NCBI GenBank assembly: GCA_052426225.1
Contig: JBNJNM010000015.1
Span: forward strand, 1,860,001-1,924,000
Direction: 5' to 3'
DNA: 64,000 nt
DNA from: Zancudomyces culisetae HAW-14-8
Taxonomy: Eukaryota; Fungi; Kickxellomycota
The number at the start of each line of letters is the position of its first letter. Within the stretch, counting starts at the first letter, position 1. The translations under genes and the position numbers were made by a program. Shown piece by piece: positions 1-64,000 of this stretch. The notes beneath the pieces were generated by a model, which saw only the letters and a list, made by a program, of their open reading frames with translations, did not search any database and was not told where the DNA came from.

Positions 1-3000
1 TCATTTATAGCTATATTATATTTTATCTTGTTTTTCAACTCCTCATATCCTTTAACAGAAATGTATAACACTTCTTCAATCTGCTCTGGTATATCCTCCC
101 AGGGAAATCTGCTTAAGTAGTCTGCCGGGTTTGTTTTCCCTTCCCGGTGTATAACATCAAAGTCGTAATGCCTAAGTTTTAACACCCATCTACCGATTCG
201 GCCTTTTACTGGTTCCTTTTTGAACAGCTCTACCAGCGCGCTATGGTCAGTAATAACGGTAAATTTTCTTCCATATAAATAGTAGTGGAAGTGTGTTAGC
301 GCCCAGACGACTGCTAACCCTTCTAGGTGTGTAATACTGTAATTTGATTCTGCTGGCGAAAGTGTCCTGCTAGCATAACATATTACACCTTCCTTGCCTT
401 CTGCTCCTTGTGCCAATATGGCACCTAGGCCCGCGGTTGATGCATCCGTTATTACTGTGAAGTCCTTGTTCCAGTCCGGGTGGTTGAGTATTGGTCGATT
501 TATTAGCTGATTCTGGAGGTATTCATATGCCTGTTGTTGTTCGGCGCCCCATTTATAGTTTACGTTTTTCTTTGTTAACGTTGTTAGCGGCTTCGCAATA
601 GCTGAAAAATTTTTTATGAATTTTCTGTAGTACCCGACTAGTCCTAAGTAACTTCGAATCCCATCTACATCCTTAGGTGGTACTAAGGTTTTCACTTTTT
701 GAATGTTCTCAGTGTCCGGTTTTATTCCTTGTGCACTAATCGTGTGTCCTAAATATTTTACTTCCGTGTACCCTATCCTACACTTTTCTGCATGTAATTT
801 AATGTTATTAGCTTTTAGCAATTCTATTATTCTACATACATCTTGTATATGTTCATTAAACGATTTAGAATAAATTATAATATCGTCAATGTACACCATG
901 ACGCATCTGTGTAATTCGCTTTTCAGTACGTCCTCCATCACTCTTTGAAATATGGATGGAGCATTCGTCAGACCGAATGGGAGTACAGTAAATTGGAATA
1001 ACCCTAGGCCTGGGCCAGGTGTGAAGGCAGTCATTTCTTGGGTAACACGATCGAGTGGTATTTGCCAATACCCACTAAGCGCATCAAGTGTAGAAAAGTA
1101 CTTTGCACCTTGTAGATTACTGAGTATTTCGTCAATATTCGGAATTGGGTAAGCATCTTTTCTTGAAATATCATTCAACTTTCGGTAGTCAACACATATT
1201 CTCTTTTTCCCGTCCTTTTTATTAACTACTACCATAGGGAAACAGTATGGACTGTTCGATTTTATGATAACACCCTGTGTCTCCATTTCTGCTATTTGGT
1301 TCATGACTTCCTCCTGTAATCTTTTCGCTAGTCGGTATGGTTTGCAATGAATCGGTTTTGGGTCGAGTAATTCAATTATTACCGGTTCAACCTTGGCTCT
1401 ACGAAATTCTTCTAGATCATGAGCAAACTCATCCTCATTATCCCTTATCACCGCCTTAAGTTGCTGCTTTTGATGCTCTTCTAACTGTTGGTTAATGATC
1501 ATGCCTTGGTTATCTATCAGGTTTACTGCCAAAATGGTTTTTGTCGGTTCTGTATTGCCATCCTGTCTTAAGATTAAAGGTACTTCATGTACTCTCCCTT
1601 TTATGTTGCAGTACATTATATTTTTCTCCATATTTATATGTGCTTTTAAACATGCAAATAGGTCTACTCCCAATAGTAGAAGATCCGGTTTTCCCTGCTT
1701 GATTGAGTATATTGGTATGCAAACACTAAATGTATCGAATGTTATTTGTACTGATGGATAGTACCGTGGTTTGGAATGGTTTCCTTCCACTCCAACAATA
1801 GTCACAGTTGTTTCTTGCCCTTTGCCTAAATTCAGTCTTCTAGCCATTTCGCTGCTCATCAGATTGGTGGCTGCTCCACTGTCATATTGAAATCTTGTAC
1901 TTATGTTATTTACTTTGACACTACCCATTATGGCGGTTATCTTATTACTCATCTCTCTTTGCGAAACTACTGGATGCTTAATGCCTTGTTCCTTTATCTC
2001 CACTAAGTTTACTTCGTGACGAGGATTATCTGGGGTTATTTTAATTGGGCTGGCGGTTTTCATTTCGACATCCTCAATTGATGTCGTACAGTCACTTGCG
2101 TAATGGCCATATTGTCGGCACTTGTAGCATCGGATGTTGTTTCTCTCCATTTTATTATACCTATTATTCTTTGTTGGAGTCTCGTATTTGCTTCTGTTCT
2201 CTGTACGCGGCTTCTCACTTGGTTTATATGGACTATTGTTATTTGAATTATTAAACTTAATTGTATTTTTAATGTTTTTGTTGTTATATGTTTTTTGATT
2301 TTTAATATTATTATATATTTTTTGTTTATTGCCATGCTGTATACGAATGCCTTGAGATTTTTTAGTTTCGATAATATCTTCTTCTCTTTGTATCATATAT
2401 GTTAGCATTGATTTCATAGTAATTCCATCCTTATTATTTCGCATATGTTGTTTATCTGCTGGATTCAGTTTTTTAAAAACTTTCTCCGCCATCTTCTCAG
2501 TATCCTCGATTTTCATGTTTTTGAACAACCTTTTTAGATCCGCAAAGGTTGTTATAGGATTGTTATTATAAAGATTATATTTTTCGAACTGTTTCCGAGC
2601 TTCCGAAGTGTCCCTATATTTATTACAAGTTGATATAAATAGATCGCAGTATTCTTCCCAGTCATCCTGTATTACCATTAGGTCGACTAAAGTTTTCTTT
2701 ATACTTCCTTCTAAAAAGTTTTCCAAATATATGAACGTTTCCTCCAAAGTCATAACGTGTTCCAACGCGTTTACATGCTTGCAGAAATAATTTAAAAACT
2801 CTTCAGGATCCTGGTCCCATGAATTGCTAAATACTGATGGTGGTACTGGTAACCATCCTGGTGCCAACTCTTTCTGTCCCATTTTCATTCGTTCTTGAGT
2901 TGCTTTAACATTGGATTCTAGTACCTCTTTAGCAGTCTTACTTCCTATTACTTGTGTTCTGATTTTTGTCTTACTAGTACCTGCTTCTTTGTTTTCATTT

Positions 3001-3599
3001 TGTTTTCCGGAACTGGTATCGAAGTTGAAAATTTCGATACTTTTTGGAGCAAATTCTTTAAGTTTATTTACTCCATTTGTAAATAATCTCTTAGCTACTT
3101 GTGCTGTAGAAGGTTTTGGTGTGGAGTCTGTACTGTTACTACTTCGAGGAGAAAAGTATAACTTTGGTGAATCTGAAATCGCTGGGCTACTCCTTGCCTG
3201 GTCTTCATCCCTGTGATCATTGTTGAAAAATGATCCTGTCGCTGACGCCATGTCGTAATAATCATAATTCGGGAGATCATGATTATTATGTTCATCACGT
3301 GTCATACCAGTTCGGGTATGACCACTTGATGAGGATGCACCACTACCCCGTAGTGTGATGTGCATATAGGGGTGCTCGGGTGAGCTATTTCCCCTGTACA
3401 ATGTCGGTGAGATGCTGCTCACGGACATTGGTTCTGGGCTCCTACGGATTTGGAGTTGACGGACACTTTCTGTCAACTCCCCAAGAGTCCGAGGGCTTAG
3501 AACCCCGGTCTCTTGGTCCATGCTACTAGCCGTACTCAGACTGGAGCTAGTTTCTGAATCCCTCTTGGATTCGCTTTTACTATAAAAGAAATAGTTCAT
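1..3599 (-). CDS. Ty3/Gypsy single-ORF gag-pol polyprotein (runs off the window start)
   Basis: Read by hand from ATG 3599 through the protease: Ser-rich N-terminus, gag, CCHC knuckle CYKCRQYGHYASDC, protease YDSGA. RT YIDD (882-893) is in the same frame and RNase H motifs follow (VITDAST, YSITHLEGLAVVWAL). The ORF track omits it, consistent with no in-window stop. Confidence 0.88.
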   Translation of the reverse strand, partial: MNYFFYSKSESKRDSETSSSLSTASSMDQETGVLSPRTLGELTESVRQLQIRRSPEPMSVSSISPTLYRGNSSPEHPYMHITLRGSGASSSSGHTRTGMTRDEHNNHDLPNYDYYDMASATGSFFNNDHRDEDQARSSPAISDSPKLYFSPRSSNSTDSTPKPSTAQVAKRLFTNGVNKLKEFAPKSIEIFNFDTSSGKQNENKEAGTSKTKIRTQVIGSKTAKEVLESNVKATQERMKMGQKELAPGWLPVPPSVFSNSWDQDPEEFLNYFCKHVNALEHVMTLEETFIYLENFLEGSIKKTLVDLMVIQDDWEEYCDLFISTCNKYRDTSEARKQFEKYNLYNNNPITTFADLKRLFKNMKIEDTEKMAEKVFKKLNPADKQHMRNNKDGITMKSMLTYMIQREEDIIETKKSQGIRIQHGNKQKIYNNIKNQKTYNNKNIKNTIKFNNSNNNSPYKPSEKPRTENRSKYETPTKNNRYNKMERNNIRCYKCRQYGHYASDCTTSIEDVEMKTASPIKITPDNPRHEVNLVEIKEQGIKHPVVSQREMSNKITAIMGSVKVNNISTRFQYDSGAATNLMSSEMARRLNLGKGQETTVTIVGVEGNHSKPRYYPSVQITFDTFSVCIPIYSIKQGKPDLLLLGVDLFACLKAHINMEKNIMYCNIKGRVHEVPLILRQDGNTEPTKTILAVNLIDNQGMIINQQLEEHQKQQLKAVIRDNEDEFAHDLEEFRRAKVEPVIIELLDPKPIHCKPYRLAKRLQEEVMNQIAEMETQGVIIKSNSPYCFPMVVVNKKDGKKRICVDYRKLNDISRKDAYPIPNIDEILSNLQGAKYFSTLDALSGYWQIPLDRVTQEMTAFTPGPGLGLFQFTVLPFGLTNAPSIFQRVMEDVLKSELHRCVMVYIDDIIIYSKSFNEHIQDVCRIIELLKANNIKLHAEKCRIGYTEVKYLGHTISAQGIKPDTENIQKVKTLVPPKDVDGIRSYLGLVGYYRKFIKNFSAIAKPLTTLTKKNVNYKWGAEQQQAYEYLQNQLINRPILNHPDWNKDFTVITDASTAGLGAILAQGAEGKEGVICYASRTLSPAESNYSITHLEGLAVVWALTHFHYYLYGRKFTVITDHSALVELFKKEPVKGRIGRWVLKLRHYDFDVIHREGKTNPADYLSRFPWEDIPEQIEEVLYISVKGYEELKNKIKYNIAIN

Positions 3600-5341
3600 T
3601 TTTGGTTATTGGTTATTATCAATAATATTCTGAAGTTTGTTTTATTGTGTTTAAATAAATATACTATTTAATCCGTAGAGTAGAACATGGATGAGGTTTT
3701 TCCATTTCCCTCTTCTTGTTCCTTAAATATAAATTTCTATTAAACTGCTACTATCTTCAAAACGTTTAAATTACTATTACTTATGTACTATAAGAACTAT
3801 ATGACTTTATACTGACTTCCTCTACATATTTTACTTATGTAGTGAATGTTGAATTAGGTGTTGGGAACACCTAATAATTATTATCTAATTTAGGATTTAG
3901 TATGAAGACATTTTTCATACTAAATTCTATCATTATTGAGTCGACTCAGCATGTAGAATTAATTTCATACTGTGTCGCTCATTTTCCAAATTGAATTTCA
4001 TGCAGATACAAAAATTTAATTTTCATTCTGCGATGAGTGTACTTCAATTTGTACTACAATTGTACTTAAGTGTACAATTGCTCACTCATGCGACAGTTAC
4101 AATTTTAGTTTGCAGAAAATTTCTCAGGAAATTTCCGCAACTAAACCTACAAAAAGTTCTGCTAATACAGGGGGATTGTTACTGGAATAAGTTTTACTTT
4201 ATTTAACCAGTCAACCCTACCTTTTTAGCTTATATTTAATTTAGTTTTATGTATTTATTACTTCAATAAATGCGATAAAACTGGGTAAAATTACGCCCAA
4301 CTCCTAAAATTTGGTGTGCAAAACGATTAATTTTGGTCCAAAAATTAGACTCTGATAACTTTCTGATACCCTTTGAAAATTGTGTTACGCTTCACTACCT
4401 ATGTTTTTTTTTGGTTTTAGGTAGGTTTTAGCTCAAATCACAAATTTCAATTTTATAGAGTAAAATATGGTATTTTAGAGCTAATTTGTATTGTATTTAA
4501 TGAATAACTATAAAAAACGAAATGATAAAACCACCAAACTTGTGGTGGGGTTACTTGTAATATACTAGTACCTGACTAGCTATTTTATTAGAACTTTATA
4601 TAATAGAAACTTAAAATAAAACAATTATAACTGAATGTTTCTCCAACATTTGGGTAATTTATTACCCAAGAAATCCCAGATTTCTTGCTCGAACACCCGA
4701 GGTAACAGTGGTTATTCGGTGTTTGAGAAGCTGTATGCTGTTCATCCAATAGTTTAGCTTGGATAGAACTAAGCATACAACAGTTATGTTATCAAAAGCT
4801 CAGATTCACAGCTTTTGTTTTTTCAATTAGTTGGAAACTATTATAGTAATTATACTATGTACTATTTTATTATAAGTTTTCACTATAATACTATAAGTTC
4901 CTGTGTAGAACCAACTTTATTGCATTGATATTTTTTCTTTCTAGGTCTTTTAAACAACCTATTTATACAAAATTCAAATACTAATAGAAATTAATTTATA
5001 CTAATAATCTATTTTTTTTTCATTCTTATCATGTCATAGAAATACCATAAAGATAAAATAACTATACATGATTCCTACAAATAAATAAACATATGTAAAC
5101 ATTCATGATTTGCATTAACAAATACTACTTAAAATATACTAATATAATATGCACAGACTACTTCTGTGTTTACTAATAATATATAAATATGTATAAACTC
5201 AAATAAATATTAAATAAGTAAGTCAAACAATTAAGTATAATATGATAAATAATAAAATTAACAAGAAAATATCATAAAATCATATAAATATTTATATAAT
5301 TGATAAACATATAGGTATGTATACTCATTATATAACAGTTT

Positions 5342-5671
5342 TGTTAACTAAAATGTTTATATTTACTACTTAACTATACTATAGAAGTAACTTACTGTAT
5401 GTTTGGTATTTATACTTATTAAAACTTATATCTATTTTAATATTCTGTTAAGCTTGTTTTATTTAAATTCAAGTGGGCGTTTGCTTTAACCCCAAAAACT
5501 TTTCGATAATTATTATTCAAAACACTAAGTAATAAATCCATGGACAAAACCACGGGAGGAAAAAAGTCCAATCTAAAAATAAAGATAACTATACTATAAA
5601 TTAACTACTATAAAATATTGAGATTTGAAATCTCAATGCATTAAGAGTTCTAATCGTATTAATATACGACA
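5342..5671 (-). repeat. Solo LTR related to the LTR at 18078-18394
   Basis: TGTTAA...TACGACA termini. Shares GACAAAA(A)CCACG..GG.AAAAAG(G)TCCAATCTAAAAAT with ~18287-18325. Confidence 0.6.
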
Positions 5672-5675
5672 ATAA

Positions 5676-6300
5676 TGTCGTGTAGTGTAAATGCTTAACC
5701 TCCTACTTGGTAACTTTCGCTACCAAGTATTACACGGGACGGGCCATTTTACTTACCTTTTACTATATGCTGCGTATTATTATATAGTAATTTTGATTTA
5801 GCAAATGAGGACATTTGATTTAGTTAGACAAAAATTTCAATTTTATACAATAAAATCTACAAAAAATCTAACTAAAAATTACAATCACGTTTAACCAATG
5901 AAAATGTTTCACCTATTTTAGGCATACAACATGAATTTGATCACTTCTTTCTCTTTTCAAAGTTTAAGAAATAATTAAATTGATAATTAATATTAAATAG
6001 TTTAGTTAAATATCTACTTGTTATATCCGATCTAAAAACTCACTATTAATATTTTTTCTTTATAAAACAGTTTATTTTGTAATAATAGTAATATTAATAA
6101 TAATAATAATATATGTATTCCCTCAAAAAAGGTATATTTATTAAACGCAAGCTAATTCCTATATAAACTATTGTTTATGCTATTATGTTATCTCAATTTT
6201 TCTTGATATCTATTTAGTCTTGGCACATTAAAAAAACCTAATGCACAGAGAAAAATGATGTTAGAAATTGTTTTAAAATAAATTAAATAAATTCATGTTT
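5676..6300 (-). repeat. LTR remnant related to 21035-21771
   Basis: Starts TGTCGT. Segment ~5948-6260 aligns with ~21371-21680. Right boundary approximate. Confidence 0.6.
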
Positions 6301-6399
6301 ATTATAATTCTCCATGACCAAATCAAGAAGGTTACAAAATGAAATTGTAACCATATACAAATTTCTATAATGTAACAAAGTACAAATTATTAAATAAAT

Positions 6400-6811
6400 T
6401 GTCAAGATCTGGAGTTTGGAAAGTTATATTTATTATTATTAAAGTTTATTGTATGAATGTATACAAGATACTAGATACTGAATCCAAGACAGGAAAATTG
6501 TACCCTTTTTATACTTTTTTCCAGCCTTGGTTTTTGAACATAATCACTATGAAAACTGCGGAATAGCTAAAAACGCAAGCTAAAGAAAAACGTGTATGAT
6601 TACTAATCAAATTGGATTAGTAATCATACAAAAATCAAACTCGAATGCTATAAAAATTAAACATGTGAAAATTATTACGTAATAAAAATTAAGAAATAAT
6701 GTGAATTTTCGGTAATGTTCTAGAATGTTGGGGAACATTCTAAACATTACTGCGGAATAAAATCAGATGATTCTAGAACGTTTTCGAACATTCTAGAATC
6801 AGTTCATGACA
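6400..6811 (-). repeat. 3' LTR, family B
   Basis: Direct repeat of 9362-9773 with TGTCA..TGACA termini. Confidence 0.95.
6594..6799. promoter_or_regulatory. Heat-shock-element arrays and AP-1/Yap-like sites in the family B U3 (repeated in the 5' LTR at +2962)
   Basis: TTC-TA-GAA-CG-TTT-TC-GAA-CA-TTC-TA-GAA (6771-6798) and TTC-TA-GAA-TG-TTG-GG-GAA-CA-TTC (6718-6740). Inverted TTACTAA pair (6594-6629) and TTACGTAA (6675-6682). All lie upstream of a minus-strand TATAAAA (6506-6513). Confidence 0.6.
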
Positions 6812-6823
6812 CGACCTCCCCTC

Positions 6824-7780
6824 TTAAGGCTGAGCTCCGTGAAGCATTTGTTGTGGCTTTGGTTTTTCAGGATGGTGACGATGGAATTCAGTGACAAGAT
6901 ATTTTGCATTTGCTAAGTCAGAATATGTTTGCCAGGTACGTTCAGTGTCTGGGTATCCTTTCCAGTGTACCAGGTATTTGACAGTTCTACCAAATATTTT
7001 ACTATCTAGGATTTTCTCAACTTCATATTCTTCTTGGCCATCAATAATCACAGGTAGAAGTGGTTTTGATGGTCTATCTGGAATCAGATCTGGTTTATAA
7101 GGTTCAAGGAGATTGACGTGGAATACTGGGTGAATCTTCATTGTGTGTGGTAGCTGGAGTTTGTATGATCTTTGTCCAATCTTTTCCAATACTTTGAATG
7201 GGCCAAGTTTCCGATAGTCAAGCTTCTTGCTTGGTCTTTGAGTCCTGATGTTTTTAGTTGAGAGATAGACAAGATCACCAATGTTGAAGTCAGGTTGTGA
7301 TGATACTTTTCGGTTGTAGTATTTCTCATGGTCTTCAAGGGCAAGGGAGATGTTAAACTTCAGTTCTTGGTGGATATCAGATAGTCGTTTGGATCTATCA
7401 GAGGAGGCAGGATTTAAAACTTGAGTACGAGGGATTATGACTGAGAAGCGTGGATGGAAGCCATAGTTGGCGTAGAAAGGTGTGGTCTTAGTAGAAGCAT
7501 GAGATGTGTTGTTGTAGGCGAATTCAGCAATTGGTAACCACTTTGACCAATCAGTTTGTTGGTAATCAATGTAGCACCTGAGATACTGTTCCAATACTGA
7601 GTTTACGCGTTCAGTTTGTCCATCTGTCTGAGGATGGAATGCGGTGGACATTTTTTGTTCAATATTCAGTGATTTCATTAGAGTACGCATGAATGATGAA
7701 TTAAAGGTTACACCTCTATCAGATACGATGTCGTTAGGGAGTCCATGTTTGCAGATAGATACTTTCGAGATGGTTATCAT
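6824..7780 (-). pseudogene. N-truncated integrase core plus GPY/F motif and chromodomain
   Basis: HGLPNDIVSDRG, TAFHPQTDGQTER, LGPFKV, YEVEKILDS..YLVHWKGY. The HHCC domain and first catalytic Asp are missing. Confidence 0.9.
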
Positions 7781-8096
7781 TGATTTTTAGTGTTACTTGG
7801 CAGGCAGAGTTGGATCTAAGCTTTGATCCGTCAGCGAGAGTGATTGTCATTTTTCTAGATAAAGATGGTAGATTGTTTTTTAGAGCAAAGGTGGCGTCAA
7901 TGAACGAGGACGAAGCACCAGAATCAACCATAGCGTAGGTTTTGATGTGGTGGTGCTTGAACAAGATGGTTACAGGAATGGTCAAGGTGTTTGGTTTATC
8001 AGGAGATTGGGTGTCAGAAACAGGAGTGGTTACAGTGGCGTGGGGACTGGCTAAGTTGCCCAATAGGTGTCCCTTACTGTCTACTGGGCGGTGTCG
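7734..8096 (-). pseudogene. Truncated aspartic protease in the -1 frame relative to gag
   Basis: YAMVDSGASSSFID motif. Ends at the deletion junction near 7750. Confidence 0.85.
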
Positions 8097-9301
8097 TTTT
8101 CCTGTGTTGGTGTAATGCTGGAGATGTTGTGGCGTTTCTTTGGACAGTTGATGTTGAAATGGTCATTACCGCCACAATAGAGACAGAGATTGTTTTCGAT
8201 ACGGTATGCTCTTTGAGCAGGAGTAAGTGGTGGTCTTCTAGTCGATGAAGCGGTACTGAGATCCATTGGTTGCGGTCCATCACTATTAGCTGGTGGAGTG
8301 GTAGATGGTGCCGAAACAGGTGAAGCAAACGGGTTGTAAGCAGTGGGTTTGGGTGGCATAGTTGCAGTGGGGTTAACTGGAGGTTGACGACGTTGTGGAT
8401 GGCTGAAGAGGCGGTTGTCGATCTGGATGGCTGTAGAGATCAGGGTATCGATGTCTTCTATTGGTTCTCTACGGTTGAGTTCCTGGGATACGTTGTACTT
8501 GAGACCGGATAGAAACTGTGAGATCAAAGGTGGTTGGTTCCAGTCAATTAACATCTGTAGGCGTCTAAACTCGGTGGCATATGCGGCAACGGAAGTGGTT
8601 TGGCGGAGTTGGCGGATTGCCCTATCAGCATTCTCAATAGGGTTGGGATCACCAAAGGCACGAGTGATAGTTTCTTTAAACAGATTGTAGTTGGAGAGGA
8701 TGACAGGACGGTCAGACTCTGGAAGGTTTGCTTTCATGAGGTAAGGTTCCATGTAACTGAATGTTGTGCCTGAGAGGTAGGAGATGGCATACAAGACTTT
8801 ACTTGAGTCTGTGTTGAATTTATCGGGTGAAGCGGCAAAGACGAGAGCAAGCTGTGAAAAGAAGTTGGAACAGGCGGAGGGTTTTCCTGAAAATGTGTCT
8901 GGGTGTCTTACTTTGATACTAGGTTCAGAAGTACTAGCAACTTTGGTGGCACGGTTTTCAGTTATATAAAGTATGACTTCGTTCCTGAGGGTACTGAGCT
9001 GGTCCTGAAGGGATTGGATTTCCAACTGGTTGGCCTTTATGGCGCTTTGGGTTAGCTGGTCTGAATTCTGGATATCGGACTGGAGGTTGTTCATGGAGTC
9101 AAGAATGGTCTGGATGGACTTGGTGGTGTCTGCTTTGACCTTGTCATAAATTTTCTTGGATACTGTGGCAGGGTGTTCCTTGATGGCAGACTCGGCTTTT
9201 TCTACTCTTATTAATAGTTGCTGGAGGGCTTCTTCAACTGCTGGTAGGGTTACGGCGGCTTTGTTGAGGAATTCAACTTGTTCTGGGATAAACGGTTCCA
9301 T
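8081..9301 (-). CDS. gag: Gag (capsid, CCHC knuckle, N-terminal coiled coil), family B
   Basis: 406-aa ORF with PDTFSG, LRQTTSVAAYATEFRRL, PMDL and CLYCGGNDHFNINC. Confidence 0.92.
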   Translation of the reverse strand: MEPFIPEQVEFLNKAAVTLPAVEEALQQLLIRVEKAESAIKEHPATVSKKIYDKVKADTTKSIQTILDSMNNLQSDIQNSDQLTQSAIKANQLEIQSLQDQLSTLRNEVILYITENRATKVASTSEPSIKVRHPDTFSGKPSACSNFFSQLALVFAASPDKFNTDSSKVLYAISYLSGTTFSYMEPYLMKANLPESDRPVILSNYNLFKETITRAFGDPNPIENADRAIRQLRQTTSVAAYATEFRRLQMLIDWNQPPLISQFLSGLKYNVSQELNRREPIEDIDTLISTAIQIDNRLFSHPQRRQPPVNPTATMPPKPTAYNPFASPVSAPSTTPPANSDGPQPMDLSTASSTRRPPLTPAQRAYRIENNLCLYCGGNDHFNINCPKKRHNISSITPTQENDTAQ

Positions 9302-9361
9302 GGTTAAAATACTTAGGCTGGTTTCAGAAAATAATAAATATAATATTTTGATCTAGTATAG

Positions 9362-9773
9362 TGTCAAGATCTGGAGTTTGGAAAGTTATATTTATTATTA
9401 TTAAAGTTTATTGTATGAATGTATACAAGATACTAGATACTGAATCCAAGACAGGAAAATTGTACCCTTTTTATACTTTTTTCCAGCCTTGGTTTTTGAA
9501 CATAATCACTATGAAAACTGCGGAATAGCTAAAAACGCAAGCTAAAGAAAAACGTGTATGATTACTAATCAAATTGGATTAGTAATCATACAAAAATCAA
9601 ACTCGAATGCTATAAAAATTAAACATGTGAAAATTATTACGTAATAAAAATTAAGAAATAATGTGAATTTTCGGTAATGTTCTAGAATGTTGGGGAACAT
9701 TCTAAACATTACTGCGGTGTAAAATCAGATGATTCTAGAACGTTTTCGAACATTCTAGAATCAGTTCATGACA
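9362..9773 (-). repeat. 5' LTR, family B
   Basis: Direct repeat of 6400-6811. Confidence 0.95.
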
Positions 9774-10179
9774 TTAATCTAACCAAGTCAAGTAAAAATG
9801 AATTTCGCGATGAAATTCCGTTAAAAAATAATACAGACCATTTTAGGAAATAAGAAACCTAGAAAGAATTCCGAAACTAATAATTCAAAGAATCGTCAGA
9901 ATAACATGAATGACGCAATCATTGACACACTAAACTCACGGTAGTTAATCACATCAGTTACTATTAAGTTTAATAGTCAAATTTTATAGTATGATAGCAA
10001 CTTTACTTAAGAAAATTTTATATGGAAAAATCACTGGAGTAAAAGTATAAAAAACCTTTCGAAATCCATTGAAAGAGAACTTCAGAGAAAAATAACTTAT
10101 TCACTATTGAATACCATATTTTTCTAAATAACATAATATTTATAAATAATTTAATAATAAAATTAATCAAGTATTAACA

Positions 10180-10713
10180 AATAAACACTACCGCACTTTT
10201 CCATAATTCAGGCTCCAAAACTTTCTCTATTAATCGTTGAAAGGAAGCAGGACTATTTGTAAGCCCGAAAGGCATTACATTATAGCAGTAGCTTTCACTG
10301 CCAGGTATTGAGAAATCTGTCTTCTCTTTATCTTTTTCCGACATCTTTATTTGCCAGAAGCCATTTAAAGCATCTAGAGTGCTTAACACAACAGAGACTG
10401 AAAGTGACATATAGATGTCGTCTATTGTGGGTAAGGGATAGACGTCTTTCTTGGTTATCAAGTTGAGTTTTCTGTAATCCGTACAAATCCGCAGTTTTCC
10501 ATTTTTCTTCCACACGGTAACCACGGGGGAACACCATTCCGACGCACATGGAGATATTATACCATGCTCTTCCATTAACTTAAGCTCATCTCTTACCATC
10601 TGTTGTAAGTGGTAAGGAATTCGATAAGGTCTTTGTTTGATAGCCTTGTTATCCGTGAGCTCAATAGTATGCTCTACTACATTTGTTTGCGTTAGCTCCT
10701 CCAAGTTTTCCAC
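10180..10713 (-). pseudogene. Truncated reverse transcriptase
   Basis: LRICTDYRKLN, LDALNGFWQI, YNVMPFGL. Stops just before the catalytic DD. Confidence 0.88.
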
Positions 10714-11019
10714 AAACAGCTCGCTGTAACTCTCTTTGAGTTTATCGAATCTCTTATCAACATAACTATCTTCTTCAACTGCATCTATGGTATCCTGCTT
10801 AGCTATCAGGTAAATCTCAGTATAATCCTGGTCACTATTTGACTTTAAGGAGTTATTATATATTGGAATAATTAACTCTGCGTTTGCTATTGGTAACTAT
10901 ATTGTTTATTCAATTAAGTCTATTATAACCTTGAAATTCTGTAAAAAGTCTGTTCCTAAAATTAGTGTATTATCCATACGATCCATTTTAACCATATCTG
11001 TTGGAAATTCTAATCCTCC

Positions 11020-11140
11020 TGTCAGAATCGCATTATTTACCCATAAGTTTTAATATTTATTTTTAATCATATTTAACTACCTTTGAATCCTAACTTGGGA
11101 ACATTAAGTTTCCCAACTTAAATAAATTAGTTTCCTGACA
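11020..11140 (+). repeat. 5' LTR, family A (121 bp)
   Basis: TGTCAG..CTGACA termini; AATAAA at ~11121. Confidence 0.96.
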
Positions 11141-11142
11141 TT

Positions 11143-11153
11143 TTGGGAAACTT
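11143..11153 (+). promoter_or_regulatory. Tf1-type self-priming primer binding site
   Basis: TTGGGAAACTT is the exact reverse complement of LTR 11106-11116. No TGG-initiated tRNA PBS directly after the LTR. Confidence 0.8.
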
Positions 11154-11160
11154 CTAATTA

Positions 11161-12129
11161 TTGGTTGAAGAGTTAATGATGGTCCACCAATTAGATGAGA
11201 TCGCAAAATTAGCTATGCAACAAGCTTTGCAAGAAAGTCAAGCTCAAGCCCAGGCTCAAGCCCAGACACCCGCCCAAGTCCCCAGTCAGTTGCAGAATTT
11301 GCCTGCACCAAATCCGCAGCCAAGGATTGATGGTATCAGAATACCAGAAATCCAGAAATACTCAGGAGAATCAGGAAGGTTCCGAGCCTTCACCGCCGAG
11401 ATCAAGCGCCAGTTCTGGGCCAGACCAGACGTGTTCCAGAGTGACCATAACAAGATATGGTTCATCAGTTCTCACCTTGCCGGTCATGCTGCCCTGTGGT
11501 TCGATAACCTTATCGATACCCAATCACCGTTGCTCTCAGATTTCAAAGGGTTTGAGAATGAATTTCAAAAGAGATTCTCAGATCCTGGCCACCAAGCCCG
11601 AGCTATCACCCAGCTTCATAGTTGCCGCCAGTCCCAGCGTTCCGTCCTGGAATTTGCAACCGAGTTCAGAAACCTCGCCTCTCTCAGTGGATTCAACGAG
11701 CCAGCCAAAATCCACCTGTTTTACATCGGATTGGATACTAGCCTTGTCCAGCGCCTTGCCACTGAACCGCTACCAAACACCTTGGACCAGCTCATTGATC
11801 AGGTGATTGAGCTTGAGAACAGAATCAATGCCCGCAGTGCCTACCTGCCCAAGAGAAGCGTCCCATTCCGCAACTGGAGTACTCCGGCTCCACCGGTCTT
11901 CCCCCGTCCAGCCATGCCTGTCCCAGATCACCAGGCTCCTGAACCAATGGACGTTGATGCCGTCACCTCCCGTCCAAGAGCACCGCTAGATACAGCCGAA
12001 CGCCAGAGAAGATTAGCCAATAATCTTTGTCTATACTGTGGTCAGCCGAACCACATTCTCCGTAACTGTCCGCTCCGCAGGCCAAGACCCCCTATACCTG
12101 GGGTGCCAAAAGACAGTGCTCAGATGTAG
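11161..12129 (+). CDS. gag: Gag, family A (likely ATG at 11176)
   Basis: Capsid motifs (KYSGE, SVLEFATEFRNL), PEPMDVD, CLYCGQPNHILRNC. Confidence 0.93.
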   Translation: MVEELMMVHQLDEIAKLAMQQALQESQAQAQAQAQTPAQVPSQLQNLPAPNPQPRIDGIRIPEIQKYSGESGRFRAFTAEIKRQFWARPDVFQSDHNKIWFISSHLAGHAALWFDNLIDTQSPLLSDFKGFENEFQKRFSDPGHQARAITQLHSCRQSQRSVLEFATEFRNLASLSGFNEPAKIHLFYIGLDTSLVQRLATEPLPNTLDQLIDQVIELENRINARSAYLPKRSVPFRNWSTPAPPVFPRPAMPVPDHQAPEPMDVDAVTSRPRAPLDTAERQRRLANNLCLYCGQPNHILRNCPLRRPRPPIPGVPKDSAQM

Positions 12130-15100
12130 TCCGGGAGTTACTCCTGAGCGTAGCTAATAATTCTAATATTTCTAGTAATAAATTTCATATTAAAGTTGTT
12201 TTAAATAATCTATACGAACTTGTTGCATTAGTGGACTCCGGTGCTTCAGCCAACTTTATTCGTCAAGATTTATTAGAAAAACTAAACCTCCCAACCAAAG
12301 AAGCTGAAAAAACCATCGTCCTAGAAAGTGTTGATGGTCACCAGATATACCCAGGGGGCATAAATGTCAAGGTTGATAATGCCCATATCAAGTCCGGTCC
12401 TAACCACTCTGAACACCTAGACCTTATCCCGATTCCAACCAATCACGCTGACATTATTTTTGGATTACCCTGGTTACGCAAACACAATCCTAGTATAACT
12501 TGGCCAGACCTCCAGATCCACTTCGACTCTGACTTTTGCAGTACAAATTGTGTTGATACCCACTCCATCCAGGCCGTGTTCAAGTCACCTGATGAACCAG
12601 ATCCAGATCCAGTAGAACAAAATATTAGCCAGAATACGTCCACAAACTCAACTATCCTCCAAAGGGTGTTGAATAGATTATCAACTACCCTGCTTCCACA
12701 CAGTGCCAAGTTGCTCGAATCGGTCAAGTTGGACGATTCAAACACTGAAAATCAAAGATTTTCACCGCCTCCGTCTCCTGATCTCCCCAGCCCAGCTCCG
12801 TCAAATCCATACGCCAGAATTGAAGAGATTCTACCTGTACCTGTTCCTGCACCAGTCCAATCAGTCACTCCAGAACCTGAAACCCAAAGTTTGCCCAAAC
12901 CCGCAGCTATTGAGAACCCAGTAGATAACCATGTTGTCAAGCAAATTCCTGATCCCCGTCGTTCAGTAACCCCTGTGCCAAAAGTACCACTCAGACCTGA
13001 ACTTCCCAAAGCAATCCTGAAGAAAATTGAGCCAAGAGAACCAGTCGTCAGATGTCGGCCATTTCATAAAAATACCCCAGTCACCACCCCCGAGCCAGAA
13101 TATTCCTTGGATCCAGATCCTGTAACTTTTGCCGTTTCTGAGTCCCCACTAGAGTACTTGGAAGAATTTCCGCAACTTCCAGTAATATACTCTGAATTCA
13201 AGGAAGTGTTCAATCCCAAGTCTGCCGTTTCACTTCCTCCTCACCGCCGTTATGACTGTCCTGTCAACACCAAAGAGGGTTACACCCCATACTGGGGGCC
13301 AATATACCCGCTATCGGAAGTAGAGTTAGAGTCTCTAAGAGGTTACATCCGCGAAAACCTCACCAATGGCTTCATCAGACGCTCTGTCTCCCCTGCTGGT
13401 GCACCAATCATGTTTGTAAAGAAGAAGTCTGGTGACTTGCGCCTTTGTGTTGACTACCGCCGATTGAACGAAGCTACCATCAAGAATAGGTACCCATTAC
13501 CTAGGATTGATGAGGCGTTCGATCGGCTGCGTACAGCCAAGGTCTTTACAAAATTGGATCTCAAAGGTGCCTACAACTTAGTGCGGATCAAGGAAGGTGA
13601 CGAGTGGAAAACTGCATTTAGGTGCAGATATGGCCACTTTGAGTACCAGGTCATGCCATTTGGCTTGACAAATGCTCCCGCCACCTTTCAGCACTTTATC
13701 AATGATGTGTTACGAGATGTATTGGATCTCTATGCAATTGCATACCTTGACGACATCTTGATATTTTCCAATGACACTGACACTCACATCAATCATGTGA
13801 AATCTGTTCTGAAAAAGCTGCTTGAAAATGGTCTGTACTGTAACGCCGAAAAATGTCACTTCCATATCAGGGAAGTTGAATTTCTAGGCCATGTTGTGTC
13901 TTCAGATGGAATAGCCACCGATCCTGCTAAAGTCAAGTGTGTAAAAGAATGGCTACCACCCACCAATGTTAAGGAGGTCCAGAAGTTTCTCGGTTTTGCC
14001 AATTACTACCGAAAGTTTATCCCATACTTTTCGCTGAAAGCCCTGCCAATCACAAGACTTCTGAAAAAGGATACACCGTTCGTTTGGAGTAAGGAGGCAG
14101 GTGAAGCCTTTAATACTCTTATCCAGGATCTCACCACTTCCCCCGTTCTCAGATACCCTGACCCAGGAAAACAGTTTATTCTGGAAACTGACGCCTCAGA
14201 CTACGCCATTGGGGCTGCTCTGTCCCAAGAAGATGAAAACGGTGATCTCCGTCCTTGTGCCTACTATTCTTACAAACTCAACACTGCCGAATCCAACTAT
14301 AATATCTATGACAAGGAACTCTTGGCAATCATCAAGGCTCTCAAAGAATGGCGACATCATCTGGAAGGCTCCTCCATCCCGTTCAAGATTCTTACTGACC
14401 ATAAGAATCTGGAGACCTTTAAAAATCTGAAGTCACTCAACAGAAGACACGCAAGGTGGTCTCTTGATCTCAGTAGATTCAGCTTCATCATAACCTACAG
14501 GCCTGGATCTCAAGGAGGCAAACCTGACGCTCTTTCTCGTTTGCCCAATCACACACCTGATAAGGTCGCCAACAACAACATCATAGGCGAGGACCACTTC
14601 TTAGACATTATCAGCATAGTGGACAGTGATTTTGCTCAAGAAATCGCCAAATCCAGCAAAGCCCATCTAGAAGGATTATTGGATGCCGCAAGATACCAGA
14701 GCAGCCATAAGTCTAACGAGCCAGTAGAAGTTGAAGATGGAATTGTAATGCTTGGAAACCGTGTTGTCGTCCCCGACAAAATGAAGCCGCAAGTTGTAAG
14801 TTCTAGACATGACAGTGGCCCAGCCGGCCATTTTGGCGCTAAGAAGACATTGGAGCTCGTGGAACGAGACTTTTGGTTTCCAGGAATGCGCAAATTTATT
14901 AAAGAGTTTGTTCAAACCTGTGATACATGCAATAGATCAAAGGACAGAAGACACAAAGTTTACGGTAAACTACTTCCGCTACCCGCTCCCTCAGGCCCAT
15001 GGAAATCTATCACCATGGATTTCATAACTGATCTTCCTCCATCCAACAAGCACACTACTATTATGGTAGTTGTAGACAGGTTCACTAAAATGAGCCATTT

Positions 15101-16058
15101 CATCCCGCTTAAGAAGCTGCCATCCTCAGAAGAAACTGCCTCCGCCTTCTTTACCCACGTATTCAAGCTTCATGGACTACCAGACGTCATAATCTCTGAC
15201 CGTGGAACCCAATTCTCGTCCAAATTTTGGAGTTCACTATTCAAACTGCTCAAAGTTGATACTAGAATGTCTACAGCCTTCCATCCAGAGACAGACGGTC
15301 AAACGGAGCGGGTGAATCAAACATTGGAACAGTATCTACGCTGTTTCATCAACTATCAGCAAGATAATTGGTTTGAACTGCTCCCAATTGCCGAATTTGC
15401 TTATAACAACACTCTCCACTCCAGCACTAATACTTCTCCTTTCTTTGCTCTATATGGTTACCATCCAAGATTTGATCCTCAAATCACTAAAAACGTTCAC
15501 GTCCCCAGCGCTTCTGATAGGATAAAACAACTCAAAGAACTTCAATCAGCCCTCACTTCCATACTTAACAAGAAATCTCAGGAATATAAAAAGTATGCTG
15601 ATGTAAACCGATCTGAACATCCAAAGTATAAACTAGGTGACAAGGTTTGGCTATCCAGCCAAAATATCAAAACTCAAAGGCCTTCTAAAAAGCTTGACCA
15701 CAGACTTCTAGGCCCTTTCACCATCTCTAAAATTATCAATCCTGTTTCTGTCCGTTTAGACCTCCCGCCAACAATGAAAATCCATAACACTTTTCATGTC
15801 TCGTTATTGGAACCGTATATCGAACCCAGCAGTAACCGCAGATTATTAAACAGTCTTCCTCCACCTCTAATTATAAATGGAAATAAAGAATATGAAGTTA
15901 AGGCTATTTTGGATTCTAAGCTTGTTAGGGGTAAAAAATATTACTTGGTTGATTGGAAAGGCTTTGACATAAGTGAAAGAAGCTGGGAGCCGATTGCAAA
16001 CATAAACGCGCCTCAACTATTGAAAAAATACTATAAGACATATCACAACAAACCATAA
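12108..16058 (+). CDS. pol: Pol (PR-RT-RH-IN-chromodomain), probably via -1 frameshift
   Basis: The -1 frame is open from at least 12108. LVDSGA, AYLDD, ETDASD, H..H..CDTC, SDRG, DGQTER, and a chromodomain YEV..YLVDWKGF..SWEP. Confidence 0.95.
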   Translation, partial: KRQCSDVVRELLLSVANNSNISSNKFHIKVVLNNLYELVALVDSGASANFIRQDLLEKLNLPTKEAEKTIVLESVDGHQIYPGGINVKVDNAHIKSGPNHSEHLDLIPIPTNHADIIFGLPWLRKHNPSITWPDLQIHFDSDFCSTNCVDTHSIQAVFKSPDEPDPDPVEQNISQNTSTNSTILQRVLNRLSTTLLPHSAKLLESVKLDDSNTENQRFSPPPSPDLPSPAPSNPYARIEEILPVPVPAPVQSVTPEPETQSLPKPAAIENPVDNHVVKQIPDPRRSVTPVPKVPLRPELPKAILKKIEPREPVVRCRPFHKNTPVTTPEPEYSLDPDPVTFAVSESPLEYLEEFPQLPVIYSEFKEVFNPKSAVSLPPHRRYDCPVNTKEGYTPYWGPIYPLSEVELESLRGYIRENLTNGFIRRSVSPAGAPIMFVKKKSGDLRLCVDYRRLNEATIKNRYPLPRIDEAFDRLRTAKVFTKLDLKGAYNLVRIKEGDEWKTAFRCRYGHFEYQVMPFGLTNAPATFQHFINDVLRDVLDLYAIAYLDDILIFSNDTDTHINHVKSVLKKLLENGLYCNAEKCHFHIREVEFLGHVVSSDGIATDPAKVKCVKEWLPPTNVKEVQKFLGFANYYRKFIPYFSLKALPITRLLKKDTPFVWSKEAGEAFNTLIQDLTTSPVLRYPDPGKQFILETDASDYAIGAALSQEDENGDLRPCAYYSYKLNTAESNYNIYDKELLAIIKALKEWRHHLEGSSIPFKILTDHKNLETFKNLKSLNRRHARWSLDLSRFSFIITYRPGSQGGKPDALSRLPNHTPDKVANNNIIGEDHFLDIISIVDSDFAQEIAKSSKAHLEGLLDAARYQSSHKSNEPVEVEDGIVMLGNRVVVPDKMKPQVVSSRHDSGPAGHFGAKKTLELVERDFWFPGMRKFIKEFVQTCDTCNRSKDRRHKVYGKLLPLPAPSGPWKSITMDFITDLPPSNKHTTIMVVVDRFTKMSHFIPLKKLPSSEETASAFFTHVFKLHGLPDVIISDRGTQFSSKFWSSLFKLLKVDTRMSTAFHPETDGQTERVNQTLEQYLRCFINYQQDNWFELLPIAEFAYNNTLHSSTNTSPFFALYGYHPRFDPQITKNVHVPSASDRIKQLKELQSALTSILNKKSQEYKKYADVNRSEHPKYKLGDKVWLSSQNIKTQRPSKKLDHRLLGPFTISKIINPVSVRLDLPPTMKIHNTFHVSLLEPYIEPSSNRRLLNSLPPPLIINGNKEYEVKAILDSKLVRGKKYYLVDWKGFDISERSWEPIANINAPQLLKKYYKTYHNKP

Positions 16059-16198
16059 GAGCAACATTATATTATATTAATTAACCAATATTATACCTAA
16101 ATACTTATCAAAAAAAACTATAAAAACAACCTAAAAACAACTAAAAAGCATAAAAAATTATAAAAGAAAAAATAAAAAAGAATGAACTTAGGAGGGCG

Positions 16199-16365
16199 CT
16201 AACGTCTTGGGCCACACAATCACGTGATTCGAATTAACTGCTCGAGATCCCGAAGGAGTTATCGGAGAGGTGAAACGGTCCGGTACTAGTCCCGAAGGAC
16301 GTTATCGCGCACATTGGCCCCGTGAAACATCACATCCACTCTACAGCTAATTACTTCCCAATTAC
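16199..16365 (-). ncRNA. Unassigned structured RNA module (antisense in the family A 3' UTR)
   Basis: Nested stems, two cUUCGg hairpins, and homology with covariation to 27567-27728. Confidence 0.6.
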
Positions 16366-16440
16366 GGTCTTACAGCGAAGGATCGAACCAGGGTCCTGCA
16401 GAATACAAGTTCGACGCCTTAGCCACTCGACTATAAGCTC
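16365..16440 (-). promoter_or_regulatory. Degenerate tRNA-derived head (Pol III A and B boxes)
   Basis: A box TAGTCGAGTGG, D-arm GTC-GAGTGGCTAA-GGC, B box GGTTCGATCC, partial acceptor stem CTTAT/GTAAG. T-stem and anticodon arm are irregular. Confidence 0.7.
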
Positions 16441-16499
16441 ACATTTTTGTCCAAGATATTATTTTTATATATTTAAAATATTCTTTGAAGGGGGGATAA

Positions 16500-16620
16500 T
16501 GTCAGAATCGCATTATTTACCCATAAGTTTTAATATTTATTTTTAATCATATTTAACTACCTTTGAATCCTAACTTGGGAACATTAAGTTTCCCAACTTA
16601 AATAAATTAGTTTCCTGACA
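16500..16620 (+). repeat. 3' LTR, family A
   Basis: Identical to 11020-11140. Confidence 0.96.
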
Positions 16621-17047
16621 CCTCCAATAACTAAAGGCACACCAGAAATTTTTCCTCTACTAATATGGCGTTTGCCATCCGCTGTGACTATAATCTGATT
16701 ATCATCTGGCTCAGGTATTAATCCCCAACTCTTCACTAAATCTGGAGTTGCCACTGAGCAGACAGCTCCCGTATCAACTATTGCTGTTGTTTCCATATCA
16801 AAAATAACTACTTGAATTTTGCTGTTGGACTGTTTTGGTGTCTCCATACGTATCTCATTTATTTCCGACTTTTTTACCTTTTTATTAAGCATTGTCAGCT
16901 CATTAGACAACTTAGGCGAAGCTTCCAAAAGCTGTGGTAGAGATATCTGTGGGTAAAAAGTTGCCAACTGTTCACTCAATGAAAACGGTTTGACCCTCTC
17001 AGCCATTTTTAAATATGTGGGAACCTTGGTAATTTGCTTTTTCTGAT

Positions 17048-17920
17048 CTATGCTATTAGTTTCTCCTGCATTTCAACATCAACCTTAACTTCAGCTGTAC
17101 CCATAGTGTTCTCCTTGCTTGTGCTTACCTTCCTTATGTATGGTTTATTAGCGATATCTGGACCTTTACGCCGCTGTACTGCTAATACTTCATTTTCCTG
17201 TTTCAACTGTAACTCTGTCTCCAATAAGTTAACATCCCTAGTCTGATTTACTATTCTGGAATGATTTGATTCCATATTTTGGAGACATTCGTGTCTCTTA
17301 TGGCCTATCTTCTGGCAGTTGAAGCATCTTACCTGTCTTGGTGGGTACCGAGGTCTTGATTTATTATCATATTGTACCAATCTCAATCTTCTTTCGACTG
17401 CTTCATCTACCTTGGTTAGAATGTTCACACTCCATTCTTCCATTTTATGCAACATTTCTTGATAGTTAATATCACTACTACTATTACCACTTTCATTTCT
17501 AGTCAATACTTGATCCCTATTATCCTTAGTATAATTTGTCGCTCTGCTTAAACTTTGCTGATTGTCCATGAGGTTATGTTTCTCTGCCTCTGCTAACATA
17601 TTAACTAAATCATCCCATAATGTAATTTTGCGTTCCCTGATTTTAACTTTAACTTCTGGTTTTAACGAACTGACTAACCAGTTGAACTTGGCCTGATTCT
17701 CCTCAATTCCCGCGTTACTAAGAGCTTCTTCTAAGGCATATTCCAACTCCTCTACTGAGTTGTAATTTTCCTGTCTAATTGCCTTGAGTTTATCATAACT
17801 CATGTATCCTTGCTCTTCAGAAACGAATTTATCTTTAAACTCCACTGTGAATGTTGTCCAATCAGTAAACTTGCCTATGTTTTTCTTGTACCATATCAAT
17901 TCCTTCCTACCTAGCTTCAA
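17048..17920 (-). pseudogene. gag: Gag remnant with CCHC knuckle
   Basis: DWTTFTVEFKDKF, CFNCQKIGHKRHEC. Bounded by premature stops. Confidence 0.8.
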
Positions 17921-18059
17921 CTATACTAGGTCAATCCAATCATCTTGGTCCCATTTATTTAATTTAGCCACTAGTCTAAACTGATTAAGCCACTCGTGTG
18001 GTTTATCTCATTTGCAACTTCAAATCGAGGAATATTATCCATTATTTAAATCTTCTGGG

Positions 18060-18076
18060 TCCTGGCTGGATCACCA
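18060..18076 (-). promoter_or_regulatory. tRNA PBS (Arg-like), TGGTGATCCAGCCAGGA
   Basis: Lies 1 nt from the LTR end. Complementary to a tRNA 3' end TCCTGGCTGGATCA-CCA, which resembles eukaryotic tRNA-Arg(ACG). The same PBS occurs at 18786-18802 (+) and, degenerate, at 30195-30211. Confidence 0.75.
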
Positions 18077-18077
18077 C

Positions 18078-18394
18078 TGTTAAAATAGATTATTGTAATA
18101 TATTTTTCTCTACTTATTTATTATAACTATACTATATTTGTTTTAACAATATAAACTGTATGCTTAATATTATTCTGATAGTTTGAGAAAAGAGTTGTTT
18201 ATATTTTTCTTGTTGTGGGAGGTCCTATTGACCCCTAAAATAGTTCATACGAGTCTGAAATAAATTATACCTATAAAATAACATCGGACAAAAACCACGA
18301 GGGGAAAAAGGTCCAATCTAAAAATATTGCTAATTATATAATCCTAAACTAATAACTAATAATTAAATTTCTTCGTTCATATTATTATATGACA
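18078..18394 (-). repeat. 5' LTR of the 10180-18394 element
   Basis: TGTTAA..ATGACA termini adjacent to the PBS; homologous to 5342-5671. Confidence 0.7.
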
Positions 18395-18396
18395 TT

Positions 18397-21031
18397 TGTC
18401 GTGAATTTAAATCATCGCAATTTGTATTTTTTCCCAATGGGTTTTTAATTAATTGCAAAGATGGTTAAATTAAATTCACGTAACATCCTTGTAAATCTGA
18501 GAATCACAACGTCATAGATGAGTCATGGGAATCATCTATAAATGATTTACAACATCTTTTCCCAATCAACAAGGGGAAACCCCCTGTTTAATAATAATAT
18601 TATAATTCATAATTCACATGATTAAAACAGTTATAACTTTATAATTTTATTTATTATAGTAGTAGTTCGTTAGACCCAAAAAAATATATAAGGGCAAATA
18701 ATATCAATCTAGTTTTCGGGATGACTTAAGCAAATAAAAATATAAAAATATAATATTCACACGACAGTATTATATATTATATTAATGGTGATCCAGCCAG
18801 GACAGACAAAGCAAGGAACATTACAAGACAGGAACATCAAGAGATTTTTCAGATTCAGATAATGAGATGATTGGAAACACAGTAAGGACAGCAAGACATA
18901 TGGAGCCGCCTGTTTTCAACAACTCCGCAGATCAGAATGCTACACTTTGGATTAAGAGATTTGAGCTGTTTGCACGTAGTGAAAATTGGACACATCTAGA
19001 CATGTTAGAATATATTGAAATTTATTTTGGCCCAAGGGTACTCATATGGAATGAAAGAACAAAGGGCAGAGTTATAACATGGGATGATTATAAAGTCGAA
19101 TTTTTGAAGAAGTACGCAAACAAAGACTCAGTACTGAACTCATGGAGAGCATTACAAAGGTTGAGGCAGTATCCCACGGAAAGTGTTGAAGAGTTCATCT
19201 CACGTCTTGAAAGACTGTTTATCTCAGCAAATGTAACTGACGATACTATAATGTACCAATGTCTCATGACAGCTCTGTCACCGCAGTATCAAAAGGAGAT
19301 CCTAATAGGGAGAGTTGATAACTACGACGAAGCTGTGCAAACAGCAGTAGAGTTTGAAGAACTCCAGAAATTCATACAGGACAATGTTTATTCAGCTAGT
19401 CATCAAAAGTATAAAAAACAACATGAAACAAGACAAGGAGTGCGAACTTCAATGCGCACAGAAAATAATGCAAGTATCTATATTGACAAACCAAAAAGTA
19501 AACCAGATTACATGCAACCAGCTATAAGCGAAGTAAAGGGCAGCAGTGCAGGCATAAGTACATACAATAAGTATGCAAGACCGACATGTTACACGTGTAA
19601 CGAGGTGGGACACATAAGTCCACAGTGCCCAAATAAAAATATAAATTCAGGTTATGCCAAGAATAATAACAGTATGAAAGATGTTAATGTTGTTGAGTTA
19701 TTCCAGTTCACACAAAACCCGGACATGGACGAAATAGACAAACGTTGGCATGAACTAAGTATAATCGAAAAACGTAAACTATTGGATAATAAATTAAGTA
19801 TGAGCCAGAAGAGAAGTAAAATTGAAGAAGTAAATACTAATGATCAAGAAAATTTTAATATAGTTTTTAAAAATAAAGCAACAGATAATGAGTTGCAGCA
19901 AGATAATATAAAAATAATAAATAAAGTAAACAAAACACCAGCAGAGAAACCAGAATACTCTGTGAGGCAAGATATTGGATCAGTGAAAGCCAGCATCACT
20001 TTGGACCAGCTTATCAAAGTGTCACCTACAGTCAGAGCAGAGTTGAAGGAAGTTTGTGAAGGAGACAGTCAGGCCATTAAACAGTCAAGAGAATTGGGAA
20101 CCCTCACCCAACATCCTAGTACAAATTGCAGATCAAAGGTCTCTATTTTAAATCAAGAATGTGATGTAGTGATCGACACAGGAGCAGCATGTAGTGTGAT
20201 TAACGTCGCATTGGCCACAAAACTCAGATTAACTACGGATACTAAGATTCAAGAAGTAATAATGACAGCAGATGGAGGCCTTCACAAGACAACCGGAAAA
20301 GCCTGGAACGTTCCCGTAACCATACAAAACTGCGTTTTTCCTGCAGATCTACTAATCATGGCTAGTAACAAGAAGACTTTTGTCTTAGGGGTAGATTGGC
20401 TTAAAAAGCATAACGCAGTAATTGACATCAACAAAAGCAAAGTGATGATACCATACCAAAACGCCATCATATCGTTGGGAATATCGACGGTTGTCGATGA
20501 AGAGGAAGAAGTTGTGGGTTGGGCAAGAGAAGTGTCTCTTGTAGAAAAAAAGATTAAGTTAGATGAAGACATTGAGCAGTTAATGATGGACTATAAAAAT
20601 ATCTTTGCTTCAAGTTTGGAAGAGTTGACTAGTACAGACTTAGTAGAACACACTATTGACACTGGGGACCACAAACCCATTCGTTTGAGACCATATAGAG
20701 TTCCTCAGTCCATGCAAAGTAAAGTTAGAGATGAATTAGCAACCATGCTAAGAAAAGGTGTTATTGAGAGGTGCCATTCAGATTGGTGCGCTCCAGTAGT
20801 GACCATAGTTAAGAAAAATGGTAAACTTCGAGTTTGCTCAGATTATCGCCAATTGAATGCGATAACTAGAAGGGACAACTATCGCTTACCTAATATAGCA
20901 GACATCTTCAATGCTTTAGCTGGAGCTCTATACTTTACTACGCTAGACGCCCTCAGCGGGTTCTGGCAAGTAAAGATTCGAGAGGAGGACTTAAGCAAAT
21001 AAAAATAAAAAACTATAATATTCACACGACA
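18397..21031 (+). mobile_element. Gypsy element with a deletion from RT into the 3' LTR
   Basis: LTR 18397-18766 (TGTCGTG..CACGACA) and PBS 18786-18802. The last ~44 bp of the LTR recur at 20988-21031, fused to RT. Confidence 0.8.
18867..21002 (+). CDS. Single-ORF gag-protease-partial RT (truncated)
   Basis: 711 aa with CYTCNEVGHISPQC, VIDTGA, LRVCSDYRQLN, LDALSGFWQV. The stop codon comes from LTR sequence. Confidence 0.88.
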   Translation: MIGNTVRTARHMEPPVFNNSADQNATLWIKRFELFARSENWTHLDMLEYIEIYFGPRVLIWNERTKGRVITWDDYKVEFLKKYANKDSVLNSWRALQRLRQYPTESVEEFISRLERLFISANVTDDTIMYQCLMTALSPQYQKEILIGRVDNYDEAVQTAVEFEELQKFIQDNVYSASHQKYKKQHETRQGVRTSMRTENNASIYIDKPKSKPDYMQPAISEVKGSSAGISTYNKYARPTCYTCNEVGHISPQCPNKNINSGYAKNNNSMKDVNVVELFQFTQNPDMDEIDKRWHELSIIEKRKLLDNKLSMSQKRSKIEEVNTNDQENFNIVFKNKATDNELQQDNIKIINKVNKTPAEKPEYSVRQDIGSVKASITLDQLIKVSPTVRAELKEVCEGDSQAIKQSRELGTLTQHPSTNCRSKVSILNQECDVVIDTGAACSVINVALATKLRLTTDTKIQEVIMTADGGLHKTTGKAWNVPVTIQNCVFPADLLIMASNKKTFVLGVDWLKKHNAVIDINKSKVMIPYQNAIISLGISTVVDEEEEVVGWAREVSLVEKKIKLDEDIEQLMMDYKNIFASSLEELTSTDLVEHTIDTGDHKPIRLRPYRVPQSMQSKVRDELATMLRKGVIERCHSDWCAPVVTIVKKNGKLRVCSDYRQLNAITRRDNYRLPNIADIFNALAGALYFTTLDALSGFWQVKIREEDLSK

Positions 21032-21034
21032 GTT

Positions 21035-22341
21035 TGTCGTAGGACCTGAAATTGGAGTATTCATATACTATTTTTATTACATATTATTTATTGGTTAACA
21101 ATATGAGTTTTGCACCCAATGGGTTTTTCTCATGGTAGGCAAATATAAAAATACAAAAAATTTTGGAAATATCAAAAAGTATAAGAAAATATAGTTAATT
21201 AAAAATATATATTGGATTTAATGTTTTTATAATTAGAATTTTGAAAAAGATATATAAGAAATAAACAATTAATAATTAATTTAAGATTCGAAGAGTAATA
21301 TATTAAGTGGTAACATTTCGGTTAAAATCAACCAATACTTAAAATAACACCCGACATGTTTTGATAACTTCTTTCTCTTTTCGAACTTTAAGTTAATATT
21401 TAAATTGATTTTTTATAATTATTAGTTTAGTTTAATTATCTACTTGTTTTATTCGAACTAAAAAAAACTATTATGTTGCTTCTTTATATAACTGTATATC
21501 ATGTAAAAATAGTAATATTAATATTAATATTATAATAATATATGTATTCCAAAAACGATATATTTCTTCCTTTAAAGCTAATTCCTATATAAACTATTTT
21601 TTCAACTATTATGTTAGCTCATTTTTCTTGTTATCTATTTTTACTTGGTACATTAAAAATACCCAATGCACAGGGAAAAAAGAGTATAATTTTTCCAATA
21701 ATTAATTTTGTTAGTTCTCAAATTATCTTAGACAATTTGAATAAATATAAAATATATACTTTTATACGACAGAACCCCCTTCCCAAATTGGACGAAATGT
21801 GTTTTTAAAACGGTGAAGCTTTGAACACAACTGTGAGGACACTTCAGGAACCATTGGGTGCTGTGGTGGTATTTTTTTAGTGAATCGCCATTCACAATGT
21901 CGCGATTTCCCTCGGAATCGGTAATCAGGTAAGCTCCTAAATTTAACTTTTTTAGAATGCGGTATGGCCCTTCTCATACTTCTTGAAACTTATCGGTAGC
22001 ATGTTCGACTAGCTTCATGACCATTTGGTCAATTTCGAATTTCACAAATTTTACTTTTTTATCGTATGCTGTCTTCATGTTTTGTTTAACTTTAACACTA
22101 TTTTGGTATCCTATTTCACGTAACTCAGGTATGTTAGTATTTATAGATTCGATTCTTTTCTGATTGCAAGTTCAAATCACTAATTTCGGCCGGCGGTGAC
22201 CACAATGCAGGTGTAGTCAACTTTACACCATATAGTAACTCGGCAGGACTATAACCAGTACTTCTATTTCTCATGGTTCGTATAGCGAGTAATGTTTTCC
22301 ACAGGTAAGCGTCCCAGTTTTTCTTATCTTTTTTGCACTGC
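21035..22341 (-). mobile_element. 3' end of a Gypsy element: integrase remnant, PPT and 737-bp LTR
   Basis: LTR 21035-21771 (TGTCGTA..TACGACA). PPT GGGAAGGGGG at ~21774-21784. Integrase C-terminus (WDAYLWKTLLAIRT..TGYSPAELLYG, EGPYRI). Confidence 0.75.
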
Positions 22342-22752
22342 TGTCAAGATCTGGAGTCTGGAAAGTTATATTTATTATTATTATTGTTTATTGTATGAAT
22401 GTATACAAGATACTAAATACTGAATCCAAGACAGGAAAATTGTACCCTTTTTATACTTTTTTCCAGCCTTGGTTTTTGAACAAAATCACTAGAAAACTGC
22501 GGAATAGCTAAATATGCAAGCTAAAGTATTACGTGTTTGATTTCTAATCCAATTTGATTAGTAATCAAACAAAAAACAAATATGAATGCTAATAAAATTA
22601 AACATGTGAAAATAATTACGTAAGAAAAATTAATAAATAATGTGAATTTTCGGTAATGTTCTAGAATGTTGGGGAACATTCTAAACATTACTGCGGAATA
22701 AAATCAGATGATTCTAGAACGTTTTCGAACATTCTAGAATCAGTTCATGACA
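22342..22752 (-). repeat. Solo LTR, family B
   Basis: Closely similar to 6400-6811. No matching TSD. Confidence 0.93.
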
Positions 22753-24965
22753 ATGAAAATGAAGTATACATAACTGAGAAAAGAAAATACAACGATGATG
22801 CTGAGTTCATAAGTGATAGTACAAACAACATCCGAAAGAGACCCACCCATCACAACGAATCAGGATACAGTAAAGAGCAACCGCGGCCACATCAGATGAA
22901 CCAAATCTAAAAACTCAAGATTATAATATCACAGAAAGGTTTTCACCAACAAAAGTCGTATACAAGGATTATAATAATTACATCAAACCTTATTCAATAA
23001 TTGAAGATCTATCAAAAGTAAAGGAATCATTAAGCACACCACTTCTTATAAACATTGCTCCGATAGTGAAGTCACAACTGGCTACTATACATAATAGGAA
23101 AACAATTGATAAAAATTTAGGAACTATTCTTAACCATAAAACAACAAACTGCAAGACCAATGTTAACTTATTAGGATGTTCAATTACCACAATTATTGAC
23201 ACGGGAGCTGCTTGTTCGGTCTTAAATGCTAAAATTGCTCAAAAGTTAGGAACTAAACCTGATATAAACACCAATGAGTGTATTATAACGGCAGGTGGTG
23301 GCAGACACAAGCCATTAGGAAAGGTTGGAGACTTACCGATTAATCTAGCTAATGTTGTTTTCGGAACAGAAGTACTGGTTATGAATCTTCCTAATAAGTA
23401 CTTATATTAGGGATGGACTGGTTATCTAGATATAACGCTCAACTAGATTTAACAGCTAAAAATATAACTATAACAAAAAATAACAACCGGATAATCCTAC
23501 CGTTACACATGAACGAATCTACTACAGAAAGAAAACAAAACGATGGAATCGCAGATTTAGAACTGTTTGGAATAGGTAAAGAATCGAAAGTTATTTGCGA
23601 AATGACAAATATGTCAGATGCAATATTGGAGGAGGTTATAAAAAAATATGCAGACCAGCTAGTAAATGAATAAACAAAACTTACCGTAACGAATGTCTTA
23701 GAGCATGGAATTGATACTGGTAGGCCGAGCCAATTAAAATAAGACCATACAGAATTCCTAATGCAATGAAAGTGTTAGTTAGAATTGAACTCAAACTTTG
23801 AAGAAAAAGAACATTATATAGCCTTGCTATTCTGACTGGAGTGCTCCTGTTGTAACAGTATGGCAAAAGAACGGATCTTTGCGTATCTGTTCTGATTATA
23901 GGAAACTCAATGCAGTCACAAAAAAAGACAACTATCCGATACCAAATATTAAAGACATAATCGAAGCACTTACGGGATCAGCTGTATTCAGCACCCTTGA
24001 CGCGTTGTCAGGGTTCTGGCAAGTCAAGCTGAAGGAAACTGATAAACACAAAACGGCGTTCACAATACCTGGAGAAGGGTTATACTGCTACAATGTGATG
24101 CCCTTTGGGCTATGTAACAGCCCACCTACTTTCCAAAGACTTATGGAAAGAGTACTTCATTCAGTATTGTGGAAGTCCGCCGTGGTATTATTTGATGACA
24201 TCGTGGTATTTTCTAAAAATATGGTACAGCATGTTAAGGATTTAAAAGAGGTGTTTAGTTTACTCAAGAATCATAAAATTAAATTAATCACGGGAAAGTG
24301 CAACTTTGGTCAGACCCGTTTGAATTATTTAGGAACATTATGTCGTCTAGAGGGATAGAGACTGACCCTAAAAAAGATAGCAATTGAAAAGATTCTTACT
24401 CCCAAAAGTATTAAAGAATTCAATGCTTCCTTGGCACTACAAATTACTATAGGTAATTTAGCTAAGGTTACGGGATAATTGCAGGCCCATGAAATAGATA
24501 TTAAATATAAATAACGTTTGGATATTGATTAATACTGATATGCATAATAATAACCTAAAAGATAAGTTAACTACGGGACCCGTGTTAACACACCCAATTT
24601 GGGTTATCCATTTTTTGTAACCATCGACGTGTCACTTCAGGGTATTGGTGGAATCCTCAGTCAAATACAGAATGGTCGAGAACACCCAATGGCATTTGTG
24701 AGTAGTTCGTCGAAAAAGGCTAAAATAACCATTCAATAACTCACCTTGAAGGGTTAGCAATAATCTACTCGGTTAACCAATTTCGTAACTATACTTGGGG
24801 AAGAAGATTCAAATCGTAACGGATCACACAGCTTTGGTTAGGCTAAATGATTCTAAAGAAGCTTCAGGCAGGTTGGCCAGATGGGCTATCGTATTAAGAG
24901 TGTAAGATTATACGCAAGTGAATGGAAAAGGTAAGCATTACCCGGCTGACCTCATATCAAGATGC
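22753..24965 (+). pseudogene. Decayed Gypsy gag end, protease, RT and RNase H
   Basis: IIDTGAACS, RICSDYRKLN, VLFDD, HSITHLEGLA; several stops and frameshifts. Confidence 0.85.
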
Positions 24966-25456
24966 ATCTCTAATAACCCAAATTTTATTCGAACTGTATT
25001 TGAATCGATTATTAACGGTTAACACATTTCGGATAAGATTAATTAAAAGATTTTATGGAAGGAAACGTTGATGACGATAATACGAAAGCTATAATATTAA
25101 TAATTTCTACGTTATAAAAATTAACAATAGTTAGCTAATACACATATTGAGAAATGAATGAACTTTTCAAATATATATATAAAATAATGCAATTAATTAC
25201 GAACAAATTTTTCAATTTATACTAACATTCTTAATTTATTGTCAAACCGAAGTATTACACAAATTTTCAATAATTTGTAATTTAATTTCATAACGAAAAT
25301 CACCTAAGAATTCAAATACCAGAATATATTAAAAGTGAAATAATATTCGCAAAAATTGATTTTTCAGCAAACATGTATTATTCCGTGATATTTTCAAAGT
25401 TCAAATATTCTTAAACGTGGAAAAATTAATAAATCAATATTGCCTTGCATCCTATC

Positions 25457-25572
25457 TGTTAGAAGTTAACTATGTACTGTATGAAATAACAAAATGTTTT
25501 TTTATATTATAATAACATTGTAATCTAACTAGGAAACATAGATTCTCAACTATAATAAATTAGTTTCCTGAC
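25457..25572 (+). repeat. Diverged family-A-like solo LTR
   Basis: Ends ATAAATTAGTTTCCTGACA like the family A LTR and starts TGTTAGAA. Confidence 0.6.
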
Positions 25573-25690
25573 ACTGAAATATGAAATTTTTAAATCTAAA
25601 ATGTCAAACTCTTTAATATATAATGAAGTAAGAAAATATTTAACCTTCGATAATCAAGGTCTTGCAACCACGGTTTTAATCATAAAATAC

Positions 25691-26090
25691 TGTCATGAAC
25701 TGATTCTAGAATGTTCGAAAACGTTCTAGAATCATCTGATTTACATCCGCAGTAATGTTTAGAATGTTCCCCAACATTCTAGAACATTACCGTAAATTCT
25801 CATTGACTATTAATATATATTTCTTAAAAATTTATACATTATATATTTTATTAACATCTATTTTGAATTTTGTTTGATGACTAAATCACTTAGATTAGTT
25901 ATCAAACATGATTTACTTTAGCTTGCAGTTTTACTTATTCCGCAGTTTTCATAGTGATTTTGCTCAAAAACCAAGGCATGAAAAAAAGTATACAAAGGGT
26001 ACAATTTTCCTGTTTTGGATTCAGTATCTAGTATCTTGTATACATTTATACAATAAACTTAATAATATTATATACTTTCTAATCCAGATC
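25691..26090 (+). repeat. Family-B-related LTR, inverted and missing its terminal bases
   Basis: Reverse complement of 6400-6811 with a diverged middle. Confidence 0.88.
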
Positions 26091-26918
26091 AAGAATTTTC
26101 TTGTCTATAAAGTAATTAACCCGACAAGATTTGTTAAATTAACCTTATTAAAAAATATTCAATCTTCATTTTATATTTCTACAACCAATATATAACTTAT
26201 CAAAAGAATAATAACATATAAAACATGTTGATAATATTCACAAGTCATATTTACATTATTCATATAGAATTTAATTAAATTTTGTCAATTATAAATCTAT
26301 TGTCGGAAATATCCATTTTATCCGACCAAATTTACATGTACATAAAAAATATTAAATTATATATATTATATTATAGTCATACGGAACAAAATATTATGAA
26401 GAATTTATTTATTCTATAAAATCAGGATAAATAATTAAGTATAGAATATGACATATTCGACTTACTACATTATTAGTATTTAAATATAAGATTGATATTT
26501 GCATTATGATGTCTACAAACAAACTAAGAATTATCTTAAATAATCACTAAATTATACAAATTTTATATTATAATTTTTAATTATAAACGCAGTATAGATA
26601 ATAAAGGATATGTCTAGTAGACTGAAAAGTAGATCATATGTAAAATGTTGTTATTAATAAAATTTCTTGAGTAATACAAAATTCTCTTCATTCTATTTCT
26701 TAATATAATGCCAGTATATTTCAACATTAATCATGACATTCGAAATTAAATTACGAAAATTATTTAATTACTATTTGAGAGCAAATTTCTCAAATAGAAC
26801 TTATTGAAAAAAAATATTATGTAAATTAAGCAATAGATAGGTATTATGAAAACATCTAATAACACGACATTTGCTGCGCCATTTTCAAGTTATACATTCA
26901 ATTTATAATTTAGTAACC

Positions 26919-27040
26919 TGTCACAGAACGCGTTTTATTGGTTAAACAGGTTGTAATTCTTAAGGAATTAATGCTAGTCAAAAGCTATTAATTAAAACCT
27001 AATTAAATATTAAAACAAATGTTATGGAATGTTAGATGTC
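26919..27040 (-). repeat. LTR fragment of the 140-bp LTR family
   Basis: TGTCACAGAACG..TTTATTG..TAAACA.GTTGTAATTCT matches 31940 onward. Confidence 0.6.
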
Positions 27041-28049
27041 ACCAGATTAACCATACCAGCTCCCCGTCTCAATGAACAAATATCCAGTTTTTTATGTTTC
27101 GCTAAAGGATAAATATTCATCTCCAGTGATTTGTGATCAACAAGCCACTACGGAACCTAAATATTATCAACTACAAACTAGAGTATGAAATTAAGGAAAT
27201 ACTCGATTCAAAAATTAACAGAAATAAACTTAGTTTTTTGATACATAGGAAGGGATACAATATTAATGAACGAACTTGGAACCAAAAGCAAATTTATCTG
27301 CAAACCAACACATAAAGACTTCCATACTCAATTTCCATCAAAGCCAAAATAACTATCAAATCGTAAAAAAAAATATATATATAAAATTTAATATAATAAA
27401 TCAAAATAACAAACAACAACAAACACCATAGTCAATATAAAATATTACAAATTAAAAAAATTATTTCAATTTTCTCATAATAATATTTATATGCCAACTT
27501 TCCCTAACGAAATTAGTAAATAAAATCGAGAATACTCGCTTATATATTAACCGAGTTAACTGAAAGATCGTATGGGAGAAGATGAATCAGCTGGTGAGAA
27601 TGTGGGGCTATAGGCGGCCAATGTGCGCAAGCGAAAGCGAGCACCGGGGCCTCCCACATCTTCTTAATTTCCTTTAGGATGCCGGTACTGATTCGCGGAT
27701 CACCGAATGGTGTGGCACTCAACGTTAGTTATGTTTTAAAAATATTAAGTCGAATATCCCAAAATTCGATATCATATTTTAATATATTACTATTATTAAA
27801 AAAATAAACCAATCAAACAAAAAAATATAATTAATATAATTATTTTAAAAAAACTCAAATTTACCATTAGTATAAAAGTATACTTTAATACCTTTTTGGA
27901 GAGGGATAATGTAACAATAAATAATGTTACATCTTATTACCCATAATTATATTATACAATTATTCTTCTACATAATCATTTGAGTTATGCTTTGTTGTAA
28001 TTACCTAAGTATTACAACCTGTTTAACCAACAAAAGTCGTTAGGTGACA
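27040..28049 (+). mobile_element. 3' end of a short-LTR chromovirus related to family A
   Basis: Chromodomain remnant (YEIKEILDSK..KGYNINERTW, 27133-27315), long 3' UTR, PPT GGAGAGGGATAA, 140-bp LTR 27910-28049. Confidence 0.8.
27567..27728 (+). ncRNA. Unassigned structured RNA module (homologue of 16199-16365)
   Basis: Shared GGCCAATGTGCGC, AG(C/T)ACCGG, TGTGG and ACGTTAG. Stems GAATCAG/CTGATTC and ATGTGGG/CCCACAT; GC-GAAA-GC hairpin. Confidence 0.6.
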
Positions 28050-30876
28050 CATTTGTGATAACTCCTTCCGTGTGGTGATTCTTGCCATCAGCAGTGATTA
28101 TTACTTGACTGATTTAATTATCCGATTCTAAACCGATTTCTTTTACTGCAATCGAGTGATTACCGAGCAGGCTGCTCCGATATCGACAAGAGTATTCCAG
28201 TTCGTTTTAAATATCTCAACTACGATGTTACATCTTGTTTCTGCTTTCTCTTGAATTCTGATTTCGTTTAGTGTAGTATAAGCAGACTTATTGTCTATGT
28301 CCATCCACTCGACTGCAATATGTTTCGAGCTATCCAACAGCTGGATCAAGCTTATCTTCGGAAAATACTTTTTCAATCTTTCCCGCAAACTAAACTGCTT
28401 TCCCGCGACTCTATCTTTTACCGTTCCGGTAACCGCCGCGAATTTTTTGCTTTGGTATCAGTTTGGTTAAGTGTAGTGGATACTCCTTTGATCCTAGCTG
28501 CGTTTTTTACTTTAGCTGGCCTGCCCACTCTGGTTTCGGTGTCGGGGTTTTTTCTTTTTTCTACCATCAAAACTTCTTCTGTGATAACCTCACTATCTTT
28601 TACTGCTTCTTCAGGTACTATCGATATAAGGTTAACGCCTTTATTGGTGTCTATTCCTTTATCGATATTGCCGGTTTCTTAGGATCTGTTAGGACATTTA
28701 AACTTTCTATGTTCTTTTTCATGACACTGCTAACACTCAATGTTTTGTATTCTTTTGTCGGACGTGACCGGGTAGGTCACGTTCTTTGGTCGGGTTTCTG
28801 ATAGTCAGAAACTCCTGCTTAACTATCTCCCCTAGCTCATGGAAGGGATCCTGTGACTGTTCCGGTTCTATATCCATATTGGATACTTCTGAACGGTCAC
28901 TGTCGGAAGAATAGCGTCCCTCATCCTTGAACTGTTGGATGATGGCTGAACGGAGTTGCTGCATCAGACCTGACATTGAGTTTTTAGTAACGTTATAAAT
29001 GATATATTCTTCTAGTTAATTAGCCTCAGCACTATTAAACTCTATAAATAAACAACCTTGTTTAAACGAGTACTTTGTTGTTCAACTGTTTTCTTTATTT
29101 CCTTATTTTTAACTTGTTTCTTAAAACTACTAAAAGAGCTAAGGAATCCTCATTGAGTCTTCCTTCGCTTATAATATATACTATTTCGTTTAACCTAATA
29201 AAATCTAATTCAAATAACCTATGTTTCTACGTAATATACTGAGTTCATCGTGTGGTTTCGTTTTTTCATCGTTTTCGTATTCTTATTGTTCATATATTTG
29301 AATGTTGATTTCCTATAATCTTTTTTTAATTGTAATTTTCGTTTTCTAATTTTTCTTTGATTATTAAATTTTTTTTCAATTGACTAAATAGTATTGTTGT
29401 ATTATTGATCAACTTTAAATTACTTTAGTTGATTATTATGTGGTAAATAAATGTTAATAAAATATTTCGAGTGAGGTAAAAATATGCGACACTTTCTACT
29501 TTATTAAAATTAAATAATCTTTTGCTAGTATCATTAGCTTTATCCATGCGCTCGATTAACGATACACTGAGTTGTTGAAACGTCTTCACGAACTCACTAA
29601 ATTGAGAGTTGTCTACTATCGCTTCCTTTACGGTCTTATTAGCTCTTATGGTGGTACTTCTGGGATTGCTTTTGTCCACTTTGTCTCCATCACTCTGATC
29701 CTTACGAACTGGTTTTCCCTGTTCCAGTTTTGCAACCATCTGAATTATTTGCTTTCGGTCTAATCCCTCGATTTCCTCTAGTTTAGCCCTGGTATCCGCC
29801 GGCAGTGTACTAACCAGAGACCCCTTTTTTGTCTCCTCTTACTTAATACCCGCCTGTTCCCATAAGACTTCAAGCTCTATCTCTAGCTCCTCAATGCTAT
29901 AAACTCTGATCTTTTTATCGTACGGAGCTTTTCCCAAGCTCCATTCATAGTTCCTGAGGTACTGTACTTTGCCTTGAACTCTTTGGCAAACGTTTCCCAA
30001 TCTGTGAAACTTGACTTGTTTCGCTTGTACCAAATTATCACCGTTCTGCCTAACCATAGCTTGACTAGTCCGACTCAATCGCCTGGTTCCCACTTGTTAA
30101 TCTTTGCGATTAACTCAAATCCTCCACCCAGTCTTCAGCGCTAATACCCTTATTGTGTTCAAATAGTTTGATTTTATCTATCTCAAATATTTAGTCCAGG
30201 CTGGATCAACATGTCATATAAATAATACCAACTTCTTTAATATATTAATATAATATAACCATGTTCACCAAAGATTTACTAAATATTTGTGTGTAAGTAA
30301 GGGAATAACTTGGATAATATATATTTATTAATACACTGGAATTAACTAAAAAAACGAAACGAAACTAGACTCGTTGTAAAACTTTCGTTCCATCATGTTA
30401 ATCGCATAGATACTTAATTTTCATGTTGGGACGATAATGTTAAAAATATACTAAATATCAAACATAACTAAAACTTTAATTTAAACATTTATATTATTAA
30501 TATTGGTCGGTAAATGTTATTTTATAATTTTAAATTATATTAATGTGGATCTAAATAAATTTTAGTAAAAATAACATGGTTTACAAGTGTTTTACTTATA
30601 TAACATTAGGTATTATTTAGTAATTGTATTATTATTTAAAAAAATTATTATTCTGATTAAATAAAGTTTATGAAAAACAATCTATAAATACTTTATCATT
30701 AATCATATTCTAACTAACTAGATAAATAATTTGCTAATAATGTAATAATATAATAAAAATAAACCTATAACTAAATGATAATACTCTCCGGACTGCTAGA
30801 GTATTCGAAGAGAGCAATCATAATTGTAATTAAAACTAGAATTCTAAATTCCATAAAAAATATCCACTATATGACA
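28050..30876 (-). mobile_element. Decayed Gypsy 5' region(s): candidate LTR, PBS, gag and protease fragments
   Basis: PBS-like 30195-30211, candidate LTR 30212-30876, gag fragments 29425-30180, protease LVDIGAACS at ~28170. May be composite. Confidence 0.6.
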
Positions 30877-31939
30877 CAGTATGTGTTATTTACCTGTGAC
30901 CCATATGGCTTGTGATAAGAATTTAGCCCATTTGTCCGAGATTGCGATCTAACCAAGTTATAGCTCCCGACATATTTCCGTTTATCTTCAACGTCATCTC
31001 ATTTGCTATTGGGTGGTATATCTACTATATTTTTGTTTTCTTTTTTAATATTTAATACTTTTTTGAGCACTTTTAGGGTATTTTTTACCTAAATCACTTA
31101 ATGTATTTTGGGCATCATAAATTGAGCATTATGTTTTTGTTAATAAACTATCAACCAATTGTGCCGTCGCATCTACATTGGCTTGTGCCACTACCTTATT
31201 AGACAATATTCTACATCGACTAAAATTTATTCATATTTTTCCATGTCTTCTGTAAAGCGCCTACAATGTCTATACCCAATCATACTAATTGTAATTTGCC
31301 GCAGGTAAAGGTTTAGTCATGCCGTTGTATTATATTTTGTTTGGGAATTGACATTGTAACCAATTATCTTAATATTCTAATTTTTTTTTTCATGTTCATA
31401 TACAAAATCGGTACAACATGTTCATAGTATTGTTAACACCAAAATCGCTGCTTTTCAATATTATTTTAACATATTTCAACATATCTTCAATATTATGTTA
31501 AAATATGAGTACATTTTATTATAGTTTGTTAGAAAATGTTAAATATTTAAATTGATAATTAAATGTTTAATCTTCTGCTAATAGGTATATAAATTATTAA
31601 ATATTTTGTAAATTTGTATAATTTCTATCATTATAGTGTTGACAGTGGCAATATTTACTTCCTGTTACGCTTCTGATTCAATATTTCACTTATAATAATA
31701 TGAATCTTATGTAGAAATGTGCATCCTATCCTCGAGCCCCCATGCAACTCGGTGTGACGGTTGTTTTCCTCAAAAAATCCTATCAATCTTTTGTGATTGG
31801 TGTAAAATCAAATACCGTTCTCGCAGTAATAGATAATTTTTTGAGTGCATTGATGATCTCTACCAACTCAATTGCACAAACATAACTTTATTTCTAGGCT
31901 TTTGATACTAATCATGAATCAAATATTAGTGGGACATTT

Positions 31940-32079
31940 TGTCACAGAACGAGATTTATTGAATAAACATGTTGTAATTCTAAGAGAATTACAACGAAGC
32001 ATAAACGAAATGATTAAATAGAAGATAAAATATTAAGATTAATTATGGATAATAAGAAGTAATATTATTGGCTATAACA
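31940..32079 (-). repeat. Solo LTR, 140-bp family
   Basis: Reverse-complement homologue of 27910-28049 with a perfect TSD CATTT. Confidence 0.85.
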
Positions 32080-34404
32080 CATTTACTGTTATTATTTCTG
32101 TGATACTACGGTTCCTATTGCCGTGACGCTTACACTAGTATCCTAAATATACTTTTTACTACAATCTAGTGAATACTATGGCAATTTTCGGAACTTTTTC
32201 TATTATTGAAGCAAATGTAATAGTGAACTTTAATCTATTATACTTTAACATTCTGGCTTTTGTATCCGTTTGTTAATTAATAAACTATTATGAAATCTTA
32301 GCAAATCCTGGAATATATAATATATTATTTTATTAATCTTAGTATAAATTATAATTTTTGTATCTATTTTTAACTTTTTCCAATTGTTAATATTATACTA
32401 TATTAATTATATTTTTTCTACTATGAAATGTTATAATTTATTTAAATATGATCTACAATTATCAGATATTTATATGATTTGAATAAATACATTTATTTCG
32501 ATTCAATGATACTAAATTAATATTTTGCCAAATGATCATACAAGATTCAAAGAAATATACATATTGTCAAAAAACTAGTAATAGTTATCGATAAACTCTT
32601 GCAGAATTTGATTCATTATTCTCTGAAAAGTACTTGGTGCGTTACATAAGCCAAATAGCATCACCGTATATTCATAACTACCATATCTAGATACAAATGC
32701 AGTCTTTTCTATTGATTCTTCGTCCATCCTTATTTGGTGATATCCACTGCTTAGATCCAGTGCTGAAAAGTATTTTGCCCCTCCTAGCCTATCGAAACAA
32801 TCCTCCATCAAAGGTAATGGATATCTATCTTTAATTGTTACTTTATTTAACGCCCTATAATCTACACACATACGAAATTTACCATCTTTTTTCTTTACTA
32901 ATAGTACTGGGCTAGCCCAAGCCGAAGTTGAAGGTCTGATCATTCCCTTTTTTACCAGCCCCTCTATTTGTTCTTTAACTTTTTTTTAGCTGTTTATCTC
33001 CGTGTCTGTCCATCTGTCTGGCAAATGGGAGTGCATCCCATGATACTATTTATGCCTTTTTCTAAAGTCGCGTTTCCACCAATGTGCTCTGTATCAAATG
33101 AGCTTTTGATTTGTCCAATATACTTTTTAATTCTACGGGTGGGTTGTTATCTTGGGTTGATTGTTCGTTTTTGTTAAAAATAATAGGCCAGACCTCGCTA
33201 ACTTGTCTATTTATAAGTATTTGTTTAATGTGTTTCTACTAGTTACGAATCTGGCAAATTGTGCGCCATTATAAAGTTATTATTTTGCTTTATTATCATT
33301 ATCTTCATACAAATACTTGTACTATTATCGAAATGAATCTTATTTTATATCCAGAAATCAATCCCTATTAACATTCCACATTTAACCCTTGAATAATTAT
33401 TAACTTAATTTGTCTTATTCTTCGCCAAATGTGATTTCAGTATTGACCATTTTATCGCATGTAGCTATAACACCGTTTGCCATTCTTGCCTTGACAGGTG
33501 TTGATGGTTCTTAAATTAATCCGAGTTTTTTTGATAACTCATTTGAAATAAAACTTGTTATTGCGCCGGAGTCTAATAGAATTTTTACTCCAATATTGTT
33601 TATAATGCCATTACTCATCGGTCTATTATCCGTGTTCTGGTTGCCGACTTCGTACATATTTTCAACTATTTCTTCGAAATCGACCATTTTTTGATCCTCA
33701 TCGTCTGATAATCTCAGATTCTCCGTTTTTCGAGCAGTTCGTTCACTCGTCTATCGGATTCGTATTTCTTGTCGGCTCAATTGATGTCTGTACTGTCGTC
33801 TATACTCGATTGGCTTGTTGATGTATCGATTTCATCTTCGAGTAATTTGTTTACTGTTTTTCGCCACTCTAGGTTTATGGAGTTACTAGCTATATTCTGT
33901 TGTTTAACATTATAATTAGCTTATTATTTTTAACTTTAGATTATTATATATTTCTTCAGTGTAATTGTATTAGTTTTATGACTATATCTTTTCACTTTTT
34001 ATTGAATTTTCGTCATTATTGTTTAAAAATGTATTATCTTTAAACTACGTTATTTGATGAATTGTTTATTTAATCGGCTTTTAAATGGTTATTAGTATTA
34101 ATTTCTATTTAAAATGGCATTATAGTTATAAATTGCCTTTATCCGTTTCAATTCGATCACGTCTTTATCATTTTCATCAAATAGCTTTTATAACCATTGT
34201 CGGAAAGCGTTAATACAATTTTTTTGGGTGCATAAGATTATAAGTTCCTTGTCAATCCAAAGAATGGGAACCTTAAACTTTTGATAACAGACGTTAGCTA
34301 TAGGACTTCTTCCACAATTGAAACATATTCAATATGATGTAAAGAATTTTTTTCCTTCATCAGTATTTGTGTCTACTGGTATTCGCTCGCCAGCAACTAC
34401 TATA

Positions 34405-35964
34405 CAGTGAGTTTCTAAAATGTCTCAAAATAATGATAATAATTTTCAAAGTGTAATATATCGCTCAATAATATCCAGTAATTAAATAATTTTATATAAT
34501 ATAATGCACAATTGGTATAATTTAATTTTATAAAATTAGTATTATTATTGGTTAAAAATTCATTATAATTAAAACTGAAAAAATTTTAAAAATGAGACAA
34601 TTTTGGGAATTTTTCAAAAAAAAACTTTAAAATTCTGTCCACCTTCCTTTAGACTTGATAACTGCCTCAACTCTTTTGGACATACTATCTATAAGACCAA
34701 CTATTGTTTCCACTGAAATTAAATTCCATTCCGTTTCTATTCATCCCATAATTCGATCATCCCGGACGGAGGTTTACTGTATCTATTTAGGCGTCTTTTC
34801 ATGATTGCCCATATACTTTCGATTGGGTTTAAGTCTGGAGGTTGTGGCGGCCAGTCCAATGTATTATATTCCTGGTTTTCAAGCCAGCTGGTAACTAACT
34901 TCGCGGTATGTTTAGGATCATTGTCATGTTGAAATATTATTGACTTGGGATCCAACTTGTAGTACTTTATTGTATTGCTAAGCTCGTCTTTTAAAATGTT
35001 TAAATAACCTTCCTTGTTTAACATTCCTTCTATTCGGCACATGTAGCCAGTTCCAGATGCTGTGATGCATCCCCAAATCATTAATGATCCTCCACCGTGT
35101 TTTACGGTCTGGTTAATATTGTGCGGCTGTAGACTCACACCATCACGAACCCAAGTCCATTCATTTCCATCAGATCCAAATCGGTTGATTTTAGTTTCGT
35201 CGGACCAAATTACTCGTCTCCAATCATCAGTAGTCCAGTAGCGATGAGATTTTGCGAATCTCAACCTTTTTGCAATATTTTTAAGACTCAGTTTCGGTTT
35301 GGAGGTTTTTTTATTTGCAACGGCTTATAAATCATTTAATGCCCTATGTATTGTAGACTTACTAGCACTAACAATATATCGATTTCTAACTTCCATTGTA
35401 TTGAAGTAGCAGATCGATACTCTCCAGATAATATCATCATAGTACATATTCGCTTGCTTTGGGGTGAAAGCTTCGTTGGACGACCGCGTTTATTAGCCGG
35501 TAAATTGATATTCATTGCTGCTTTTATTCTGTATATTGTTGCTTTACTAACTCCATTTATTATAATGATTTGGTCAATGCTTCTGCCTTCAAGTAACGCG
35601 TTTTTAATATCCAGTTTACGTTGTTCAGATATCACATTTTAAAAAATTATTATTTTGATTAGTATAACAATTATATATATTATTATATTTAAAAGTTTAA
35701 AAATTTAAAAATTGAATTCATAAAGTTATGATAGTTTAAATTTTTTTTTTGAAAAATTCCCAAAATTGTCTCATTTTTAAAATTTTTCAATTTAAAATTT
35801 CACTATGAATTTTTATCCAATTAATTTACAGTTTATATAAAATTAACATATAACATTTGTGCATTTTATAATATAAAAAACATATAATTTCTGGATATTA
35901 TTGAGCGAGATATTACACTTTGAAAATTATTTTCAATATTTTGAGACATTTTTGAAACTCACTG
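34405..35964 (-). mobile_element. Tc1 (DD34E) DNA transposon
   Basis: CAGTGAGTTTC..GAAACTCACTG termini, ~230-bp imperfect TIRs, TA target duplication. Confidence 0.93.
34628..35635 (-). pseudogene. Tc1 transposase with frameshifts
   Basis: GRP motif, WSDETK, HDNDPKH..PDLNPIE with 34 residues between D and E. Split across ORFs. Confidence 0.9.
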
Positions 35965-37899
35965 TATGTACTATGTTAATTTGCTTGTGACCTTTGTTCC
36001 GTTTTAACATATTTAGATTTTATTTGTCTCAATAGATTAAAATTTGAGTGAATCTACATCATTATAACATATTGTGTAAACTTGACCTTTTGTTATAACT
36101 AGATTTATTTTATTACGTATAAGAACTTGTATTAGAAAAATATTAACTTTATTAAACTAAAGAGTTTATTTTTCACTGGCCATTTTCACAACGAATTCTT
36201 ATATTTTACATACTTTGCCTTCAAATAAAAACGTCATATAAAAATCAAAGGTCAAAAGACCTTGTATATCGAAGAATATTTATTGTCTTACTTCGATTAA
36301 TTTCAAGGAGTTTGACCCTTGATTAATTTCATGATTTTCAAAATTGAGGTTAGTTTCATCATTGAGTTGTTTTGATTTATGTAAAATATTAATAATTACT
36401 CGAAAATTGAATAGGTAATAATTATTTCATGATATTTTATATCAAATATGTAATTAAACGAAATGGGAAATTCATCACATATATTTAATTTACAGAAATA
36501 GATTTAAAATTAAAAAGACACAATTTATATAACATAATTCTATTCACTTATCAACTGAGAATTTATAAATATATAATTATGTAAGATTTGATATAAATTT
36601 ATAGTTACTACAAGATTAGAATATCAATTATCAATTATAATGTTATTATATTTTTAATCGATTTTTAAATAACTCAATAACATATCACTATCCAAATAAT
36701 TTAATATGCAAATATATTGGATTAATAATATCTTAATAATAGTATCGAAATAAGACAAAACCACATTCAAAAAAGTTGTTTAACATGAAACATCTATGGT
36801 TAATTATATAGCTATTAGAAGTTATAAAAAATGTTTTATAAAAACATTAATCGATTAAAGAGAATATTAAAGATAATTTATTGTTTTAAGAAGTACAAAA
36901 CAACAAGTAGAATAGTTCTACATAGTATTATAAATACAAAGTGTTGGATAATTATTAAGTATAATAGAAATAGTTTATGGATAGTTCTAATGAATTTAGT
37001 AATTCATTTACATAACAATAATATTATTTAATTTATAGACCATATATTACTAGTATAATATATTTGTAATTATATATATCGAATTAATTAAAAAATTTTA
37101 ATTAAAAATTCGAATTTACTATAAACATTGAAGTAATTTATATATTACTTGATAATTTTTAAAATAAATTTTGTATAGAACAACTTGAATGTTAAACAAG
37201 CTTTATAATATTAATTACAAGAACAAGTATCGATCATTTATATGTGTTTAAAAACCAAAGTTTATGCATTAATTTTTCTATTTCTCATCTGATTAAAATT
37301 GATAAATATTATAATCATGTACTAAACTAAATATTTTTCAGCCAGTAATGACATTCAGAAATCAAAATCTATTAAAATCTCAAATACTAATTCTGTTTCA
37401 AGAGTAAAATAGGTACCGCCTTGAATCAGACCATTTGCTAATAAGATCGATACTTATCAATATTGATCGTTCTTGAGCAACAACTATTAAAGTTTTTACT
37501 GAAAAACCATTGACTCATTTGAGTTTACATTATTGATCAATTTAATTTGCTAATTAAGAACTCATCAACAAATAGGGCAAACTTAATAACTAACTAGATT
37601 TGTATTAATATAGTTATTAAAAGCAATCGATTATAATAGTATTATAGCATTCGAGAGAAAATTAAAATCAATTAATGTGCAAACAATACAGATATTATTC
37701 TTAAAATGAAAAATATAAATTCGTAAATATTCGCTTCATGAAGCGTGTATTTAAAAATATTTTGTAACCAGATATGTGGTATTAAATGCAGCGCAAAGTA
37801 AAATTTCTTATATTTTATTTTTATAAAGCAAACGAATAAACAGATACTACTAAATAAAATAAGATACTGCTAATCGCATTAAGGTCAAGTAAATCACTC

Positions 37900-39414
37900 A
37901 AGGACATCTTCAAAGATACGTTTACCTATACACAGTTGATGATGATATTTAAAAGGATCAGTCAATAATATATCTAAAGTTATGAAATCGTGGATAAGCG
38001 ATTAAAAAAAGCTGAAGACAGACAAAAATATTACAGTCAAACACGAATAAAGAAGTTCTACATTTTCCATAACGGATATCATAAAAAATATGACTGCCCC
38101 AAATGAAGGCGACTCAACAGCAGCCGGACTGCTCAATCGAATAGAATATTAATTAATCTGCTTTACTTTATAGCTGAAGGATTACTATGCTGAAGAAATT
38201 ATTGCACTTGAAAAGCGAAAGTTAACCAATATCACAGAAATAAATACGAATAGGCGAGTAGATAGACAAGGTTAGGTGAAAGCGAAACCGAAGTACGACG
38301 AGCTTAAAATACATCAACAGCGTCACAAATCCCAAACTGTTTTAACAGACATCCAACCAAGTCGAAACTTTAAAAACTAAAAACTTTACTTATGTTATAG
38401 AATTAGAAATTATAAACCCTAAAATAAAATTATTGCCTTTACTAGTGGATTTTCCAAAGCAAACAAAAGAATTACTTACACTACTAAATATAGAAGATAT
38501 TCGAGATGTAAATATAATAAATATACCGGAAAAGAAAGTTACCAACTGTAAGGTACAAACTATATTATTTAGTAGACATTGTGGTCTGTTATCGATACCG
38601 GTGCAGCGTGTACAGTTATAACTGTTAGTTTACTGGTAGAATTGGGATTACTGGTCCAGGAGCAAACCAGTCAAAATGGTAGTGACGGCGGATGGGAAAA
38701 AGCATCCCACATTAGGAAAAGTTTACGGAGTCCCGCTCAAAATCTCAACAATAGAATTCCCTACTGACCTTGTAGTTATGGACAGAAATGATGACACTCT
38801 CATCTTGTGGACTGACTGGATGCTCAGACATCAGATTATTCTGAATATAAAAGCTCAGGAGATGCGGTTACCTATAGAACAAGCAGAAGTTTCTACAAAA
38901 TTTTTAACAACTAGTATCAAGTCACTATAGAAGATGAAGCAGAAATATATTTTGTGAAAGATCCACCTAACTTAATAGGGGTGACTGAAAATCCAATATT
39001 TAACGAGGTACTTGAATAGTTTTAAGACATATTTGTAAACTACATTACCCAGCTAACTAGTACTGACGTGGCCGAGCACATGATCAATTTAATTGAAGAG
39101 AAGCCAATAAAACAAATGCAGTGTCACATTTCGCATAGGATGCTATTGAATGTTAGATTGGAGCTAACAGAAATTTAAAAGTGGGTATTATATCGCCTTG
39201 TGTATTAGAATGGTATTTCCTTATTGATTTGTTTATAAAAAGAATGATAAGTTGAGGGTATGAGTTGGTTATAAAAATGTTAATCAAAATCTAGAATAGA
39301 TACGTACCCCTTACATGTAATTGACAGATTAGAATAAAGACTGAAGACATAAACAAAACCGCATTTGCTATCCCTGGTAGCGGAAGTTACCAATTAAATG
39401 TTATGCCATTCGGC
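37900..39414 (+). pseudogene. Decayed Gypsy gag/protease/RT remnant
   Basis: VIDTGAACTV, TADGKKHPTLG, TAFAIPG..NVMPFG; cut at 39414. Left boundary approximate. Confidence 0.75.
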
Positions 39415-39594
39415 TGTCAGGAAACTAATTTATTTAAGTTGGGAAACTTAATGTTCCCAAGTTAGGATTCAAAGGTAATTAAATATGATTCTAAATAAAT
39501 ATTAAAACTTATGGGTAAATAATGCGATTCTGACATTATCCCCCCTTCAAAGAATATTTTAAATATATAAAAATAATATCTTGGACAAAAATGT

Positions 39595-39861
39595 GAGCTT
39601 ATAGTCGAGTGGCTAAGGCGTCGAACTTGTATTCTGCAGGACCCTGGTTCGATCCTTCGCTGTAAGACCGTAATTGGGAAGTAATTAGCTGTAGAGTGGA
39701 TGTGATGTTTCACGGGGCCAATGTGCGCGATAACGTCCTTCGGGACTAGTACCGGACCGTTTCACCTCTCCGATAACTCCTTCGGGATCTCGAGCAGTTA
39801 ATTCGAATCACGTGATTGTGTGGTTCAAGACGTTAGCGCCCTCCTAAGTTCATTTTTTTTT
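39595..39861 (+). ncRNA. Candidate Pol III unit: tRNA-like head, structured RNA and T-run
   Basis: TATATAAAA 39564-39572, A/B boxes within 39595-39670, structured module 39669-39837, T9 at 39853-39861. Confidence 0.6.
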
Positions 39862-39997
39862 ATTTTTTCTTTTATAATTTTTTATGCTTTTTAGTTGTTT
39901 TTAGGTTGTTTTTATAGTTTTTTTTGATAAGTATTTAGGTATAATATTGGTTAATTAATATAATATAATGTTGCTCTTATGGTTTGTTGTGATATGT

Positions 39998-42900
39998 CTT
40001 ATAGTATTTTTTCAATAGTTGAGGCGCGTTTATGTTTTCAATCGGCTCCCAGCTTCTTTCACTTATGTCAAAGCCTTTCCAATCAACTAAGTAATATTTT
40101 TTACCCCGTACAAGCTTGAATCCAAAATAGCCTTAACTTCATATTCTTTATTTCCATTTATAATTAGAGGTGGAGGAAGACTGTTTAATAATCTGCGGTT
40201 ACTGCTGGGTTCGATATACGGTTCCAATAACGAGACATGAAAAGTGTTATGGATTTTCATTGATGGCGGGAGGTCTAAACGGACAGAAACAGGATTGATA
40301 ATTTTAGAGATGGTGAAAGGTCCTAGAAGTCTATAGTCAAACTTTTTAGAAGGCCTTTGAGTTTTGATATTTTGGCTGGATAGCCAAACCTTGTCACCTA
40401 GTTTATACTTTGGATGTTCAGATCGGTTTACATCAGCATACTTTTTATATTCCTGAGATTTCTTGTTAAGTATGGAAGTGAGGGCTGATTGAAGTTCTTT
40501 GAGTTGTTTTATCCTATCAGAAGCGCTGGGGACGTGAACGTTTTTAGTGATTTGAGGATCAAATCTTGGATGGTAACCATATAGAGCAAAGAAAGGAGAA
40601 GTATTAGTGCTGGAGTGGAGAGTGTTGTTATAAGCAAATTCGGCAATTGGGAGCAGTTCAAACCAATTATCTTGCTGATAGTTGATGAAACAGCGTAGAT
40701 ACTGTTCCAATGTTTGATTCACCCGCTCCGTTTGACCGTCTGTCTCTGGATGGAAGGCTGTAGACATTCTAGTATCAACTTTGAGCAGTTTGAATAGTGA
40801 ACTCCAAAATTTGGACGAGAATTGGGTTCCACGGTCTGAGATTATGACGTCTGGAAGTCCATGAAGCTTGAATACATGTGTGAAAAATGCGGAGGCAGTT
40901 TCTTCTGAGGATGGCAGCTTCTTAAGCGGGATGAAATGGCTCATTTTAGTGAACCTGTCTACCACTACCATAATAGTAGTGTGCTTGTTGGATGGAGGAA
41001 GATCAGTTATGAAATCCATGGTGATAGATTTCCATGGGCCTGAAGGAGCGGGTAGCGGAAGTAGTTTACCGTAAACTTTGTGTCTTCTGTCCTTTGATCT
41101 ATTGCATGTATCACAGGTTTGAACAAACTCTTTAATAAATTTGCGCATTCCTGGAAACCAAAAGTCTCGTTCCACGAGCTCCAATGTCTTCTTAGCACCA
41201 AAATGGCCGGCTGGGCCACTGTCATGTCTAGAACTTACAACTTGCGGCTTCATTTTGTCGGGGACGACAACACGGTTTCCAAGCATTACAATCCCATCTT
41301 CGACTTCTACTGGCTCGTTAGACTTATGGCTGCTCTGGTATCTTGCGGCATCCAATAATCCTTCTAGATGGGCTTTGCTGGATTTGGCGATTTCTTGAGC
41401 AAAATCACTGTCCACTATGCTAATAATGTCTATGAAGTGGTCTTCGCCTATGATGTTGTTGTTGGCGACCTTATCAGGTGTGTGATTGGGTAAACGAGAA
41501 AGAGCGTCAGGTTTGCCTCCTTGAGATCCAGGCCTGTAGGTTATGATGAAGCTGAATCTACTGAGATCAAGTGACCACCTTGCGTGTCTTCTGTTGAGTG
41601 ACTTCAGATTTTTAAAGGTCTCCAGATTCTTATGGTCAGTAAGAATCTTGAACGGGATGGAGGAGCCTTCCAGATGATGTCGCCATTCTTTGAGAGCCTT
41701 GATGATTGCCAAAAGTTCCTTGTCATAGATATTATAGTTGGATTCGGCAGTGTTGAGTTTGTAAGAGTAGTAGGCACAAGGACGGAGATCACCGTTTTCA
41801 TCTTCTTGGGACAGAGCAGCCCCAATGGCGTAGTCTGAGGCGTCAGTTTCCAGAATAAACTGTTTTCCTGGGTCAGGGTATCTGAGAACGGGGGAAGTGG
41901 TGAGATCCTGGATAAGAGTATTAAAGGCTTCACCTGCCTCCTTACTCCAAACGAACGGTGTATCCTTTTTCAGAAGTCTTGTGATTGGCAGGGCTTTCAG
42001 CGAGAAGTATGGGATAAACTTTCGGTAGTAATTGGCAAAACCGAGAAACTTCTGGACCTCCTTGACATTGGTGGGTGGTAGCCATTCCTTTACACACTTG
42101 ACTTTAGCAGGATCGGTGGCTATTCCATCTGAAGACACAAAATGGCCTAGAAATTCAACTTCCCTGATATGGAAGTGACATTTTTCGGCGTTACAGTACA
42201 GACCATTTTCAAGCAGCTTTTTCAGAACAGATTTCACATGATTGATGTGAGTGTCAGTGTCATTGGAAAATATCAAGATGTCGTCAAGGTATGCAATTGC
42301 ATAGAGATCCAATACATCTCGTAACACATCATTGATAAAGTGCTGAAAGGTAGCGGGAGCATTTGTCAAGCCAAATGGCATGACCTGGTACTCAAAGTGG
42401 CCATATCTGCACCTAAATGCAGTTTTCCACTCGTCACCTTCCTTGATCCGCACCAAGTTGTAGGCACCTTTGTGATCCAATTTTGTAAAGACCTTGGCTG
42501 TACGCAGCCGATCGAACGCCTCATCAATCCTAGGTAATGGGTACCTATTCTTGATGGTAGCTTCGTTCAATCGGCGGTAGTCAACACAAAGGCGCAAGTC
42601 TCCAGACTTCTTCTTTACAAACATGATTGGTGCACCGGCAGGGGAGACAGAGCGTCTGATGAAGCCATTGGTGAGGTTTTCGCGGATGTAACCTCTTAGA
42701 GACTCTAACTCTACTTCAGATAGCGGGTATATTGGCCCCCAGTATGGGGTGTAACCCTCTTTGGTGTTGACAGGACAGTCATAACGGCGGTGAGGAGGAA
42801 GTGAAACGGCAGACTTGGGATTGAACACTTCCTTGAATTCAGAGTATATTACTGGAAGTTGCGGAAATTCTTCCAAGTACTCTAGCGGGGACTCAGAAAC

Positions 42901-43923
42901 GGCAAAAGTTACAGGATCTGGATCCAAGGAATATTCTGGCTCGGGGGTGGTGACTGGGGTATTTTTATGAAATGGCCGGGATCTGACGACTGGTTCTCTT
43001 GGCTCAATTTTCTTCAGGATTGCTTTGGGAAGTTCAGGTCTGAGTGGTACTTTTGGAACAGGGGTTACTGGACGACGGGGCTCAGGAATTTGCTTAACAT
43101 GGTTATTTACTCGATTCTCAATAGCGGTGGGTTTGGGCAAACTTTGGGTTTCAGGTTCTGGAGTGACTGATTGGACTGGTGCAGGAACAGGAACAGGAAG
43201 AATCTCTTCAATTCTGGCGTATGGATTTGACGGAGCTGGGCTGGGGAGATCAGGAGACGGAGGCGGTGAAAATCTTTGATTTTCAGTGTTTGAATCGTCC
43301 AACTTGACCGATTCGAGCAACTTGGCACTGTGTGGAAGCAGGGAAGTTGATAATCTATTCAACACCCTTTGGAGGATAGTTGGGTTTGTGGACGTATTCT
43401 GACTAATATTTTGTTCTACTGGATCTGGATCTGGTTCATCAGGTGACTTGAACACGGCCTGGATGGAGTGGGTATCAACACAATTTGTACTGCAAAAGTC
43501 AGAGTCGAAGTGGATCTGGAGGTCTGGCCAAGTTATACTAGGATTGTGTTTGCGTAACCAGGGTAATCCAAAAATAATGTCAGCGTGATTGGTTGGAATC
43601 GGGATAAGGTCTAGGTGTTCAGAGTGGTTAGGACCGGACTTGATATGGGCATTATCAACCTTGACATTTATGCCCCCTGGGTATATCTGGTGACCATCAA
43701 CACTTTATAGGACGATGGTTTTTACTGCTTCTTTGGTTGGGAGGTTTAGTTTTTCTAATAAATCTTGACGAATAAAGTTGGCTGAAGCACCGGAGTCCAC
43801 TAATGCAACAAGTTCGTATAGATTATTTAAAACAACTTTAATATGAAATTTATTACTAGAAATATTAGAATTATTAGCTACGCTCAGGAGTAACTCCCGG
43901 ACTACATCTGAGCACTGTCTTTT
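39998..43923 (-). pseudogene. pol: Pol of family A copy 2
   Basis: GAA>TAA nonsense at 43705-43707 in the protease, a 1-bp deletion at ~40116 frameshifting the chromodomain, and KLDL>KLDH in RT. Confidence 0.9.
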
Positions 43924-44870
43924 GGCACCCCAGGTATAGGGGGTCTTGGCCTGCGGAGCGGACAGTTACGGAGAATGTGGTTCGGCTGACCACAGTATAG
44001 ACAAAGATTATTGGCTAATCTTCTCTGACGTTCGGCTGTATCTAGCGGTGCTCTTGGACGGGAGGTGACGGCATCAACGTCCATTGGTTCAGGAGCCTGG
44101 TGATCTGGGACAGGCATGGCTGGACGGGGGAAGACCGGTGGAGCCGGAGTACTCCAGTTGCGGAATGGGACGCTTCTCTTGGGCAGGTAGGCACTGCGGG
44201 CATTGATTCTGTTCTCAAGCTCAATCACCTGATCAATGAGCTGGTCCAAGGTGTTTGGTAGCGGTTCAGTGGCAAGGCGCTGGACAAGGCTAGTATCCAA
44301 TCCGATGTAAAACAGGTGAATTTTGGCTGGCTCGTTGAATCCACTGAGAGAGGCGAGGTTTCTGAACTCGGTTGCAAATTCCAGGACGGAACGCTGGGAC
44401 TGGCGGCAACTATGAAGCTGGGTGATAGCTCGGGCTTGGTGGCCAGGATCTGAGAATCTCTTTTGAAATTCATTCTCAAACCCTTTGAAATCTGAGAGCA
44501 ACGGTGATTGGGTATCGATAAGGTTATCGAACCACAGGGCAGCATGACCGGCAAGGTGAGAACTGATGAACCATATCTTGTTATGGTCACTCTGGAACAC
44601 GTCTGTTCTGGCCCAGAACTGGCGCTTGATCTCGGCGGTGAAGGCTCGGAACCTTCCTGATTCTCCTGAGTATTTCTGGATTTCTGGTATTCTGATACCA
44701 TCAATCCTTGGCTGCGGATTTGGTGCAGGCAAATTCTGCAACTGACTGGGGACTTGGGCGGGTGTCTGGGCTTGAGCCTGGGCTTGAGCTTGACTATCTT
44801 GCAAAGCTTGTTGCATAGCTAATTTTGCGATCTCATCTAATTGGTGGACCATCATTAACTCTTCAACCAA
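43902..44870 (-). CDS. gag: Gag, family A copy 2
   Basis: 322 aa, differing from copy 1 at 2 residues. Confidence 0.92.
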   Translation of the reverse strand: MVEELMMVHQLDEIAKLAMQQALQDSQAQAQAQAQTPAQVPSQLQNLPAPNPQPRIDGIRIPEIQKYSGESGRFRAFTAEIKRQFWARTDVFQSDHNKIWFISSHLAGHAALWFDNLIDTQSPLLSDFKGFENEFQKRFSDPGHQARAITQLHSCRQSQRSVLEFATEFRNLASLSGFNEPAKIHLFYIGLDTSLVQRLATEPLPNTLDQLIDQVIELENRINARSAYLPKRSVPFRNWSTPAPPVFPRPAMPVPDHQAPEPMDVDAVTSRPRAPLDTAERQRRLANNLCLYCGQPNHILRNCPLRRPRPPIPGVPKDSAQM

Positions 44871-46143
44871 TAATTAGAAGTTTCCCAAAATGTCAGGAAA
44901 CTAATTTATTTAAGTTGGGAAACTTAATGTTCCCAAGTTAGGATTCAAAGGTAATTAAATATGATTAAAAATAAATATTAAAACTTATGGGTAAATAATG
45001 CGATTCTGACAATACGGTTTGATATTAAGGACTACAAAAATCATTTCTAGTACAATTAATTGTTCCTCCTCAGTTATGATTTGTAATATCATTACTGATT
45101 TTATGATATGAATATTATATTTATATAGAATCAAGTTTCTAAAGATGAATATATGAATTAGTGTGTATAATATTTTTTAGTAAACTATAAATACTATTGT
45201 AGATTGTAGTTGTATTATCATAACGAACACTTGTAAATATAATTGAATTTAATATTTAAATATGTGCATATATATATTATGTTCTTGCTTTTTGCTACTT
45301 TCTATCTATAAATTAATGTTGTTGGTTGTATCTGATTATAATAGTTATATTCTTTATGATTTAGAAATATGAATAACCATGTATTGTTCTTCGTTGGTAG
45401 TTACATATTTATCTATTCGAAGCTGCTTTAAAAAGTTAATATATTATTTATCTAATAATAGGTGTAGAAAGCTATATCTATTAAACTATTATTAAAATAA
45501 TTAAAAATATTAAAGTTACTTAGTCAGCTGTTAGATATCGTTATGTATTTGTGAAAATTATAAGAATAAATATTAATTCTAGAAACGATAATGATTATTT
45601 TCACTAAAAATGGTATTTGGTATAAATAGCATAATTTTTCAATCTTGGTATCTGAAAATATTATATAAATACAAGAATAAAATTTGGTTGATCAAAATAG
45701 TGCTAAGTATATTTGTGATTAGGTTGGTAATTTGAATTTCCAAAATTATTTATCAGAGTTTGTGAGGTTGATTTAAAGTTCTTCCGATTCATTGGAAAAA
45801 TGACCATGAATACCGACATTCCGTGTCGGAGCATCTATAGGGATAGGATTGGGGCTGGGTTTGTATCAGCCCTATAATTATCCTTGATATATTCGGCTTG
45901 AGCTTTTTTTAGCCCAAATTTTAGTAGGTAATCACCAAGATTCGGTGATTTTTTTCAAGCAATAATTTATCTATGATTGTTTCTTAGAGCAGTTTTGGAT
46001 TCGTTGAGTTCATGTAAGAATCTTTGTAATATTTGGTAGTTTGAATGTTTGTTGTAGAATATGAATAATGGAACAATGATTTTAGAAGGTTTATTGGTCT
46101 TTATAGCTATAATTTTTTAACTTGTATGTGTTTTTAATATGTA

Positions 46144-47747
46144 CAGTGACTCAAATAATTGTTCAAATGTTTTTGATGTTCATTCAAAAATTATATTTCT
46201 CACAAATACTATATCGTATCACTATAAATTTTAAAAATATTATAAATCCATATACCATGTATAACATATAAATTTTGAAGAATACTGAAACAGCCAATCA
46301 ACTGTAGTTATACTTTTTGTATTAATATTTTATTTGAACAATTATTTGGTTTTAAATTTAAATTTTAATTTAGATTATATCTTATTCATAATGTTAGATA
46401 TCATTTTAAAATTTATAAGTTACTAAATTAACTTTAATTATCTACACAATACATTATATTATTAAAATTTAAATATTTGATCAATTTAAATACGATGATA
46501 AAACTAAATAATGAAAAAGTTTGGAGTGACAAAATCTGCTGAATAATGGAAATATTATAGCTATATAAATTTTAAACTATCTATAAGTAAAGGAACAATC
46601 ACTAACATAAAAAAAAATTCATGTTCATCAATAAAAAATTTATCTCCTGGCTGCCCAAATAAATTGACAAAAGCAAATGAGCGATTAATAATACGGAAAA
46701 TTACGTCTGGACAATTTGATACAGCGACAGACGCTACAAAATTTCTCAAGGATAATGGCCTCGTATCTGTGGTTCCTCAAACAGTGCGGAATAGCTTGAA
46801 AAAAAGTGGTTTAAGTTCAAAACCTAAGGTCAAAAAACCTATGCTAAAATTAGGCCATATTAAACAACGACTTGCATTTGCTAAAAAATATCAGCATTGG
46901 ACTGTAGAAGACTGGAAACGTGTGATATGGTCTGACGAGACTAAAATTAACAGATTTGGGTCAGATGGGCGCATGTGGTGCTGGAAAAAACAAGGGAGCC
47001 AGTTAAAACCGAACCATGTTAAAAAAACTATAAAACATGATGGAGGCTCAATCATGATATGGGGATGCATGACATCAGAAGGCCCAGGATATCGTACTAA
47101 AATTGATTGCGGACTTAATGCAGAAGTGTACTGTGATATTCTTGAAGATGAACTGGTAAAATCAATGAAGTGATGCGGCTTAGACAGGGAAAGTACAACT
47201 TTTCAGCATGATATCGATCCAAAACACACCGCTAAAATCACAAAAGCCTGGTTGCAAACTAACTCAATTCAGCGCTTGACTGACCAGCGCGTCACCTGAC
47301 CTAAATCCAATTGAACATATATGGGTCAATTTGAAAAGACGGCTGTCAAATCACGAAAATGCACCAAAAGGGATAAACGAACTTTGGGACCGCGTACAAG
47401 ACGAGTGGAATAATACATCACGTGACGAGTTTATGTCGCTAATCAGTAGCATGCCAACAAGTAATATTGCATATTGAAAGCCAGGGGTGGATATACTAAA
47501 TACTAGTTTAATTAAGTTTACATATTTTTTTATTATTAGCAAAAAAATTGTTAAAATATATTATTTTTACAAAAAGTTTAACTACAGTTGATTGGCTGGT
47601 TCAAGTATTCTTCAAAATTGATAGGTAATACATGGTATATTAATGTATAAAAATTGTAATTTTAATAGTGATACGATATAATATTCGTGAGATATACTAA
47701 TTTTTGAATGAACATCAAAAACATTTGAACAATTTTTAGAGTCACTG
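46144..47747 (+). mobile_element. Tc1-family DNA transposon, second family
   Basis: CAGTGACTC..GAGTCACTG termini, ~180-bp imperfect TIRs, TA on both sides. Confidence 0.93.
46664..47506 (+). pseudogene. Tc1 transposase with stops and frameshifts
   Basis: WSDETKINRFGSDG, FQHDIDPKH, SPDLNPIEHIW. Confidence 0.9.
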
Positions 47748-50700
47748 TATATGGAAGGCAAAGCCGGGATGGCACGAGACTTATATTATGCAGAGTTAGA
47801 TAAAGATGGTTCAAAAACTAAGGAATTAGGAACAATAGCAGAATTGATAAAATACTTCTCACCTACGTTTATACAAGAAAATGCATTATTAAATTTAAGA
47901 CAAAGATTATTAGATTTAAAATAAACAGGGTCTCTACAAGAATAATACAAAAATTAAAATTAATTGTAGGTTCAGTAACATTTGAGGAAGTTGGGAGAGA
48001 ACATTTCTATTTTTTAACGGGTTAAATAAGATATTATAAGGCAGTATTAGATCGTGTACCCAAAAAGTTTGAAGATGCTAAGAAATACGCTTTAGAATAC
48101 ATCACAAAAAAGGAAACCACAATGTCAATGTAAAGAACAAACCAACCAGAGTACATGGACGTAGACGCATTAAAAGTAACAGACGAAAAAAAGGTAGAAG
48201 AAGCTGCGGCAATTAGACAAGACTATAGAATGCAAAACAAAAGAATCATAGTTTATATAGAAGTTGGGGGTGAACGAATACCAGTAGCCACGTATTCAGA
48301 AGAAGGAAAAAGATATTTTGCCACACACAGACTTTGTTTTAAGTGTGGTAGGAACGGACAAATTGCAAATAACTGCCAACTAAAAGCCTGAGGGTCCCCG
48401 TCTTTGGGTCGACAGGGAACCAAAATTCACACTTACCCGATCTGGTTACAAGGCAAAAGCAACAAAAACTAATGGACCAAGTATTCGAAAAGTTAGATAA
48501 ACATGACGAGGAAATCGAAAAGACGCGAGAAATACAAAACGAAATAACAATTGCCAACAGGAAGCAAAGAATATAAAACCACTTTAAAGGAAACAAAATA
48601 AATAACAATAATAATTTTTTTAAACCCGTACATAGAGATAGTTTTATAGAAAATAAAAATTTTAAAAATTTAATACAATATATAAAAAAATTATTACATA
48701 CACAAAAGATAAAAAAAATATAAAAGATACAGAATCTAAAAATGAATTTAAAAACAACAAATACAATAATATGAAGAACGATTGGAGGGACAAACAAATG
48801 ATTATAAACTCTGACAGTGAGAGTTCAGAAACGAATAGCGGATACGAAAGTGTTTCGGAAGAACTTTAATTATACGACGAAGATCATTTAAATAAAAATA
48901 TAAATTTATCCTACGAGCTAGACGATCTAGACATAACAGATAGCGAAATAAGAAAAGAAAGAATGGAGGACATAATAAATTTAAGTGCCTTAGGTTTGGA
49001 TGAAGGATAACCGATAATTATAAGCAGCATAAAAGGAATAAAGATAAAAATATTTTTTGACTAATGAGCAACAACGAGCTTTATCGATGATAGTTTAGTG
49101 TCAAAATTAAAATTAACAAGAGTACCAACAACGAAGAGAATTTAAAAACGGCAGACGGTAAAGAAAACGAAAGTACAGAAATAATCAACAAGGAGATTAA
49201 GTTGGATGGAGTGACTTTACCAGTAAAAGCTATAGTGTTCAAATTAGACTCCATCGACGTTATTTTAGGTTTTGATTTTTTGAAAGAGTTTAGACTTAGC
49301 TACAATCATGAAAAAGACATTTGGAACTTTTTTTATAACAATAAACAACATTACATATACCCTAAGGACAACAGTATTATTAGTAGAAACTCAGTTGCAA
49401 AACTAATTAATAAGAGTCAAGTAGAATAATTTTTTACGATAGTTACTAAAAAAAGAATCAAATCAATCAACAACGAAATATGGAACCGAAAAAATTCAAA
49501 AAATCGTTAATAATTTAATGGGTTATTCGAGGTAAAGGAAGAAACACTGCCACCAGAATGAGATATATCACATAAAATAGTTACAACAAATGAGATTCCA
49601 GTCGCCAAAACTAGTTATAGGGTAAATGGGAAACAAGCACTAGAAATAAAAGAACAAATAAATAAACTATTAAACAAATAGATTATCCAACCATCGACAT
49701 CGCCTTGTGCTAACCCAGTTATTTTAGTTAACAAGAAAGATAATACGTACCGAATGTGTGTCGACTATAGAGCATTAAATAAGGTGACCGTTAAAGACAG
49801 ATACCCGTTACCGAGAATAGACGAAAGCTTCGACAAACTAGCGGGAGCAAGGTTTTTATCTGCTTTCGACTTAAAAAGTGGATACCATCAGATAAGAATG
49901 GAACCGAATTCAGTGGAAAAAACAGCATTTATAACTATTATGGAAGTTACGAATATCTAGCAATGCCGTTCGGATTGTGCAATGCACCGAGCACTTTCCA
50001 GAGACTGATGAACAATCTTTAAGAGAATACTTGGAAGAATTTGTGTTGGTATATTTAGATGACATTTTGATTTTTCAAGACAATGAGAACATGAAATACA
50101 TCTAAAATTAGTACTAAATAAACTACTTGTACACAAGTTGATTATAAATCTAAAAAAATGTAGTTTTGGAGTAAAAAGAATTATATTTTTAGGTCATCTA
50201 ATTAATAACGGAAGTATTAGTCCATGCAAAGATAAAGCCGAAGAAATAATAAAATGAGAAAAACCGAATAATATTCGACAACTATTGGGATATTTAAGAC
50301 TAAGCAATTATTACAGGAAATTTCTTGCAAGATTCGCAAACATGGCGAAACCTCTGTACTATCTAAGTCATGGCTATAAAAACATTAATGAAAAGGTTAC
50401 CTGGACAGTGGAAGAAACAAAATCAATAGTCAAATAAAGGAAGCAATAACTAATGCAGACAGATTGTATCCACCAGAAGGGATAAAAAGTTCGTTATCGA
50501 AACGGATGCCAGCGGAGTAGCAATAGGAGGGGTTCTGTTACAAGATCAGGAAGTAGGTCGAGTCCCCATCGCATTCGAATCTAGAGAGTTAAATAAAGCG
50601 GAACAAAATTATTCAGTAAATGAAAGAGAAATGTTAGCATTATTAATGCATTTAAAACATGGAAACATTACCTTATTAACGGAGTAACAGTACATACAGA

Positions 50701-51065
50701 CCATAGGACGCTGACATAATTTTTTAAAAAAAATGAACCAACAGGAAGGATCGCTAGGTGGCTAGAAGAATGGCAATATCTAAACCCGGAGATCAAACAT
50801 ATCAAAGGAAAGGAAAATATGGGAGCGGATGCGTTATCAAGAAAAAAGTATATTAACAGTATGGAAACAATGGAATGGCCTGAACTAGTTATAGATTGTA
50901 TTAAGGATGGCTATAACGAAAAACCAGAGAATATTAGACACCTATTCGATAAAGATAGAAGCAAATTTGAATACATTAATAACATTTTATATAGGAAAGT
51001 ATATAACCAATATTTACCGTATATACATATAAATCAATGAGAAGATTTAATAAATGCTTACCATG

Positions 51066-51484
51066 TGTCATAAATCATAATAATTATTACAAATATTATT
51101 TAATTTTAGTGTCAATAAACCTATTAGTATTACATAATGTATTTAACTAGTTCTAGAACTATGTTATATAATATGTAAAGTTCAGTTAGTTATTCATTAG
51201 TTTAAGTACTTAATCTAGATTGTTTGATTAGTAAGCAACATTATAACCTGCTTACTAATCCACTATACCTATAAGCACTAGAAGTTATAAGTTAAATTCT
51301 ATAGTGATTTTTCAGTTGATTTTTGATAGTTCAACAACTATAAATAGTCTTTGTATTTTATATTTTATTTATCCTTATCTGACAACAATTGTCGTAACTA
51401 AATAAAGTAGTACTCGGCTAAATCTATACTTCAAATAAATAAATAAATAATACTAGTTAAATATAATCCTTCCTAATCCTGACA
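51066..51484 (+). repeat. Solo LTR related to family C, inserted in the host integrase HHCC region
   Basis: TGTCA..TGACA termini, perfect TSD CCATG, shares CCTTATCTGACAACAATTGTC with the family C LTR. Confidence 0.9.
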
Positions 51485-51518
51485 CCATGTAAGTGCAGCA
51501 CACCTAAGTATAAACAAC

Positions 51519-52217
51519 GTGTACAACCTGATGAGGCTCCGTTGCTGGTGGCCGAATATGCGACAAACGATAACAGCGGAATTGGCAAAGTGCGAGGCTT
51601 GCCAATTATCAGCTAAAGGCAAAGGAACATCAGCACCACTACACCCATTGAAACCAGCAGACGAAGCTTTTTCCAGATGGGGGATAGATTTTATCGTTCC
51701 CCTACCGAAAACAAAGAGAGGAAACAAGTGGATTCTAGTCGCGGTAGACTACCTAACAGGGTGGGTCATAACACAAGCTACGACCGATGCAGCTACAGAT
51801 ACAACTGCTAAACTTATATACAAAAAAATTATGTTAACGTTTGGTTACCCAAAAGAAATTATAAGTGATAGAGGTAAACAGTTTACAGCAGAAACATTAA
51901 GAACATATTTAAGAATACTAGAAGTAAATCACAAACTCACTAGCGCTTACCATCCACAAATGAATGGAAAAACCGAGCGAGTGAATGGAATCATCTCGAC
52001 AGCTATAGCAAAAATGGTTAACAATACAAAAACTAATTGGGATATATTCCTACCTCAAGCCACATGGGCCGCACGTATTCGCACAAATCGATCGACCGGT
52101 ATATCTTCATATTACTTAGTTTTCGGACAAATACCAAAATTTCCAGGAGATACAGAACCACCGTTGATAAAGTCAAGAAATAATTATAATAAGGCTTGGG
52201 ATAAGGTAATTAACTGA
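51519..52217 (+). pseudogene. Integrase core remnant
   Basis: CEAC, WGIDF, ISDRGKQF, AYHPQMNGKTER. Confidence 0.88.
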
Positions 52218-54848
52218 ATTCGCGAACAAAATAAAGTCAGGAAAAATGCCATAAAAAACCAAAAAAATTTTGCTGAAAAATGAAAATTTTTTTTTAAAGA
52301 TATTATATTTTCAATCATTGGAAATCAACGATTGAATACTATTGAAAAAATTTAACAGAAAAAAATTGGAACCTTAGATTGCTGGCCCATTCAAATTATT
52401 GAAAAAACACCATTTAACACATTTAAACTGCGCTCACCTTAATGGTGAAATATTCGAATATTTAGTACATCACGACAGATTAAAACGAGCATTTATAAGA
52501 AACGAAAAATCAAAAAGGAGACCATGGAACAAATTTAGAAACAGAGTAGAGGACCTCTGAATTGAGGAAGGAGATGATATCGTGATCAACCGTTCACATT
52601 CAGAAACATGAAACACGGAGACGAGCATAATTAGCTCAATACATTTTTAAATATATATAAGTGCTTAAAGACGCACAGGGGGAATAGGGAGTTCAGTAAA
52701 GTAGTTTGTTAAGGTTTAGTCAGGTAATCATATAGCCATATGGTTAAGTTAGTAAAGATACATTTATAGTTGCCGATATCACGACAATAATATCTATGCA
52801 AAAATAATAAATAAAATCAATGGTAAATTGATATACAAAATCAATGTAAAAATTTATATACTAAATCAATGTTAAAATCGATAAACTACATCCTTGTTAA
52901 AATCAACAAATGAAAATAATACGTTTAACGATAAGTAGATACCTAATCTAAATAGATTATACATAAGCAAATTTAATTGCTAAAATATATTGTCTTTTAG
53001 TTTTTCATCATAGTAAAATATTCTGATATAAAATTATATAAACCATTCTAAATACCGTTGAGATACATCAGAGAAAAATATAAATTTAATAACTCATCTA
53101 ATAATATATTTATCTAAATACATACATATTCTAATAAATACATGTTAAAAATACAAAAACATAGTATCATTTATAAGCAGCTCGATGTTTATAACAGTAT
53201 CTTGAATAAATCGTTAATATTTCTGTATTAATGAATGAAATATTAAATAAAATATTATCAATATTTGAAGGTATAGTATAGTTCATTTATTCTGCATTGG
53301 TGCTCATTGTGGTAACAATAATATATTTAAATACATTTTTATGATACATAAAATAGTTGGATTCACAAATGGTATTTGTGGCATCAGTTAGTTATTGAGG
53401 GTTGGTCTATATAAGAATAGTATTGACAATGTTTTGTTTCGAATTGATAAATTAAAGTAACAATATCGAGTGATCCATGATGTAGTAATTAGGAATAACT
53501 TTGTTTTCAAATTGTTTGAACTATTCTAGGTAATTTCTTAGATTACTGGGTTTTCTTATTCAATTAATATATTCTATTTTATATATAGATTCTTTATTAT
53601 CCAATTGGTAGCAGATGTAATTGGTCGAAATTATATTATCGTTAAATGGATTTTAATTAATATGTAGTTATTCGGTAATGGATATAAATGTCTTTATGTA
53701 GTAGACTTGATTGCTTTTAGAATAATATAAAGTATAGAAGTGGTTAATTAGTGTTTATAGATGTAATATTAATTACTTGATCATTAATGTCATCTAATTA
53801 TCACGAATATGTACATTATTGTTAGTGTTGTTTAATATATTCAATAATTGTTTGTGATAATCTATTGTATCCATAATTACAGGGCCTATGTGATTACTGA
53901 ATTTATTATGTTCATACTTCCGTCATGATTGATATCATTGATAACTTTTGGTATAAAGATTTAGTTATCTCTGTGAATTTAGGATTGATAGAATATAATA
54001 ATTTTTACTCAAGCATTTCAGAATAATTTCTTAATAATTTGTCATCAACGTTGTTAAAATAATATAACTTATGGATAAAAGAAGAGTGGTATTATAAAAA
54101 GAAAGGTCAATGTAATGTACTTCATTGTTAAGTAATTGTGGTATGTGTTTAAATCAATTGTTATATATAAGTAGTTTACTATCTGATTTGGAAGTCAGTT
54201 GTGAAAAATGGCAACTGTATCTGAATAATTTTTAGTTAACTATGTTGTATTTTTTGTAAAGTAACTTAGAAATTGTTGATGTTATTGATGTCTGAAGTGA
54301 AAACAGTATTTTACTTTCTTTTTGAAAATTATGTTGTGGTTTCTTCTTTGGCGCCATGTAAACTTTTGTATAGATTTGTGTTGTTAATTACTCTTTATTT
54401 ATTGTTAATTGAATGTCTTTTGTTGGATTTGTAGTTTTTTAGCTTTCCTTTATTGTTTTTTCTATTGTAGTATATTAGTGATATTTTGGTTTTGTTGGTT
54501 GATGGTTTCGACGCAATTTGTTGCCATAATATACATATCTTTGTCCTATTAAACTATCTTGTGTATCTACGGTCAACAAGTTATGTTCTAGTTCTCGTTT
54601 CTTTATAGCCTTCTTAGTTTCAGCAATTTTCTGATTTTTTAGTTTTCTTCAGTTTAAATTAATCTTAAAAATTTGAAGATAAATATAAAAGATATTATGG
54701 AGGTCAGCTTCAAATTTTGTAATTGTATCAGCAAGTGAAGTAATAGAAGCAATGATTTTAAATCTAAAGTGAAGTTTGTATAGAGTTCTTTACTTTTAAT
54801 TTTATCGGTGTCATGAACTTGTATATTTTGGTGTAATTTGGTGATTAT

Positions 54849-55204
54849 TGTCAAAACTGGTTTAGGAATATTTAGCTTAGTACTATTTTATTTATTTATA
54901 TAAGACAATTGTTGTCAGATAAGGAATAGAAATTTTTAGGAAAAAACTAGGGTTTTTATACTTATAAAAAAGTTAGAAACTTGAATAAAAATTATTGCGT
55001 CTATCGCTTGATTACTAATCAAAATGTTCTAGACAGGAATTTATTATTAAAATCATTAAGTAATAATAAAATTTCCAGTATGTTCTTAGAAAATCATGAA
55101 ATATTAATTACGAATTTATTAATTAAAATTCGTAATTTAAACTTACCAATAAATATAAATAGACACAACGGTCTAGAATTTAATTATATTTTATGGTTAT
55201 GACA
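54849..55204 (-). repeat. 3' LTR, family C
   Basis: Direct repeat of 60130-60485. Confidence 0.96.
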
Positions 55205-55216
55205 GTATCTCCCTCT

Positions 55217-58200
55217 TTAATGGTGAGCACCGCGAGGCTTAGGTCTTGTGGGGTTCCGCAGATGATAGTCCTTGACCAACTCTTGTGCATTTTCTAAGTT
55301 TATGGCAGGTTCCCACGATCTAGAGTCTATATCGTATCCCTTCCAATCAACTAGGTACTCAAGCTTGTTGTACCTGACTCTGCTATCAAGTATCTGTTCT
55401 ACTTCATATTCATTTTGACCATTTATAACTATAGGGGGAGGGGTTTCTTGAATACGATCCATGGTTTCTTTTCTTACGACTGGTTCCAGAAGTGAGACAT
55501 TGAATACTGGATGTATGCGCATGGAGTCCGGCAGTTCCAACTTGTAGGCAGAGTTTCCAACTTTTTGGATGACTTTGTATGGACCAATTTTAGTATAATC
55601 CAACTTGTTGTTTGGTCTAGTAGTTTTGATGTATTTTTTGTTGAGCCATACAAATGAACCGATAGGGAAGTCAGGGGGTTGCATTCTTTTCTTGTTATAT
55701 GCTTTAGCATATCTAGTATTAGCTTCTTTTATATTTTGGATCAACTTTTTATGTGTAATAGAAATGATGGAAGCGAGGTCAGATGCTGCGGGTGAATGTG
55801 ATATGGATGATATCTTTAAGTTGGGGAGAGAAGTTGGATGGTATCCAAAGTTAGCGAAGAAAGGGCTGAACTTCGTTGTAGAATGTTGTGAGTTGTTATA
55901 GGAGTATTCAGCTAGCGACAGCAGCTCGGACCAGTTGTTTTGATTGTAGTTACAGTAGAATCGTAGGTATTGTTCTAAAACCTGGTTGACACGCTCGGTT
56001 TGGCCATCTGACTGAGGATGAAAGGCTGTGGATAAATTTGTTTTTATGTTTAGTAGTTTCATGAGGGTTGACCAAAATTTTGAAGTAAATATAGAACCTC
56101 TGTCAGATACAATATTTGTGGGGAGACCATGTAGTCGGTATATGTGAGTGAGAAACAATTTAGCAGTTTGGGAAGCACTAATCGTATTTGTTGTTGGTAT
56201 AAAATGGGACATCTTCGTAAACCGATCTACAACAACTAAGATAGCATTATATCCATGGGAGTCAGGTAAGCTCACAATAAAATCCATAGATATGGACTCC
56301 CATGGTTTAAGGGGCACTGGTAGGGATTGCAGGTATCCATATGGTTTATGTCGTAAAAATTTGCATCTATTGCATAGGTCGCAAGTTGCTATGTAATCTT
56401 CTACGAATCTTCTCATGCTTGGCCAGTAATAATTTCTGGTGATGAGTTCTAAGGTCTTTAATCTTCCTAAGTGACCAGCAGTGTTTGAGTTATGATGGTT
56501 GTAGAGTATTTGTAGCTTGATGTTGTTACTATTTGGTACATAAAGTAGTCCTTTGTAAAATAGTAGTCCATTGGTTAATTTGAAGTCAGACAGGCGTTTT
56601 GATAAAATAGGTGGAGGTCTAAGCTTAGGGTTTTGTAGGTGTTTGAATATGGTATAGACGTAGGGGTCTATTGAGTAGGCATTTTCAATATCTGTTATCA
56701 AGTTATCATTGTTTTGTAGTCGTTCTACTGCTGAAATAATCAATTGTTCCGGCTTTAATAGAACGTTACTGTTAGTTATAGCACCATCCCCCTCTTTAGG
56801 GTAATGGTCCGGACGACGAGATAAAGCATCAGGCTTTCCGTTTTGAGATCCAGGTGCATATTTGATTACGAAGTCATAATTTCCTAGAAGTTCGGACCAT
56901 CTTGCTTGTCGTCGGTTCAGTGTTTTCGTTGTAGTGAAGTAGACCAAGTTTTTGTGGTCAGTAATAACTGTTATTTGATGTTGCGCACCTTCCAGATATG
57001 CTCTCCACTCCTTGAATGCTTCAACTATTGCAAGAAGCTCCTTATCGTAAATTTCATAGTTCAATTCGGCGGGTTGTAGCTTCCGTGAATAGTATGCGAT
57101 GGGATGCATAATGTTATTTTCGTCTGTCTGTGAAATTACTCCTCCCAGAGCAAAATCGGAAGCGTCAGTTTCTACTGTAATAGGTTTGTTCGGATCAAAG
57201 TACTTCAATATTGGTGCAGAGGTGAAAGCCTTTTTGAGAGCTTCGAACGAGGACTGAGCTATGTCGGACCAGTCCCACTTCATATTTTTTCGAAGTAGTT
57301 TAGTAATTGGGGTAACGATTGCAGAAAAGTTTTTGATGAATCGGCGATAGAAATTTGCAAACCCGAGGAAAGACTGAATATCTTTTACACAGGTTGGGGT
57401 GGGCCAGTTGTTAACAGCATCTGTTTTGCATGGGTCCATTTGTACGCCGTCATCAGAGACAATGTATCCTAAAAACTCTACGCTACGTTTATGAAATGTG
57501 CATTTTTCTAATTTTGCATATAATGAGTATTTTCGTAGACGTGAAAGTACTTCTCGGACGTGAGTGATGTGATCTTCAAGGTGGTTACTATATATAAGGA
57601 CATCATCTAAGTAAGCTACTGCGAATTTATCCAAACAATCAGATAGAACGTCGTTCATAAGGTGTTGAAAAGAAGCAGGAGCGTTGCAGAGGCCAAAAGG
57701 CATGACCTGGTATTCATAATGCCCATACCGGGTTCGGAATGCCGTTTTCCATTCTTCGCCTTCAGCAATTCTTATTAAGTTGTAGGCGCCACGTAAATCT
57801 ATCTTTGTAAATATCTTAGCTTGTCTGAATCTGTCTAGGAGTTCGCTGATAAGAGGTAGAGGATATCGATTCTTTATTGTTACTTTGTTTAGCCCTCTGT
57901 AGTCTACGCATAACCTTAGCGAACCATCCTTTTTCTTTACAAATAGTATAGGTGCACCGGCTGGTGACGACGAAGATCGGATAAAGCCCTTATCTAAATT
58001 CTCCTTAAGATATTCTCTAAGTGCCGATAACTCTAGTTCCGATAGGGAGTATATGGGTCCAAATGGCGGTACCGAATTAGGTTCTAAGGGTATCTTATGG
58101 TCGTATGACCTGTGAGGAGGTAATTGATCGGAGAAGGTTTTGTCGAATATATCTTGGAAGTCTAGGTATTCAGGGGGGATGGATACATATTTCGAATCAA

Positions 58201-59152
58201 TATGATTGTGGTTTACGAGATTCATAGGAGCATTATCCAGATCACTAATGTTTGCAAATATTTGTAAAGGATTATTACAATTACTTTTGCAAAATTCTGA
58301 GTTAAAATCCAGTTTATCCTTAGGCCATTCGATTTGTGGGTTATGAAGTTTAAGCCAGTTAATACCAATAATCAATGAGTATTTACCTAACTTAGTTACA
58401 TCAAAACTAATCGTTTCGTGATGGTGATATGTTTGTAGTTGTAAAGGAATTGTGTTGTGAGTGATAGATCCAGATGAAATTGATCTACCATTGATTACTA
58501 ATAGTGGGATAGGAACTTCTTTCTTTAGTAGCGGGATGTTAACTTTAATAGCAAACTCGGAGTCAATAAAACAGCTAGTGGCACCGGAATCGATCATAGC
58601 ATTTAGTTTTAAGCTCTTGTTGGCTATGAATAAGGTAACAGGGATTACTAAATGTTCGTTAGTAGTCGAAGTCATTATAGACGTTAGTGGTTGATCAATT
58701 GTAGAAGTATTGATATCATCAAAGTTGTTCGAGTTTGTTCTTGCAGATGGTAAATTATTAAGTACGAGATGGGATTCGAGGTCCAATTCATTTTCGGAAT
58801 CGGAGTCAAGGTATGATGAATATTCAGATAACATATAGGATTCAAGTTCAGATTCAGGTTCAGGTTCAGATTCAGGTTCAGGTTCAGATTCAGGTTCAGG
58901 TTCAGGTTCAGGTTCAGATTCAGGTTCAGATTCAGGTTCAGGTTCAGGTTCAGGTTCAGGTTCAGGTTCAGGTTCAGGTTCAAAAATTTTAGAATTAATA
59001 AGGCAGTCGTCAAAATCTTGGTGGGTAGATTCCGGTTGATAAGAAGTGGAATAAAGGTTCAGGACTTGTGGGATTGGACCAGGGGAGGACGGTTTGTAAT
59101 GTTCGATAAAGCCCAGAGGTACGTCCTTTAAACGTTCTGGGCTGGAGAGTTT
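55217..59152 (-). CDS. pol: Pol (PR-RT-RH-IN-chromodomain), probably via -1 frameshift
   Basis: ORF 55217-58834 extends upstream in frame without stops to the G_GAA_AAC site. MIDSGA, AYLDD, ETDASD, CDLC, SDRG, chromodomain [13 protein letters not shown]. Confidence 0.95.
58841..58982 (-). repeat. Coding hexamer repeat (GAACCT/GAATCT), about 23 units, encoding Glu-Pro/Glu-Ser
   Basis: Tandem TTCAG(G/A) on the + strand, in frame with pol. Confidence 0.92.
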
Positions 59153-60090
59153 TCCTGTGTGGTGGTGGCAGCGAGAGTAATTGTGGATCTATTTTGTGGG
59201 CGTCTGGGACAGATCGCTATGATGTGGTCAGGGTTACCACAATACAAGCAGAGGTTGTTGTCACGGCGTCTTTGGCGTTCTTCAGGTGTTATGGGTGGGC
59301 GGCGTGTGGATGTTCCGTCAATTTCCATGGGCTGTGTGCGTGGTTGGTGTGGACTTGTAGGGTCTGATCTGGGTATTGTAGGCTGGTTAAAGGCGAAGCG
59401 GCTGCGATGGGTTCTTTCTAGTTGTCTTTCAAAGAGTCTGTTGTCTACCTTGATAGAAAGATCAATTAGTTCGTTGAGGTTTTCAGGTCTGTCAAATCTT
59501 GCCAGTTGATCCTTGACTTCATCCTTGAGTCCTTCATAATATTGGCTACAAAGGGCGGAGTCGTTCCAATTGGTTAACGTAGAAAGGCGACGGAAGTCAG
59601 TCGCGTAGTTGACAGCTGAATTGGTTTGGCGAAGCCTTCTTAATTGTCTTTCGGCAGTAGACGCTTGATGTGGGTTGCCAAACACTCTATGTAGTTCTTC
59701 AGTAAATAGTTCAAAATCTGTAAGCATAGGTACCGGTGTACGGGACTCGAGGTAGGGTTGTAGCCACGAGAAGGCTGCACCACGAAGGAAGGTAGATGCA
59801 AAAACAACTTTTTGCTTGTCTGAAGGGAACCGAGATGGCTGTGCTTCGATTACGAGGTTGACTTGTGAAATGAAATTACGGAGATGATCTCTGTTACCAT
59901 TATAGTATTCGGGATCTGCTACTCTGGGTTCACGAGAAACGGTCATGGATTGAACGTGTCCAGGGTTGGCTAAAGAGTCTACACGGCTTTGCAAGTCTCC
60001 TAGACGGTTAAACATGCGATGGAGTTCGTTGTACTCGCGGACAGTCATCATGACTGGTGCGTCTAAATCTTCAATGTGTGTGTCCGACAT
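59128..60090 (-). CDS. gag: Gag, family C (likely ATG at 60090)
   Basis: [44 protein letters not shown]. Confidence 0.92.
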
Positions 60091-60129
60091 GGCTTGGAAT
60101 AGTAGTAAACTGTTATGGATCTGACAAAC

Positions 60130-60485
60130 TGTCAAAACTGGTTTAGGAATATTTAGCTTAGTACTATTTTATTTATTTATATAAGACAATTGTTGTCAGA
60201 TAAGGAATAGAAATTTTTAGGAAAAAACTAGGGTTTTTATACTTATAAAAAAGTTAGAAACTTGAATAAAAATTATTGCGTCTATCGCTTGATTACTAAT
60301 CAAAATGTTCTAGACAGGAATTTATTATTAAAATCATTAAGTAATAATAAAATTTCCAGTATGTTCTTAGAAAATCATGAAATATTAATTACGAATTTAT
60401 TAATTAAAATTCGTAATTTAAACTTACCAATAAATATAAATAGACACAACGGTCTAGAATTTAATTATATTTTATGGTTATGACA
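60130..60485 (-). repeat. 5' LTR, family C
   Basis: Direct repeat of 54849-55204. Confidence 0.96.
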
Positions 60486-60490
60486 ATTAT

Positions 60491-63400
60491 TAAGTACTAA
60501 TATAAAATATAATTATTGTTGACATTGTTGTGATAATTTTTCTGAAGTAATAAAAGATGCTATTTAAAGTTTTTGTTTGTAGCATATGAATTTATTATTT
60601 AACACTAAAATGTTGCATAAATAGAAAGTTGTTAAATTAATGAACTATTTAAAGTAATGTTGTGTTTTGTGCTAGTTATGATATTAAACATGTTTAAAAT
60701 CATATTTCTGATTCATCCAAATCATATTTGATATTGTTTGTTGATTTAAATTGAAACTGTTTAATATTAGTTTATGACAGTATTCCCTCTCTTAGTGTCG
60801 ATCTCTGAGCGACATTGGTTTATTCGGGTTTACATTATGGTACTTTTTCACAAGTTCTTTTGTATTTGTTAGATGTTCGGCTGGTTACTAAATTCTTTCG
60901 CTTGCATCGTACCCTTTCCAGTCCACTAGATATTGTAGTATATTATATTTAATACGACTGTCTAATATTTGTTCGACTTTGTATTCTGATATTCCATCAA
61001 CTAGTACCGGTAATGGAGTTTCATAAATTCGGCCTTCAATAGTGTTGTTAGTTACTATTTCTAGAAGGGAATCGTGAAAGACAGGATGTACTTTCATAGT
61101 CGTAGGAAGTTGAAGTTCGTATGCTACTTTGCTTAATTATATAACTATTGTGAATGGACCTAATTTAGTATAATCTAGTTTGTTATTTGGTCTGTTAGTT
61201 TTAATATATTTTCTATTTAACCACACTTTTGATCCTATATTAAACTCGGGTTCTGCTTGTTTGTTTTTATTATATGCTTTAGCATATCTTTCATTTGCAT
61301 TTTTAATATTTTTTATAAGTTCCTTGTAACTTGTGACATTTTCTGAGTTAATTCTGTGATTATGGGAGAGATACTGAGTGAAGTCAAAATATTTGATGGA
61401 AATATTGAAGGATGATATCCAGTATTAGCGTAGATGGTGAAAATTTTGTAGTTGAGTGTTGTGAGTTATTATATGCAAATTCTGCGAGTGCTAATAAATC
61501 ATGCCAGTTTGTTTGGTTGTAGTTACAATAAATTCTGATTTACTGTTCTAAAACTTGGTTTACTCGTTCCGTTTGACCATCCGTTTGTGGATGGTATGCT
61601 GTTGACATATTTGATTTTTTATTTAATACTTTGGTAATAGTATTCCAAAATTTATTAGTGAAGATAGAACCTCTATCAGAGACGATATTTTTTGGCAGTC
61701 CGTGAAGTTTAAATATGTTATTGATAAATAGTTTTGCTGTTTGTTGTTCGTTGATGTTGTTATTTGTTGGAATAAAATGCGCCATTTATGTTAGTCTATC
61801 TACAATAACCAATACTGAATCGTAAGTTTGTGACAATGGTAACCCAACAATAAAATCCATAGAAATTGATTCCCACGGTTTTTCTGGAATCTGTAAAGGT
61901 TGTAGTTGACCATATGGTTTGTGTCTTATCGGTTTACATCTGCAACATTGATCGCATGAGTTAATATAATTTTTATTCATTTTTCTCATTTTTGGCCAAT
62001 AATAGTATCTTGAAATTAGTTCAAAGGTTTTAGTATGTCCGAAGTGTCCAGCAATAGGCGAATCGTGAAATTGGTTGAGTAGTAGTAGTTTGATTTCAAT
62101 GTTATCTGGAATGTAAGTTTTACCTTTAAAAGTAAGTATTTCATTGTCGTATTTATAATCCTTTAAGTTTGGATATTCAGAGTTAGATGAATTGTTAAAA
62201 TATTTCAATTTTGAAATAATGGAATTAGCTTTAATATCTTTTTTGTAGCTACTATTTAATATAGTTTTATCAAATTTATTAGCAACCATTGGTTCTACTG
62301 CTGCAATAATCAATTGTTCTGGCTATAGCAAAGTTTTATTAGTACGTAGATCTTCATCCCCCTCCTTAGGCAAATGATCCGGGCGTCGGGACAAAGCATC
62401 GGGTTTCCCGTTAGATGAACCAGTTGCGTATTTAATAATGAAATTATAATTTCCTAATAATTCTGCCCATCGTGCTTGACGCCTATTCAAAGTTTTAGTG
62501 GTAGTAAAATATTCTAGATTTTTATGATCAGTTAAAACCGTAATTTGATGTAATGCTCCTTCGAGTTATGATCTCCATTCTTTAAAAGCTATAATTATGG
62601 CTAACATTTCTTTATCGTAAATTTCGTAGTTGATTTCAGCAGGTTGTAACTTTCTGGAATAATATCTATATGATGTAAATTGATATTATCGTTGCGTTGT
62701 GATATAACTCCTTTAATTGCGAAGTCTGATGTATCAGTTTCGATAGTATTTGATTTATTCGGATCAAAATATTTTAAAATAGGTGCAGTTGTAAATGCTT
62801 TTTTGAATTGATCGAAAGAGTTTTGTAATTCAGTGATCCAGTTCCATTTTTCATATTTTGTAACAATTTTAATATAGGTGTCACAATCTTTGAAAAATTC
62901 ATTATAAATTTTCTATAGAAATTTGCAAAACCGAGAAACGTTTAAATTTCTTTTATTGAGGTTGGTGCAGGCCATGTACTTACAGCTATTGTCTTTGTTT
63001 TATCCATACTCACCCCTTTATCGGAAACAATATATCCCAAGAATTCGACTTCTGTTTTGTGAAATCGACATTTTTCCAGTTTAGCAATCAGTGAAATAAT
63101 TTATAGTCTTCTTAATATTTCTTTTACATTCTTAATATGGTCTGCTAATGTTGTAATATAAACCAGTATATCATATAAATATACTACTGCAAAACTATCT
63201 AAGCAGTCAGATAATACATCATTCTTGAAAAATTGAAACGATGCTGGAGCATTGTAGAGTCCGAATGGCATAACTCTATATTGATAGTGACCGTATCTCG
63301 TACGGAATGCAGTTTTCCATTCATCTCATTTAGCTATTCTTATTAAATTATTAGCGCCTCTTAAATCGATTTAAATAAATATTTTCGCTTGTCTGAAACT

Positions 63401-64000
63401 GTCGAGTAACTCTCCGATTAAAGGTAAGTGATACCTGTTTTTAATTTTCAAGTTATTTAATCCTCTATAATCAACGCATAATCTTAAAGATCCATCTTTC
63501 TTTTTTACAAATAGTATAGGAGAGCCAGCAGGAGATGATGAAGAATGAATAAAACCTATATCTAAATTTTCTTTCAAATATTCACGAAGTGCTGCGAGTT
63601 CTGTTTCAGATAGTGAATAAATTGGTCTCAATGGTGGTTGTGAGCCTGGTGTTAACGAAATTTTATGATCATATGTACGATGAGGTGGTAAATTATTAGT
63701 TGCTTTTTCGTCGTATACATCTTTAAATTCGGAATATTCCGATGGTATAGGAGTTATTTCTGATTATTCTGGAATTAATGTGCTAGTTATTGTGTGTGTA
63801 GAACATTGATTTTGTTGTTTACTACAATTTTTGTGGCAATATTCAGATATGAAATACAACTATCTAAATTCCCCTCAATGTGTGGATTATGGGTTCTCAG
63901 CCAGTTTATTCCAATAATTACATGGTATTATCCCATTTATTTACATCAAAGGATATAGTTACGTGATAATTATAGGTGTTAAGTTGAAGAGGTATTGTAT
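60491..64000 (-). mobile_element. Older decayed family-C-like chromovirus (pol, PPT, LTR remnant), running off the window end
   Basis: Fragmented RT (63371-63631), integrase (61540-62313) and chromodomain (60888-61097) collinear with 55217-58834. PPT at ~60784-60791; LTR terminus at 60779. Confidence 0.88.

Follow-up and report, generated by a model that had tools for sequence, protein, structure and literature searches.

A structured RNA candidate shared by the 3' UTRs of two chromovirus lineages and enclosed in one of them by a predicted Pol III unit

The window, by which we mean the whole 64-kb stretch of DNA analysed here, consists of nested Ty3/gypsy and Tc1 elements and has a GC content of 34%. 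It raises the question of what a GC-rich body that recurs in opposite orientations in the 3' UTRs of chromoviruses might be. LTR retrotransposons are usually thought to encode only proteins and cis signals. The first-pass annotation had proposed a covarying structured RNA present in both copies of one chromovirus family (family A) and in a second chromovirus (B), and this recurrence was confirmed, with the shared motifs and the stems all found where they had been described. The body is a real, uncatalogued structured RNA candidate with a predicted Pol III unit of its own in family A, represented by two lineages.

The carriers and the shared body

The pol gene of family A encodes the RT, RNase H, integrase, SH3 and Chromo domains, as identified with Pfam, and the family is therefore a chromovirus. 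Since its two elements, A1 and A2, differ at only 72 positions over 5.6 kb, they were counted as a single data point. Carrier B had been described as a different short-LTR chromovirus; its SH3/chromo remnant, detected by tblastn, bears out the chromovirus assignment, but the remnant is of the 3' end only and not of a whole element. The limits proposed earlier for the three bodies (16199-16365, 39669-39837 and 27567-27728) had the right place but not the right length, as the bodies are longer and are closed by an additional covarying basal stem of 5 bp (Table 1).

Table 1. Positions of the RNA bodies, their carriers and the tRNA-derived shell in the window
Feature	Positions	Strand	Description
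RNA body A1	16197..16377	-	181 nt; antisense in 3' UTR of intact chromovirus A1
RNA body A2	39658..39838	+	179/181 identical to A1
RNA body B	27558..27730	+	173 nt; sense in 3' UTR of remnant B
Carrier A1	11020..16620	+	Intact chromovirus; identical 121-bp LTRs; 5-bp target duplication; gag 11158-12129; pol with chromodomain 12066-16058
Carrier A2	39415..45011	-	Second copy of family A; 98.7% identical; frameshift near pol end
Carrier B	27057..28049	+	Decayed chromovirus 3' end: broken SH3/chromo remnant 27057-27349, UTR, polypurine tract 27898-27909, single LTR 27910-28049 (140 bp)
tRNA-derived head of A1	16378..16440	-	Acceptor 5' strand 16440-16434; box A 16433-16423; decayed anticodon arm; box B 16389-16380
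Tail of A1	16174..16196	-	Closing strand 16190-16184; one discriminator-like A; T run 16179-16174 (predicted Pol III terminator)
tRNA-derived head of A2	39595..39657	+	Box A 39602; box B 39646
Tail of A2	39839..39861	+	Closing strand; nine-T run 39853-39861

All three copies of the body in the 64-kb window sit between the chromodomain and the polypurine tract, and none was found elsewhere in it, a three-copy covariance model giving no fourth copy. The GC content of the body is 0.51 versus 0.15-0.19 in the UTR flanks (0.15-0.16 for A1). In three further chromoviruses of the window the polypurine tract directly follows the stop codon, there being no 3' UTR and no such RNA, and the RNA is therefore dispensable for the chromovirus lifestyle.

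In a MAFFT alignment with one internal gap, 97 of the 175 columns are identical between A1 and B. A search of the window with A1 (nhmmer) found B at 28.9 bits (E 3.7e-8), and a covariance model trained on just the two A copies recovered B at full length with 60.4 bits, the next best of the 45 listed matches scoring 10.6. Based on these comparisons, the homology of the A and B bodies is beyond chance. Unpaired and paired columns are about equally conserved (45/85 and 52/90 identical, respectively). The UTR flanks of A and B do not align in either orientation. Similarity between the LTRs of A and B was matched by 7 of 300 shuffles, and B is not clearly closer to A (alignment score 74) than to another element, C (83), so that common descent of the two carriers followed by an inversion is unproven. 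Body A has no complementarity of at least 11 bases to the rest of its own element, which leaves a guide or primer role unsupported. Within the A body (16197-16377, minus strand) an identical 7-base stretch precedes each of the tetraloop hairpins, a repeat that is absent from B.

The best named relative of the family A gag is from Smittium culicis (34%), that of the ORF at 18792 is from Zancudomyces culisetae (63%), and the best matches of the integrase reach no more than 58%. Both species are Harpellales, insect-gut fungi, and the host of the elements is probably a member of this order. Solo or partial LTRs at 26919-27060, 31940-32100 and 25455-25573, two akin to the LTR of B and one to that of A, show what by their likeness are older relatives of both families. 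Several other features of the elements in the window were recorded. Directly 3' of the family A 5' LTR (11107-11152), 11 bases could pair with a segment of the LTR itself, resembling the mechanism of Tf1-type self-priming (as outlined in PMC4600332). An internally deleted chromovirus at 6400-9773, with LTRs that are 99.5% identical, retains gag, part of the protease and the SH3/chromo end, and is a recently mobile non-autonomous form. A Glu-Pro-type array of 6-base repeats lies at 58793-59006, at the start of pol in the chromovirus at 54849-60485. A very stable multi-hairpin stretch at 3290-3590 (z -6.9 on the plus and -5.8 on the minus strand; 0 of 100 shuffles as stable) immediately precedes a minus-strand, gag-like frame with its start near 3253; it had no notable Rfam match and probably represents the structured 5' leader of a further element of the Ty3/gypsy type.

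Predicted fold and covariation

A model of 45 base pairs was scored on the plain alignment, having been chosen with both lineages in view, and these are the only two independent lineages. Pairing was possible in 129 of its 135 cells, and 15 of the 45 pairs have changed on both sides, a number reached by none of 500 shuffles; slid controls paired in 34-41%. The covarying stems that had been proposed on the body were borne out, and to them is added a further basal stem of 5 bp that had been missed. When the structure was drawn from A alone, 13 of 52 pairs were double-changed, with one helix failing in five of its eight pairs. In a fairer comparison, the best shared helix found anywhere has eight consecutive double changes without a gap, a result matched by 1 of 1000 shuffles of the variable letters of B. 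There is also an alternative helix of six pairs (columns 19-24 with 115-120) with four double changes, which is rich in G-U and incompatible with the second basal stem; its four double changes were reached by 29 of 1000 shuffles.

In the predicted fold, the 5-bp closing stem (two double changes) leads through an internal loop with an invariant AAGA to two short stems and from there to a junction bearing a small hairpin and a covarying stem of 8-9 bp. This stem opens into a second junction with a 3-bp hairpin and a long arm, the latter comprising 8 bp, a 5-nt bulge, 3 bp (two double changes), invariant internal loops, 4 bp and a variable tetraloop hairpin. The strand of the RNA, previously defined by the tetraloops as antisense in A and sense in B, holds, as 43 of the 45 pairs stand in each copy versus 37-40 on the opposite strand; the UUCG and GAAA caps lying on the given strand support it further.

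Some details of the earlier description needed correction. The inner stem (GTGC/GTAC versus GTGC/GCAC) keeps its pairing, but the change is one-sided, from G-U to G-C. The exchange of a UUCG for a GAAA cap is present; the second cap in B (UUUA) is no special tetraloop. The CC to TT change of A2, which had been offered as support because wobble pairs remain, does occur but counts for little, since there are other adjacent double changes elsewhere in the same element. A pseudoknot between GCCA and TGGC could form in both lineages, but it competes with two stems, and because all four of its pairs are invariant it draws no support from covariation.

Neither body is thermodynamically more stable than its shuffles (z +1.75 for A and -1.25 for B, with 195 of 200 and 19 of 200 shuffles, respectively, folding as well). 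The consensus fold lies ~7 kcal/mol above the minimum in A and B alike. Unlike a substrate of Dicer, it lacks a long regular duplex.

The tRNA-derived shell and searches for relatives

In family A the body is enclosed by what is left of a tRNA gene, a shell that lies on the strand of the RNA itself and had been overlooked. Box A and box B, 44 nt apart and upstream of the body, gave two matches in the window, both in family A, versus 0.105 expected from shuffles, the pattern being a generic consensus written with the site already in view. A 7-bp closing stem, placed as the acceptor stem is in a tRNA, joins the start of the head to a strand behind the A body; its pairs have probabilities of 0.50-0.98, and 0.26% of random tails would pair in this way. 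T runs follow the unit (six T in A1, nine in A2 and, at 27734-27737, four in B), although a T run is a weak criterion in AT-rich DNA. The shell is not a functional tRNA: ARAGORN found no functional tRNA in the window and, at default thresholds, none in 141 constructs from which the body was omitted, and at a 90% threshold it called a Thr(TGT)-like tRNA in 22 of the 141 body-less constructs compared to 7 of 140 controls, a modest gain. Since the anticodon and T stems have decayed, the shell looks to have been kept as a promoter and for end protection and not for decoding.

Intragenic boxes A and B at tRNA-like spacing, the arrangement of type 2 Pol III genes, were found in family A only; B has no box A or B and no recognisable promoter. 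From these features the unit of family A is probably transcribed by Pol III as a predicted RNA of ~258 nt, antisense to the element. The proposal of an independently expressed cargo RNA is supported in part, by the predicted unit in A, but B offers no such promoter, and the covariation comes from two lineages only. In the flanks of B, 5-base pieces at 27538-27542 and 27746-27750 resemble, by eye, the two strands of the A closing stem; they are possibly a remnant of the same tRNA shell from which the boxes were deleted, a notion to which the flank alignments give no support.

That the RNA belongs to no known family, as had been suggested, agrees with the scan against the Rfam 15 covariance models, in which nothing matched among ribozymes, SRP, RNase P/MRP, snRNA, snoRNA, VA, GIR1 and IRES models. 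No hit reached the gathering score in the window and none had E<=10 over A1 and A2; two hits near B (E 4.9 and 7.1) are at chance level. Likenesses to the lariat-capping ribozyme, hatchet, twister, U4, fungal SRP RNA and SECIS failed when both lineages were compared, and the Rfam scans for them were negative. Motif scans for homologues yielded no real match among 78 loci in viral contigs (0 loci with a second pattern), 9 loci in prokaryote genomes and, with 45 of 64 parts scanned, 120 of about 170 estimated loci in metagenome contigs. Over all 207 scanned loci model R2 scored at most 14.3 bits, from the seed motif alone, and 11 Ty3/gypsy loci from the viral collection scored at most 11.1 bits. 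A blastn search gave one match at E 0.8 in phages and none in plasmids. These collections hold few fungal repeats, and absence from them therefore says little. Full-text searches of a largely open-access literature listed no description of this RNA.

In one public sequencing run (X1) a 177-nt contig covers the body from within box B and represents a near-identical variant, with 150 aligned bases that include two differences and 27 loose bases with ~3 more. By eye, unpaired positions account for three of the changes, and two others weaken the best stem and are not compensated; the contig is single and has a depth of 4.9, and the non-compensated changes may reflect error or a dead copy. As the run is probably of DNA, it shows the presence of the variant and not its expression. 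Across 15000-16700 and 39415-41400 the run covers only the family A body, the gaps elsewhere carrying no evidential weight. There are 11 other records, which among the matches listed amount to pieces of 33-41 nt.

What the RNA might do

By analogy, our preferred reading, to which we give a probability of about one in three, is that the body is a Pol III cargo RNA of the chromovirus that acts in trans as a protein decoy, in the manner of adenovirus VA RNA. The shell of family A (promoter, closing stem and T run) would make a separate transcript of ~258 nt, this transcript would act in trans as a folded, protein-binding decoy, and the decoy might shield the element from host RNA surveillance or silencing, both the role and the target being a guess modelled on VA RNA. 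Action in trans is suggested because a signal that works in cis on the genomic RNA should be legible in one orientation only, and a separate transcript is favoured by the presence of promoter, closing stem and terminator all on the RNA's own strand. The kept loops together with the marginal stability of the consensus favour a protein-bound or tertiary fold. Counting against a decoy are the lack of boxes A and B in carrier B, the sense orientation there, the restriction to two lineages, the lack of a Dicer-like duplex, folds no more stable than shuffles, the uncompensated changes in X1 and the three chromoviruses that do without the RNA. The VA RNAs are described as Pol III transcripts that contain boxes A and B, are closed by a terminal stem and end in four U; a tRNA origin has been suggested for them, and they inhibit host dsRNA factors (PMC7589676). 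RNAi genes have been reported in the Entomophthorales, another order of the Zoopagomycota (PMC11105155).

A rival reading is a cis signal (export, packaging or translation enhancer) that would work in sense, as in B, with A carrying an inverted copy whose tRNA boxes are a chromatin barrier or incidental. Retroviral export elements lie between pol and the polypurine tract, as does the body, and the copy in B is in sense and without a promoter. However, A1 is intact and young, with identical LTRs and a target duplication, yet holds the body in antisense, where the fold loses pairs, and the strand of the RNA bears promoter, closing stem and T run alike; we consider a cis signal improbable. Still less credible, and in our view very improbable, is a neutral relic or chance, that is, a shared GC-rich remnant to which pairings were fitted afterwards. 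Stability z-scores near zero, the two lineages and the changes in X1 that are not compensatory would suit a relic, but the homology and the double changes lie far beyond the controls. The body may instead belong to a new class of ribozyme (self-cleaving, branching or trans-acting) that the tRNA shell merely expresses. Its invariant unpaired loop and junction bases, exchangeable tetraloop hairpins, two multi-way junctions and possible pseudoknot have the look of a small ribozyme, and self-cleaving ribozymes are described as common in retrotransposons (PMC6765202). Against this, no Rfam ribozyme model matched at E<=10, the pairs of the pseudoknot are invariant, self-cleavage in B would sever the genomic RNA 5' of the polypurine tract, and the known retroelement ribozymes lie at transcript ends or in unit-bounding repeats. 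We regard catalysis as unlikely.

Less likely than a decoy, but with more in its favour than those readings, is a hitch-hiker that landed in or recombined into chromovirus tails twice. It would be SINE-like and tRNA-derived, or else a host Pol III RNA gene that was captured and has diverged too far for Rfam to recognise, and its fold would have been selected in its own life and not for the retroelement. The layout of a tRNA head, an unrelated body and a T run is that of a SINE, the opposite orientations and unalignable flanks fit two insertions, of which B could be 5'-truncated, and the contig in X1 has a near-identical body. By contrast, neither site shows by eye an A-rich or repeat tail or a clear target duplication, although old insertions can lose both, and the 3' strand of the tRNA is retained behind the body, which is unusual for a SINE. 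The confinement of three out of three copies in 64 kb to the interval between chromodomain and polypurine tract, with zero free copies, also argues against an independent element. Two captures of one host gene should exceed 55% identity, and there was no Rfam match to the SRP, RNase P/MRP, snRNA or snoRNA models. Insertion of a SINE into LTR elements has, on the other hand, been proposed as the origin of Helenus, Ajax and Cassandra (PMC10886601).

Comparison with known systems places the decoy reading in context. The unit resembles adenovirus VA RNAs, as portrayed in PMC7589676, in being borne by a mobile element and in its intragenic boxes A and B, terminal stem, U-run terminator, suggested tRNA origin and structured central domain; it differs in having no sequence or Rfam match, a fungal-type LTR retrotransposon as carrier, no long stable apical duplex and both boxes upstream of the conserved body. 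Its likeness to the TRIMp3 elements Helenus, Ajax and Cassandra is that a Pol III promoter, tRNA-derived in Helenus, lies inside an LTR retroelement, fungi included (PMC10886601). In the account given there, the tRNA- or 5S-derived promoters lie in non-autonomous LTRs and a functional RNA was judged unlikely; the Pol III sequences it describes in LTR retrotransposons are promoters of non-autonomous elements (PMC10886601). The unit described here does not consist of tRNA-derived sequence within the LTRs of a non-autonomous element, as in Helenus, but lies antisense in the interior of a chromovirus that is autonomous, its gag and pol being open, and encloses a covarying body of 175 nt. SINE2 elements are tRNA-derived SINEs with conserved central domains. 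Family A, and only family A, shares with them a tRNA-like head, which contains boxes A and B, and an unrelated body behind it, but no A-rich tail or target duplication was seen, the acceptor 3' strand is retained after the body and the window has no free copies. The ribozymes of retroelements include the hammerhead, in retrozymes and Penelope-like elements, and HDV-like ribozymes in R2/RTE (PMC6765202). Like them, the body lies within a retroelement and is a conserved, folded RNA whose loops hold invariant bases; unlike them, it matches no Rfam model, is larger, has a terminal stem, and lies internally and in either orientation.

The most far-reaching reading, with a chance of about one in three, is that chromoviruses of early-diverging fungi carry their own small RNA gene in a tRNA-derived shell, which would be a new structural class and either a silencing suppressor acting in trans or a new ribozyme. 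Under that reading, no autonomous LTR retrotransposon would have been known before to carry a cargo gene of VA-RNA-like or catalytic type. If true, a folded RNA that is conserved and transcribed on its own from an autonomous chromovirus would extend both the kinds of cargo carried by transposons and the list of RNA families. It would matter for understanding how transposons might evade silencing in a fungal genome rich in repeats, or it may add a new class of ribozyme.
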